A stretch of DNA of 64,000 nucleotides from Candidatus Dadabacteria bacterium (lineage in GTDB: Bacteria > Desulfobacterota_D > UBA1144 > Nemesobacterales > CSP1-2): NCBI GenBank assembly GCA_963805855.1, contig CAWDVW010000005.1, positions 608,001 to 672,000 of the forward strand, read 5' to 3'. The notes beneath the pieces were generated by a model. It did no database searches and was not told where the DNA came from. It was given only the letters and a program-made list of their open reading frames with translations. This document shows positions 1 to 64,000 of the stretch, piece after piece. The translations under genes and the position numbers were made by a program. Position 1 is the stretch's first letter, and the number at the start of each line of letters is the position of its first letter.

Positions 1-518
1 TTGCGGAGTTTTGCTTCAAGAACCCTAACCTGCGTCTTAGCATTATCTAGAGTTTGCGGACTAATTATCCCCTTAGCAAACAATTCCTCTTGCCTTTTTA
101 ATTCCCTCTTCGCATTATCCAAATTGGAAGCTATTTCGTCCCTTTGCGCCCTAAGCTCCTGGTTTTCGAGCCTTGCAACCAGCTCGCCCTCCTTAACCTT
201 TTGTCCCTCCTCGAGGTTTATCCATGAGATTCGGCCAACCGACTTCGGTGAAATTTCTGCCTTCTTTCTGGCTATCACATACCCACTGGATGTGAGCACA
301 GTCGATGCTTCTGAAGCGCTCACTCGGCTCACACTGGCGGTAGATACTTGAGGATTTAAAAATGGAATCTCATCCAGTAACCAAAGAACCGATATGGTAC
401 AAATAACAACCAGAACTAATAGTACGATCAAATATCTTGAGCGATTTCGTCCTGATGAAGGTTTGTTGCGATTTATCCTAAGAGAAGAAACATCAATACG
501 CTTTTCATCAGATTCCAT
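1..518 (-). CDS. Efflux transporter periplasmic adaptor / membrane fusion protein (MacA/HlyD-like); runs off the left edge
   Basis: Not in the ORF track. Manual translation from ATG at 518 (GGAGAG RBS upstream) gives MESDEKRID...YLIVLLVLVVICTISVLWLL (TM anchor)...LTSSGYVIARKKAEISPKSVGRISWINLEEGQKVKEGELVARLE (lipoyl half-motif), then a coiled coil. Confidence 0.85.
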   Translation of the reverse strand, partial: MESDEKRIDVSSLRINRNKPSSGRNRSRYLIVLLVLVVICTISVLWLLDEIPFLNPQVSTASVSRVSASEASTVLTSSGYVIARKKAEISPKSVGRISWINLEEGQKVKEGELVARLENQELRAQRDEIASNLDNAKRELKRQEELFAKGIISPQTLDNAKTQVRVLEAKLR

Positions 519-1190
519 TTATAAACTCTCCAGTAAAACTAATTGAGAATTATCGAGTTATCAATTCAAATCAGATGGTTACGATAAATCCAGCCACTTC
601 AAATATATTTCTACAGTTTATCGCTTTATCACTCGGCGAGTCGCCTGCAATTTCTGATGTAGCTAAGTACATGTATCGAGCATGTCGAGTGTATCGCGTT
701 TAACTCTTGATTATATTAAATTAGAATGATGACTTATTTCTCCGCCTACAGAAATTTCAATAAACAACGTCAATCTTATCTCATACGTAGCAATTGAGTT
801 ATAATAAATATACCCTCTTTTTCCTAACATGTAATCGCAGTGGTGAGATTATATTGGCGTGGGAATATTAATTTTGACGAGCAGGAATCCACAAAAATTA
901 ATAACACCGTGGTAGAGCCGAAGAGTAGTGAAAAATTACAAACTAACTGCTTGTTTTAACACTTATCATTATATAGCGCATTCTTAGCTCTCTTAACCTG
1001 AATCATTGTCAAATCTTAAAATCGTTATGTCTTAAACCCCAAATAGTTTGCATTCCACAAGTAAATCTGTGGGGTATTCCACCGGTATTTTAATGGATTA
1101 TGACCGTTTCTTTGTAGGCTTGTATTTTTAAATATCGATGGTAACATAAGACCTGTATTCAAGGAAATTCAGTAAGGAAAGTCAATAACT

Positions 1191-2228
1191 ATGAGGATGG
1201 AAATGCCGAGCACGGGATTGTCTAGTGTGATTGCTGGTGTCGGTTCTTTTTTGCCAGATCAGGTCATAACAAACAAGAAGGTCGATGAGAGGCTAAATGG
1301 TTTTAGCTACATGAACGTGGGTAACATGATAGAAAATATCACCGGGATAAAAGAACGCAGATATGCCCGGGAAGATGTTCATTGTTCGGACCTAGCCACT
1401 TATGCAGCTCAAGATGCACTTAATAATGCTGGACTTAAACCTGATGATTTAGACGCTATCCTATTCACTTCCTGCAGCCGAGACCTTGGAGAACCCGCAA
1501 CCGCTTGTATAATTCAGCACAAATTGGGGGCGTACAATGCGCAAAGGGTAATGGATGTCTCAAATGCATGTAATAGCTTTCTATCTGGACTGGACATAAT
1601 GAATTCTCTTATATCCATGGGACAGGCTAAAACAGGATTGGTTGTGTCAGGTGAGAAGCTAAGTCCGTTTGTAAATTGGAATTTGAAGGATCAATCTGAG
1701 CTAAAGAAGGGGTTCGCCGCACTGACCCTTGGAGATGGTGGTGGCGCAGTTGTTCTTACTGCAAAGAATGGAAACAACAATGAAGGAATACTCAGTTCGC
1801 ATTTTTTTTCGGACGGTAGTAAGTGGGAACTGAGTGTGGTAATGGGAGGTGGATGTATATCTCCCAGAAACCCAGAGGCTTACTATTTTATTTGCGATGG
1901 TCTTAAACTTAACAGCCTGGCGTTAAAACACGTACCGGATGCGATTAGTAAGGCATTGGAAAAGTCCGGTTACCAACTTAATGATATAGATCTCGTCATA
2001 CCTCATCAAGTCTCTTTGTCTGTAATTGAGCATATCGCTAGATTAATTAGTTACCCTATAGAGAACATTATGGTAACCCTGGATGCTTATGGTAACAATG
2101 GTGCAGCCAGTGTTCCAATAGCTTTGAGCAAGGCGATCCAAGACGGGCGAGTGGGTAAAGGTAGCCTCATATTACTTGTCGTTGGCGCGGCTGGTTTTAG
2201 CGCGGGATCGATGGTCATAAGGATTTAA
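1191..2228 (+). CDS. 3-oxoacyl-ACP synthase III family condensing enzyme (OleA-like)
   Basis: TGIKERR, DVSNAC (catalytic Cys), PHQVS, YGNNGAASVP. RDLGEPATA and ALTLGDG resemble OleA-type rather than canonical FabH motifs. Confidence 0.85.
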   Translation: MRMEMPSTGLSSVIAGVGSFLPDQVITNKKVDERLNGFSYMNVGNMIENITGIKERRYAREDVHCSDLATYAAQDALNNAGLKPDDLDAILFTSCSRDLGEPATACIIQHKLGAYNAQRVMDVSNACNSFLSGLDIMNSLISMGQAKTGLVVSGEKLSPFVNWNLKDQSELKKGFAALTLGDGGGAVVLTAKNGNNNEGILSSHFFSDGSKWELSVVMGGGCISPRNPEAYYFICDGLKLNSLALKHVPDAISKALEKSGYQLNDIDLVIPHQVSLSVIEHIARLISYPIENIMVTLDAYGNNGAASVPIALSKAIQDGRVGKGSLILLVVGAAGFSAGSMVIRI

Positions 2229-2256
2229 CGGATTAGAAAAGTTGGGAACATCTACT

Positions 2257-2650
2257 TTAATTATTCTCTTCCTTAAGAGGGAAGCCTATCACAGGCCAAT
2301 TTTCTAAATCAATCTTAGCCATCGACTCTTGTATCTTTTCATTGCACAATTCAAAAATTTTAGGGTGAGTTTCCTTAGGTCTATATTTAGCTTCCTTTCC
2401 CGGATACCTCATTTGGCATTCCAAATTCCCCTAGCCTTGAGGTTATAGAATCACTTCCAACGAGTAATTGTAGGAATTCAAACAGCTTGGTTAGTGAAGC
2501 ACGCGGTTCGAGTATTAGAGTAGAGAAGTCTAAAAAGCAAGACCTGTCCTCAAACCGCAGGTTATTCAACCTCCTTGACGCATTCTCTATCCATTTAAAG
2601 TAGCGCTCGGCTATTTCAATTGGATCTGGCTCCCGAATATGTATATCTAG
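2257..2650 (-). pseudogene. Frameshifted 3' remnant of a sulfotransferase paralogous to 5374..6558
   Basis: Reads ...KWIENASRRLNNLRFEDRSCFLDFSTLILEPRASLTKLFEFLQL...LGEFGMP, then in another frame PKETHPKIFELCNEKIQESMAKIDLENWPVIG. Matches QWIERA...CYLDFSTLIMEPRSSLRRLFEFLEL...LEELGMP...PEESLTAIEDICRERL...DWNDWEVIG of the intact gene; the N-terminal part is missing. Confidence 0.8.
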
Positions 2651-3091
2651 TGATCTTTTTTTTAAATCCTGTCTTCAACCGTGGAAAAAAGAGATTTTAA
2701 TTTGTTGAATACTGTCGAAGAGGCGTCCGAACATCGGTAAAATTTTCCATTAAATATTTCCTCAAACAGATTAAATCTGACTCGGTGCTTTCAATTCGAA
2801 AAACGATACTAATGTAAAAATTGCTATACGACAAGTTTTTGATGCAATAAAGAAACAAGACCATAAACCAACCGATGGTTATGATGCCTTCTGTTCAAAC
2901 AAGCAGTTGAAACCAGTCAATCCTGACTGCCCACCAACATATAATATTTTCCCTTATAGAGATTTTTTATTATAATTCTTTGGACATCCATACCGGGGAA
3001 AACGGTAATTTGTTACACCGGTGGTAAGGTATTTAATCAAGATGAAATTAGCCGGACAGCAGCACGACGTAATCGAAGGCTTAGGTGTAAA

Positions 3092-3778
3092 TTGATAATT
3101 AAGAGCTTAATTTGGATTTTCTTTATAATTGTCGTAATCGGGGGATTGTTATTTGGCTTTGCTGGCCGTCTAGATTGGCAAGAGGCATGGATCTTTATGG
3201 TAACCCTATTTGTTTGCCTTTCCGTTGACTACCTCATAATTCTTAAAACAAATCCTGAAGTCATTGGAGAGCGGATGACCTGGACGCGATTCCAAATCGA
3301 TAGAGGTGCTAAAAGGTGGGATGTTTTTGTAACCTCCGTCCATACACTTTTTATTCTAGCCACGGTTGTTATTGCTGGTTTTGATGAACGTTATGGTTGG
3401 CCGGGATCACTCGGTCCTGGATGGCTTTATTTAGGACTAATGCTGTTCGTAATTGGAAACCTGTTCTTTATTTGGGGAATGTCGTCAAACAAGTATTTCT
3501 CGAAGCAAGTCCGTATACAGACTGAACGTGGTCATAAGGTCGTGACTTCGGGTCCCTATAGGATTGTGCGTCATCCCGGCTATCTTGGCTGGTCTGTGAT
3601 GTGGATGGGAACCCCTTTAATTCTCAACTCACCTTGGGCTTTTATTCCCGCAGTTTTATCTATTGTCTTGATTGTGATTAGGACTGCCCTGGAGGACGGT
3701 ACGCTTCGAAAGGAACTTCCCGGATATTTGGAATACGTATCTAGGGTTCGTTTCAAGCTTATCCCCGGGGCTTGGTAA
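3092..3778 (+). CDS. Isoprenylcysteine carboxyl methyltransferase (ICMT/PEMT) family membrane protein
   Basis: Multiple TM segments; HKVVTSGPYRIVRHPGY and EDGTL...GYLEY...VRFKLIP motifs; TTG start. Confidence 0.85.
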   Translation: MIIKSLIWIFFIIVVIGGLLFGFAGRLDWQEAWIFMVTLFVCLSVDYLIILKTNPEVIGERMTWTRFQIDRGAKRWDVFVTSVHTLFILATVVIAGFDERYGWPGSLGPGWLYLGLMLFVIGNLFFIWGMSSNKYFSKQVRIQTERGHKVVTSGPYRIVRHPGYLGWSVMWMGTPLILNSPWAFIPAVLSIVLIVIRTALEDGTLRKELPGYLEYVSRVRFKLIPGAW

Positions 3779-3990
3779 CGGTAAAAGAATACCGAGTTTT
3801 ATTAAGTTCTCTCTGAAATGTGGAGATCATGAGTAGCCATTAATTTGAGGACACAAATTTCTTGAAAACCTGGGCATATGTGCATATTGAGTTTGATTTA
3901 GTACTCCCGAGTTAAGTCAATTTTCGTTATCTTATTACTACACGAGAGTTCATTAGATATTCGATTGAGCAGGGAATACTCATAGAACCC

Positions 3991-4083
3991 CCGGTAACCT
4001 GCACTATCGGTTTTCCTGGCCGGCAGATGGCTGTAAAATTGGCACAGCACAGTTGGAAGGTCGAAATTCTATTAAGAAAACCG
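3991..4083 (+). pseudogene. Possible decayed N-terminal fragment of an extended SDR gene
   Basis: Reads PVTCTIGFPGRQMAVKLAQHSWKVEILLRKP, similar to LVTVDPGFLGSYIVKKLVQRGERVRILLRKT at the start of the neighbouring SDR; no start codon or continuation. Confidence 0.35.
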
Positions 4084-4198
4084 CGGTCTTCAACCATAAG
4101 ATTAGGTATCTTTACCCCGGATTGCTTCGGCAATATCAAGTTACAAGAATGAGTTTAGAAGACTGCGGCAATCCTTGCGTTGGCTGAGAGAGCCTGCC

Positions 4199-5185
4199 TC
4201 AAGAATCGAGGTACCCGTTATCTCTAAGCCACCGTACTATTCTCTCTAAACTTTCTTCAATCGAAGTTGGGCGAAAACCGAGCTCCTTCACTGCCTTAGA
4301 ATTGTCGAAATACCAATGGAGGGCTGCTGATTTTACCGAATCTACATCCAGAGTAACATACCTCGGAGATGGCAACCTGAAAACCCGCTCGGCAAAAAAA
4401 GCCACGGTAATCGCTAAAGAATAAGGTATCTTCCTCCTTGGGCGTGGAATCCCTGTAATCTTCTCCATCAGACTAAAAACCCCCTCGAGGCTAAAGTTCC
4501 TGTTTCCCAAGATATAGCGCTGACCCACCCTCCCCCTCTCTGCTGCCAATATGTGACCCTCTGCGACATCATCCACATCAACGAGATTTAAGCCGCCATC
4601 CATGTAGCCCCGTAATTTCCTTTTACAATACCAAAGGATTGTGCCAGTAGAGACGATTTTCATGTCCGGTCCTATGATCACCGTGGGATTGACAATAACG
4701 ACAGGTAAACCCTTGTCGTAAAGTTTCAGAGCCTCTTTTTCAGCACGGTGTCGTGAGTTCGCGTACTGAATACCCATGTGCTCTATCGTAAAAGGAGTTT
4801 CCTCATTGGCAATACCTCCACTCGGGTCTATCCCAACCGAAGATGCACTACAGGTATAGACGACTTTTTTTACTCCTGACTCCAAAGCAGCTGAAAGTAC
4901 ACTAACTGCTCCTTTCACATTTATATCTTCCATGATCCTGTAGTCCGCTCTTTTAGACGACACAAAGCCTGCGACGTGGAACAAGGTATCACATCCCCTG
5001 AGAGCATCTCTTACTGAGTCCCTCTCTAGTATGTCGCCGTAGACCCTTTCGATATCAAGACCTTGAATCATCGGCACCTCACTAGTCTTCCTGAGCAGGA
5101 TTCTTACGCGCTCCCCTCTTTGCACAAGCTTTTTCACAATGTATGAACCCAAGAAGCCCGGGTCAACGGTAACGAGGATAGCCAT
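4199..5185 (-). CDS. NAD-dependent epimerase/dehydratase family (HpnA/dihydroflavonol reductase-like), degenerate motifs
   Basis: Extended SDR sequence (GDIL, FHVAG, VDVDDVAEGH, GQRYILG). GxxGxxG appears as VDPGFLG and YxxxK as YANSR. Confidence 0.85.
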   Translation of the reverse strand: MAILVTVDPGFLGSYIVKKLVQRGERVRILLRKTSEVPMIQGLDIERVYGDILERDSVRDALRGCDTLFHVAGFVSSKRADYRIMEDINVKGAVSVLSAALESGVKKVVYTCSASSVGIDPSGGIANEETPFTIEHMGIQYANSRHRAEKEALKLYDKGLPVVIVNPTVIIGPDMKIVSTGTILWYCKRKLRGYMDGGLNLVDVDDVAEGHILAAERGRVGQRYILGNRNFSLEGVFSLMEKITGIPRPRRKIPYSLAITVAFFAERVFRLPSPRYVTLDVDSVKSAALHWYFDNSKAVKELGFRPTSIEESLERIVRWLRDNGYLDS

Positions 5186-5373
5186 ATTTTTTGCTCCTAC
5201 GCCGCTCCTGTAGTTACAATTCAGTACAACTGAAGAACCAATTTAATTTTTCTATGGAACGTTTTTTCTAGTGTACCATTTCCGGCATATAATGTGCATT
5301 CTAAGCGACAGAGTGACAATCGTGCACTTGGAGGATCCATACTAGTAATGCTATCTTTCGGCAGCTAGGAAGA

Positions 5374-6558
5374 TTATTCTCCGGGAACTGGACCAATTAC
5401 CTCCCAATCATTCCAGTCCACCGCAATTGAGCACTGGTGCAAGCGTTCACGACAGATATCCTCAATAGCAGTAAGACTTTCTTCGGGAATATGATCGAAC
5501 TTCGGTTCCGGCATGCTCAAAGGCATACCAAGTTCCTCTAACTGTGCGAGGATAGTCTCGCCCTCATTAGGCAACTCCAGGAACTCGAAAAGGCGACGCA
5601 GGGAAGAACGCGGCTCCATAATAAGAGTCGAGAAGTCAAGGTAACAGCGCGCGGCAGATGAACCCAATTTCGTCATATCCATTAGCGCTCGCTCAATCCA
5701 TTGAAGGTGATCTTTGGTCATAGCCAACGAGTCCGGTGGCCTATATTTAAGATTCACCATCTGGTTTGCAAGCTTCATGAAATAGCTTAGGTCGTGTTTG
5801 TCGAAGGACCGATTTTTCCCTACCAATCGATGATAGAAGTGCGAAGGAGCTATTGCCATTTCCTTCCATGTCTCGATGAACTTCATTTTTGAATTGACAG
5901 AAGCTACAGGATTCCGATGGAGATAAATAAATCGTGCATCTGGAAAAAGCGCGATGACATCTGGCACGCGAATCGTAAGATATGGAACTTTCCACAGGAA
6001 ACGTGTTTTGTGTTCCAAATATAAGAGCTTCTGCATGTAGTTTTTTATGTCGCGCAAACTCGTTGGGTTGTATACAACTAACTCTTTATTGAAATAGCGC
6101 AAGATGAGGCCCTGCGCCTCCTGCGGGGTATCAATGCCGACAATAATTCTATCGGCCCTTCGATTGGTGCGACCACGAATGAGCGGACACAAAAACTTCT
6201 TCGCCAGAATGGGCGCCAAGTCAAACATGTCAGAATAGGTTCTTGGCGTCGCAACGGCTGAGTGGAGGCTGAGCACTTGCTGGAGTATTGTAGTTCCCGA
6301 GCGGCCGGGCCCAATGATGAAGATAGGCTTCCTAAGCTCAATCTGCTCCCAGTTGTTTTTGTAGAATTGGTCTTCGACACTTGAGAAAAACACCTTTAAC
6401 TTAGCTACCAAGGAGTTAAAGGCATGTTCGTTTTGAAAATACGCATAGGCGAGGTACCAGTACAGGCGATATTTCCATGTAGGTGTTTTTTGATTCGGCT
6501 TCATATATCCGGATTGAATGTAAACACGTGTTAAACGATTAACCTTGATTAATACCAC
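5374..6558 (-). CDS. PAPS-dependent sulfotransferase family protein
   Basis: PIFIIGPGRSGTT (5'-PSB loop) and FPDARFIYLHRNPVASVNS (3'-PB motif); the true start may be the downstream Met (MKPNQK). Confidence 0.85.
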   Translation of the reverse strand: MVLIKVNRLTRVYIQSGYMKPNQKTPTWKYRLYWYLAYAYFQNEHAFNSLVAKLKVFFSSVEDQFYKNNWEQIELRKPIFIIGPGRSGTTILQQVLSLHSAVATPRTYSDMFDLAPILAKKFLCPLIRGRTNRRADRIIVGIDTPQEAQGLILRYFNKELVVYNPTSLRDIKNYMQKLLYLEHKTRFLWKVPYLTIRVPDVIALFPDARFIYLHRNPVASVNSKMKFIETWKEMAIAPSHFYHRLVGKNRSFDKHDLSYFMKLANQMVNLKYRPPDSLAMTKDHLQWIERALMDMTKLGSSAARCYLDFSTLIMEPRSSLRRLFEFLELPNEGETILAQLEELGMPLSMPEPKFDHIPEESLTAIEDICRERLHQCSIAVDWNDWEVIGPVPGE

Positions 6559-6911
6559 AAAAACTGCGCCACGCCAATAGTCTCAACGTCGGATATCTCA
6601 ACGCTGGAAATCCCTCCCACCTGTCACTCGCGCGATTCTTAAGTAGGACTCCAGTCTTGCACTCGTTCTGTATTTTCGAGGAGTTTTATCCCGAAGCAAT
6701 TCCCTACCTAGCTCAAAATAGAGATTACTTCGACTTATTTGACAGATGGCGTCTGGTTGAATGTTATCGCTGAGCACCTGCAGTGGCCTGCGAAACCGAT
6801 TTTACACGGACTGACACCAGGTAGCAAGTGTTCGTGGCCGTTCTCGACATTGAGTTTTCCAGCTTTTCTAGTAAATATAATACCTGCAATTAACGTGGGG
6901 AGATTAAGCTT

Positions 6912-7901
6912 ATGAAAGCCTATGTTACGGGTGCAACCGGTTTTATCGGAGGACACCTTGTAAGAAGATTAGTCGAACGGGGTGATATTGTAAAAGCCCT
7001 GATCAGAGACCCCGCTAAGGGGGAGCCTCTGAAGAAACTTGGTGTGGAGCTCGTGATCGGAGACATTCTGGATAAGTCCTCATTCGAGAATACCATGGCA
7101 GGCTTCGATGTCCTCTATCACTTGGGAAACGTTGCAAGGTGGTGGCTTCCACAAAAAAGCCTTTTCTACAAAGTAAATGTAGAGGGCACAACTAGCATTT
7201 TCTCTGAAGCCCTGAGGGCCCAGGTCCCTAAAGTAATTTATGTAAGTAGCCTTGCGACGGCCGTGGAAAGAAAAGGAGATATGATCACAGAGGAAACAGA
7301 ACAAATAGGGAAGCTTAGCAGCAATTACTCCAGGTCGAAGTGCCTTGGCGAGAAAGAGGCATTCAGAATGTGTAGAGAAGAAGGCTTGCCCCTCATAGTC
7401 CTAAACCCCGGAGTTGTATTCGGCCCCGGTGACCTAAAGCAGTCGGGTAAGACGCTGATAGATTTTATGAATGGAAGATTCCCCGCCATGATGTTTGAAG
7501 ACAGCTACGTTCCTCTTGTCTATATAGAAGACACGATTGATAGCCATATCCTTGCTCTGGAAAAAGGTAAGACAGGAGAGAAGTACATCATAGTGGGTTA
7601 TAACCTCACTGTGGGAGAGCTATTTAGACAGCTTAGCGAAATAACCGGCGTTCCTGTCCCAGAGCGGAAGATATCTCCAACATTAGTAAGACTAATCGCG
7701 TACGTGTCGGAGCTCCAATCGTTTCTTACTAAGAAGCCCCCAAAGCTTACGATCGATATGGTGAGGGCGATGGAAACCGGAGCTAGGGGAGACAGTACAA
7801 AGGCCAGGGAAGAGCTTGGCCTTGAGTTTACACCTTTAAAGGAATCACTAATAAAAACCATTACGTGGTATCGCGAGAACGGGTACGCTACACCTGTTTA
7901 G
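6912..7901 (+). CDS. NAD-dependent epimerase/dehydratase family (HpnA/dihydroflavonol reductase-like)
   Basis: VTGATGFIG, YSRSK catalytic motif, NPGVVFGPGD. Confidence 0.9.
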   Translation: MKAYVTGATGFIGGHLVRRLVERGDIVKALIRDPAKGEPLKKLGVELVIGDILDKSSFENTMAGFDVLYHLGNVARWWLPQKSLFYKVNVEGTTSIFSEALRAQVPKVIYVSSLATAVERKGDMITEETEQIGKLSSNYSRSKCLGEKEAFRMCREEGLPLIVLNPGVVFGPGDLKQSGKTLIDFMNGRFPAMMFEDSYVPLVYIEDTIDSHILALEKGKTGEKYIIVGYNLTVGELFRQLSEITGVPVPERKISPTLVRLIAYVSELQSFLTKKPPKLTIDMVRAMETGARGDSTKAREELGLEFTPLKESLIKTITWYRENGYATPV

Positions 7902-8005
7902 GTCTAGGTTATAAATATGTGCCGACAGCATCAATCATCTTGTAATTTCTGACCGTCCCCCGTGCGCGAGAATATACGCTATAACACACGTGATCCAGGC
8001 AGAGA

Positions 8006-9790
8006 TTATTTTAAGCTTAAAAGCTCCCAGCCGCCCTCTGGTGAAATGTTAAATGGATTAGCTGTGCCAATATATAGTGCATCATCACCATCTTGAGCGT
8101 CCTCGTCTGATACCATGTTCCTGACACCATAATTAAGAGGATTTCCAAATCCGTCCAGCGTTACAGTCTCCGCGCCTGAACTTAAATCACTGAATCTAAA
8201 AAGATCGGCACCATATGGGCTCTCGGGATTATCTGTCAGCAGAATGCTAGCGTCGAAGGTCGCAAGATAAAGCCGGTCCTTATAGACAGCCATAGCCCAA
8301 GTATATGCGTTATTGGGATTGTCTATCCCAGATTTGCCGAAAAGAGGAATCAAGGAGCTATTGTTTTGCTTTTCTTCCCACTCACCCACGGAAGAGTCAT
8401 AAACGGGTAAAGAGGTTTCGCCGTAAAGGAGCTCAATCTCAGGCGTACTATCAAAGTTTCGTCCCCGAAGCAGCGCTAGGGCACGGTTGCTATTGTTAAA
8501 CGCTTCTTCTTGCCTGATAGAACATTCCGGGTCAGAAGAACAATTAGCGCCAAGCAAGTCGATCTCAAAAAAAACAGAATGGGCAAGAAATCCCGCTGTT
8601 GTAAGATGCAGAGTACCCCACCAAAGTCTACCGTCAAATGAAGCTAAATCACCCACAGCATAAGTTGCAGCAATAACGGGATCCGGTTCGTATTCACTCG
8701 CGTCCCAAACCTTAACCCAATCGTTAAGGTTGCCATTGGTCAAACCCTCTGGCGGTATGACAGAACTCATAAAAATTGCAGCGCGTGGAAATGAATCTAA
8801 AGCGGATAAGTCGAATGATAGTGATGATATGGAATGTATGTTTGGCCATGTACCAACATATAATCTTCCATCGTGAAACGCCATGGCAGCTCCAATTGTA
8901 TCAAGCTTCCCCACCTCTTCCCACTTCAAAGGATCCGATAAATCTCCCCTATAACGGAGAACTCTTCCACCTCCCAATGGATTTTCGTCATCACTCGATT
9001 TTCCGACCGCGGAATAGAGAACTCCATTAACCACCAATGCCTTTCTCGCATCATTATATTCGGGGAAGTTTTTTGCGGCCAAACATAACTTAGTTTTGCC
9101 GTCGAATGCAAACATATTCAAACCACTAAGCAAAGAAGGGCCTGCAAGAATTACAATTGAAAAGTCTCCATTGTCAATACTGCCTCCTTGACGTAGACCC
9201 AGAGTCGTTGCCAAAAGTTCAGTTCCACCGGCACAGTTATCCACTGAAACATCTTGAATAATGCCTGTACCAGAGTCGTAAATCTTGATTTGCGGACTTC
9301 GATGGTCTCCTAGTTCAGGATCTGGCTTTGCCGAAGCGACCTTACTTTCTCCATACTCACAGGCAACGATATCTTCAAGACCAGACGCCTGAGCGCCAAT
9401 TTCAACTGTGGATTGTATTACAGAACCTGCTACACATAGAGAATTTGCAAGCGTCCCAAACCAGACATCCTTGCCCAGCTTGGTTAGCGCCCATATATAC
9501 GATTGGTCGGTCTTGGAAACGCATTCTGTTAGCGGGGGTGCAGGCGTCAGATCAGTGCAGTCACCTGTAGCAGAGCTACTGATCGGCCCATTGTCTCCCG
9601 CGCCTATTCCGCAAAAACATTCGTCTGGCTGGGCCTTGGCTAGAGTCTCTATCTCGGATGAAGAAGAATCACCATCATTAGAGCCATCCCCTCCTTGATC
9701 ATTGCAGGCCGTCGAAATTGCAAACACAAATAATAAGCCCATGAATGTTGTTAATTCAAAGCACCTGCGCATAAATTGAAGATAAAACAT
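8006..9790 (-). CDS. Hypothetical lipoprotein, probable beta-propeller
   Basis: 594 aa with AAGGAGG RBS and signal/lipobox ISTAC. Repeated 'W.M..+.G.L+.GT' blade-like motifs (YIWALTKLGKDVWFGT, AMAFHDGRLYVGT, YTWAMAVYKDRLYLAT). Confidence 0.7.
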   Translation of the reverse strand: MFYLQFMRRCFELTTFMGLLFVFAISTACNDQGGDGSNDGDSSSSEIETLAKAQPDECFCGIGAGDNGPISSSATGDCTDLTPAPPLTECVSKTDQSYIWALTKLGKDVWFGTLANSLCVAGSVIQSTVEIGAQASGLEDIVACEYGESKVASAKPDPELGDHRSPQIKIYDSGTGIIQDVSVDNCAGGTELLATTLGLRQGGSIDNGDFSIVILAGPSLLSGLNMFAFDGKTKLCLAAKNFPEYNDARKALVVNGVLYSAVGKSSDDENPLGGGRVLRYRGDLSDPLKWEEVGKLDTIGAAMAFHDGRLYVGTWPNIHSISSLSFDLSALDSFPRAAIFMSSVIPPEGLTNGNLNDWVKVWDASEYEPDPVIAATYAVGDLASFDGRLWWGTLHLTTAGFLAHSVFFEIDLLGANCSSDPECSIRQEEAFNNSNRALALLRGRNFDSTPEIELLYGETSLPVYDSSVGEWEEKQNNSSLIPLFGKSGIDNPNNAYTWAMAVYKDRLYLATFDASILLTDNPESPYGADLFRFSDLSSGAETVTLDGFGNPLNYGVRNMVSDEDAQDGDDALYIGTANPFNISPEGGWELLSLK

Positions 9791-10052
9791 AACGATCCTC
9801 CTTCAGTTCTTTAAATTGTTATCGATTGCTTTTTTTGAATTCTGAAGCCAAATAAAATCTGGCTATAAATCATAAAATGATACCATATTATACAAGATGT
9901 TATGAATGACAACCTAGGATATTTTGGCTCAGATTAAACTAACCGGAGCAGGCGACCGAATATTTGCTAATTAATCTTTTCTAATTCATGTTAAATTATT
10001 TCACAAACTGCGGTCTACCCAGTGCCCTGATCCGTCTTTTAACATATAGCTC

Positions 10053-11060
10053 ATGAGAGAAATAGCTTTGCCGGGTAAAGACTTAAGCGAACACTTCGTC
10101 AAGCCCGAACTGTTAATCGTACATGATCCAACCGAATTTGACGCATTTCAGGGATTTTCTGAGTGCCGAGGAGACGATGATCTGCTAGGTAAGTTCCTAT
10201 TTCGTGAGCGGCCTGACGCTGGCAGAGCCCACGCTCAGCATGTAAAGTTTGTCGAGAGTCTTAAGAAACATGTGGAGGTAAAATACCTGGCAGAAATCTT
10301 AGGTAATTCCCATCTGCCGATTTACGAGAAATTCCTCAGAAAAAATCCGAATCATATGTATACACACGATGCAATAATAACAATCCCATGGGTGCCCGAT
10401 GGATATATACTGGCGAACATGAGGAAAGAGATTCGAAGAAACGAGCCGGCCGTACTGGCAAAGGTAGCGGAAAATCTGGGACTTAACGAAATCCTGACTA
10501 TTCCCTCTCACCTTTACCTTGAGGGCGGAGATGTTATGCCCTTCTGCTATGGCAGAAAGAGAGCATTACTGATGGGTTATGGCCCCAGAACATCAATAGA
10601 AACACTTTACTTTCTCAGGGAAATCCTGGTGACTGACGGAATCGTTGATGAAATTGTTGGATTCAAATTAGCCGAATGGAGACTAAATCTCGACGGTTGC
10701 TTCTTCCCCGTCTCTGATAGAATGATAGTATCCAATCCTGGTAGCATCTTAGAAGGAATATTACTTGGTCGAGATTATACCAGGCAGATCAACCCTATTG
10801 AGTATTTCAGAGGACTCGGTTTTGTGATTGTCGAAGCAACCCGGGAAGAATCCTACCAACTTCAGGCGTGCAATTTTGTGTGCCTGGAAAAAGGAAAGCT
10901 CGCGGCATACAACATGACCGAAAGAATTAATAACATTCTGAGGGATCAAGGGCTGGAAGTAATTGGCGTTGAGGGCGACCAATTAGTCAAGGGGAATGGC
11001 GGTCCCCATTGTATGACAAGGCCTGTTTACAAACTAGTTAGAATTCATAGCTCGAGTTAA
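10053..11060 (+). CDS. Arginine deiminase / amidinotransferase (pentein) superfamily protein
   Basis: AQHVKFVESL, YTHDA, LEGGDV, NLDG, ACNFVCL, C-terminal GGPHCMTRP with catalytic Cys. Confidence 0.85.
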   Translation: MREIALPGKDLSEHFVKPELLIVHDPTEFDAFQGFSECRGDDDLLGKFLFRERPDAGRAHAQHVKFVESLKKHVEVKYLAEILGNSHLPIYEKFLRKNPNHMYTHDAIITIPWVPDGYILANMRKEIRRNEPAVLAKVAENLGLNEILTIPSHLYLEGGDVMPFCYGRKRALLMGYGPRTSIETLYFLREILVTDGIVDEIVGFKLAEWRLNLDGCFFPVSDRMIVSNPGSILEGILLGRDYTRQINPIEYFRGLGFVIVEATREESYQLQACNFVCLEKGKLAAYNMTERINNILRDQGLEVIGVEGDQLVKGNGGPHCMTRPVYKLVRIHSSS

Positions 11061-11117
11061 AAGAAAAGCCCCGGGATAGTCTCCCCCCCCAGTCTTGCTG
11101 GTCGGATGATGCGGTGC

Positions 11118-12445
11118 AACGAGCAAGACTCGTGACCTACCCATAAAAAACGCATCATACCCAAGCTGGGTCGCAAAACAGACTCGCTGGGGGATAATCA
11201 AATGTCACGAGCAAGATGTAGCGGAGGTCTTTAGTCCTCCCCTACATAAAACAGGGTTATGATTATTGCGGTGGCGACCTCCAGACACCGGTGATCTCGG
11301 CGACTGAACGTAGCGGAAACCTTTAGGTTTCCGCCCGATATGTTTCATCCATGACGGGGTTGGAGAACCCCGCCTATCGTAATAGGTGACGGAATATCAG
11401 ATTGAGGATAGTCGGGACATTCTTGTCCCGATAGGTTTCCATTCCATTGATTTTCTGGAGGACTAAAGTTCTCCGCTACATAAAGGAGTGCTTATGATTA
11501 TTGCGGTGGCGACATTCCAGACACCGGTCATCTCAGCGACTAAACGTAGCGAAAACCACTAGGTTCCCACCTCATATGTTTTATCCATGCAGGGGTGGAA
11601 AACCCCGCCTATCGATTATACATGACGGTATTTACTAGAAAGTCGGGACATTTTTGTCCCGATAGGTTTCTATTCCATGATTTCATGGAGGACTTTTAAG
11701 TCCTCCCGCTACATAAAGACAGGGTTATGATTATTGCGGTGGCGACCTCCAGACACGGTGATCTCAGTGACTAAATGTAGCGGAAACCTTTAGGTTTCCA
11801 CCCGATATGTTTCATCCATGCAGGGTTGGAAAACCCCGCCTATCCTTTCTGTCATTCCCGCGGATTGTAAGCGGGAATCCATGCTCTTGTCTATCGTTAT
11901 TCATGACGGTATTTACTATGGATAGTCGGGACATTCTGTCCCGCAATTGGAACATCCCAGGGAGGTCACGAGTCTTGCTCGCTGCAATATTACTCCCCTT
12001 TCGTAAAAGGGGAAGTACATCAATGCCGGAGGACTAAAGTCCTCCGCTACATAAACCAGGGTTATGATTATTGAGGTGAAGACCTTCAGACATCGGTATA
12101 TCCGTGACTAAATGTAGCGGAAACCTTTAGGTTCCCACCCGATATGTTTCATCCATGCAGGGGTGGAAAACCCCGCCTATCGTTATTCATGACGGTATTT
12201 AACTATGAATAGTCGGGACATTTTTGTCCCGATAGGTATTCCATTCCATGGATTTTATGGAGCGACTAATAGTCCTCCGCTACATAAAGGAGGGTCAGAT
12301 TATTGTCGGTGGCGACCTCCAGACCCCGGTGATCTAAAGGGGGAGTACATCGTAGCTGGAGGACCTTTAGAGTCCTCCGCCCACATCATTTTTATCCAGC
12401 GGTAGTTTTGTGAGAACCCCGCCTACCTAACGTGCAGGAATGACA
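11118..12445. repeat. Tandem array of ~4.5 copies of a ~230 bp composite REP (BIME-like) unit
   Basis: Units start at about 11223, 11457, 11687, 12028 and 12259. Each has GGAGGACTAAAGTCCTCCGCTAC, GTGGCGACCTCCAGACACCGG, GTAGCGGAAACCTTTAGGTTTCC, GGGGTTGGAAAACCCCGCCTATC and GATAGTCGGGACATTYTTGTCCCG in the same order; the last unit is partial. Confidence 0.9.
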
Positions 12446-12490
12446 AAAACCAGGGGGTCGGTTGGCAAACGAAAAAAATCTCCGAAGCCT

Positions 12491-13566
12491 CTAATGATTC
12501 GGGGCGTCGGAGATAAATGCAACTTCAATCAGATTACATACAGTGATGGTCTAATTGCCCATCTATAGGCTCCAACTAACGTCTATCTTTTCCGATAGTA
12601 TCCTCAGATGGCTACTGAGTCCTTGACTTCCTAGGCAAAATTGCATCCCTTTTCGCAACTAGCAGGTACATCAGAATGATCCTCATTAGATTGTACGCGA
12701 CTGGATGCGGACTTACCGATACTGCGAATGCGCCGTCTGAAAGATATGGCGTTACCATGTAAACAATTGTCGCACATCATCCTCCAAAGCACTAAGATGC
12801 GTAGTACATCTAAACACACATGATCCTGAACCATGGCTGGTCGCACCTGTCAACGTGCGAACTTCAAGGGGTGGGCCTGGATCATACGGAATTAAATACA
12901 ATCATCTGGATCAGCGCGTATATATCAGCCGTTAACAGCTGACATTCAACAAGGTCTCCCTCGATAACTTGCCCCTGAGGCAATTGTTACGGTAATGAAG
13001 GCTGTTAGATCCATACCATCGTCAACCATAAGTGTGGTCGACACTCCGCCGATATCCTCTACATCTTCGCAGTAGGCCACCGCTAAAGGTCCACTGCAAT
13101 CGCCGCTGTTTAAATTCGGAATATCATCGTCACAGCTCGATCGGGCGTTGGACATGGGGGCAGAGGTAGTGGTGTCGGAGTAGGCGTTGGTGTAGGTGTT
13201 GGGGTTGGACTTACAGTCGGAGTTGGAGTTGGGGTTGCGGTCGGCATAGGCGTAGGGGTTGGAGATGGCGTCGGAGTTGCGGGTTGGCTGAGGCGTTGGA
13301 CTTGCAGTAGGAGTAGGTGTTGGAGTCGCAAACGGCTGGCAATTCCCCGTATCAATACTACATTGCTGATTCGGGAAGAATGCTCCTCCGTCTTGACTAC
13401 AAGAATTAGCAGTTACATCAGTTCCTGCCTGGCAGAAATCAAGAAATTCACAGCAATTTATTTTCCGTCCCCCATTGTTGTCATCGCAACCACTAATAAA
13501 CACAAAAACCGCAACATTTAAAAATAATACTGCTACTAGAGCTTTAAAGACCCGTATCCTACTCAT
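12491..13566 (-). pseudogene. Multiply frameshifted Pro/Thr-linker, Cys-rich lipoprotein gene (pseudogene or local sequence error)
   Basis: AAGGAGG RBS and lipobox ISGC. The PTPTP linker jumps from the 12946..13566 frame into the 13110..13355 frame and back; further coding-like fragments continue in shifted frames, so the 3' end is uncertain. Confidence 0.6.
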
Positions 13567-13804
13567 AATGCATCCTCCTTATCGATTATTGTACTATAAC
13601 GAAAATCTCTATAATTTTTTCTCTTAATCACTTCCAGTTATGATCGATATATTCTGAAAAAACTTTCATCGCTCACGGATAGACCGGATTTGATTTAATT
13701 GAAACATTCCCAAATACCAGTCCATGCTATCATAATACTAAGTCTATTTCAAGAGCAGAATTAGATAATATAAAAATTTCTTGAAAATGAAGAACCTGCA
13801 CCAG

Positions 13805-14247
13805 ACTTGTCCTCGAAAGCATTTATCGGGGAAACATGCGGGGTTGGAAAACCACGCCTATCGTTTCTGTCATCCCCGAAGACTCCCCGCCAGATGCATG
13901 CGGAGACAGGCTTAATCGATGATCCACGCATTAAGATCATGGATTCCCGCTAACAATCCGCGGGAATGACAGGATGGCCGGATTCCTACTTACCGAGTGC
14001 GACATCAAGTTTGTCATCCCCGAGGACTCCCCGCCAGATGCATGCGGGGACAGGCTTTGTCGGGGATCCATCCCCACTAAAAACACGTGGGGACAAGCTC
14101 TTCTGGATTCCCAATAACGGCATTTGGGAATGACAAAGGGAGCGATGGAGTCCCTATTAAGGCAACCGTTTTGTCATCCCCGAACGCAGTGATCGGGGAT
14201 CCATGTGTTTTCTTCTGGATTCCAGCTAACAATCCGCGGGAATGACA
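13805..14247. repeat. Cluster of TGTCAT(T/C)CCCG..CGGG(G/A)ATCCA palindromes in inverted pairs, with nested inserts
   Basis: Forward copies at about 13868, 14012 and 14172; reverse copies ending GGGAATGACA at about 13970, 14134 and 14246. Confidence 0.9.
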
Positions 14248-14268
14248 GAAGAGAGAACATGCTCTCAC

Positions 14269-14559
14269 TTATCCAATCACCTCCACGTACAAATCTTCCC
14301 AATTTCGATTGAACTTCTCGATCAGTTCTATTTTCCATCTTCGGTTCCACTTTTTTAACCTCTTCTCTCTTTCGATTGCGCTGTAGATATCAGGAGTCTC
14401 TTCATAATAAACTAATTTGTGTACCGAATATTTTTTTGTAAATCCCTCAACGATATTATTTTTATGTTCATAAACTCTCTTAATTAGATTATTGGTGACA
14501 CCAATGTACAGGGTCCCGTTTCTTTTACTCGCCATTATATAGACGAAGTATGTATTCAT
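14269..14559 (-). CDS. Small GIY-YIG nuclease family protein
   Basis: YFVYIMASKRNGTLYIGVTNNLIKRVYEHK, AIEREKRLKKWNRRWK, N-x-x-WEDL; GGAGG RBS. Confidence 0.92.
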   Translation of the reverse strand: MNTYFVYIMASKRNGTLYIGVTNNLIKRVYEHKNNIVEGFTKKYSVHKLVYYEETPDIYSAIEREKRLKKWNRRWKIELIEKFNRNWEDLYVEVIG

Positions 14560-14588
14560 AGCCTCCGGGCATTTGAATAGTTATATTG

Positions 14589-14616
14589 AAAGTATAATGC
14601 TTTTTGCAGTTGTCAA
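14589..14616 (-). promoter_or_regulatory. Possible sigma70-type promoter for the GIY-YIG gene
   Basis: Minus strand TTGACA-N16-TACTTT about 30 bp upstream of the ATG. Confidence 0.4.
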
Positions 14617-14634
14617 ACCGGAGGACTCCTCAAT

Positions 14635-14707
14635 TGTCATCCCCGAGGATTTTAATCGGGGATCCATTCGTTTGTCTATGGATTCACAATAAAGGCTTTT
14701 GGTGACA
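14635..14707. repeat. TGTCATCCCCG palindrome plus degenerate inverted partner on the other flank of the GIY-YIG gene
   Basis: TGTCATCCCCGAGGATTTTAATCGGGGATCCA followed by TGGATTCAC...GGTGACA. Confidence 0.8.
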
Positions 14708-14791
14708 AAAGAAAATTTAAATTTTCAAACATGTTCGTTATTTTTCGTTTTTTGTTTATAATTAGTTCAATTTAATTTCTTCCATACCGCG

Positions 14792-15784
14792 ATGAAGAGA
14801 CTCCTTATTCTATGCCTTTTATTAATCACGACTAATGCCAGTGCAATACAAACCTTCAAATCCGAAAGACAGACTGATTATTTCAACTTTAAGGCCAAAT
14901 GCTCCGCAATAAAGAGTGACTGGAATAAACAGGGCTCTTTAATTTTCACGGAATATAAATTTATCGATGAGGAAACTGGAGAAGAAGTATCAATAAAGAA
15001 ATTGGGGGGGAAGGTGGGCGATATTGAGCTGGTAGTGCCCGATTTGCCCAATTTTGAGGTAGGTGATGCGTACCTTCTTTCACTGAGTAGAAACGAAGAG
15101 AATTCCGAACTCATTCTGGAAGATCTAGAACCTTTGAATACGACAAATATTCAACCCCGTAATATCACAGCCTTTCCCGTTTCGGGCACATTCGTTTTTG
15201 CAAGGTGGGAGAATATCCCGGTTGACTTTCGAGTTGACCCGGGAACGCTGGGTGGTGGAAATGGAATGACCATAATACAGCAGGCTTGTTCTGCCTGGAA
15301 CTCTATTAATAACGCCCCTAATATATGTGGAAGTATGAGCGTGGGCGCAACCGACGTTACCGGATCAAACTTCGACAGCATAGCGAGACCGGATGATGGT
15401 ATAAATGATGTAATATTCGACGAGGACGGTTCTATTATTAGTTCAATGGGGGGTTCTCCAAACAGCACACTAGGAATAGGAGGATTTTTCCAAGCCACCA
15501 CATCGGGTGAAATATTGGACGGGTTTATCGTATTAAATGGAACAACCACTCAAGCGGACTTCGTAGCGACAGCAACTCATGAGCTCGGTCATACCTGGGG
15601 AATCGGTCACACTGCCGTAGGAATGGTCAATGATTTTTTCAGTGATCAAGGGTTAGATCCAATAGACATAGCAAGACTTCCAACGATGTATCCTTTGAGT
15701 AATCCCTTGGATGACACTTTTGGCAGGACATTGGAGCCTGACGACATTGCCGCATTTATGACACTTTACGGTACTGCACAGTGA
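14792..15784 (+). CDS. Secreted matrixin-like zinc metalloprotease (metzincin)
   Basis: Signal peptide (NASA), HELGHTWGIGH zinc motif, Met-turn TMYP, LEPDDI..F..LYG. Confidence 0.85.
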   Translation: MKRLLILCLLLITTNASAIQTFKSERQTDYFNFKAKCSAIKSDWNKQGSLIFTEYKFIDEETGEEVSIKKLGGKVGDIELVVPDLPNFEVGDAYLLSLSRNEENSELILEDLEPLNTTNIQPRNITAFPVSGTFVFARWENIPVDFRVDPGTLGGGNGMTIIQQACSAWNSINNAPNICGSMSVGATDVTGSNFDSIARPDDGINDVIFDEDGSIISSMGGSPNSTLGIGGFFQATTSGEILDGFIVLNGTTTQADFVATATHELGHTWGIGHTAVGMVNDFFSDQGLDPIDIARLPTMYPLSNPLDDTFGRTLEPDDIAAFMTLYGTAQ

Positions 15785-16506
15785 AGATGAGAAAGCTATT
15801 AATACCGATTTTATGTATGATTTTTTTTTATTCATGCGGCCAAAGTGGTAATGATGGATCACCTCGAACAAATAATCCGCGCCCTACACAGATGGCAACT
15901 CCACAACCGACACCCAGTCCGCCTACCGAGACTGAACCGCCGGTAGCACCTTCTCCTAGTCCTGGACCGACTTCCACACCCCAACCAGAGCCCGCGCCAG
16001 GACCGACTCCGACGCCTGACCCGGCTCCCACGCCCGAGCCCACTATGACACCTGAACCTAGTCCAACTCCAACCCCAAATCCCGTAGACAACCCTCCGAC
16101 TCAATCCTCCAGCTTTGGCGCTATCAGGGGAATGGTGACTACATCTGGGGGATCACCTCTTAATGCTGTTCATGTAAGGGCAGTTAACGTGACTAATAAC
16201 GGCATTCAGATAGGTGCATTTTCAGGAATTGACAGCGGCTTAACCCTGAGGGACGGGGCCTATTTTATACAAGGTGTGCCACCAGGAAAATACAGGGTCT
16301 TGATTGAAAAAATAGATGGAAGGGGAAATGTAACTCCAAACACACTTGGAAGCTTTGTTTCATCAAACGCCCCTAATTTAGTATTCTCGGATGAATACTA
16401 CAATGCAGAAAGAGAATCCGATAACGACAACCCAGATGATTTTGAAGAAGTAACAGTCTTCGCAGATCAAATAACCGATGGTGTCAATTTCATCACGAAT
16501 GATTGA
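15781..16506 (+). CDS. Lipoprotein with Pro/Thr linker and carboxypeptidase-regulatory-like (prealbumin-like) domain
   Basis: Lipobox FYSC, long PT/PEP linker, GAIRGMVT...DGAYFIQGVPPGKYRV; overlaps the upstream stop codon (GTGA). Confidence 0.75.
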   Translation: MKMRKLLIPILCMIFFYSCGQSGNDGSPRTNNPRPTQMATPQPTPSPPTETEPPVAPSPSPGPTSTPQPEPAPGPTPTPDPAPTPEPTMTPEPSPTPTPNPVDNPPTQSSSFGAIRGMVTTSGGSPLNAVHVRAVNVTNNGIQIGAFSGIDSGLTLRDGAYFIQGVPPGKYRVLIEKIDGRGNVTPNTLGSFVSSNAPNLVFSDEYYNAERESDNDNPDDFEEVTVFADQITDGVNFITND

Positions 16507-16569
16507 AAAATGAATCATCCTGATGCGGTCTGCAGGAAATCAGCACATCAAAAATCAGCCTCTTCTTTC

Positions 16570-16990
16570 GCTTCGAGGAATCCGGAGCTTTGTCAAAAAG
16601 GAGATTGCTTCGGGATAAAACGCCTCGGAAAGCTTTGTGGAGGACTAAAGTCCTCCGCTACACAAAATTAGTATGATAGTTAAATGTAGCGGAAACCTTC
16701 CTTCGACGGGCTGGACAGGTTAGGTTTCCAATCTTTATGTTTTGTACTCGAACCTCTCCATCGGGTAGCATTTGGGAATGACACCCGGTTTGTCATCCCC
16801 GAGGATAGTCGTCGGGGATCCATGCCTTTTTTTCTGGATTCCCGCTACCAATCCACGGGAATGACAAAAGGCGGGAATAACGGGTCGTGAGTTTGCTTCA
16901 ATATCGGAGTTTGTCCGTAGTAAATCGAAGGCCAAACTTCGCAATTATGAGGGGTCGGTTGTCATCGCGAAGATATCGAAGCGATCGCCT
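16570..16990. repeat. Mixed REP cluster
   Basis: GGAGGACTAAAGTCCTCCGCTAC (~16639), interrupted GTAGCGGAAACCT..TTAGGTTTCC (~16686), TGTCATCCCCG/GGGAATGACA pairs (16775-16866), GAGATTGCTTCG and TGTCATCGCGA..GAAGCGATC variants. Confidence 0.85.
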
Positions 16991-17076
16991 ACCTAAATTG
17001 AGCTAATTACTGTCTTGCAGGGTTAAAGGAAATTCGCCAGTTGAATCGTGGAATAAAACAGAGACAAGTCTAATCC

Positions 17077-18795
17077 TTGAATAAGAAAAAATCTTTCAAG
17101 TCTTTACTATCCAAACACAAGTCGTCAATAATTCTGGGTCTTATCGCCTTGTCCATTGTCGACCTCGCTCAGATCGCCATTCCATTAATTGTTGAAAGGG
17201 TTGTCGATGTTCTGACCGCCGGTGATGCAAGAATTCAACAGATCACTCGATATGCTCTATATTTTCTGATAATAGGGTTTGTAATGGGTTTATTTGGTTT
17301 CGTCTGGCGATATTTTTTACTCGGAGTGGCTAGGGAAATAGAATACAGGCTGAGAAATGAATATTTTTCCCACTTACAAAGTCTAGACTTCAGCTTTTTT
17401 TCAAAGAGAACGGTCGGAGACCTGATGGCCCGCAATGTGAACGATATAGAGGCCGTTCGAGCAGCCTGCGGATTGGGAGTCATTGTAGGTTTTGAGGGGA
17501 TATTTCTATTCTCATTTATCGTTCCTACAATGCTTTTCGTCTCTCCCAGTCTGACCTTCTTTACACTCATCCCCTTTACTGTACTAGGATATGTCATTTT
17601 CAAATTTGGGAAAATGATAGAAGATCGCTTTAGGATGGTTCAGGATTCGTTCTCAAGACTCACGGAAACTGCCAGAGAAATCTTATCGGCAATCAAGGTG
17701 ATAAAAGGGGGTGTTCGACAAGGATACGAGGAAAGAAGGTTTGCAACCGAAAGCAACGATTATGTTAAGAATAACCTCTTTCTGATAAGAATCTGGGGCA
17801 TATACGAACCCCTGATCGCCTTTATACCGGGGATATCAATAGCGATCTTCCTCTGGCTGGGTGGTAGAAGCGCCATAACAAACCATATTACCCTTGGAGA
17901 CTTCGCCGCGATCCTGTTCTACCTGGTGATGCTTATATGGCCGGTAATCGCAATCGGTTGGGCTTCGAACCTTTTCAAGCGAGGAAATGCATCGATCAAA
18001 CGGATAAACGAAATCCTCGAAACTCAACCTGCCATGACCGAAAGCCCAGATAAAATCGAGCCAACGATTGAAGGAGATATAGAGTTTAGAAACCTGAATT
18101 TTTCCTACAATGGAAATCCGGCGTTAAGCGGAGTTAACTTATCAATTCCGATCGGAACGGGTTTGGGTATAACGGGAACGACCGGCTCGGGGAAAACCAC
18201 ATTATTAGAGTTACTCGTGGGCATATTGCAGATCCCTGAGGGCAGGATTTTTGTGGACAGGATTGATATAAGAAACATTAACCCGAAGAGTTTAAGAAAA
18301 GGAATAGTCTTTGTACCCCGAGAATCAATAATCTTTAATGGAACAATCCTGGAAAACCTCTCCTTTATGAATCCTGAGATCTCCTACAGCCAGGCAATTG
18401 AAGCCGCCAAAACTTCAGAGATTCATGATGAGGTCGTACATTTCCAAGACGGATTCAATACGATTGTCGGTGAAAGAGGGCTCAGCCTTTCCGGGGGTCA
18501 AAGGCAGCGGTTAGCGCTGGCGAGAGCAATACTCCTGAGACCGAAGGTATTGGTACTCGATGATGTGCTTTCTTCGCTTGACCTAAGAACCGAAAGCGCG
18601 GTCCTTAGAAATATCCGAAAGGCCATGGCGGAAAGAACACTGATCGTAGTGTCTAGCAGGGCACCCTCGATTAGTAACTTCGACAGGATTGCCGTTTTTG
18701 AAAGGGGAAAGGTCGTAGAAATGGGAAATCACAATGAGCTCTTATCGATGAAGGGGATTTACGAAAAACTCTATAATCTACATTCATTCAGGTAG
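17077..18795 (+). CDS. ABC exporter, fused permease/ATPase (MdlA/YheI-like), heterodimer subunit 1
   Basis: TM domain with VGDLMAR, Walker A GTTGSGKT, LSGGQRQR, non-canonical Walker B VLDD and switch VSSR. Confidence 0.92.
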   Translation: MNKKKSFKSLLSKHKSSIILGLIALSIVDLAQIAIPLIVERVVDVLTAGDARIQQITRYALYFLIIGFVMGLFGFVWRYFLLGVAREIEYRLRNEYFSHLQSLDFSFFSKRTVGDLMARNVNDIEAVRAACGLGVIVGFEGIFLFSFIVPTMLFVSPSLTFFTLIPFTVLGYVIFKFGKMIEDRFRMVQDSFSRLTETAREILSAIKVIKGGVRQGYEERRFATESNDYVKNNLFLIRIWGIYEPLIAFIPGISIAIFLWLGGRSAITNHITLGDFAAILFYLVMLIWPVIAIGWASNLFKRGNASIKRINEILETQPAMTESPDKIEPTIEGDIEFRNLNFSYNGNPALSGVNLSIPIGTGLGITGTTGSGKTTLLELLVGILQIPEGRIFVDRIDIRNINPKSLRKGIVFVPRESIIFNGTILENLSFMNPEISYSQAIEAAKTSEIHDEVVHFQDGFNTIVGERGLSLSGGQRQRLALARAILLRPKVLVLDDVLSSLDLRTESAVLRNIRKAMAERTLIVVSSRAPSISNFDRIAVFERGKVVEMGNHNELLSMKGIYEKLYNLHSFR

Positions 18796-18912
18796 GAAAC
18801 AATTATCGAAGCGAAGATAAACGGGGTTTTGAGGTAAACGAAATCTTCGATGAAATAACTGGGCATTTAAGGTTGAAAACAGTGTAAAGAATACGCATCT
18901 CCATATACTAAA

Positions 18913-20970
18913 ATGAATGCAACCGGGAACAAAAAAAAGAATGTAAATTATGAATTAAAGGTCATTAATTGGCTTTTTAAATTCGCGAGATCACATAAAA
19001 TCTCCATCAGTTTATCGCTTACCTTTATGTTGATGTCCGCTGGTCTCGAAATTGCCGTCCCCTATTTAACAAAGATCGCGGTGGACAACTACATAACCCC
19101 AAACTGGAGAGAGCTAACATTTTCAAACGATATAGAAGATATCAGGCTGGAGAAAAGGCTTCAGAACCAGTATCCGTCTCATGTTATTGCCCTTAACAGA
19201 GATAACTACCTTATAGATATTTCTCGATTGAGTACCGAAGATAAATATAGTGTTGAGAAACTATCCTCTCACCCAGAAAACAAGTACCTAGTCATTGATG
19301 GTTCCAAAATTAAATCCGATCGTCTGGCCAGGGTTCACGAGATAGTGAAGACGCATCCACAAGCCTTCAAAAGGAAAGGGAATCTCTATTACGCGGAATA
19401 TAATTCCTTGGAGGAGCTGAGCCATCGGGAACTTGAGATCTTGCGTAGCGAGCAAATTAGCAAAATAGGAATACTTGCTTTATTAGTAATTCTAAGCCTT
19501 TTTGGAATATTCGTCTTCAGCTGCCTCTATACTTATATACTGAACTACTCAGGGCAAAGGCTAATGCACAGAATCAGGTTAAATGTCTTTTCTCATATCT
19601 TGAATTTGCCGCAATCATATTTCGATCGTAATTCCGTGGGAACAGTTACAACCCGTGTGACTAACGACGTGAACGCGATAACCGAAATGTACACATCTGT
19701 CCTTATACAGTCGATTAGGGACATCCTCCTGATAGTTGGGGTGATTGGTGTGATGTATTACATGAATCATGAACTAACGTTAATCATTATCTTTCTCATC
19801 GCGCTTATTGTGATTATAGGCGTGGTCTTCAGAATCAGATTTAAAACCGTCTACAGTAATGTTAGGAAGACTATTGCCAACGTCAATGCTTTTGTACAGG
19901 AGAGTATTAGAGGAATTGTATTGATCAAGCTATATAACAAAGAAGGCAACAATTTTGAAAGGTTTAACAAAGTTAATACAGAAAGTTACAAAGCAAACAT
20001 GGATGAACTATCGGCAATCTCGAAGTTCACGCCTATTGTGGAATTCGCGGGAATATCCTCAGCAGCAATTGTGCTATGGTATGGCAGCACGAGTGTTGTA
20101 AACCTGGAAATCAGTCTCGGAGCATTTATTGCGTACCTTTATTACATCTTGATGCTCTTTAGACCCATTCTTCAAATGTCTGAAAGGTACAATCGTATCT
20201 ACTCCGCGATAGCTGCATCTGAAAACCTGTACGATATCGTAAATCTTGAGGTGGAGAATAATGAACTCAAGGGTAATATCGAAAAATTTCGAGGTAAGAT
20301 AGAGTTCAAAAACGTCTGGTTTTCGTATAACGAATATGACTGGGTCCTAAAAGACGTTTCCTTCAGGGTAGATCCCGGCGAGACAGCGGCGCTGGTAGGG
20401 CTTACGGGCTCTGGTAAGAGTACAATTGTTAACTTAATCCTCAGATTCTATGATATACAAAAAGGCCAATTATTAATCGATGGATCGGACATAAACGAAT
20501 TCAGCCCGGATTTCTTGAGAGAGAATATATCGGCCGTATTCCAGGACACATTTCTTTATGAAAAAAACATAGCAATATCGCTCGGCGATAAATCTGCTGA
20601 ACTCTATAATTACTTGCATGGAGATGACAAGTCTGAAAGATTTTCTGCATCCTCCGGTGAGCAGCAGCTAGCTTCCTTGATAACTGCGCTTGAAAAAGAC
20701 GTAAAGATTTTGATACTTGACGAAGCCACCTCCAATATAGATGCCCAGATTGAATCGAAGTTACATGATCTCGTTAGAAAGGATTTTGATACCAGAACAA
20801 AATTGATCATTTCTCATAGACCATCCAATGCAAAATCAGCCGATAGAATAATTGTTATTCATGAAGGGGAAATTCTCGAAATTGGAAGTCACACCGAACT
20901 CATTGAGAAACAGGGCTTTTACTACAATCTCTATAGACTCGAGGATGAGATTGAACACGTTTCATCATGA
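18913..20970 (+). CDS. ABC exporter, fused permease/ATPase (MdlB/YheH-like), heterodimer subunit 2
   Basis: TRVTNDV, Walker A GLTGSGKS, ILDEATS, ISHR; degenerate signature ASSGEQQ; long insertion after TM1. Confidence 0.92.
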   Translation: MNATGNKKKNVNYELKVINWLFKFARSHKISISLSLTFMLMSAGLEIAVPYLTKIAVDNYITPNWRELTFSNDIEDIRLEKRLQNQYPSHVIALNRDNYLIDISRLSTEDKYSVEKLSSHPENKYLVIDGSKIKSDRLARVHEIVKTHPQAFKRKGNLYYAEYNSLEELSHRELEILRSEQISKIGILALLVILSLFGIFVFSCLYTYILNYSGQRLMHRIRLNVFSHILNLPQSYFDRNSVGTVTTRVTNDVNAITEMYTSVLIQSIRDILLIVGVIGVMYYMNHELTLIIIFLIALIVIIGVVFRIRFKTVYSNVRKTIANVNAFVQESIRGIVLIKLYNKEGNNFERFNKVNTESYKANMDELSAISKFTPIVEFAGISSAAIVLWYGSTSVVNLEISLGAFIAYLYYILMLFRPILQMSERYNRIYSAIAASENLYDIVNLEVENNELKGNIEKFRGKIEFKNVWFSYNEYDWVLKDVSFRVDPGETAALVGLTGSGKSTIVNLILRFYDIQKGQLLIDGSDINEFSPDFLRENISAVFQDTFLYEKNIAISLGDKSAELYNYLHGDDKSERFSASSGEQQLASLITALEKDVKILILDEATSNIDAQIESKLHDLVRKDFDTRTKLIISHRPSNAKSADRIIVIHEGEILEIGSHTELIEKQGFYYNLYRLEDEIEHVSS

Positions 20971-21027
20971 AGTTGGTTAACGCTCTCGGGACTATAGTCA
21001 CAATATTAATTTCCCCTAAAATACCTA

Positions 21028-21056
21028 TTCAAAAGTATTCAATTAAATGATATAAT
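21028..21056 (+). promoter_or_regulatory. Putative sigma70-type promoter upstream of the NRPS operon
   Basis: TTCAAA-N17-TATAAT with extended -10 TG (TGATATAAT), about 125 bp before the first NRPS ORF. Confidence 0.55.
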
Positions 21057-21181
21057 ATGCGGGTATATGCCAGGTAATTCTGCCAGTCCACTTGTTCACC
21101 TTCGATGTTTACGCGGCTATTAAATAACCCAAGGGTAAAATATTAGCAAAAAACACTTGAAGGAATCAACCGTATCGCAGG

Positions 21182-24100
21182 TTGTACAGGATGTGTAGGA
21201 TAAATTCAGATATTGTTCCCGGGAAGAGAAATGAAGGGTTCGCTCCTCTTTCGTTTGGGCAAGAAAGGCTCTGGATTCTTCACCAGTTGAATCCTGGTGG
21301 TTCGTCATACAACGAATCCGGTGCAGTTAGATTCAACGGGCCTCTAAACCTTAGCACACTCAACGATACTCTGAATGAAATCATCAGACGTCACGCGATC
21401 TTAAGAACCACATTCCCAGTAACCGAGGGAAAACCATTTCAGTTCATCAACCCTTCCCTTAAGCTGCCCTTACCGATGGATGACCTTTCGAACCTTTTAA
21501 AGAGTGACAGGCATTCTAAGGCGACGCAAATAATCGAAGAGGAAGTCAAAAAACCTTTTGACCTTTCTAAAGGCCCATTAATTCGTTACAGGGTGCTACG
21601 CCTTAACGAGGAAGAGCATTGGTTCATAATTACATTCCACCACATTGTATGCGATGGATGGTCAATTGGTTTGTTTACAAAAGAAGTAGTAAATGTTTAC
21701 AATGCCTTCGCGCAAGGCAAGCCTTCGCCCCTACCCGAGTTACCCACCCAATATGCCGATTACGCCCTGTGGCAGCGGGATCGGATGCATGGCGGGGGGT
21801 TAGAATCACAACTCAATTACTGGAGGTACAAGCTTTCTGGGGCTCCTCCTGGGTTGGCAATCCCGACCGACAGGCCGAAGACTGCGGATAACAATTTCAT
21901 ACATGGCGGTCAATGCTTTGAAATACCAAAAAAGCTTTATAAATCTCTCTTGGAACTGAAGGAGCGCGAAAAGATTACGCTATTCATGGTGATGTTGGCA
22001 TCGTTTGACGCATTGCTTCATCACTATACGGGAGACGAGGATGTCATAGTTTTCTCTCCAATAGCTGGTCGTAATTATGCCAAGATAAGGCGATTAATTG
22101 GTTTCTTCGTGAATACACTAGTCCTGCGCACCGATGTCTCGGGAAATCCCACTTTTAGGGATTTACTTAGACGAGTGAAAAACGACTGTGTTGGAGCATA
22201 TAGACATCAGGATCTCCCGTTTCAAAAATTGGTAGAGGAACTTAGACCTAAACAGGTTTCAGATCGTGCAAATCGTGTACAAGTTGCTTTCATGCTTCAT
22301 CGCGAACTCGTGGAACCAATAAAGCTATCGGAAGAATTAACCCTAGAACCCATAAAGTATGACATCGGGATTGATGAAGTAGATCTGACGTTCATTCTGT
22401 GGGAAGGAAGGGAAAAGATAACCGGTTCTGTTCAGTATAATGCCAGTCTGTTCGAAGACTCGACTGTAACTTGCATGGTGAGGAACTTCCGTGCCCTGCT
22501 TGAGTGTATTGCTGAGAATCCCGATCAAAGAATTGCGTCGTTGCCGATCTTAAGCGAAGATGGAAGCAATAAGTTAATAGTCAATAAGAATAGAATTCCT
22601 CAAAAAGTAACTACTAAAACTCACAGACATTCAATTGAAGAAATCTATAGACTTTCTAATCTAACCAAAAACCAACTGTTAGTATGGATGGGCCAAAAGT
22701 TACAGCCCGAGGCACCTGTCTATAATCTAGCCGCAACACTTACCATATTTGGTGAAGTGATTCCAGAGCTCTTTCAGGATGCATTTCGGACCCTGGTAAA
22801 TTCCAGTGATGCTTTAAGGACGGTTATACGCGAAGTAGGAGGATTACCTCAGCGTGTTGTACTGGAAAATTCCCAACACGGAATTGAGTTCCTGGACTTT
22901 TCCAAGGTCCACGAACCCGAAATGAGGCTTAAATCCTACTTAGACAAACAATCTGAATTGCTATTCGACTTGGAGAAATGCCTGTTTAATTCTGCATTAA
23001 TCAAGCTATCGGAGAAAAAATACGTATGGTATCTAAATCAGCACCACATCATTAGCGATGGATGGTCCGTTTGGCTAATCTTTAACAAGTTTTATGACAT
23101 TTATGAAAATATGTTGCGAGGAGAATCAAAAAATAAGATAGAACTACCCAAATACGAAGATTATATACAATTTGAGAGAGATTATTACTCCTCATCAAGA
23201 TACTTAAAGGATGAAGCATACTGGCAAGAAAAGCTTCGTGAGGATACAGAGCCGATCACATTTTATGGAAAATCAAATCTATTTTCTACCACTAATGTCG
23301 AAAGAGTTTCATTCGACTTAGGTGCGACCCGGTCTCGAAAGCTTCGAGAGCTTGCCCAACATGAAGATATAAGGTCAGGTACCGTGGATGTATCTCTCTT
23401 TAATATCTTTGCCGCATTACTTAATACATATCTTTATAAGGTAAGTGGGAACGAAATGCTCACTTTAGGAACAATCTTTCATAACCGACGCTCTAGGGCC
23501 TTTAAGGAAACGATAGGACTATTTATGCAAATGCTCCCGATTCGAGTGTTTGTCGAGGAGGATGAGACCTTCCTATCATTGATTAACAAGCTAAAGGGTG
23601 AGATGCATGGCATCATCAGACACGGGCAATATTCATTAGGCAACCGACCTCAGAAGAAGGTCTACGATGTATTACTGAACTATCACAACATGAGTAATGA
23701 AACACATAGGGAATTTAACGGGAGTCCGGTGCTTGCGGAAGCAGTTCATAGTGGCCATGAAAGCGATAGCCTGGGCTTGCGAATACTTGATTTCGGTTCC
23801 ACTGGAAGCCTTAATCTTGAATTCGATTTCAATTGCGACGTATTCGCCGAAGAGGACAGGAAAAAGGTAGTCAGCCATCTCCTCAGGATACTAGACGCGT
23901 TCCTCGAGGATAAAAACCAATCCCTAGACGACATTAAATTACTCAGACACGAAGAAGAACAGCCAATATTGGTTGATTTTAACCAGACAAGAAAGGAATA
24001 TCCGTACGATAGAAGCATACACGAATTGTTTCTAGAGCAGGTTAGGAAGAGGCCAGATGCTACTGCCGTGGCATCCAAGAACTCAACATTGACCTACAGG

Positions 24101-27100
24101 GAACTAAACGAGAGGGCAAATCAATTGGCCCATCATCTGATTGGATTGGGGGTAGATCAAGAAAGCATTGTTGGTCTTTGCCTGGAGCGCTCAGTGGAGA
24201 TGATAGTTGGGCTTCTTGGGATACTCAAGGCAGGTGGTGCTTACCTGCCCCTTGATCCCTCGTATCCCAAGGAGCGATTGGCATTCATGCTTAGGGATGC
24301 AAATGTTTCTGTCCTTATTACACAGAGGGGATTCGAAGCGAGGCTGCCTGAGAATGGAGCGAAGGTAGTGTTGATCGACACCCAGTGGAATGAGATTTCA
24401 AAGGAGAGCAAAAGAAACCCAAGGCATGCGGTATCACCGGACAACCTTGCCTATATTATCTACACCTCTGGCTCTACAGGGGTACCCAAGGGTGTAGCTG
24501 TCCAGCACCGCTCCGTTGTCAATCATAATTTGGATGTTTCGAGAAGGTATGGCCTTAGGGAAGATGATCGGGTGCTCCAATTCTACTCCATAAGCTTTGA
24601 CGGTGCAGTTGAGGAGATATTCCCGACGTTAATATCGGGTGCTACATTAGTGCTCAGGGGTGAAGACATACTGGCTCCCGGCAGTGAATTGTTAGGGTTT
24701 ATTGACAGCAATGAGATAAGCGTTGTCAACCTACCCACCGCATACTGGCACGAGTGGGTAAAAGAACTGCCAAGCACGAATGGGAGGTTTCCAAATTCTC
24801 TTCGATTGGTGATAGTGGGAGGAGACAAGGTTTCACCCGACAGATATAAGACCTGGGGCGAGGTGGTGGATGGTAGGGTGCGATTGATAGACACATACGG
24901 TCCAACAGAGACAACAGTGATTTCAACAATGGCTGAGGTTAACGGAGCATCAAGGCTCTCTATTGGACGGCCTATAGCAAACACAAAGACCTACATACTC
25001 GATAAACGAATGCATCCGGTCCCTATCGGAGTGGCAGGGGAACTTCACATTGGAGGATTAGGAGTTGCACGTGGGTATCTTAACCGACCTGATCTGACAG
25101 CGGAAAGATTTTTACCAAACCCCTTCGGTGATGATCCTGGGGAGAGGCTTTATAGAACAGGCGACCTTGCACGGTACCTGGAAGATGGAAATATCGAGTT
25201 TCTGGGCAGGATAGACCATCAGGTTAAGATAAGGGGATTCAGGGTTGAGCTTGGCGAGATAGAATCAATGATATTGGAACACCCTGGTGTGAAAGAAGCC
25301 GCGGTGATGGCACGGGAGGACCAGCCTGGGAATAAACGCCTTGTTGCGTATGTTATTCCTAATGAGGAAAATAACTTACACAATAAATCAAACGCAGCAG
25401 CTGAACTTGCCGCTGAACAAATATCTCAATGGCGCACTGTATTTGAAGATCCTTTCTCAGAGCATTTACCCGATACTGACCCCACCTTCAATATCGAGGG
25501 CTGGAACAGCAGCTATACTGGCGGTCCCATTCCACAAGAGGAAATGCGCGAGTGGGTGGAGAACACCGCGAACAGGATAATTTCACGTAAACCAAGCCGA
25601 GTACTTGAGATAGGGTGTGGAACGGGTTTGCTGTTATTTCGGATTGCACCCCACTGCGCCAAGTATGTTGGAACTGACTTTTCCGAGTCAGCACTCAGCA
25701 ATATTAAGAAGCAGCTGGCGAAAGGGGATAAGGGATTGGAGCGCGTGTCTCTATTCCATAGGCTGGCGGATAATTTCGAAGGGTTTGAGGAAGGGGATTT
25801 TGATTCGGTTATTATCAACTCGGTAATCCGGTACTTCCCTAGTTTAGAGTACCTTTTATCCGTGCTAGACGGCGCCGTGAAAGTTTTATCAAACGGGGGC
25901 TTCCTCTTTATAGGAGATGTTAGAAGTCTTCCACTATTGGAAGCCTTTCACGCCTCTGTTCAATTACATCGTTCGTCTGCCGTCACAACGAAGAGACAGT
26001 TGCAAGAGCTAGTGCAAAAACGTTTGTTCCACGAGGAAGAACTTGTTATTGATCCCTCTTTCTTCTTGGCTTTGAAGCATCATTTTCGCCAGATCAGCCA
26101 TGTCGAGATTAAAGGCAAGCACGGTTACTATAACAACGAACTTACCAGGTTCCGTTATGACGTCATCCTACATATCGGGAGTGAATACCTCAAACTATTA
26201 AGACCTAAATGGACTGATTGGCGGGAGGGAGGGATGTCACTTGAATCGATCCGAAGATATCTTTCAGAGTCGCAACCCGACATTCTCGGAATTAAAAATG
26301 TGCCTAATGCCAGGCTTTTGGTCGAGCTAAAGACACTAGAATGGCTAAAGAGCAATGATGGCCCCGATAAGGTAGCAGATTTCAGGAGAACCTTAAGTGA
26401 AGTCAGCATGTCTGGAGTTGACCCAGAAGCCCTGCGGATTCTGGGCAACGAGTTACAATACCAAACTGATATCGCATGGTCAGGTCCATCTAAATATTTC
26501 TGCTTCGATGCAGTATTTAGCCGTGTGAATACCGCGAGGACAATAAACCTCTGGTCAGATGATTCAAACATAAATGAGACTGACTTTCACGCCGCCACGC
26601 TTGATAGCTACGCCAACAACCCCCTGACCAGCAGGACTGCGAATAGGCTAATATCAAACTTGCGATCATTTATTGAAGACAAATTGCCTGCGTACATGTC
26701 ACCATCATCATTTGTTGTGATGCAATCTTTACCAAAAACTGCTGGCGGGAAGATTCACAGAAATTCGCTTCCACCACCGGAAGGAGAAAGACCTGAATTG
26801 GATCGTGATTATGTCCCGCCACGAACTCCCACCGAGAATAAGTTAGCTGAAATATGGTCCGAGGTCCTCGGAATCGAGCATATTGGTGTATATGATAACT
26901 TCTTTGAATTAGGAGGCCATTCACTTCTTGCCGTGCAGATCATCAACAGAATTCAGGAAATCTTTAAGAAAGAGTTCCAACTGAAAAATCTCTTTACGGA
27001 CCCAACGATTGCCACATTGGCACGAATTATTGAACTGGAAGTAAACTCAGACCAGGCGCAAAAGATTCATTCAATCCCGCAAAGCTCACGTGATTCGAAC

Positions 27101-30100
27101 CTACCCTTATCATCTGCCCAAGAAAGATCATGGTTCTTGGATCGACTGGATCCGGGCGGTACTGCGTATAACATGATTACGGCTTTCCGTATCAATGGTT
27201 CAATCAATTTAAATGCACTTGAGTGGTCGCTCAATGAAATTATCAGGAGGCACGAGGCGCTCCGGACAACCTTCCAGGAAGTAGACGGTAAACCTTTTCA
27301 GGTTATTTCACCATTCAAACGAATACAAATACCGACCGTTGACCTAACTAAACTCAACGAGATGGAGCGGGAAAATGAGGCCCTGAGGATAGTCAAGAAA
27401 GAAATAATGAAACCCTTTGACCTGAAAAAAGGGCCGCTTTACAGCGTATCACTATTAAAACTCTCCGATAAAGAATTTATAGTTGTCTTCATAATACATC
27501 ATATAATTTTTGACGGTTGGTCGGCGAACATTCTGATTAACGAGATGACCGTCTTTTACCAAGCCTTCCCCATGGAAGAACGCGCCCCCATTCCTAAACT
27601 CAAGTTTCAGTATGGGGACTTTGCACAATGGCAGCGGAGTTGGCTGGAGAGCGAGTTAATGGCTAAACAGCTTTCCGACTGGACTGAAAAACTGGGAGGT
27701 CAGCTGCCTAAGTTAGAGCTGCCCATAGACCACCCGCGGCCACCAGTATTCACTTTTAAGGGCGCTACTACAAAAAAATTCGTTCTGCCAAAAGCTCTTT
27801 CGACTAGATTAAAGGACTTGAGCCTTAAGGAAGGCGTCACAATTTTTGTGACCTTGTTAGCCGCTTTAAAGATATTGCTTTACAGATACACAAACGAAAA
27901 AGATATAATTGTAGCTTCACCGACTTCAGGGCGGCATCATCCTGAAATTGAAAACTTGATAGGCTTTTTTGTTAACCCTCTCATCTTTCGAAGCCGTATC
28001 TCGCCTGAGCATACTTTTCGTCAGACCCTTGCACGAGTACGGGAAGTTTGCTTGGATGCCTTTTCGCTTCAGGACGTTCCTTTCGAAAAGATAATTGATG
28101 CTATTAGGCTTGAGCGTAATCCAGGAGTAACGCCAATTTCTCAAGTAGCATTTTCGTTTGAAAGCCCACCGAAACGCTATCAGCTGCCGGAAGCGATTAG
28201 TATAGAGCCTCTGGACATTGACACTGGAACAGCTAAGACAGACTTTGCTCTTTTCATTTCTGAACTAGACGGTGGTTTAGAGGGAAGAGTTGAATATTAT
28301 TCCGAAATCTTCGACGAGTCCACTATTAACCGAATGACAAGTCATTTCCAAATCCTCTTAGAAAGTATCATAAATAACCCGGACCGGCGTGTCTCGGATT
28401 TGAACATCTTAACGAAGGAAGATAGGGAGAAAGTGCTCGTAAAGTGGAATGAGGAATCTAGAGAATATACCAATGAGCGGTGTATTCACGAGCTATTCGA
28501 GCAACAGGTGGATAAAGCTCCTGAAAACATTGCAGTTGTGTTCGAAGATCAAGAGCTTACATATAGAGAGCTAGATGAAAGAGCCAACAAATTAGCGTAT
28601 TACTTGCAATCATTAGGTGTAGGGCCGGAAACATTAGTAGGCCTCAGTATGGATAGATCTCTGGAAATGATTGTCGGATTGCTTGGAATTCTAAAGGCAG
28701 GCGGAACATATGTACCAATCGATGCTTCATATCCAGCAGAGCGTCTAGCCTTAATTTTTGATGATAGCAAATTACAAGTACTTCTAACGCAGAATCATCT
28801 AGAATCCAATTTATTCCATCGTAATACAAGGTCAACGCCGAAAGGCATAAAACATATTCTCTGTATCGATGCTGATCAGGAAATCTCCTCTAAGATACCA
28901 AACAAACATCAAACCGCCAATGTGTCGCATGACAATTTGGCCGTCATATTCTACACCTCGGGTTCCACGGGAAAACCGAAGGGCGTCGAATTGGCACATC
29001 TCGGAATATGTAACTTCACTGAGGAGCTGTCCAGGGATTTACAGATTGCCCCCAACGACCGTATACTCCAGTTTGCCTCACCGAGTTTCGTCGTCTCCAT
29101 AATTGAAATCTTCACAGCCTTGAGTCGCGGATCAACGCTGGTTATGGGGAGCCAAAAGTCATTAATGCCGGGCACCCCATTGACGCGGTCTTTAATCGAT
29201 AATCGCATTTCCATAGCCATTTTACCCCCTTCGATAATTTCATCCCTAAACACAATTGATCTGCCAGAATTGCGAATATTAATAGCCACAGGGGAATCAG
29301 TCACTTCAGAGATTGCGAGGCGCTGGTCTTCGACTCGGAAATGCTTCAATCTTTATGGAACCACAGAAACGGGTGTTGCTACACTCGGGAAATTAAATGG
29401 TCAAGCGGGCGATGTGCCCCTGATTGGAAGGCCTATCTCACACATGCAAGTTTACTTACTCGATAATAGATTGAATCCAGTTCCAGTGGGAGTCAGGGGA
29501 GAGATATATATCGCAGGAACAGGTTTAGCCAGAGGTTATGTTAAGAGACCAGACCCGACTTCCGAAAAGTTTATTCCAAACCCATTCGATCGCAAACCGG
29601 GGAGTCTGATGTACAGATCGGGTGATTTTGCCAGATACAGGCCTGACGGCAGTCTAGAATTTCTAGGTAGGCTTGATAATCAAGTCAAGATTCGAGGATT
29701 CCGCATAGAGCTGAGCGAGCTAGATGCATTAATGCTGCAACATCCCCATGTCAGACACGCATTGGCGCTCGTGCAAGACGACTACCCTAAAGGTAAACGT
29801 ATTGTTGTTTATTTTTCCCCAAGTCAGGATAAGAAAATCGATGTGAGCGAAATCAGAGAATTTCTTAAGCAAAAGCTGCCATATTATATGATGCCTTCAA
29901 ATATTGTCCTTCTGAATAAATGGCCACAGACTGAGAGCGGCAAGATTGACAGGACAAAACTGCCGTTGCCAGATAAATCACGACCAGAACTTAAGGAGGC
30001 ATATATAGCACCAAGCTCAGCAGCTGAGGAAATGCTTGAACTGATTTTCGCTGCGGTTCTTGGCATCGAAAATGTAGGCATCAATGACAACTTCTTCGAT

Positions 30101-30394
30101 TTGGGGGGTCATTCGTTAAAGGCAACGCAAGTTATTTCACGAATCAAAGACGCCATGAAGCTAGAATTACATCAAGACATTATTTATAAAAATCCGACGA
30201 TAGCTAAGCTTGCCAGATTTATAAAAACGTGCGGCCTGAGCGACCAGAATTTATCGTTACCAACAATAGCCTCTCGATCTAAAATAACGGAAGAAGATAA
30301 GATTATGAAATACCAAATTACAAATGTTGATGACCTAACCGATGAGGAAGTTGACTCCGCACTATCCGAACTTTTGAAAGAAGATACACAATGA
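21182..30394 (+). CDS. NRPS 1: C-C-A(MT)-T-C-A-T
   Basis: HHIVCDG, HHIISDG and HHIIFDG C motifs; two YTSGSTG A domains; VLEIGCGTG methyltransferase inserted between A8 and A9; two GGHSL carrier motifs; acidic C-terminal docking helix. Start codon uncertain (TTG 21182 or ATG 21191). Confidence 0.95.
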   Translation: MYRMCRINSDIVPGKRNEGFAPLSFGQERLWILHQLNPGGSSYNESGAVRFNGPLNLSTLNDTLNEIIRRHAILRTTFPVTEGKPFQFINPSLKLPLPMDDLSNLLKSDRHSKATQIIEEEVKKPFDLSKGPLIRYRVLRLNEEEHWFIITFHHIVCDGWSIGLFTKEVVNVYNAFAQGKPSPLPELPTQYADYALWQRDRMHGGGLESQLNYWRYKLSGAPPGLAIPTDRPKTADNNFIHGGQCFEIPKKLYKSLLELKEREKITLFMVMLASFDALLHHYTGDEDVIVFSPIAGRNYAKIRRLIGFFVNTLVLRTDVSGNPTFRDLLRRVKNDCVGAYRHQDLPFQKLVEELRPKQVSDRANRVQVAFMLHRELVEPIKLSEELTLEPIKYDIGIDEVDLTFILWEGREKITGSVQYNASLFEDSTVTCMVRNFRALLECIAENPDQRIASLPILSEDGSNKLIVNKNRIPQKVTTKTHRHSIEEIYRLSNLTKNQLLVWMGQKLQPEAPVYNLAATLTIFGEVIPELFQDAFRTLVNSSDALRTVIREVGGLPQRVVLENSQHGIEFLDFSKVHEPEMRLKSYLDKQSELLFDLEKCLFNSALIKLSEKKYVWYLNQHHIISDGWSVWLIFNKFYDIYENMLRGESKNKIELPKYEDYIQFERDYYSSSRYLKDEAYWQEKLREDTEPITFYGKSNLFSTTNVERVSFDLGATRSRKLRELAQHEDIRSGTVDVSLFNIFAALLNTYLYKVSGNEMLTLGTIFHNRRSRAFKETIGLFMQMLPIRVFVEEDETFLSLINKLKGEMHGIIRHGQYSLGNRPQKKVYDVLLNYHNMSNETHREFNGSPVLAEAVHSGHESDSLGLRILDFGSTGSLNLEFDFNCDVFAEEDRKKVVSHLLRILDAFLEDKNQSLDDIKLLRHEEEQPILVDFNQTRKEYPYDRSIHELFLEQVRKRPDATAVASKNSTLTYRELNERANQLAHHLIGLGVDQESIVGLCLERSVEMIVGLLGILKAGGAYLPLDPSYPKERLAFMLRDANVSVLITQRGFEARLPENGAKVVLIDTQWNEISKESKRNPRHAVSPDNLAYIIYTSGSTGVPKGVAVQHRSVVNHNLDVSRRYGLREDDRVLQFYSISFDGAVEEIFPTLISGATLVLRGEDILAPGSELLGFIDSNEISVVNLPTAYWHEWVKELPSTNGRFPNSLRLVIVGGDKVSPDRYKTWGEVVDGRVRLIDTYGPTETTVISTMAEVNGASRLSIGRPIANTKTYILDKRMHPVPIGVAGELHIGGLGVARGYLNRPDLTAERFLPNPFGDDPGERLYRTGDLARYLEDGNIEFLGRIDHQVKIRGFRVELGEIESMILEHPGVKEAAVMAREDQPGNKRLVAYVIPNEENNLHNKSNAAAELAAEQISQWRTVFEDPFSEHLPDTDPTFNIEGWNSSYTGGPIPQEEMREWVENTANRIISRKPSRVLEIGCGTGLLLFRIAPHCAKYVGTDFSESALSNIKKQLAKGDKGLERVSLFHRLADNFEGFEEGDFDSVIINSVIRYFPSLEYLLSVLDGAVKVLSNGGFLFIGDVRSLPLLEAFHASVQLHRSSAVTTKRQLQELVQKRLFHEEELVIDPSFFLALKHHFRQISHVEIKGKHGYYNNELTRFRYDVILHIGSEYLKLLRPKWTDWREGGMSLESIRRYLSESQPDILGIKNVPNARLLVELKTLEWLKSNDGPDKVADFRRTLSEVSMSGVDPEALRILGNELQYQTDIAWSGPSKYFCFDAVFSRVNTARTINLWSDDSNINETDFHAATLDSYANNPLTSRTANRLISNLRSFIEDKLPAYMSPSSFVVMQSLPKTAGGKIHRNSLPPPEGERPELDRDYVPPRTPTENKLAEIWSEVLGIEHIGVYDNFFELGGHSLLAVQIINRIQEIFKKEFQLKNLFTDPTIATLARIIELEVNSDQAQKIHSIPQSSRDSNLPLSSAQERSWFLDRLDPGGTAYNMITAFRINGSINLNALEWSLNEIIRRHEALRTTFQEVDGKPFQVISPFKRIQIPTVDLTKLNEMERENEALRIVKKEIMKPFDLKKGPLYSVSLLKLSDKEFIVVFIIHHIIFDGWSANILINEMTVFYQAFPMEERAPIPKLKFQYGDFAQWQRSWLESELMAKQLSDWTEKLGGQLPKLELPIDHPRPPVFTFKGATTKKFVLPKALSTRLKDLSLKEGVTIFVTLLAALKILLYRYTNEKDIIVASPTSGRHHPEIENLIGFFVNPLIFRSRISPEHTFRQTLARVREVCLDAFSLQDVPFEKIIDAIRLERNPGVTPISQVAFSFESPPKRYQLPEAISIEPLDIDTGTAKTDFALFISELDGGLEGRVEYYSEIFDESTINRMTSHFQILLESIINNPDRRVSDLNILTKEDREKVLVKWNEESREYTNERCIHELFEQQVDKAPENIAVVFEDQELTYRELDERANKLAYYLQSLGVGPETLVGLSMDRSLEMIVGLLGILKAGGTYVPIDASYPAERLALIFDDSKLQVLLTQNHLESNLFHRNTRSTPKGIKHILCIDADQEISSKIPNKHQTANVSHDNLAVIFYTSGSTGKPKGVELAHLGICNFTEELSRDLQIAPNDRILQFASPSFVVSIIEIFTALSRGSTLVMGSQKSLMPGTPLTRSLIDNRISIAILPPSIISSLNTIDLPELRILIATGESVTSEIARRWSSTRKCFNLYGTTETGVATLGKLNGQAGDVPLIGRPISHMQVYLLDNRLNPVPVGVRGEIYIAGTGLARGYVKRPDPTSEKFIPNPFDRKPGSLMYRSGDFARYRPDGSLEFLGRLDNQVKIRGFRIELSELDALMLQHPHVRHALALVQDDYPKGKRIVVYFSPSQDKKIDVSEIREFLKQKLPYYMMPSNIVLLNKWPQTESGKIDRTKLPLPDKSRPELKEAYIAPSSAAEEMLELIFAAVLGIENVGINDNFFDLGGHSLKATQVISRIKDAMKLELHQDIIYKNPTIAKLARFIKTCGLSDQNLSLPTIASRSKITEEDKIMKYQITNVDDLTDEEVDSALSELLKEDTQ
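24092..25291 (+). repeat. 1.2 kb A-domain segment apparently identical to 31981..33180
   Basis: Same sequence at offset 7889 from ACCTACAGGGAAC to CACCCTGGTGTG; antisense shadow ORFs are also identical. Confidence 0.9.
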
Positions 30395-33300
30395 ATGACA
30401 ACCCAAAAAATACACCAATCCTCACACCCGCGGAAAAGCGCCGGCTTCTAGCTGAGAAACTTCGCGAGAAAGGCAAAAAACCAACCAATTTCCCTCTTTC
30501 GTATGCTCAGCAAAGGATATGGTATTTTGAGCAACTGCTTCCGGGTACACCTGTTTATAATATTCCTTTTTCCTGGCGTATCTTAGGTCGATTGAAAATA
30601 AGCGCACTGGAGCAAAGTCTAAATGAAATAGTAAAAAGGCAAGCGGTTTTAAAAACAAACTTTTCGACAAGCGATGGCCAGCCCGTTCAAATCCTTTCAG
30701 ACCGCCCGCAAATAGAGATCTCGGTTCAGGACCTTTCAAAATCAGCTCCCGACGACCAAGAACAATTCATAGAACAAATAAAAAACGAAGAATCAAGGAC
30801 TACATTTGATCTTGCCGGTGGACCGCTAATCCGCGTAAAGTTACTGAAGCTAGGAGAGGAAGACCACATCCTTTTAACGACAATTCATCACATTGTCTTC
30901 GACGGGTGGTCTACACAGGTATTCAACCGGGAGCTTTCGACGATATATCAAGCTTTATCAGATGGAAGCCGGTACTCCCTCCCTGAACTTCCAATCCAGT
31001 ACCCCGACTTTGCAGTCTGGCAACGTAAATGTTCCGGGGAACTATTGCTTGAAGCGCAACTTTCGTACTGGAAGCGCAAGCTTAATGATTGCCAACGTCT
31101 TAAATTGGTAACCGATCGGCCCAGACCATCGTCGAATACCTTCGGTGGTGCGTGTAAGTCCTTTGAGCTTCACACAGCGCTATACGAATCCCTCAAAGAG
31201 CTAAGCGGGTCGAATGGGGTTACCTTGTTTATGACAATGTTAGCAGCACTTAAGACGTTGCTTCATCATTACACAGCGCAAGAAGACATAGTCATTGGAA
31301 CCGATATCGCAAACCGCAATCAGACAGAAATCGAACCGCTTTTAGGCTTATTCACCAACACGTTGGTTATGCGCACCGACCTCTCTGGAAACCCGACCTT
31401 TAAGGAACTGCTATCTCGCGTAAGAAAGGAGGCTTTGGAAGCCTACAAGCATCAAGACCTTCCATTCGAACAGCTTGTCGAAGCTTTACATCCAGCACGA
31501 GACCTAAGCCACCATCCACTGTTTGACGTAATGTTCATCATGCAGGACGATCCTTTAAAGTACCTTAGCCTGCCTGGCCTGAGTATAAGTCCTCTGGAAG
31601 TACACACCGGCACTTCAAAACTTGATCTGATCTTTTTTATCTGGGAGGGGAAAAACGGTCTTCGAGGTGAAATAGAATATTACACCGAAATCTTTGAAGA
31701 GTCTACGATTTTAAGAATGATTGAACATTTTAAAACCCTCCTATTTCAGATTGCAACGAATCCGGACCGGCGAATCTCTGAGATACCGATATTGGGAGAA
31801 AAGGAAACACACCAACTTTTAGTGGCATTGAACGAAACGGAAAAGGAATACTCATACGATAAATGCTTACAACAATTGTTTGAATCTCAAGCGGAAAAGA
31901 ATCCCAACGCCCCCGCTGTAATCTTTCCTTCTAACCCTCGTCGCGCTCAGGGCTCAGGACAGGCTGAAGGCAGACAAGTTACCTACAGGGAACTAAACGA
32001 GAGGGCAAATCAATTGGCCCATCATCTGATTGGATTGGGGGTAGATCAAGAAAGCATTGTTGGTCTTTGCCTGGAGCGCTCAGTGGAGATGATAGTTGGG
32101 CTTCTTGGGATACTCAAGGCAGGTGGTGCTTACCTGCCCCTTGATCCCTCGTATCCCAAGGAGCGATTGGCATTCATGCTTAGGGATGCAAATGTTTCTG
32201 TCCTTATTACACAGAGGGGATTCGAAGCGAGGCTGCCTGAGAATGGAGCGAAGGTAGTGTTGATCGACACCCAGTGGAATGAGATTTCAAAGGAGAGCAA
32301 AAGAAACCCAAGGCATGCGGTATCACCGGACAACCTTGCCTATATTATCTACACCTCTGGCTCTACAGGGGTACCCAAGGGTGTAGCTGTCCAGCACCGC
32401 TCCGTTGTCAATCATAATTTGGATGTTTCGAGAAGGTATGGCCTTAGGGAAGATGATCGGGTGCTCCAATTCTACTCCATAAGCTTTGACGGTGCAGTTG
32501 AGGAGATATTCCCGACGTTAATATCGGGTGCTACATTAGTGCTCAGGGGTGAAGACATACTGGCTCCCGGCAGTGAATTGTTAGGGTTTATTGACAGCAA
32601 TGAGATAAGCGTTGTCAACCTACCCACCGCATACTGGCACGAGTGGGTAAAAGAACTGCCAAGCACGAATGGGAGGTTTCCAAATTCTCTTCGATTGGTG
32701 ATAGTGGGAGGAGACAAGGTTTCACCCGACAGATATAAGACCTGGGGCGAGGTGGTGGATGGTAGGGTGCGATTGATAGACACATACGGTCCAACAGAGA
32801 CAACAGTGATTTCAACAATGGCTGAGGTTAACGGAGCATCAAGGCTCTCTATTGGACGGCCTATAGCAAACACAAAGACCTACATACTCGATAAACGAAT
32901 GCATCCGGTCCCTATCGGAGTGGCAGGGGAACTTCACATTGGAGGATTAGGAGTTGCACGTGGGTATCTTAACCGACCTGATCTGACAGCGGAAAGATTT
33001 TTACCAAACCCCTTCGGTGATGATCCTGGGGAGAGGCTTTATAGAACAGGCGACCTTGCACGGTACCTGGAAGATGGAAATATCGAGTTTCTGGGCAGGA
33101 TAGACCATCAGGTTAAGATAAGGGGATTCAGGGTTGAGCTTGGCGAGATAGAATCAATGATATTGGAACACCCTGGTGTGGAGGATACTGTGGTCGTCGC
33201 TAGGGAAGACGATCTAGGAGATCCTTCGAATTCGGCCGCACAGGATAAGCGCCTGGTCGCTTACCTGGTTCCTAAGCAAGATCAACCAGGCGCCGATGAA

Positions 33301-36300
33301 GTGATAGAAAAAGCGGAATTGGCTACAAAGCAGGTTTTTGAGTGGCAGGCGGTATTTAACGAGTTGTACCGAGAGATCGATCAAACTCAGAAAAGCGGTT
33401 TCTATATTAAGGGTTGGGAGAGTTCCTACACAGGTTTACCTATCTCCGATGATGAGGTTAAAGACTGGATGGATCAAACAGTAGAGAGAATCCTAGCGTT
33501 AAAACCTTCTCGAGTGCTGGAGATAGGATGCGGTGGTAGTGGGTTAATGCTTTTAAGATTAGCTCCGGAGTGCATTGAGTATTGCGCTACAGACGTTTCG
33601 GAAAATGCAATTCGTGTTATCAAGGAGCAATTGTCAGCAATGAATCTGAGCCTTCCACAGTTGAGCTTCGTTCAGAGGGCAGCAGATAGGTTTGAGGGCG
33701 TGACTTCAAACTCTTTCACCGCTGTGTTAGTCGTGTCAGTCATACAGTATTTCCCCAGTATAGAATATTTATACAAAGTTTTGGAACACGCTGTAAGCGC
33801 CGTCGAACCAGGTGGCTTTATCTTTGTGGGCGATGTGCGAAACTACAGGTTGCTCAGAGCCTTCCATACATCAGTTCAATTGTACAAGGCAAAGTCATCT
33901 CTTCCCGCGCAGCAACTCAGACAGGAAGTAGAGAAAGAAATTGCATTCGAGAAACAATTGACTGTAGATCCCGCCTTTTTCAAGACATTGAAGAATCATC
34001 TGCCGAAGATTGGTCATGTAGAGATACTGTTAGAGAGAGGACGTCACCACAATGAGCTTACGAAGTTTCGTTATGACGTAATGATCCATGTTGGACCACA
34101 CGTGAGAAAAAGCGCTCCCGCTAAATTGCTTAAATGGAGGGAAAACAATCTAACAATCGAATCTGTAAAGAAGGTACTGGAAGATTCTGAGTCGGAAGAC
34201 ATAGTTATTACTGAAGTGCCTAACGCACGCGTCTTGCATGACATAAACGCTTGTGAATTACTGAGGGATCCTGATGGACCACAGACAGCGGAATCCATCA
34301 GAGAAAAGCTCGGGGCAGTGGAAGAAAAGGGTGTGGATCCGGAAGACTTCTGGTCCTTAAGTAACGGGGTATCACATGTCATAGATGTCTATACTGCGAC
34401 CGCAGGTGACAATAGCTGCTACGACGTAGTATTAAGGAAAAATAGAAAAGACATATCAGAACGACGAATGGTTGAAATTCCCCTACTTGAAGAAGAAGGA
34501 ATCAATCTTAGAAAATCAAATGAATATGCCAATAATCCATTGGCGAGCGCATTCAGTTTTAATCTTCTCCAAGACCTTAGATACTTTCTAGAACAGAAGC
34601 TTCCGGAATATTCCGTTCCTTCATCATTTGTAACATTAGATAAAATACCCCTGACGCCGAGCGCTAAGGTAGATAGAATGGCGCTACCCCGGCCTTACGG
34701 AACCAGACCGGATTTGGTGGGTTCTTATGTCGCACCGCGCACTTCCGTAGAAGAAAAACTGGCAGACATATGGTCTCAGGTGCTTGGTGTTGAGAAGGTA
34801 GGGATTTACGACAACTTCTTTGAATTGGGGGGAGAATCTATAATTGCCATACAGATCATTTCCAAAGCCAATCAAGGTGGGCTAAATTTAACCGTAAGAC
34901 ACATCTTTCAACATCAGACGATAGCCGAACTCGCTGCTGTTGCAGGCAACTTCTCTATTATAGAAGCAGATCAGGGGCCAATAAAAGGCCCGGTACCACT
35001 AACGCCAATTCAGCAATCGTTTTTTGAACAGAATCCTCCTGATCCTCACCACTTTAATCAGTCGGTTTTTCTTGAGATACGAGAAGAGCTAGACCCAGTG
35101 TTACTGGAGAAGGCGATAAACTATCTTGTGGTACATCATGATGCTCTTCGTATGCGTTTTATGAAAGGTGATCCGGGGTGGCATCAGGAGAACATGGATA
35201 GCGAAGATTCTGCGTTCTTTTCAATTATCGACCTATCTGACGTTTCTGAGGCGGGACTGACGCCCGCTATTGAAGCGACTGCGTCAGAGCTTCAGAGTGG
35301 CCTTAACATATCCAAAGGACCCGTGCTGAAGGTTGCCTTATTCAATCTTGGCCTTGGCAAGCCCGCCCGTTTGCTGATTATCATTCATCACCTAGTAGTA
35401 GATGGAGTCTCGTGGCGAATCCTGCTGGAAGACTTACTTATGGCCTACACGCAGTTGAGCCGAGGTAAAGAAATAACACTTCCACCAAAGACAACCTCGT
35501 TTAAGCGTTGGGCAGAAAGACTAAAGGATTTTGCCGAGTCTGAACCTGTTATGGACGAACTGAACTTTTGGACATCGCCGTCAGGGAGCGAGGTCAACAG
35601 ATTACCTATCGATCGTCCCGGCGGAACTAATACGATTATCTCCTCACAAAGCGTTTCAGCATTTCTCGATGCGGAGGAGACACAAAAGCTATTGAAGGAA
35701 GTTCCCCAGGCTTACAACACACATATCAATGACTTACTACTCACTGCCCTGGTACAGGCTCTATCACCGTGGACAGGCAAAAACTCCTTACTGATTGACC
35801 TTGAGGGTCACGGTAGGGAGGAGTTATTTGATGACGTCGACATATCACGAACGGTTGGCTGGTTTACGACAATATTTCCCTTGTTGTTAAGTTTGGAAGA
35901 CTCAAATGACCTAAGCGATATCATAAAGTCTGTAAAAGAGCAGGTTAGAAGAATTCCCAATCATGGGATTGGATATGGTTTGCTTAGACATATGAGAGGA
36001 GACATTGAAGTCACTGACAAACTGAGGGATTTGCCCCAGGCAGAGATTTGTTTTAACTACCTAGGGCAGTTCGATCAATTATTGCCAGGGTCTGCTCCGT
36101 TTGGTCGGGCCAGGGAATCGAGTGGACCAAATGCAAGTCTTGTTGGAAATAGGAAATATATTCTCGAGATCAATTGCGGAGTATTGGAAGGAAAACTCCA
36201 CATGGTATTGACCTATAGTGAGAACCTTCATCGACGAGCTACGATTGAAGAACTGGCTGAAAGGTACATGGAATTACTTCGTCAACTTCTAGAATACTGT

Positions 36301-36399
36301 CTATCCGATTACGTCGGAGGCTATACGCCCTCAGACTTCCCCGGAGTCGACTTGAATCAAGAAGAGCTTGATAAGATCATTACAGAAATCGGTGAGTGA
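30391..36399 (+). CDS. NRPS 2: C-A(MT)-T-E
   Basis: N-terminal docking LTPAEKRRLL, HHIVFDG, A domain, MT (VLEIGCGGSG, VIQYFP), GGESI carrier, E motifs HHLVVDGVSW/DLEGHGRE/RTVGWFT/FNYLGQFD, COM donor YTPSDFP; ATGA overlap with NRPS 1. Confidence 0.95.
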   Translation: MNDNPKNTPILTPAEKRRLLAEKLREKGKKPTNFPLSYAQQRIWYFEQLLPGTPVYNIPFSWRILGRLKISALEQSLNEIVKRQAVLKTNFSTSDGQPVQILSDRPQIEISVQDLSKSAPDDQEQFIEQIKNEESRTTFDLAGGPLIRVKLLKLGEEDHILLTTIHHIVFDGWSTQVFNRELSTIYQALSDGSRYSLPELPIQYPDFAVWQRKCSGELLLEAQLSYWKRKLNDCQRLKLVTDRPRPSSNTFGGACKSFELHTALYESLKELSGSNGVTLFMTMLAALKTLLHHYTAQEDIVIGTDIANRNQTEIEPLLGLFTNTLVMRTDLSGNPTFKELLSRVRKEALEAYKHQDLPFEQLVEALHPARDLSHHPLFDVMFIMQDDPLKYLSLPGLSISPLEVHTGTSKLDLIFFIWEGKNGLRGEIEYYTEIFEESTILRMIEHFKTLLFQIATNPDRRISEIPILGEKETHQLLVALNETEKEYSYDKCLQQLFESQAEKNPNAPAVIFPSNPRRAQGSGQAEGRQVTYRELNERANQLAHHLIGLGVDQESIVGLCLERSVEMIVGLLGILKAGGAYLPLDPSYPKERLAFMLRDANVSVLITQRGFEARLPENGAKVVLIDTQWNEISKESKRNPRHAVSPDNLAYIIYTSGSTGVPKGVAVQHRSVVNHNLDVSRRYGLREDDRVLQFYSISFDGAVEEIFPTLISGATLVLRGEDILAPGSELLGFIDSNEISVVNLPTAYWHEWVKELPSTNGRFPNSLRLVIVGGDKVSPDRYKTWGEVVDGRVRLIDTYGPTETTVISTMAEVNGASRLSIGRPIANTKTYILDKRMHPVPIGVAGELHIGGLGVARGYLNRPDLTAERFLPNPFGDDPGERLYRTGDLARYLEDGNIEFLGRIDHQVKIRGFRVELGEIESMILEHPGVEDTVVVAREDDLGDPSNSAAQDKRLVAYLVPKQDQPGADEVIEKAELATKQVFEWQAVFNELYREIDQTQKSGFYIKGWESSYTGLPISDDEVKDWMDQTVERILALKPSRVLEIGCGGSGLMLLRLAPECIEYCATDVSENAIRVIKEQLSAMNLSLPQLSFVQRAADRFEGVTSNSFTAVLVVSVIQYFPSIEYLYKVLEHAVSAVEPGGFIFVGDVRNYRLLRAFHTSVQLYKAKSSLPAQQLRQEVEKEIAFEKQLTVDPAFFKTLKNHLPKIGHVEILLERGRHHNELTKFRYDVMIHVGPHVRKSAPAKLLKWRENNLTIESVKKVLEDSESEDIVITEVPNARVLHDINACELLRDPDGPQTAESIREKLGAVEEKGVDPEDFWSLSNGVSHVIDVYTATAGDNSCYDVVLRKNRKDISERRMVEIPLLEEEGINLRKSNEYANNPLASAFSFNLLQDLRYFLEQKLPEYSVPSSFVTLDKIPLTPSAKVDRMALPRPYGTRPDLVGSYVAPRTSVEEKLADIWSQVLGVEKVGIYDNFFELGGESIIAIQIISKANQGGLNLTVRHIFQHQTIAELAAVAGNFSIIEADQGPIKGPVPLTPIQQSFFEQNPPDPHHFNQSVFLEIREELDPVLLEKAINYLVVHHDALRMRFMKGDPGWHQENMDSEDSAFFSIIDLSDVSEAGLTPAIEATASELQSGLNISKGPVLKVALFNLGLGKPARLLIIIHHLVVDGVSWRILLEDLLMAYTQLSRGKEITLPPKTTSFKRWAERLKDFAESEPVMDELNFWTSPSGSEVNRLPIDRPGGTNTIISSQSVSAFLDAEETQKLLKEVPQAYNTHINDLLLTALVQALSPWTGKNSLLIDLEGHGREELFDDVDISRTVGWFTTIFPLLLSLEDSNDLSDIIKSVKEQVRRIPNHGIGYGLLRHMRGDIEVTDKLRDLPQAEICFNYLGQFDQLLPGSAPFGRARESSGPNASLVGNRKYILEINCGVLEGKLHMVLTYSENLHRRATIEELAERYMELLRQLLEYCLSDYVGGYTPSDFPGVDLNQEELDKIITEIGE
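31981..33180 (+). repeat. 1.2 kb A-domain segment apparently identical to 24092..25291
   Basis: Direct comparison of the two sequences. Confidence 0.9.
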
Positions 36400-39300
36400 T
36401 AATTGTGAAAAGGGATGATAGAAAAGATATCGAAGATATATATCATCTCTCTCCCATGCAGGAGGGAATGCTGTACCACTCCCTCTACGCTTCAGAATCC
36501 GATGTCTATTTCAACCAGCTCACCTGCACTCTCCAGGGAAAACTTAATATTTCGGCCTTCAAAAAGGCATGGCAAAACATCGTTGATAGGCATTCGATCC
36601 TGCGCACCCTGTTCATTTGGAAGGGTCTGGATAAGCCTCTTCAGGTGGTACGGCGTAATGTAAAGCTGCCCTTTGAGCTGAAAGACTGGCGCAGTCTTTC
36701 ACCATCAGATCAGCTACTGAGTTTCGAGACCCTTCTCGATGAAGATCGGCGCCGCGGCTTTGACCTTTCGAAAGCTCCACTCATGCGGATGACCCTGATA
36801 AATATTGGTGAGAATAACTATAAACTTGTTTATAGCAGTCACCACCTGTTACTTGATGGTTGGTCACTTCCTTTGATCTTGAAAGAGGTTTTTATATTCT
36901 ATGAAGCATTTTGCCAAAATCAGGAAGTACAGATGGAAAGGCCTCGCCCCTATCGTGATTATATAACCTGGCTTAAGAAACAGGATTTATCAAAGGCAGA
37001 AGTGTTCTGGCGGAAGACCCTAAAAGGCTTCACCGCACCTACGCCTCTAAATTTGAAGAGTTCAACAGATAATGGGCCAGAAGATCGGGAAGAAGCCTAC
37101 GGTGAACAGCACATGCAGTTGCCGACTGCCATTGCAAAATCGTTGCAGTCCTTAGGACGACAGCACGAACTGACGCTAAATACGCTTGTACAAGGGGCTT
37201 GGGCTATACTTCTCAGGCAGTATAGTGACGGCGAAGATGTTGTTTTTGGGTCGACCGTATCCGGTCGGCCACCTTCACTCAGAGGGGTGGAGTCGATGGT
37301 AGGTTTATTTATTAACACCCTACCCTTACGAGTCCGAGTATCTCCCGATCATTACGTGATACCCTGGTTGAAGAATTTACAGGCGAAGCAGGTTGTGACT
37401 CGCGAATACGAGTACAGTCCACTGGTGCAGATCCATGGGTGGAGTGACGTACCTAGGGGTTTACCGCTTTTTGAAAGCATCCTGGTATTCGAGAATTATC
37501 CTGTCGACCGCACTGTTCAGCACGGGTTGAATAATCTTGAGGTTCTGGACATCCGATCCTACGAACGCACCAATTACCCAATAACGATTGGGGTATCAGC
37601 GGGAGAAAACTTTTCATTACAGATAGGTTACGACCGAAGCCGAGTTGGCGACAATAGCATAAGTCGGATGCTCGGGCACTTCCGGACCCTGTTAGAAGGA
37701 ATGGCTTTGAAGCCTAACCGGAGAATCTCAGAACTTCCAATCTTAACAAACGAAGAACGCCGACAGATTCTTGTTGAGTGGAATGACACGCAAAGGAAGC
37801 ATCCCACCAACAGGTCCATTCAGGAGATATTTGAAAACCAAGTAAATAAGACGCCAGACTCGGTTGCATTAGCATTTCGGGAGAAGCAACTTTCATATAA
37901 AGAACTAAATCAAAGGGCAAACCAGTTAGCGCATTACCTTACAGATCATGGAGTAGGACCCGAATCCCGGGTGGGCATATGTTTGGAAAGATCAACAGAT
38001 ATGATAGCTGGAATGCTGGGGATACTTAAGGCCGGAGGGGCCTATGTACCTCTTGACCCAACCTATCCCAAAGAGCGTTTAGATTTCATGGTTCAGGACT
38101 CGAGTCCAAAAGTAGTCTTGACTCAAGAGAGATTTTTAAAACTACTATCGGATCGTGCTGCTCACATAGTTTGTATTGACACCCAACGGGATGAGATCGA
38201 TAGGAAGAGCAAAAGAAACCCGAAGCAAACGATATCACCGGATAACCTTGCTTATGTTATTTATACCTCTGGATCTACTGGAAAACCTAAAGGAGTGCTT
38301 ATATCTCACGGGGCAATACTAGGTCACTGTGATACAGTAAAGAGGTATTATGATTTAGAGTCTAATGACAGGATACTTCAATTTGCCTCATTCAATTTTG
38401 ATGCATCACTAGAGCAAATCTTTCCTACCCTGATTGTCGGCGCTAGATTGGTACTCCGCGGCGACGAATTATGGATACCATCCGAGTTCCTTAGGAAGAT
38501 GGAACAATTTGGTCTCACCGTTATAAACCTGCCATCAGCCTACTGGCAACAATTGGTGCGAGAATGGGCTGGTTCACCTGCACTTAAGACCAATATCCGC
38601 CCTAAACTGTTCGTTGTCGGAGGAGATGTGATGGACCCGGAGAGTCTTAGACTCTGGCATCAAACACCCTTCAGTTCTGTGAGGCTGCTCAATGCTTATG
38701 GTCCAACCGAGGCGACCATTACAGCCACCACCTACGAAATACCAATAAACTTCGATGAGAAATCTTCCGCAGCCAGAATTCCTATTGGAAGGCCACTCTA
38801 CAATAGAAACATATTCATATTGGACAAGAGTCGCAATCCTGTACCCGTAGAGGTAAACGGCGAACTCCATCTAGGGGGAGAGGCTCTAGGAAGGGGTTAC
38901 CTCAACCAACCTGAGCTTACCGCCGAAAGGTTCATACCGAACCCATTTAGTGAAGAACCAGGAGAGAGGCTTTACAAGACAGGTGACCTTGCCCGATACC
39001 TGCCAGACGGGAACATAGAATTTCTGGGAAGAGTAGACAATCAGGTAAAGATACGTGGATTCAGGATAGAAACCGGGGAAATAGAAACAACACTGAGGGA
39101 ACATCCTTATGTAAACGACGCAGTTGTTGCAGCAAGGGAGGATGGGAGTGGAGAGAAGGAGCTCATCGGATATCTGGTGGCTCACGGAGAACAGGAATCG
39201 ATTGTAAGTGAACTGCGGGGGTTTTTAAACGAAAAGCTGCCTGGGCACATGGTGCCATCATACCTTGTAACACTGGATGAATTACCACTAACTCCCAGTG

Positions 39301-42300
39301 GAAAGATTGATAGAAAGGCACTGCCTGAGCCTGATAAAACAAGGCCAGAACTGGGTAGAGAATTTGTAGCACCCCGAACCCCTACAGAGGAGATACTGGC
39401 AGACATATGGGCCCAGGTGTTAGGCATAGAGAAAGTAGGAGTATACGACAACTTCTTTGAACTGGGAGGACACTCACTGCTTGCCACACAGGTGGTGTCC
39501 CGCACAAGAGATGCCTTTAAGGTAGAGCTGCCACTCAGAAACCTTATAGAAGAACCCACTGTTTCTCGGCTGGCAGAGACAATAGACGAGGCGGGAAAAA
39601 GGGGTGAGGGGCTGAAGGCACTTCCAATCATACCCATACCAAGGGATGGAGAACTTCCCGTATCCTTTGCCCAGGAGAGGCTATGGTTCCTCGATCAGTT
39701 TGAGCCAGGCAGCAGTGCTTACAACATGCCTGGGGCAGTGAGGGTAAGGGGCAGACTAGATGTGGAGCTACTGGAGCGCTCGATAAACGAGATAATAAGG
39801 CGTCATGGGTCACTCAGAACTACATTTAAATCAGTGGATGGAAAACCCAAACAGGTAATAGCAAGTGAGTTGAGTTTTGCACTACCAGTGGTAGACCTCA
39901 GAGAATTGCCAGAGGAGAAAAGGGAGTCTCGGGCTAGGACTTTAGCGATAGAAGAGGCAAAGACCCCATTTGACCTTGAGAGTGGTCCTCTACTCAGGGC
40001 TACCGTGCTAAGGCTTGGGGAGGAAGACCATGTCGGTCTATTCACGATGCACCACATCATATCAGATGGCTGGTCTATGGGAATACTCATCAGAGAGGTT
40101 GCGGCAATATATGATGCATATTCCAATGGAAAACCCTCACCCCTGCCAGAACTCCCGATACAGTATGCAGACTTTTCACAGTGGCAGAGACAGTGGCTAC
40201 AGGGTGAAGTGCTTGAGTCACAGCTACAGTACTGGAAACAGAAGCTTGATGGCCTGCCACCGGTTCTTGAGTTACCAACCGATAGGCCGAGGCCAGCTGT
40301 ACAGACATACAATGGGGCACATGAATCATTTGAGCTTTCCTCCGTGTTATCAGAAGCCCTTGGTGAGCTGAGTAGACGGGAAGGAGCTACACTGTTCATG
40401 ACGCTGCTTGGTGCCTTTCAGACACTGCTCTACAGGTATACAGGGCAGGAGGATATAGCAGTAGGTACGCCAATTGCAAACAGGAACCGGTCGGAGATCG
40501 AAGGGCTTATAGGTTTCTTTGTCAACACACTTGTGCTGCGTACTGATTTTTCAGGAAATCCGAGCTTCTTAGAACTATTGAGGAGAGTAAAAGAAACCTC
40601 TCTCGAAGCATACGCATATCAGGACCTACCTTTTGAGAGACTGGTGGAGGAGCTTAATCCCGAGAGGGACATGAGTCACTCGCCACTATTTCAGGTGATG
40701 TTTGTACTGCAGAATGTGCCTACCCAGGCCTTAGAGATAGAAGGCTTGACCTTGAGCCCACTGGAACCGGATAGCAGCAGGGCACTGTTTGACCTGACAT
40801 TAACGGTCAGTGATACAGATCAAGGACTAATGGGATCAATTGAATACAATACTGATCTCTTTGACGATACTACCATAACACTAATGATCGAGCATTTCCG
40901 AATTCTAGTGGAAAACATAGTAAAAAGCCCAGACCAGAGAATAACAGACCTGCCAATATTAACCGAGAAGGAAAGACATAAACTCCTTGTAGAATGGAAT
41001 GACACAAAGAGTGAATATCCCACAGATAAGTGTGTTCATCAATTATTTGAAGATCAGGTCAAGAAGACTCCTGATGCCACTGCAGTGGTCTTTGAAGATC
41101 AGAAACTTAGTTATAAGGAGCTAAACGAAAGAGCCAACCAATTAGGGCACTACCTTAGAGATCATGGGGTAGAACCTGAGTGCCGTGTGTGTGTATGTTT
41201 GGAAAGATCAATTGAGATGATAGTTGGGCTCCTGGGAATACTTAAAGCCGGAGGGGTTTATGTACCTGTTGATCCTTCTTATCCTAAACAACGGCTGGAA
41301 TTCATGCTGGAGGATTCAAAGGTAAAGGCAATCCTAACTCAAGAAAGTTTAGTAGAGATGCTTCCGACTAATGGTGCACAGGTAGTCTGCATTGACACAC
41401 AATGGGAAGGTATCGCTAAGAATACTAAGAAAAACCCAGTAAGTGGGATCACACCCAGCAACCTTGCCTATGTTATATACACCTCCGGCTCAACAGGGCT
41501 ACCCAAGGGCGTCGCAGTCCAGCACCGCTCGGTTGTCAATCATAATTTAGATGTTTCCAAAAGGTATGACCTTAAACAAGATGACCGAGTCCTGCAGTTT
41601 TACTCCATAAGTTTTGACGGCGCCGTTGAGGAGATATTTCCAACATTATTATCAGGGGCTACATTGGCCCTGAGGGGTGAAGAGATTCTTGCCCCGGGGA
41701 CTGAATTCTTAGACTTTGTTGCCAGTAACAAGATAAACGTTGTTAACCTACCCACTGCATACTGGCATGAGTGGGTAAAGGAACTGCCTAGCACAAATGG
41801 CAGGTTTCCGGACTCCCTCCGACTGGTGGTAGTGGGAGGAGACCGGGTCTCGCCAGACAGATATGAGACATGGAGTGAGGTAGTAGATGGTAGAGTGCGC
41901 TGGATTGACACATATGGTCCAACAGAGACAACTGTGATATCGACAATGGCTGAACCTGATGGGATATCAAGGCTCTCCATTGGACAACCTATCGCGAACA
42001 CAACGACTTACATCCTTGATAAACACATGTATCCTGCCCCTCCAGGAGTCCCGGGAGAATTACACATCGGAGGTTTGGGCTTGGCCAGAGGCTATATGAA
42101 CCTTCCAGAGCTCACAGCGGAGAAATTCATACCCAATCCCTTCAGCGACGATTCTGGGGAGAGGCTTTACAAAACAGGTGATCTTGCCCGCTATCTACCA
42201 GATGGGAACATAGAATTTCTAGGCAGGATAGACCATCAAGTTAAGATTCGCGGATTCAGGATAGAAACCGGGGAAGTTGAATCAGTACTGAGAGAACATC

Positions 42301-45300
42301 CATATGTAAAAGATGCAGTCGTTGTAGCAAGGGGGGATGGGAGTGGAGATCCTTCGACTTCGCTCAGGACAGACAAGCACCTGGTGGCATACGTGGTAAC
42401 AGCAGGGGAAAATCAAACCACTGATAGTGAGCTAAGAAACTACTTAAAGCAAAAGCTACCCGAGTACATGGTGCCATCATCATTTGTAACACTGGATGAA
42501 TTACCACTCACTCCAAGTGGAAAGGTAGATAGAAAGGCACTGCCTGAGCCTGATAAAACAAGGCCAGAACTGGGTAGAGAATTTGTAGCACCGCGAACTC
42601 CCACAGAGGAGATACTCTCAGACATATGGGCCCAGGTGTTAGGCATAGAGAAAGTAGGAGTATACGACAACTTCTTTGAACTGGGAGGACACTCACTGCT
42701 TGCCACACAGGTGGTGTCCCGCACAAGAGATGCCTTTAAGGTAGAGCTGCCACTCAGAAACCTTATAGAAGAACCCACTGTTTCTCGGCTGGCAGAGACA
42801 ATAGACGAGGCGGGAAAAAGGGGTGAGGGGCTGAAGGCACTTCCAATCATACCCATACCAAGGGATGGAGAACTTCCCGTATCCTTTGCCCAGGAGAGGC
42901 TATGGTTCCTCGATCAGTTTGAGCCAGGCAGCAGTGCTTACAACATGCCTGGGGCAGTGAGGGTAAGGGGCAGACTAGATGTGGAGCTACTGGAGCGCTC
43001 GATAAACGAGATAATAAGGCGTCATGGGTCACTCAGAACTACATTTAAATCAGTGGATGGAAAACCCAAACAGGTAATAGCAAGTGAGTTGAGTTTTGCA
43101 CTACCAGTGGTAGACCTCAGAGAATTGCCAGAGGAGAAAAGGGAGTCTCGGGCTAGGACTTTAGCGATAGAAGAGGCAAAGACCCCATTTGACCTTGAGA
43201 GTGGTCCTCTACTCAGGGCTACCGTGCTAAGGCTTGGGGAGGAAGACCATGTCGGTCTATTCACGATGCACCACATCATATCAGATGGCTGGTCTATGGG
43301 AATACTCATCAGAGAGGTTGCGGCAATATATGATGCATATTCCAATGGAAAACCCTCACCCCTGCCAGAACTCCCGATACAGTATGCAGACTTTTCACAG
43401 TGGCAGAGACAGTGGCTACAGGGTGAAGTGCTTGAGTCACAGCTACAGTACTGGAAACAGAAGCTTGATGGCCTGCCACCGGTTCTTGAGTTACCAACCG
43501 ATAGGCCGAGGCCAGCTGTACAGACATACAATGGGGCACATGAATCATTTGAGCTTTCCTCCGTGTTATCAGAAGCCCTTGGTGAGCTGAGTAGACGGGA
43601 AGGAGCTACACTGTTCATGACGCTGCTTGGTGCCTTTCAGACACTGCTCTACAGGTATACAGGGCAGGAGGATATAGCAGTAGGTACGCCAATTGCAAAC
43701 AGGAACCGGTCGGAGATCGAAGGGCTTATAGGTTTCTTTGTCAACACACTTGTGCTGCGTACTGATTTTTCAGGAAATCCGAGCTTCTTAGAACTATTGA
43801 GGAGAGTAAAAGAAACCTCTCTCGAAGCATACGCATATCAGGACCTACCTTTTGAGAGACTGGTGGAGGAGCTTAATCCCGAGAGGGACATGAGTCACTC
43901 GCCACTATTTCAGGTGATGTTTGTACTGCAGAATGTGCCTACCCAGGCCTTAGAGATAGAAGGCTTGACCTTGAGCCCACTGGAACCGGATAGCAGCAGG
44001 GCACTGTTTGACCTGACATTAACGGTCAGTGATACAGATCAAGGACTAATGGGATCAATTGAATACAATACTGATCTCTTTGACGATACTACCATAACAC
44101 TAATGATCGAGCATTTCCGAATTCTAGTGGAAAACATAGTAAAAAGCCCAGACCAGAGAATAACAGACCTGCCAATATTAACCGAGAAGGAAAGACATAA
44201 ACTCCTTGTAGAATGGAATGACACAAAGAGTGAATATCCCACAGATAAGTGTGTTCATCAATTATTTGAAGATCAGGTCAAGAAGACTCCTGATGCCACT
44301 GCAGTGGTCTTTGAAGATCAGAAACTTAGTTATAAGGAGCTAAACGAAAGAGCCAACCAATTAGGGCACTACCTTAGAGATCATGGGGTAGAACCTGAGT
44401 GCCGTGTGTGTGTATGTTTGGAAAGATCAATTGAGATGATAGTTGGGCTCCTGGGAATACTTAAAGCCGGAGGGGTTTATGTACCTGTTGATCCTTCTTA
44501 TCCTAAACAACGGCTGGAATTCATGCTGGAGGATTCAAAGGTAAAGGCAATCCTAACTCAAGAAAGTTTAGTAGAGATGCTTCCGACTAATGGTGCACAG
44601 GTAGTCTGCATTGACACACAATGGGAAGGTATCGCTAAGAATACTAAGAAAAACCCAGTAAGTGGGATCACACCCAGCAACCTTGCCTATGTTATATACA
44701 CCTCCGGCTCCACTGGGAAACCAAAGGGGGTACCTATAATCCATAGTTCTTTAGTGAATTTCCTTTGTTCCATGGGTGAGCAACCAGGCCTGACAAGCAA
44801 AGACCTTATGCTCGCAATTACTACTTTGTCCTTCGATATTGCAGCGCTGGAGATTTTTCTTCCTATCATTAAAGGTGCCTGCGTTGAACTGGTAACCCGC
44901 GAGGTCGCATCCTATGGTACTCAGTTGCTAAAAAAGATTACGGATTCCGGCGCAACGGTAATTCAAGCCACCCCAGCTACATGGCGAATGCTTTTAGAAG
45001 TGGGTTGGAGTAATAAGGATAGACCAAAAATACTCTGCGGGGGTGAAGCCCTTTCGAGTGATTTAGCAGATGAATTAGTAAAAAGATCAGATTCACTTTG
45101 GAATGTCTATGGTCCTACGGAAACTACAATTTGGTCTACTATTCACCGAGTCAGTAAAAGAAGTGCTTTCGTTTCAATCGGACGACCAATTGGAAATACT
45201 CAAATATATATCTTGGACAAGCACCTAACCCCTGTGCCCATAGGAGTACCTGGGGAGCTACATATAGGTGGTGCGGGTCTAGCAAGAGGATATTTAAACA

Positions 45301-48300
45301 GCCCGGAACTGACGGTGGAGAAGTTCATACCAAATCCCTTCAGCGATACACCCGGGGAGAGGCTTTACAAAACAGGTGATCTTGCCCGCTATCTACCAGA
45401 TGGGAACATAGAGTTTCTGGGGAGGATAGACAATCAGGTAAAGATACGTGGTTTCAGGATAGAAACAGGGGAAATAGAATCTATACTTAGAGAACACCCC
45501 GCTGTAAGAGATGCGGTCGTTGTAGCAAGGGGGGATGGGAGTGGAGATCCTTCGACTTCGCTCAGGACAGACAAGCAGCTCATCGCGTATCTGATTTATC
45601 AAGGGGGGCAGGAAGTAATTGTAAGTGAGGTGAGGGGGTTTTTAAGGGAAAAGCTACCTGAGTACATGGTGCCATCATCATTTGTAACACTGGATGAATT
45701 ACCACTCACTCCAAGTGGAAAGGTAGATAGAAAGGCACTGCCTGAGCCTGATAAAACAAGGCCAGAACTGGGTAGAGAATTTGTAGCACCGCGAACTCCC
45801 ACAGAGGAGATACTCTCAGACATATGGGCCCAGGTGTTAGGCATAGAGAAAGTAGGAGTATATGACAACTTCTTTGAACTGGGAGGACACTCACTGCTTG
45901 CCACACAGGTGGTGTCCCGCACAAGAGATGCCTTTAAGGTAGAGCTGCCACTCAGAAACCTTATAGAGAAACCCACTGTTGCTCGACTAGCAGAGATAAT
46001 AGATGAGGAGAAGAAAAAAGGTGAGGAACTAGAAGGTCCACCTATTAAACCAATACCAAGGGATATCGAACTTCCCGTATCCTTTGCCCAGGAGAGGCTA
46101 TGGTTCCTCGATCAGTTTGATCCAGGCAGCAGTGCCTACAACATGCCTGTAGCAGTGAGAGTAAGGGGCAGACTAGATGTGGAGTTACTGGAGCGCTCGA
46201 TAAACGAGATAATAAGGCGTCATGGGTCACTCAGGACTACATTTAAATCAGTGGATGGAAAACCAGTACAGGTAATAGCTCCAGAGTTGAGTTTTACACT
46301 ACCAGTGATAGACCTCAGTGAATTGCCAGAGGAGCAAAGGGAGTCTCGGGCAAGGACTTTAGCGATAGAAGAGTTTACTAAACCATTTGACCTTGCCAAA
46401 GGTGCACTCATAAGAGCTAAGGTTCTGCATATGGGGGAAGATGAGCATGTGGTTTTATTTACGATGCACCACATCATATCAGATGGCTGGTCTATGGGCA
46501 TACTCATCACAGAGGTTGCGGCAATATATGATGCATACTCCCGTGGGGAACCCTCACCCCTGCCGGAACTACCGATACAATATGGAGACTTTTCACAGTG
46601 GCAGAGACAGTGGCTACAGGGTGAGGTGCTTGAGTCACAGCTAGGGTACTGGAAACAGAAGCTTGATGGCCTACCACCGGTTCTTGAGTTACCAACCGAT
46701 AGACCGAGACCAGCTATACAGACATACAATGGGGCACATGAATCATTTGAGCTTTCCTCCGTGTTATCAGAAGCCCTAGCTGAGCTGAGTAGAAGGGAAG
46801 GAGCTACACTGTTCATGACGCTGCTTGCTGCCTTTCAGACACTGCTCTATAGGTATACAGGGCAGGAGGATATAGCAGTAGGTACGCCAATAGCAAACAG
46901 GAACCGGTCGGAGATCGAAGGGCTTATAGGTTTCTTTGTCAACACACTTGTGCTGCGTACTGACTTTTCAGGAAATCCGAGCTTCTTAGAACTATTGAGG
47001 AGAGTAAAAGAAACCTCTCTCGAAGCATACGCACATCAGGACCTACCCTTTGAAAAGCTGGTAGAACACTTAAGGCCGGAGCGTGACCTGAGTAGAACAC
47101 CGTTATTTCAGGTGTTTTTCAATATGCTAAATGTCAAACTTGAGCAACAAAACGTAAAAGGGCTCGCCATCGAGGATTTCCCATTATCAGATATGGAATC
47201 AAAATTTGATTTAACCCTCTATGCCGATGAAGGACAAGGGAGAATCAGCTTTTTGTTTGCCTACAATAGGGACCTTTTTAACCGAGATAGGATCCATTGT
47301 TTAACACAACAATTTCTCCATCTTCTCAATCAAATCGCCAAAGAGCCAGACAAAAAGCTTTCTACCTATTCCCTTGTAGCCCCAGAGCATAGGGACATAA
47401 TTCCAGATCCCTCCATCATCATAACTGAGCCTGATCTTGAACCAGTTACTTCTACGTTTTTAAGAATAGCCGAAACGCTTCCAAATCATATAGCAGTTTC
47501 TCAGGGAAACCGAAACTGGACATACGCGAAACTTGCATGGAGTTCTTCTATTATTGCGAGAACCCTTCGATCAAGGGAATTCCAGAAAGGCGATGTAGTT
47601 GCCATACATGGAGAGAAATCCATTGGTTTAATTGCAAGTGTGATAGGGGTACTTTTAAATGGCTGTGTAATCCTTACTCTGGATCGACAACTACCTGACG
47701 ATAGAAAACAATTGATGCTCAGGGAGGCAGGTGTGAAAGGTCTGGTATTAGTCGGTAGTAACGACTATGAACATAGATGGTCCGATAAGCAAGTAGGGAT
47801 AAAGGTCATAAGAGTCGACAGTTGGGATGGTCTGCCATGTGATTTTGATAGCAGTTCGCTCTGCGAGCGTGTTCAATTGCCGTTGATCAAGTCAAGTGAT
47901 CGCGCCTATATTTTCTTTACCTCAGGAAGCACAGGTTTACCTAAAGGCATATTGGGTTGGCATAAGGGCTTAAGCCATTTCATTAACTGGCAACATAACG
48001 CATTCAATATTAATAGCCAAGATAGAGTTTCTCAACTTATAAGTTTATCCTTCGATGCTGTGCTAAGAGATATTTTCTTGCCTTTGACAAGCGGCGCAAC
48101 TCTTTGCTTGCCAGAAGAAAGTGACGATATAGCAGCGAATGACGTGTTAAATTGGTTGGATGTGCAAAAGGTAACGGTACTGCATACCGTACCTAGTATA
48201 ACGCAATTCTGGCTGACAAATCGCGCTAGTGAAAGATCATTAAGATATCTCCGATATGTGTTCTTTGCGGGCGAACCTCTCACAGATAGTCTGGTTAATG

Positions 48301-51300
48301 ATTGGAAAAATTCATTACACTATGATGGGAAAATCGTGAATCTTTATGGTCCCACTGAGACGACGCTAGTAAAGAGCTACTATGAAGTTCCACAAGAGGT
48401 TTCACCTGGAATACAACCAATAGGCAAAGCGATGCCCCAGACACAGGTTCTTATTCTAAATACTGACTATGAGCTATGCGGCATCGGTGAGCCTGGAGAG
48501 ATTGTAATTCGTACGCCTTTCCGCACCCTTGGATATATCAATTCACCTGACGAGCAGCTGAAGCGCTTTAGAAACAACCCTTTCAGCAAAGATGAGAATG
48601 ATGTTGTCTACTTAACAGGTGATCTCGGCCGTTATAGGCCAGATGGCTCTCTCGATATTCTTGGCCGCGTCGATGATCAGCTAAAGATCAGAGGGGTTCG
48701 AGTAGAACCTTCAGAGGTGACGGCGACACTCTCACAGCATCCTGATGTACAGGCATGCTTTGTTACTGAATGGAAAAATGAGAATGGAGAAAGGGCGCTA
48801 GTCGCTTATGTTGTAACCTCTGATAAACAGGATCTTAGGATAGACAATATAAGAAAGTTCCTAATCAATAGACTGCCATTGGCATTTGTCCCTTCGGTTT
48901 TTGTAACAATTGATCAACTTCCGTTGACCGCCAATGGTAAAGTAGACCGTCAAGCGTTACCATCTCCCCTTGTCTCAAAGATAGAGATAAAAAGTGATTT
49001 CGTATCTCCTCGCAACACTACTGAGAAAATTCTAGTTGATATATGGATTCAAGTGCTAGGTCATAACAAAGTGGGAATTCATGACAACTTTTTTGATCTT
49101 GGCGGACACTCCCTTCTGGCTACGCAAATTATATCTCGCGTCCGTGAGGCCTTCAATGTGGAGCTACCCCTGCGCGGTCTTATCGAAGAGCCAACAATAT
49201 CTAATATGGCAAAGGCGATCGAAGAAGCCAAAAATGTTGAAAGTGAGACTCAGGCACCTCCAATTAAGCCGATTCGACGAGAGATCGAACTTCCCGTATC
49301 CTTTGCCCAGGAGAGGCTATGGTTCCTCGATCAGTTTGATCCAGGCAGCAGTGCCTACAACATGCCTGTAGCAGTGAGAGTAAGGGGTAGACTAGATTTG
49401 AAGGTACTGGAGCGCTCGATAAACGAGATAATAAGGCGTCAGGGGTCACTGAGAACTACATTTAAATCAGTGGATGGAAAACCCAAACAGGTAATAGCAA
49501 GTGAGTTGAGTTTTGCACTACCAGTGATAGACCTCAGAGAATTGCCAGAGGAGAAAAGGGAGTCTCGGGCTAGGACTTTAGCGATAGAAGAGGCAAAGAC
49601 CCCATTTGACCTTGAGAGTGGTCCTCTACTCAGGGCTACCGTGCTAAGGCTTGGGGAGGAAGACCATGTCGGTCTATTCACGATGCACCACATCATATCA
49701 GATGGCTGGTCTATGGGAATACTCATCAGAGAGGTTGCGGCAATATATGATGCATACTCCCGTGGGGAACCCTCACCCCTGCCGGAACTACCGATACAAT
49801 ATGGAGACTTTTCACAGTGGCAGAGACAGTGGCTACAGGGTGAGGTGCTTGAGTCACAGCTAGGGTACTGGAAACAGAAGCTTGATGGCCTACCACCGGT
49901 TCTTGAGTTACCAACCGATAGACCGAGACCAGCTATACAGACATACAATGGGGCACATGAATCATTTGAGCTTTCCTCCGTGTTATCAGAAGCCCTAGCT
50001 GAGCTGAGTAGAAGGGAAGGAGCTACACTGTTCATGACGCTGCTTGCTGCCTTTCAGACACTGCTCTATAGGTATACAGGGCAGGAGGATATAGCAGTAG
50101 GTACGCCAATAGCAAACAGGAACCGGTCGGAGATCGAAGGGCTTATAGGTTTCTTTGTCAACACACTTGTGCTGCGTACTGACTTTTCAGGAAATCCGAG
50201 CTTCTTAGAACTATTGAGGAGAGTAAAAGAAACCTCTCTCGAAGCATACGCACATCAGGACCTACCCTTTGAGAGACTGGTGGAGGAACTTAATCCCGAG
50301 AGAAACATGAGTCACTCACCACTTTTTCAGGTGATGTTTGCACTGCAGAACACACCGATGCAATCCGTAGACCTGGGAGACCTGGTGATTAGTCCGGTGG
50401 ATATGGAGAGAGAAACCGCGAAGTTTGATCTTACAATGTTCATGGTGGAAACGGACGGGAGACTAATGGGGTCAATCGAATACAACACCAACCTCTTTAA
50501 CGATACCACCATAACTCGAATGATAGAGCATTTCCGAACTCTGGTGGAAAACATAGTGAAAAGTCCAGACCACAGAATAACAGAGCTGCCCATATTAAAC
50601 GAGAAGGAAAGACATCAACTCCTTGTGGAATGGAATGACACTAAGAGGGAATACCCCAGAGAAAGGTGTGTACATGAACTATTTGAGGAACAGGTGGAAA
50701 AGACTCCGAACAATATCGCGCTTGTGTTCGAAGATCAAAAACTTACTTACAAAGAATTAAACGAGAGATCCAATCAGTTGGCTTATTATCTGATTGAACT
50801 TGGAGTTGGACGGGAAACACTGGTTGGAATATGCATGGAGAGATCATTGGAGATGATCATAGGTCTATTGGGAATACTCAAGGCCGGCGGGGGCTATGTG
50901 CCGCTTGACCCCTCATATCCCAAGAAGCGGCTAGAGTTCATGATAAAGGATTCACAAATAGATATGCTTCTTACTCAGACAAGCTTGGTCGAAACGGTAC
51001 AAGGGGATGAATTGACAATGACTTGCCTTGACGAGCAGTGGAATGATATCGCCACGAGGAGTAAGAGAAACCCCTCAAGCCGTGTATCCACAGATAACCT
51101 TGCCTATGTCATTTATACCTCAGGCTCCACAGGCAATCCTAAGGGTGTGGGAATCGCACATAGCGCCCTCCATAACCTTCTTTTATGGCAACTCTCAAAT
51201 CTCTCGTCATCCCTCAATGCCAAAACGCTTCAATTTTCTCCTGTAAGCTTCGACGTCTCCTTTCAGGAGATATTATCAACCTTGCTCGGTGGAGGGTCGT

Positions 51301-54300
51301 TGTTCCCAATCTCGGAAAATACTCGAATCGACGCCTCAGAGTTATTTAATTTCATAATCGAGCGAGGGATTGAGAGAATTTTTCTCCCCGTTATAGCCTT
51401 GCGACAACTCTCCGAGGTCGCCGATGGAAAGATTTCAAATACCTCACTACTTAGAGAAGTGATCACCGCTGGCGAGCAATTGAACATTACCCCACCCATT
51501 GAAAGGATGTTTAGTCAACTAAAGGATTGCATTCTTGTCAACCAATACGGACCTACAGAGAGTCATGTAGTCACTGCGTTCAGGCTCAAAGAAAAACCAA
51601 CTAGTTTGAATCCCCTTCCCCCCATTGGGCGGCCAATTTCAAATACTCGGATTTATATAATGGACAAGTACCTAAACCCTGTCCCCATTGGAGTAGCTGG
51701 GGAACTTCACGTTGGAGGACTAGGACTTTCACGTGGATATCTTAATAGACCTGCGCTTACCGCCGAGAAGTTTATACCAGATCCATTTAGTGAAGAGCCA
51801 GGACAGAGACTTTACAAGACAGGCGACCTTGCCCGATACCTGCCAGACGGGAACATAGAATTTCTAGGAAGAATAGACAATCAGGTAAAGATAAGGGGAT
51901 TCAGGGTAGAAATGGGGGAAATTGAATCAGTATTAAGGGAACATCCATATGTAAATGATGCAGTAGTTGTGGCAAGGGGGGATGGGAGTGGAGATCCTTC
52001 GACTTCGCTCAGGACAGGCAAGCAGCTCATCGCATATCTAGTGGCTCAGGGGGAGAAGGAGTTAATTGTAAGCGAACTGAGGGGATTTTTAAAGGAAAAG
52101 CTACCAGAGTACATGGTACCATCATACTTTGTAACACTGGATGAGCTGCCACTAACACCCAGTGGCAAGGTAGATAGAAGGGCACTGCCTGAGCCGGATA
52201 AGACGAGACCTGAGCTTGGAAGAGAGTTTGTAGCACCCCGAACTCCTACAGAGCAGATACTTGCAGACATATGGTCTCAGGTGCTAGGTATAGAGAAAGT
52301 AGGAGTATACGACAACTTCTTTGAACTGGGAGGGCACTCACTGCTTGCCACACAGGTAGTCTCCCGCACAAGAGATGCGTTTAAGGTAGAGCTACCACTT
52401 AGAAACCTCATAGAAGAACCCACCGTTGCTCGACTAGCAGAGACAATAGACGAGGCGGGAAAAAGGGGTGAGGGGCTGAAGGCACTTCCAATCATACCCA
52501 TACCAAGGGATATCGAACTTCCCGTATCCTTTGCCCAGGAGAGGCTATGGTTCCTCGATCAGTTTGATCCAGGCAGCAGTGCCTACAACATGCCTGTAGC
52601 AGTGAGAGTAAGGGGCAGACTAGATTTGAAGGTACTGGAGCGCTCGATAAACGAGATAATAAGGCGTCATGGGTCACTCAGAACTAGATTTAAATCAGTG
52701 GATGGGAAACCAACTCAGGTAATAGCGTCTGAGATAATATTTACTCTACCTGTTTTGGATCTCAGAGATTTGCCAGAAGACAAAAGAGAGTCCCGGGCTA
52801 GGAGATTAGCGATAGAAGAGGCCCAGAAGCCTTTTGAGCTTGAGAGTGGTCCTCTACTGAGGGCTACTGTGCTAAGGCTCGGGGAGCAAGACCATGTCGG
52901 TCTCTTTACGATGCACCACATAATATCAGACGGCTGGTCTATGGGAATACTCATCAGAGAGGTTGCTGCGATATATGATGCATATTCCCGTGGGAAACCC
53001 TCACCCCTGCCAGAACTACCAATACAATACGGAGACTTTGCACAGTGGCAGAGAAAGTGGCTACAGGGTGAAGTGCTTGAGTCACAACTAGAGTACTGGA
53101 AACAGAAGCTTGATGGTCTGCCACCGGTTCTTGAGTTGCCAACCGATAGACCGAGGCCAGCTGTACAGACATACAATGGAGCACATGAATCATTTGAGCT
53201 TTCCTCCGTGTTATCAGAAGCCCTAGCTGAGCTGAGTAGAAGGGAAGGAGCCACGCTGTTCATGACGCTGCTGGCTGCTTTTCAGACACTGCTCTACAGG
53301 TATACAGGGCAGGAGGATATAGCAGTAGGTACCCCTATTGCCAACCGGAATAGGTCAGAGATAGAGGGGCTTATAGGTTTCTTTGTCAACACACTGGTGC
53401 TGCGAACTGACTTTTCAGGAAATCCAGGCTTCTTAGAACTATTGAGGAGAGTAAAAGAGACCTCACTCGAAGCATACGCACATCAGGACCTGCCGTTTGA
53501 GAGACTGGTGGAGGAGCTTAATCCCGAGAGAAACATGAGTCACTCACCCCTTTTTCAGGTGATGTTTGTACTGCAGAACACACCGATGCAATCTGTAGAC
53601 CTGGGAAACCTGGTGATTAGTCCGGTGGATATGGAGAGAGAAACGGCGAAGTTTGATCTTACAATGTTCATGGTGGAGACGGACAGAGGACTAACGGGAT
53701 CGATTGAATATAACACCAATCTCTTTAACGATACCACCATAACTCGAATGATAGAGCATTTCCGAATTCTGGTGGAAAACATAGTAAAAAGTCCGGACCA
53801 CAGAATAACAGAGCTGCCAATATTAACCGAGAAGGAAAGACATCAACTCCTTGTGGAATGGAATGACACTAAGAGGGAATATCCCAGGGATAAGTGCGTA
53901 CATGAGCTATTTGAGGAACAGGTGGAAAAGAATCCGGACAATATCGCAGTGGTATTTGAAGATGAAAGATTAACCTATAGAGAGTTGAACGAGAGAGCCA
54001 ATCAGTTGGCTCATTATCTGCTTGAACTTGGAGTAGGCCCTGAAGTATTGGTGGGGATATGCATGGAGAGATCATTAGAGATGATCATAGGCCTATTGGG
54101 AATACTAAAGGCCGGCGGGGCTTACTTACCCCTTGATCCAGACTATCCGAACGTAAGACTAGAATTCATGATGCGAGATGCAATAGTTAACGTACTCATC
54201 ACACAAAAAAGTTTGTTGGAGAAGTTAAGAAACAGCTTATCCAAAAAAGTTTGCATCGACGCAGATTGGGAGGAGATAGATAAGAAAACTCAGAAAAACC

Positions 54301-57300
54301 CCGAAGTCCAGGTATCCCGAGATAACCTTGCCTATGTCATTTATACCTCAGGCTCCACAGGCAATCCCAAGGGTGTTCAAATCCATCATAGATCACTGAC
54401 AAATTTCCTAATTTCATCTTGCAACCAGTTGAGATTAACATCGGGTGAAATAATACCTGCAATTAATACCTATTCATTTGATATCTCTATTCTAGAAATT
54501 TTTGTACCACTTGTTACCGGCGCCAGAGTAGGTTTGATTAGTCACGAAATTGCAACCGACGGATCACAATTGTCAAAAAAGATTAATCAATTAAGCGCAA
54601 CGATGATTCACGCTACACCTGCAACCTGGAAACTGCTTTTTGCAGCAGACTGGAAGAGTCCAAAAACATTCAAATTACTATCTGGTGGTGAGGAATTAAT
54701 TAGAGATTTGGCGAATCAACTGATTGAGAGGTCGAATTCGCTATGGAACGTGTACGGGCCCACTGAGGCTACTGTCTATTCTACATTTTACCAAGTTGCT
54801 AACCAAAACGGTTCTGTACCGATAGGCCGACCGATTGCCAACACCAAAATCTTTATTCTGGACAAGAGCTATAATCCAGTTTCTATAGGTACAGCGGGAG
54901 AGCTTCATATCGGAGGAGACGGACTGTCTCGTGGCTATCTGAACCGACCCGATCTGACAGCCGAGAAGTTTATACCGAACCCATTTAGTGAAGAGCCCGG
55001 CGAGAGGCTTTACAAGACAGGAGACCTTGCGCGGTACCTGCCAGACAGCAACATAGAATTTCTGGGAAGAATAGACAATCAGGTAAAGATAAGGGGATTC
55101 AGGATAGAAACAGGGGAAATAGAATCAATACTAAGAAAACATCCATACGTAAATGATGCAGTTGTTGTAGCAAGAGAGGACGCACCTGCCGAAAAACGCC
55201 TTGTCGCATATTTATTGGTGGATAGCGAGCATAAGCCTGTTATAGAAGAACTAAGGGCTTTTTTAATGGAAAAGCTTCCTGAGTATATGGTGCCATCATC
55301 CTTTGTAACACTTGATGAATTACCACTAACCCCAAGTGGAAAGGTGGATAGAAAGGCACTGCCTGAACCGGATAAGAAACGACCGGAAATCTTACAAGAA
55401 AAATACGTGGCACCGAGAAATCCAATAGAACAGGAATTTACAGATATTTGGAGTGAAGTCCTTGGAGTTGACCAGGTTGGAATTTATGACAATTTCTTTG
55501 ATTTGGGAGGTAATTCCCTCCAGGCAACCAGACTGATATACAAAATATCTTCAGACCTGCAATACGAAGTTTCGGTTAAAACACTATTCTTAAATCCTAC
55601 AATCTCTGACCTTGTAAATGCTATTGCGAAACCTTCAGCTGAAGTCGAAGATAAAAGACCCTCAGTTTCGAACGAAACCACTAGCAAAGAACTTGTAAAC
55701 AAAGATCAAGCAAGCCGTTCTAGATTGAATGATTATATAGAAATTGAACGACGTCCACTACTGGACCTTATTAAAGATGGGGAAATTAAGCAACTAGATG
55801 CAGCAGCTATCGGTTACTTATCAAGCTCAATACTGGATCACCCAAGTATTGACAGGAAAATGGTGGACGATTTTTTTAACAATAAACCGATAATATCGAA
55901 TATTATGGATTTAGATCTAGGTCGTATTGCAATAATATTAATACCATTTTTCGAATCAGAGCTATATGCCGATCAGGATTCCTTAGTTGACATGATAATA
56001 GACTCGCTCGAATTAGCGGGCTTAACGGGGGCGAAAACCGTTTCTCTAACGGGTCTCATACCCTCTGCCACTGGTTACGGCCGTGCTATCTACGATGCAG
56101 TCGATGGTCGCACTGATTTACCTCAGATCACAACAGGACATGCAACGACCACATCTTCAGTTGTACTTCAAATAACCAGAGCACTTAGGGAAAGTGGGCG
56201 GGAGCTGAGCAATGAAAAGGTAGGTTTTTTAGGTCTGGGATCGATAGGAATGGCAACCCTTAGTTTGATGCTGAAAAGCCTCCCTCATCCATCGGAAATT
56301 ACTTTGTGTGATCTATACAGCAAGCATGATACCTTAGAGAAGCTAAAAAACAGTATTATTAGAGAATTTGGATACTGTGGGAGTATACAAATAGTAGGTT
56401 CCGGTGTTAGGGTCCCATCAGAATTTTATGAAAATTCTCTAATCATCGGAGCTACAAACGTACCAGAAGTCATTGATATTAAACTTGCAAAGCCCGGTAC
56501 GATAATTGTCGACGATTCAGCACCGCACTGCTTTTCCGTAGAGGACGCCATTCGCAGATTTGAAAAGCACGTTGATATAATTTTCACAGAGGGTGGCGTT
56601 CTACAATCACCCAAGCCGGTTTGCCATTTACGGTATCTCCCAGAGATCGCAGAAAGACTTATTGAGAAAGGCCAATTAGAAGCATTCGCAGAACAAGACT
56701 CATCGCAAATAACCGGCTGCGTGTTATCCGGCCTACTCTCATCTCGTTTCGACAATCTAAAACCTACATTGGGTTTAGTTGAAGCTGCAACTTCCTGCAA
56801 ACATTATGAAATTCTTAAAGATTTAGGGTTCGATGCGGCGGAACTACATTGTGGGAATTATGTCCTTGAAAAAGAAGCAGTTAAGGCATTCAGGCAAAAC
56901 TTTAGTATACAGAATACTAAAATCAAAAAGGATATAAGGATAGGTATAGAAAAATCTCCACTTGTGACCATCCAACCACTAGGTTCGAAGCCCCCCTTCT
57001 ATTGTGTTCATGCCATTGGTGGGAGCGTTTTCTCATATTATGACTTGTCAAAATTTCTCGGCAAAGATCAACCCTTTTACGGGCTAGAATCGGTGGGTAT
57101 GGAAGGTGAAGAGCCTCCTCTCTCGAACATCGAAAGAATGGCCGCACTGTATATTCAAGCTATTCAATCGGTTCAGTCGGTTGGTCCTTATAGCATAGGA
57201 GGATGGTCTATGGGAGGATTAATTGCTTATGAAATGGCTCAGCAATTGTTAGCTCAAAAGGACACAGTGTCACAATTAATTCTGTTTGACTCTCACTCTC

Positions 57301-57929
57301 TCAGAAGAAACAGAAAGGCAACAAAAAGATATTCGAACAGACTTCTACGAAATTTTTTAGAAAAGCTTTGCTATTACTTTAAAAACCCGAACACTTCATT
57401 AGATCACGTCATAGACGATTTACCTGACGAGGGTTGGTCAGAGGAAATTATATACGAAAATGAATTAAGTAAGGGTAATCGCGTAATCCGTCCCTATAGA
57501 GAATTAGCCAAGATTCTCGGTATCAATTCCAGTGAGCTTAACTTATTATTGAATCATATTTTAGAAGGCGATTCAGGTAAACCCTTAATCCGGATCTGGA
57601 ACAATCTTGAACCTGAAAATGAAACAAACAGAATGATTGAACTCCGGCATGCTATCCGAAGGTTGGACATATATCTTAATAACTACAGGGCAATGCACAA
57701 ATATAAGCCTAAACCTTATCCAGGGCAATTAACCCTCATTCGTGCTAAGGGTCACTTTAGCATTTTCGAAATAGATAAGTCCTTGGGGTGGGGAACCTTA
57801 GCCAAAGGCGGCGTTGAAGTTCACATTGTTCCCGGGGATCATTATACTATATTTAAAAGGCCGAACGTCAATCTCTTGGCTGAAAAACTAAATGCATGCC
57901 TTAACGATGCAAATGGCACCGGAATTTAA
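36396..57929 (+). CDS. NRPS 3: six C-A-T modules + NAD(P)-binding reductase-like domain + thioesterase
   Basis: First C is DCL-type ([19 protein letters not shown]); five HHIISDG C domains; six A domains; five GGHSL and one GGNSL carriers; a ~390 aa domain with GLGSIG; TE with GWSMG and GDHY; GTGA overlap with NRPS 2. Confidence 0.95.
39400..41491 (+). repeat. 2.1 kb T-C-A(N-terminal) segment apparently identical to 42619..44710
   Basis: Same sequence at offset 3219, ending inside YTSGS; identical shadow ORFs at 39628/42847, 39803/43022 and 40820/44039. Confidence 0.9.
42350..42373. repeat. 24 bp intragenic REP-like insert TCCTTCGACTTCGCTCAGGACAG(A/G), also at 45548..45571 and 51995..52018
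   Basis: Absent from the homologous site at ~39155 (GGAGA|GAAGGAG); adds PSTSLRT(D/G) in frame. Confidence 0.75.
42619..44710 (+). repeat. 2.1 kb segment apparently identical to 39400..41491
   Basis: Direct comparison of the two sequences. Confidence 0.9.
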
Positions 57930-57961
57930 TCCAAACTAAATTGAATTCTTTGGAGGAAACG

Positions 57962-58225
57962 ATGAGCATAGATGAAGATGAAGACAAGACAATCTATAAG
58001 GTCGTAGTTAACCACGAAGAACAGTATTCCATATGGCCTACTGACAAAGATAATCCTCTTGGTTGGAATGATGTTGGAAAAGAAGGACCAAAATCAGAGT
58101 GTTTAGCTTACATCAAGGAAGTATGGACTGATATGAGACCTTTAAGTCTTAGGAAAAAGATGGAACAGATGGAAAAGGAGAAAAAAGTAAAATCAAAAAA
58201 GAAAAAAGCTGCAAAGAAAAAGTAA
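57962..58225 (+). CDS. mbtH: MbtH-like NRPS accessory protein
   Basis: [42 protein letters not shown] supports ATG 57962 rather than TTG 57941. Confidence 0.95.
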
Positions 58226-58355
58226 CTGAATTATTTCTAAAGACGTAATCCATTGTTTGCACCCTGAATTATAAGATTTCCAAACAACATTTAATGTATA
58301 ATAATGTTTAATTTGGTATTCCACTATTCGTTTTTGACCGCTTGAGGAGAAACAA

Positions 58356-59939
58356 ATGAAGCGAATATTTGTCAAGTTCATACCGTTAATTCTTATCGCA
58401 TTCTTAAATTTAGGAGGCTGCGACAACGGAGGTCAAACTACTGCCCTCTGGATCGTCGCCGGACAAAATTTAAATAACACACGTCATCAATCAAAGGAAA
58501 CGATAATAGGTCCTTCAAATGTAGTGAATCTATCAATCAAATGGATTTTCACAACGGGAGGAGACGTTTCTGCCACTCCTGCTGTAGATGAGAATGCAGT
58601 CTACGCGCCAGATTGGGGCGGGAACCTTTTCAAAATAGATAGAAAAAGCGGTGCGGAAATATGGTCGCGCCGTATATCTGATTATACGGGAATACCGAAT
58701 GACCTATCTCGTACGACACCAGCAGTTTATGGCACCAAGCTCATATTGGGAAATCAGGGCGGCGGCGCACATGTGATAGCCGTCAACAAGGATACTGGGG
58801 ATCTTATTTGGATTACAAAAGTTGATGACCACGAGGCTTCTATAATCACTCAATCGGCGGTTGTACATGATGACCGCGTCTATGTGGGCATCTCTTCATT
58901 TGAGTTTGTTACGGCTATCGATCCGGAATATCCATGCTGCACATTTCGTGGAAGTGTTCTAGCCTTAGATTCAAATAACGGAGAGATCCTATGGAAGACT
59001 TACATGACACCATCGACTGATAAATTCCCCGGCTATAGCGGAGTTGGCGTTTGGGGCAGCACATTAGTCGTGGACTCGAAACGCAACCTTCTTTACGTTC
59101 CGACTGGTAACAACTACACAGTCCCGGAGGAAGTGCTCGAATGCGTTGAAGAAGCAAATAATCAAGGCATCGATCCAAGACTATGCAATGATCCCAGTAA
59201 CCTTTTTGATGCTGTAGTAGCCCTTGACCTAGATAGTGGAGAGATAGTATGGGGCCAGCCGATGATTCCATTCGACGCCTGGAACTTTTCATGCCTAATA
59301 GGGGGTATAAACTGCCAATCGTCAGCGGGAGTTGATTACGACTTTGGGCAAGGCCCCATTTTGTTCTCAATTAAAGGTGCTGACGGATTATTTATCGATC
59401 TGTTGGGGGCTGGTCAGAAAAGCGGTCAGTATTGGGCACTTAATCCTGATAACGGGGAAGTTATGTGGGTGACTCAGGTCGGGCCCGGTGGTATTACCGG
59501 GGGCCACCAGTGGGGTTCCGCTACAGATGGTGAACGTATCTATACGGCAATATCAAACTCAGGACGAGTAGAATGGGAACTAATGGAGAACGGACAGGGA
59601 ACCGGTGAGTTCACTCGAGGAGGGTTTTGGAGCGCACTCGATCCCACTACAGGAAAGATTCTTTGGCAGACGCCTGACCCAAACGCTGCCCTTGACCAGG
59701 GTGCGGTAACTATCGCTAATGGGGTAGTTTTTGCAGGTTCCCTCGCCCCTGATCCCGATGATAGTACTTTCTTCGCTTTGGACGCCGCATCAGGTGATAT
59801 CCTTTGGGAGTTTCCAAGCGGCGCATCTGTAAACTCTGGAGCTGCCGTAGTTGATGGCACAGTTTATTGGGGCTCCGGCTATTCACGCCTGAACTATGCA
59901 ACTGGTAACAACGAAGTGTACGCGTTTGAGATAAGATAA
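58356..59939 (+). CDS. PQQ-binding beta-propeller lipoprotein (polyvinyl-alcohol dehydrogenase-like)
   Basis: Lipobox LGGC; repeated A(L/V)DxxTGxxxW blades; YPCCTFRGSV, DYDFGQGP and GQKSG motifs. Confidence 0.85.
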   Translation: MKRIFVKFIPLILIAFLNLGGCDNGGQTTALWIVAGQNLNNTRHQSKETIIGPSNVVNLSIKWIFTTGGDVSATPAVDENAVYAPDWGGNLFKIDRKSGAEIWSRRISDYTGIPNDLSRTTPAVYGTKLILGNQGGGAHVIAVNKDTGDLIWITKVDDHEASIITQSAVVHDDRVYVGISSFEFVTAIDPEYPCCTFRGSVLALDSNNGEILWKTYMTPSTDKFPGYSGVGVWGSTLVVDSKRNLLYVPTGNNYTVPEEVLECVEEANNQGIDPRLCNDPSNLFDAVVALDLDSGEIVWGQPMIPFDAWNFSCLIGGINCQSSAGVDYDFGQGPILFSIKGADGLFIDLLGAGQKSGQYWALNPDNGEVMWVTQVGPGGITGGHQWGSATDGERIYTAISNSGRVEWELMENGQGTGEFTRGGFWSALDPTTGKILWQTPDPNAALDQGAVTIANGVVFAGSLAPDPDDSTFFALDAASGDILWEFPSGASVNSGAAVVDGTVYWGSGYSRLNYATGNNEVYAFEIR

Positions 59940-60111
59940 TACGCCATTATGGTAAATTCAGTTAATTCTTGCTCGCATCGGTTCTTGATTTCTATTTACC
60001 CAGTCATAAGAGATGAATTAAAAACGCAATTATCTAGTATTCCACGCTATACCTTCAGATCCAAATATAATGTAGATTAATTCCAAAAGTTCTAATCTAG
60101 TCACCCATTCG

Positions 60112-60861
60112 ATGCAAAATTCAGAACAAAAATGGCGTAACCCGCCGAGCAAATTAAATTTAGGACGCCATGAAATCCATGTCTGGCGTGCTGACTTAAA
60201 TGTTACCAAGCAACTATTAAAGAAACTTAAAGACACCTTACAAAAGGTAGAAACGGATAGGGCCAATCGCTTTCATTTTGAAAAGGACCGACACCATTTC
60301 ATTGCTGCCAGAGGTGCTCTTAGAGTGATCCTCGGAAATTATCTTAATATACAGCCACGCAATCTGAACTTCACTTACAATACACATGGAAAACCAAGAA
60401 TTGCCAATGAACTGGATCAAAATCATGTCAACTTCAATTTATCCCATTCGCATGGGATTGCACTATACGCCGTAACCTTGGGTAGGGAGGTAGGAATTGA
60501 TATTGAAAGGGTCAGGACAAATTTGTCTTTCGAGAAGATCGCAAAGCGATTCTTCTCACCCTTGGAGTTCCAGACGCTCATGGCATTGCCTCTCTCAGAG
60601 CGTGTAGCAGGCTTTTTTAATTGTTGGACTCGTAAGGAGGCCTATATAAAGGCTATCGGAGAAGGTCTTTCCATCCCCCTAGATCAGTTTGATGTGACAC
60701 TGAATCCAAACGATGAAGCTAAAATTATTAGTACTAAAGGAGACTCGATTTTGGCAGCCCGCTGGTCATTGTATGCTTTGATACCAGCGCCCGGATATGT
60801 CGGAGCTTTAGCCGTGGAGGGAAAACACCTCACGATCAAATATTGGATGTGGACAGGTTAA
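60112..60861 (+). CDS. Sfp/HetI-type 4'-phosphopantetheinyl transferase
   Basis: GKP, FNLSHS, VGIDIE and WTRKEAYIKAIGEGL motifs. Confidence 0.95.
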   Translation: MQNSEQKWRNPPSKLNLGRHEIHVWRADLNVTKQLLKKLKDTLQKVETDRANRFHFEKDRHHFIAARGALRVILGNYLNIQPRNLNFTYNTHGKPRIANELDQNHVNFNLSHSHGIALYAVTLGREVGIDIERVRTNLSFEKIAKRFFSPLEFQTLMALPLSERVAGFFNCWTRKEAYIKAIGEGLSIPLDQFDVTLNPNDEAKIISTKGDSILAARWSLYALIPAPGYVGALAVEGKHLTIKYWMWTG

Positions 60862-60904
60862 GTGGTTCTATTTAGGGTGTTAGCGCAAATGTAAGAAACG
60901 AACG

Positions 60905-61253
60905 AGTAAGCGGGACAGGAATGTTCCGCCTACCCTTGGATTAAAATTAAGGATAGCCGGGGTTTTCCAACCCTGCATGGACAAAACATAGGGCAAGGAA
61001 ACGTTCCAAGAATATAGCGGAAGGCTTCGGCCTACCATCTCAGAAATTAACTCTGATGGGAACATAAAGGTTTCCGCTACGTTTAGTCACGGATATCACC
61101 GAGGTCTGAAGATCATCACTACTAAAAGAATATTCCTTTTTAATGTAGTGGAGGACTTTAGTCCTCCATAAACTCGATGAGACGAAAATTATCTGTCATC
61201 CCCGAGGACTCCCCGCCATGGACATGCGGGGGCGGGCTTAATCGGGGATCCAC
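60905..61253. repeat. Inverted dispersed copy of the ~230 bp composite REP unit plus a nested TGTCATCCCCG palindrome
   Basis: CGGGACAGGAATGTTCCGCCTACC, GATAGCCGGGGTTTTCCAACCCTGCATGGA, AAAGGTTTCCGCTACGTTTAGTCACGGATATCACCG and GTAGTGGAGGACTTTAGTCCTCC occur in reverse-complement order relative to the 11.2-12.4 kb unit. Confidence 0.85.
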
Positions 61254-61258
61254 ATGCT

Positions 61259-62485
61259 CTAGGAATGTATATTTGCTCTAATCTCTAAAATCTTATCGAG
61301 AACCCTGCTCGCCAAGTCGGATTTACTCATTAGGGGAAGTTCCTCCACCTCTCCCGAGCCGTCCACCAAATACGCTGCATTTGTATCCTGTCCGAACCCC
61401 GAACCCACCTTAGAAATATCATTCGCTACTATCAAATCGGCGTTTTTCATCCGTAACTTAGCTCTCGAATTCTCTATTATATTCTCACACTCAGCGGCGA
61501 ACCCAACTATCGTCTTTCCGTCTTTCCTCTTTCCGATTTCCAAAAGGATATCCTTAGTAGGTTTAAGCGTGAGTGAAAGATCCTTTTTACTTTTCTTGAT
61601 TTTTCCCTTAATAACATTCGACGGAGTGAAGTCACCAACAGCAGCGGCTTTAATTATTATTTCAGCCCACTCAAGGTGATCCATAACCTTTTGGTACATG
61701 TCGCTCGCGCTTGCGGCATTGACAATATTCACGCCCGTTGGTGGAGCAACATCGGTTTTACCCGATATCAAAAGCACATCAGCTCCTCTCAGCCAAGCTT
61801 CTTTAGCAAGCGCATACCCCATCTTTCCAGTGGACGGATTCGAAATGAATCTAACTGAATCGATGTACTCTCTTGTAGCTCCCGCCGTAACCATCACTCT
61901 CTTACCCATAAAGTCTTTACGAGAAAATACCCTCTCTATTTCCTGCATTATCACGCCTATCTCGGGATACCTACCTTTTCCTTCCCAACCGCATGCGAGC
62001 TCTCCCTCATCCGGATCCACAATAACAAACCCCCTCCTGCTTAAGCCTTCGATGTTTTCCTGAACGGCGGAATTGTTGTACATGTTTACATTCATAACGG
62101 GACAGACAATTACAGGAGACCTTGTAGCCAGGATCACGGCATTGAGAAGATTGTCTGCAATTCCGGATGTTGCCTTTCCAATAAAGGTAGCGGTGGCAGG
62201 AGCTACGATTATCAGGTCCGCATTATCGGCAAGAGCTATATGCCCAATCTCCGATTCCCACTCCGCATCGTAGATTTCGGTAGCCACCCTGTTTAAAGAA
62301 AGGGCCTGAAATGTCATTGGCGTTACGAATTCAGCGGCATTTTTAGTCATAATTACGCGTACCGTCGCATCCTCTTTGACCAATCTCCTGACTAGCTCAC
62401 ATGATTTATAAGCGGCAATTCCACCCGTAACCCCAAGTACTATGTTCTTCCCAGAGATTCTAGACATTTTAACCCTCTTGCTCAT
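61259..62485 (-). CDS. coaBC: Bifunctional phosphopantothenoylcysteine decarboxylase / phosphopantothenate-cysteine ligase
   Basis: LGVTGGIAAYK, HIALA, LACGWEGKGR, TAGATRE.ID.VRFISN.STGKMG, VGFAAE, IVANDI. Confidence 0.96.
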   Translation of the reverse strand: MSKRVKMSRISGKNIVLGVTGGIAAYKSCELVRRLVKEDATVRVIMTKNAAEFVTPMTFQALSLNRVATEIYDAEWESEIGHIALADNADLIIVAPATATFIGKATSGIADNLLNAVILATRSPVIVCPVMNVNMYNNSAVQENIEGLSRRGFVIVDPDEGELACGWEGKGRYPEIGVIMQEIERVFSRKDFMGKRVMVTAGATREYIDSVRFISNPSTGKMGYALAKEAWLRGADVLLISGKTDVAPPTGVNIVNAASASDMYQKVMDHLEWAEIIIKAAAVGDFTPSNVIKGKIKKSKKDLSLTLKPTKDILLEIGKRKDGKTIVGFAAECENIIENSRAKLRMKNADLIVANDISKVGSGFGQDTNAAYLVDGSGEVEELPLMSKSDLASRVLDKILEIRANIHS

Positions 62486-62623
62486 TTTTTGTACCGGAGA
62501 GACCCCCAGGTCTCCATAGTACGGTCTTCCTATTTAGTATAGAGGAGTAGACGAAATGAGGCAAACCATAATTTCAATTGCTTATCTTCATTCTGAATTT
62601 TTCAGTTAGAAATATGATCTACG

Positions 62624-62665
62624 ATGCAGGGTTGGAAAACCCCGCCTATCAGAAAACCCCGTCTA
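62624..62665. repeat. Solo GATAG-type REP downstream of ilvD
   Basis: ATGCAGGGTTGGAAAACCCCGCCTATC followed by a partial copy GAAAACCCCGTCTA. Confidence 0.75.
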
Positions 62666-62688
62666 AGATTAGAAAAAATTCAGACGAT

Positions 62689-64000
62689 TCAGAAACCCTG
62701 ATCAGTCACAGCTCCCTCGGATGCGGAATTCACGAGCTTCGCATACTTCGCTAGTACACCCCTAGTTACCTTAGGTTTTGGTTTTTTCCAAACTGCCAAT
62801 CTTTTTTTGATCTCGCTCTCCGGTAACTTGAGATTGATCTCCCTTTTACGGGCATCTATGGTTATCGTATCGCCATTTTTCACAATCGCGATGACTCCCC
62901 CATCATATGCCTCCGGAGTAATATGACCCACTACAAAACCATGGGTGCCACCAGAAAACCTCCCATCCGTTATGAGTGCCACATCGGTACCCAATCCCTT
63001 ACCCATAACTGCTGAAGTCGGGGCCAACATTTCTCTCATCCCGGGACCCCCTTTGGGTCCCTCAAAACGGATAACGATCACATGTCCTTTCTTTACCTTT
63101 CCGGAAAGTATAGCCCTGAGACATCCCTCTTCCGAGTCGAACACAATCGCCTTTCCCGTGAACGAGTGACCTTCCTTTCCAGTAATCTTTGCGACACCCC
63201 CTTCCGGCGCCAGATTCCCCCTGAGAATTACAATGTGGCTATCCTCCTTAATGGGATTTTCGAAGGAATGTACTACCTCTTGTCCTTTCGGATAGGCGGG
63301 CACAGATCGCAGGTTTTCTCGAACGCTCAGCCCCGTTACGGTCATGCAATCACCATTTAGTAGACCTCTATCAAGAAGCATCTTCATTAAAGGTCTCAGG
63401 CCGCCTATCTTACAGAAATCTGCCATCATGAATCTTCCGCTAGGTTTAAGGTCGGCAAGAACCGGAACCTTTTTGCCTATTCTATTGAAGTCATCGATTG
63501 TGAGCTTGACACCCATCGCATTGGCCATTGCTAAAATATGTAAAACAGCGTTTGTGGATCCACCCAATGCAACCACGACCGTTATTGCATTCTCAAAAGC
63601 CTTCTTCGTCATGATATCGCTTGGACGAATCCCTCTTTTCAGTAAATTGACGACCGCCTGGCCGGCATCAAAGCAGTCCCTGTTCTTTTCAGGAGATATT
63701 GCAAGCTGCGCGGAACTGTTGGGAAGACTCATGCCAAGGGCCTCTATAGCTGAAGCCATTGTGTTTGCTGTATACATCCCGCCACAAGAACCTGGTCCGG
63801 GTATGGCCGAAGACTCAACCGCTTTTAATTCTTTATCAGAAATCTTTTTATCAGCATGTGCGCCAACAGCCTCAAAAACAGATACAATATCAACTGGTTT
63901 CCCACAATACAGACCGGGCATTATTGTGCCACCGTAAACGAACACTGCCGGTCGATTAAGACGCGACATCGCTATCAGACAGCCCGGCATATTTTTGTCG
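62689..64000 (-). CDS. ilvD: Dihydroxy-acid dehydratase (5' part outside the window)
   Basis: DKNMPG at the edge, [43 protein letters not shown]. Confidence 0.96.

Follow-up and report, generated by a model that had tools for sequence, protein, structure and literature searches.

Putative terminal amidation domains and related systems

Peptides change in permeability and stability when their C-terminus is amidated. The only one-domain route to this that has been proposed in NRPS/PKS lines is the putative terminal amidation domain (TAD) of CarI, VatR and HcaD, which was named, solved and read as acyl-ACP-reductase (AAR)-like in 2024 (bioRxiv 10.1101/2024.10.28.620694; PDB 9E4S, 9E4U, 9E4X, 9E50 and 9E56, entries released 2025-02-26). 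In this preprint, the CarI TAD is described as NAD(H)-selective, with no NADP(H) binding found, and NAD is bound 4 Å from the catalytic Cys. This residue is positioned by a T-T-G motif, while Asp2102 makes the site prefer NAD(H) to NADP(H) and CoA, and the second Asp of a DDSG-cisP loop stacks on the nicotinamide. Additionally, the arm of the PCP crosslinks to the TAD Cys, dephospho-CoA forms a disulfide with it, and access of the arm competes with NADH. The C-lobe is annotated as amino-acid-dehydrogenase-like, and Cys2238 of CarI is spatially equated with Cys294 of AAR.

The products known from TAD pathways (carmabin, vatiamide and hectoramide) are C-terminal amides that retain the residue of the last module and to which a nitrogen has been added. 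The CarI and VatR TADs released nothing in vitro, whether NAD(H), metals, ammonia or one of 20 amino acids was supplied, and a route of reduction, addition of nitrogen and re-oxidation is kept open (bioRxiv 10.1101/2024.10.28.620694). In the literature searched, we found neither a demonstration of release or amidation by any TAD, the chemistry never having been reconstituted, nor a follow-up demonstrating TAD activity, and the term “terminal amidation domain” occurred only in the preprint.

Several other systems resemble TADs in part. AAR (PDB 6JZQ, 6JZU and 6JZY) is a free-standing, NADPH-using enzyme that makes aldehydes; it has in common with TADs a Cys at the lobe junction next to the nicotinamide and a ping-pong acyl-Cys logic, but its N-lobe is described as having neither the initial strand and helix nor the dimer interface of TADs (bioRxiv 10.1101/2024.10.28.620694). 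AAR-like thioester-reductase (TR) domains with a catalytic Cys are carried by PigE (N-terminal) and TamH (C-terminal) (PMC8341465, PMC9594044). They are fused to PLP transaminases instead of an NRPS, and the aldehydes that they produce by reduction of fatty or keto-acyl thioesters then undergo transamination. The MtaG/MelG module (C-A-MOx-A-T-TE) is similar in logic: an extra redox domain leads to a C-terminal amide, and the thioesterase (TE) stands last on the same carrier (PMC11411415, PMC13548996). In this case, however, the redox domain is a monooxygenase of unrelated fold, inside the A domain, and a sacrificial glycine is consumed; homology between it and the TAD was neither found nor claimed. 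Finally, SDR-type R domains of NRPSs (PF07993) are likewise nucleotide-dependent and follow the last carrier domain, but they have another fold and no catalytic Cys.

A TAD-family domain between the last carrier and the thioesterase

The DNA analysed here (the window) is a stretch of 64,000 nucleotides from Candidatus Dadabacteria, taken from a 9-contig assembly. Its three NRPS genes lie at 21182-57929. The third NRPS has six C-A-T modules followed by a TAD and a TE, as delineated by Pfam and by phmmer runs based on domains from the window itself. A sequence-only reading had placed an AAR-like domain at 55730-56900, between the final T and the TE. Such a domain does exist, with nearly the same limits, and the PCP and the TE on its two sides were confirmed (Table 1). 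In the translated tail of the NRPS (P0001, window 55131-57929), Pfam assigned residues 102-165 to PP-binding and residues 622-735 to Thioesterase, with nothing significant between them. The TAD immediately follows the last module's PCP, since the latter ends at residue 165 of P0001 and the fold of the former starts at about residue 200.

Table 1. Position of the TAD-family domain, its motifs and its neighbours in the window
Feature	Position	Strand	Basis
7177-aa NRPS gene, third of three	36396..57929	+	ORF list, Pfam counts, phmmer domain coordinates
Last PCP, NRPS residues 6347-6410	55434..55625	+	Pfam PP-binding E 1.6e-13, P0001 residues 102-165
GGNS phosphopantetheine site of last PCP	55506-55517	+	motif search
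TAD-family domain, NRPS residues 6445-6837	55728..56906	+	PDB 9e4s_A match, AF2 model, Foldseek
13-residue TAD motif (letters not given)	56028-56066	+	motif search
TTGHATT motif	56130-56150	+	motif search
T-T-G motif, T160-T161-G162 (CarI 2042-2044)	56130..56138	+	alignment to CarI
10-residue motif around GxGxxG (letters not given)	56220-56249	+	motif search
GLGSIG, GxGxxG dinucleotide-binding loop, P0002 194-199 (CarI 2076-2081)	56232..56249	+	alignment, motif search
Asp, P0002 D220 (CarI Asp2102)	56310..56312	+	alignment offset
IIGATN motif	56442-56459	+	motif search
IIVDDSAP motif	56502-56525	+	motif search
DDSAP loop, P0002 287-291 (CarI 2169-2173, DDSG-cisP)	56511..56525	+	alignment, motif search
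TEGG motif	56586-56597	+	motif search
10-residue motif around Cys (letters not given)	56709-56738	+	motif search
Cys6775 (TGC), P0002 C356 (CarI Cys2238), putative acyl-accepting Cys	56718..56720	+	motif search, alignment
TAD-TE linker, 22 residues	56907..56972	+	between TAD and TE
Type-I TE domain, 318 aa	56973..57926	+	Pfam PF00975 E 1.4e-30
TE Ser6938 in GGWSMGG	57207-57209	+	motif search
TE Asp6965 in LILFDS	57288-57290	+	motif search
TE His7149 in PGDHYT	57840-57842	+	motif search
Sfp-type phosphopantetheinyl transferase of cluster	60112..60861	+	Pfam ACPS E 8.1e-20

At the sequence level, the similarity to the CarI TAD is far beyond chance: phmmer matched the domain to PDB 9e4s_A with an E of 1.6e-122 (query residues 6-418 against chain residues 4-414), and a profile search against the CarI TAD structure gave 2.1e-171. 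At E<=1e-3, 903 homologues were found among 1.84 billion representatives. In the AF2 model (pLDDT 89.6; folded part at P0002 residues 26-418), the N-lobe is macrodomain-like, the C-lobe is of Rossmann type, and there is a crossover segment, which is the same two-lobe fold as in the CarI/VatR/HcaD TADs (TM 0.87-0.96). In Foldseek, the ten best matches were all chains of the CarI TAD (TM 0.82-0.96, rmsd 1.4-2.4, 48-50% identity); for 9e4s_A, a TM of 0.87/0.91 was obtained with an rmsd of 1.4 over 393 columns at 49% identity. The domain is thus almost certainly a regular member of the putative terminal amidation family of CarI, VatR and HcaD.

The resemblance to AAR, PigE and TamH that had been noticed from the sequence also held. 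The best non-TAD Foldseek matches were the AAR chains 6jzq, 6jzy and 6jzu (E 8.6e-16 to 2.2e-14, TM 0.57-0.74; 0.58/0.72 for the best E), although identity is only 16-17% and the relationship is undetectable by sequence search, as the TAD profile matched AAR chains with an E of 1.8 and no AAR model is among the NCBIfam matches of the domain. The next sequence match after the TAD is PigE's N-terminal domain (NCBIfam 7.7e-8, PDB 4ppm 1e-7), with a weak but significant homology of about 210-230 residues that includes TTG-like and Rossmann parts. As the NCBIfam match covers only model positions 66-273 and reaches 31.1 bits against an equivalog cut-off of 850, the domain is, in sequence, a PigE-type homologue and not a member. 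We regard the TAD family as an NRPS-embedded branch of the AAR/PigE-TR/TamH-TR superfamily.

The isolated domain belongs to no Pfam family (at E<=10, only 2-Hacid_dh_C at 0.028 and one chance match were obtained) and to no NCBIfam model, the matches there being the weak partial one to PigE and SbnB at 0.003. These scans bear out the observation that none of the C, A, E, MT, Ox and SDR-type R types fits it. In fact, an SDR-type R or KR identity is ruled out, as the proposed check against known R/KR profiles gave no match to PF07993, PF01370 or KR at E<=10. Moreover, an R domain follows the TAD in the proteins P0232 and P0238; therefore, TAD and SDR-type R are distinct entities. The sequence-only interpretation is partly supported. 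The domain is not a new enzyme class, nor can it be called undescribed, since its family had already been named, solved and read as AAR-like (9E4S; bioRxiv 10.1101/2024.10.28.620694).

The seven motifs listed from the sequence are where they had been placed, and each occurs once in the 7177-aa NRPS. The catalytic residues named in the preprint are all kept, with a constant offset of +1882 from P0002 to CarI numbering, and TTG, GxGxxG, the NAD-selecting Asp, DDSxP and the Cys are common to the window domain and the CarI/VatR/HcaD TADs, which have the same place right after the last PCP. In an alignment of 148 relatives, these positions vary little or not at all. The Cys that had been singled out from its codon is invariant (148/148), as are the G of the TTG motif and the H that follows it; the second T is found in 146 of them, and D220 is kept in the same number. 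The fourth position of DDSxP is Ala in 79/148 relatives and Gly in 44/148, so that the window, with DDSAP instead of the DDSGP of CarI, has the commoner family residue. In the AF2 model, Cys6775 lies at the start of helix 355-365, in agreement with the description of CarI in the preprint. By the spatial match proposed there and the alignment, it would be the equivalent of AAR Cys294.

The TE had been taken to be intact, and it looks functional from its sequence: the Ser, Asp and His motifs are present, and NRPS TEs of the in-cis kind lead its PDB matches (4zxh, 2.4e-23), with the type-II RifR no better than 4e-4. Pfam found no PP-binding match, and hence no second carrier domain, in the TAD-TE linker; the last PCP is the sole carrier domain available to TAD and TE alike.

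Rarity and maintenance of the arrangement

The architecture was compared in 259 TAD sequences, from homologue pools of 903 library and 451 genome matches. The TAD is at the protein end in 243 of them. T-TAD-TE, for which a wider search had been proposed, was found in only six, three of these from the window's genus, and T-TE-TAD in four; four more have the TAD beside an SDR reductase (three TAD-R and one R-TAD). The window TAD thus differs from those of CarI, VatR and HcaD in that a linker of 22 residues and then a complete type-I TE come after it, and also in its host, whose congener is labelled Thermodesulfobacteriota and is not a marine cyanobacterium. The terminal position is an architectural habit of the family and not a property of the fold.

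The TAD-TE forms are spread over four separate lineages of the TAD tree. When the window and two congeners were compared, dN/dS was 0.16-0.21 for the TAD and 0.22-0.37 for the TE, with the A-C/PCP region at 0.14-0.19 and the linkers at 0.39-0.95; the TAD-TE linker reached 0.69-0.95, against 0.16-0.37 for the domains that flank it. In the three congeners, purifying selection acts on the TAD as well as on the TE, and the two domains look functional. The T-TAD-TE form is a rare one; it emerged in several lineages of TADs, and selection maintains it in the window's genus.

What is out of the ordinary is this architecture, a TAD before an intact TE. The succession of a TAD and an intact TE behind a single carrier domain, kept in three species, constitutes a natural experiment. 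Genome miners should note that some TEs are preceded by 390 unannotated residues which form a genuine catalytic domain, one that neither Pfam nor NCBIfam models; predictions of cyclic-peptide or free-acid products for these clusters may therefore be wrong.

Release of the peptide chain

Since one PCP feeds both the TAD and an intact type-I TE, two off-loading catalysts would compete or cooperate at the end of this line. The reading that we favour, with a probability of about 0.6, is covalent catalysis by Cys6775 and NAD(H) leading to a peptide amide, while the TE would provide another way of off-loading. The steps are inferred from the structure and crosslinking of CarI. The phosphopantetheine arm of the last PCP would enter the NAD(H) tunnel, and the finished nonapeptidyl chain would probably be passed to Cys6775, freeing the holo-PCP; the Cys-thioester would then be resolved with the help of bound NAD(H). 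A C-terminal primary amide is the outcome that we tentatively prefer, at slightly less than even odds, because TADs correlate with such amides in carmabin, vatiamide and hectoramide. The TE could offer a second release by hydrolysis or cyclisation, or rescue chains that the TAD leaves. Several observations count against the amide reading: the CarI and VatR TADs gave no release in vitro, the functionally characterised relatives, AAR, PigE-TR and TamH-TR, are all reductases, and amide release by the TAD alone would leave a type-I TE behind without an obvious substrate.

This leftover TE is accounted for if the TAD is not self-sufficient but, for this genus and the independently evolved T-TAD-TE, T-TE-TAD and T-TAD-R synthetases, an AAR-like Cys/NAD catalyst that tailors or cleaves the chain on-line and has to share its carrier with a classical off-loading domain. 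We consider this unlikely as a whole, but, given the conserved TE and the existence of T-TE-TAD and T-TAD-R forms, a TAD that is not self-sufficient fits at least as well. It would explain why the type-I TE is kept under selection and why, in several lineages, TADs have TE or R domains before or behind them, and the amino-acid-dehydrogenase-like annotation and NAD selectivity of the TAD C-lobe are in line with it (bioRxiv 10.1101/2024.10.28.620694). A possible version follows MtaG: the TAD would oxidise the N-C-alpha bond of a sacrificial, Gly-like last residue, the peptide amide would leave, and the TE would hydrolyse the 2-oxoacyl remnant, a clearing role proposed for the TE of MOx systems (PMC11411415, PMC13548996). 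Were it true, the logic of MtaG would have a counterpart that does without a monooxygenase, and TAD fusions with TE or R would be natural systems for seeing the TAD reaction. The nine pocket residues of the last A domain, DILHLGVVY, presumably resemble the glycine code, which we count in favour. However, TE-linked TADs are not alone in having DIL-type codes, which also occur in 22/176 other proteins of the set, nearly all with a terminal TAD; among TE- or R-linked forms they were found only in the window genus, L068 and P0048 (whose reading is unreliable, the motif lying 1428 aa upstream), and not in L075, L079, P0232 and P0238. P0153, P0079 and P0093 fall outside this comparison, as their A-domain segment is missing. 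The idea that a Gly-type A domain always precedes TE- or R-linked TADs was thus dropped for want of a clean link in the pocket codes. Additionally, carmabin, vatiamide and hectoramide retain their last residue according to the preprint, so a sacrificial residue is not the way of the characterised TADs.

Reductive release, which the sequence-only reading had preferred, seems to us improbable. In this case, NAD(P)H would reduce the chain on Cys6775, giving a peptide aldehyde in the manner of AAR, PigE-TR and TamH-TR; the aldehyde might be further reduced, cyclised or aminated, with the TE as backup. Both the nearest non-TAD fold (AAR, E 8.6e-16) and the nearest non-TAD sequence relative (PigE's N-terminal domain) are reductases, TamH-TR is reported to depend on NADH and to use the equivalent Cys (PMC9594044), and the reduction step of the route kept open in the preprint would agree with it. 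By contrast, known TAD pathways give amides and not aldehydes or alcohols, the TADs of CarI and VatR released nothing with NADH, the NAD(H)-selecting Asp is kept, and the nicotinamide-stacking Asp, here D288, has been argued to favour NAD+ (bioRxiv 10.1101/2024.10.28.620694). The T-TAD-R proteins P0232 and P0238 would, furthermore, hold two thioester reductases. That the TAD could be a relic without activity or serve only as a structural spacer, with the TE alone releasing the peptide, is suggested by the completeness of the TE and its canonical last position, but this is so improbable that we rejected it: the catalytic motifs are all kept, dN/dS in the TAD is as low as in the PCP region and below that of the TE, and the model is confident (pLDDT 89.6).

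As for the neighbourhood, neither a nitrogen-supplying nor an NAD-synthetase gene was found next to the NRPS in the 64-kb window. A beta-propeller gene after the NRPS was considered as a partner and dropped, as it is not conserved in the congener G002, while the phosphopantetheinyl transferase adjoins the NRPS there too, with 74% identity. An ORF of the arginine-deiminase family lies 10 kb upstream of the NRPS.

Identity of the domain between the last PCP and the TE

In the product of the third NRPS gene (7177 residues), the end of the last A core is followed by a PCP, a stretch of about 390 residues with no assignment and, last, the TE. In this tail, Pfam matched PP-binding at E 1.6e-13 and Thioesterase at E 1.4e-30 and gave no significant match between them; as no second carrier domain was found there, one PCP serves both the inserted domain and the TE. 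Identity as an SDR-type R or KR domain is ruled out by the same scan, in which no such profile was matched. The motifs and the Cys codon described in the sequence-only reading were each found where it had placed them, every motif only once.

When the isolated stretch (P0002) was used as a phmmer query against all PDB sequences, two constructs of one protein were matched over nearly the full length (E 1.6e-122 and 1.3e-120), and both entries, released on 2025-02-26, appear in Foldseek under the title "TAD from Carmabin Biosynthetic Pathway". The corresponding preprint (bioRxiv 10.1101/2024.10.28.620694) describes a "putative terminal amidation domain" (TAD) of about 400 residues that ends CarI, VatR and HcaD. 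According to its text, the N-lobe of the CarI TAD is macrodomain-like and its C-lobe is a Rossmann fold, with NAD 4 Å from the invariant Cys2238, TTG, GxGxxG-loop and DDSG-cisPro-loop motifs, and an Asp that shuts out NADP(H) and CoA; its fold is likened to that of the cyanobacterial acyl-ACP reductase (AAR), Cys2238 being spatially equivalent to AAR Cys294.

All these CarI residues are found in the window domain, with a constant offset of 1882 between CarI and P0002 numbering. Among 148 aligned relatives, none lacks the Cys or the G-H after TT, and D220 is kept in 146; as the fourth residue of the DDSxP loop, Ala (79 sequences) outnumbers Gly (44), which makes DDSAP the commoner form. An AlphaFold2 model built from 28 sequences (mean pLDDT 89.6) was matched best in Foldseek by the CarI TAD chains (TM 0.82-0.96, identity 48-50%) and next by AAR chains (E 8.6e-16 to 2.2e-14, TM 0.57-0.74, identity 16-17%), beyond which only generic Rossmann dehydrogenases were obtained, with query-normalised TM ≤0.35. 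By sequence alone AAR was out of reach (E 1.8 with the TAD family profile); with the same profile, PigE (chain 4ppm) was matched in its N-terminal region (68-278) at E 1e-7, and the PigE model of NCBIfam matches the domain at 7.7e-8. [quoted passage not shown] Taken together, the PigE matches, the AAR fold and this literature place the window domain in the AAR/PigE/TamH superfamily, within which it is an ordinary TAD. The observation was real and the analogy with AAR, PigE and TamH correct, but the candidate for an undescribed mechanism is a domain that the preprint had already named, solved and interpreted as AAR-like. What remains noteworthy is the rare, selected T-TAD-TE arrangement (T being the PCP), along with the related T-TE-TAD and T-TAD-R forms.

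Features of the window and of related loci and proteins
Feature	Location	Remark
NRPS genes (three)	21182-30394; 30391-36399; 36396-57929	co-directional
ABC transporters (two)		upstream of NRPS genes
PPTase		downstream of NRPS genes
P0002, isolated TAD stretch	55653-56975	
Cys codon	56718-56720	TGC
TAD residues (P0002 numbering)	T160-T161-G162; G194..G199; D220; D287-D288-S289-A290-P291; C356	
C and C-like regions, first NRPS	protein residues 18-465 and 496-817	
Identical stretches, modules 2/3	39616-39915 = 42835-43134; 40812-41111 = 44031-44330	third NRPS gene
PQQ-like beta-propeller gene	58356-59939	527 aa
Arginine-deiminase/amidinotransferase-family ORF	10053-11060	PF02274, E 3.4e-23
Upstream genes	1191-9790	
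594-aa ORF	8006-9790	minus strand
T-TE-TAD loci	L068, 5071-7146; L075, 5155-7212; L079, 5074-7158 (complete); L078 (partial)	
TE-like ORF	L018, 7643-7876	
TAD-R fusions	P0232 (TAD 2272-2661, R 2712-3083); P0238; P0093	PF07993
R-TAD fusion	P0013	R ahead of TAD

Rarity and spread of double ends

A representative library of 1.84 billion proteins yielded 903 homologues. Among the best 150 of these, classed by tail, the TAD lies within 30 residues of the C-terminus in 143 and is followed by 31-52 residues in four; the three long tails hold a TE (P0048 and P0079) or an SDR reductase (P0093). Proteins of 1632-4660 aa were also searched with TAD plus TE as query; the 120 matches listed of 317 contributed a further full-coverage TAD-TE protein (P0153) and two proteins with PF07993 (P0232 and P0238). 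The SDR-type terminal reductase (PF07993) joined to a TAD is a second kind of double off-loading end. At the level of genomes, a stop codon follows within 43 codons of the TAD in 79 of the best 80 of 451 loci, the sole exception belonging to a congener of the window genome (L004). The same 80 include four Nitrospirota/Nitrospirales loci in which a TE lies directly upstream of the TAD in the same frame, an order also found in a single reading frame of the metagenomic protein P0075; in the latter and in L068, L075 and L079, both the GxSxG of the TE and the Cys of the TAD are intact.

Pooling 252 database proteins, the window, two congeners and four loci (n=259, leaving out L078) gave 243 terminal TADs, six TAD-TE (three of the window genus), four TE-TAD, three TAD-R, one R-TAD and two other tails. 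All fusions with a TE or R keep the Cys and TTGH, and GxSxG is kept wherever the TE is complete. In a FastTree phylogeny of 255 domains, the TAD-TE forms fall into four separate lineages whose nearest neighbours are terminal TADs; their independent origin is likely from these sequences, though not proven, because the tree is midpoint-rooted and its supports are moderate.

Additionally, in a gammaproteobacterial MAG (L018, also one of the 80 loci), a terminal TAD is followed after some 500 bp by a separate TE-like ORF, which may be its partner in trans. A long ORF with a TAD at its end (L081, contig CALQSQ010000032.1) comes from a record labelled Akkermansia muciniphila MAG, an unexpected host that could be a binning error. 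Many cyanobacterial NRPSs of about 1645 aa that end in a TAD (among them P0159, P0161 and P0168) have precomputed assignments to PF07238 (PilZ) and PF18563 (TubC N-terminal docking domain).

Conservation and possible roles of the TAD and TE

The PCP-TAD-TE tail is also kept in two same-genus genomes. Pairwise Nei-Gojobori dN/dS among these and the window is 0.16-0.21 for the TAD, 0.22-0.37 for the TE, 0.14-0.19 for the A-C/PCP region and 0.39-0.95 for the two linkers. The TE motif residues Ser6938, Asp6965 and His7149 are present, and the solved structures closest to it are in-cis type-I TEs from NRPS termination modules (4zxh, 2.4e-23; 7crn, 3.3e-22), whereas the type-II editing enzyme RifR is only a weak relative (4e-4).

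For the CarI TAD, the preprint (bioRxiv 10.1101/2024.10.28.620694) reports that NAD(H) is bound, that the PCP arm gains access to the Cys (as crosslinks and a disulfide with dephospho-CoA show) and that NADH and the arm compete; no substrate release was obtained in vitro, and the three known pathway products are amides that retain the residue of the last module. Its main text makes no mention of a TAD beside a TE. By analogy with CarI, the peptidyl chain would be moved onto Cys6775 (C356 of P0002), amide formation at the chain end would be the most likely outcome, given the three amide products, and the TE would serve as another way of releasing or rescuing chains.

Equally, the TE poses a difficulty for an amide-releasing TAD, since a TAD releasing by itself would starve it, and two rivals are therefore kept. 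AAR-like reduction by the TAD would agree with the function of every characterised relative, but the known products are amides and the reported NADH assays were negative. Alternatively, labour could be divided, the TE off-loading what the TAD leaves behind; the MOx-TE logic described for MtaG is a precedent, although characterised TADs sacrifice no residue, as a version of this model with a sacrificial residue would need. The pocket residues of the last A domain look glycine-like, but codes of this kind are not confined to TE-linked TADs. The T-TAD-TE, T-TE-TAD and T-TAD-R forms bear directly on what the TAD actually does.

Origin and surroundings of the cluster

With this query, three of the 120 genomes covered in the phylum yielded a TAD: that of the window and those of its two congeners, which make up one of the 32 genera. 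None of 38 other same-family or same-order genomes did. As the nearest relatives of the TAD (49-56% identity) are largely cyanobacterial, the NRPS cluster was probably acquired horizontally.

Between the NRPS and PPTase genes lies a PQQ-like beta-propeller gene with no match at the corresponding place in the congener G002, where the NRPS is directly followed by the PPTase (74% identity) and CoaBC (91%). About 10 kb upstream of the NRPS genes there is an ORF of the arginine-deiminase/amidinotransferase family, whose members release ammonia or transfer amidino groups. Further upstream are a KAS III-like ORF, a PEMT/ICMT-like methyltransferase, two SDR epimerase/dehydratase ORFs and a sulfotransferase, as well as a 594-aa ORF that matched no Pfam family.

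The three NRPS proteins hold nine A domains in total, of which two carry embedded methyltransferases; there is also a single E-like domain, and a C domain stands at the N-terminus. In the first protein, this C domain is followed, before the first A domain, by a second, shorter and divergent C-like region; the pair could be a starter C domain (lipo-initiation) and an unusual extra domain. The modules of the 7177-aa NRPS span about 3.2 kb each, and stretches of modules 2 and 3 are 100% identical, as are the scores of their C domains. This suggests either a recent duplication or gene conversion event or a possible collapse in the assembly.
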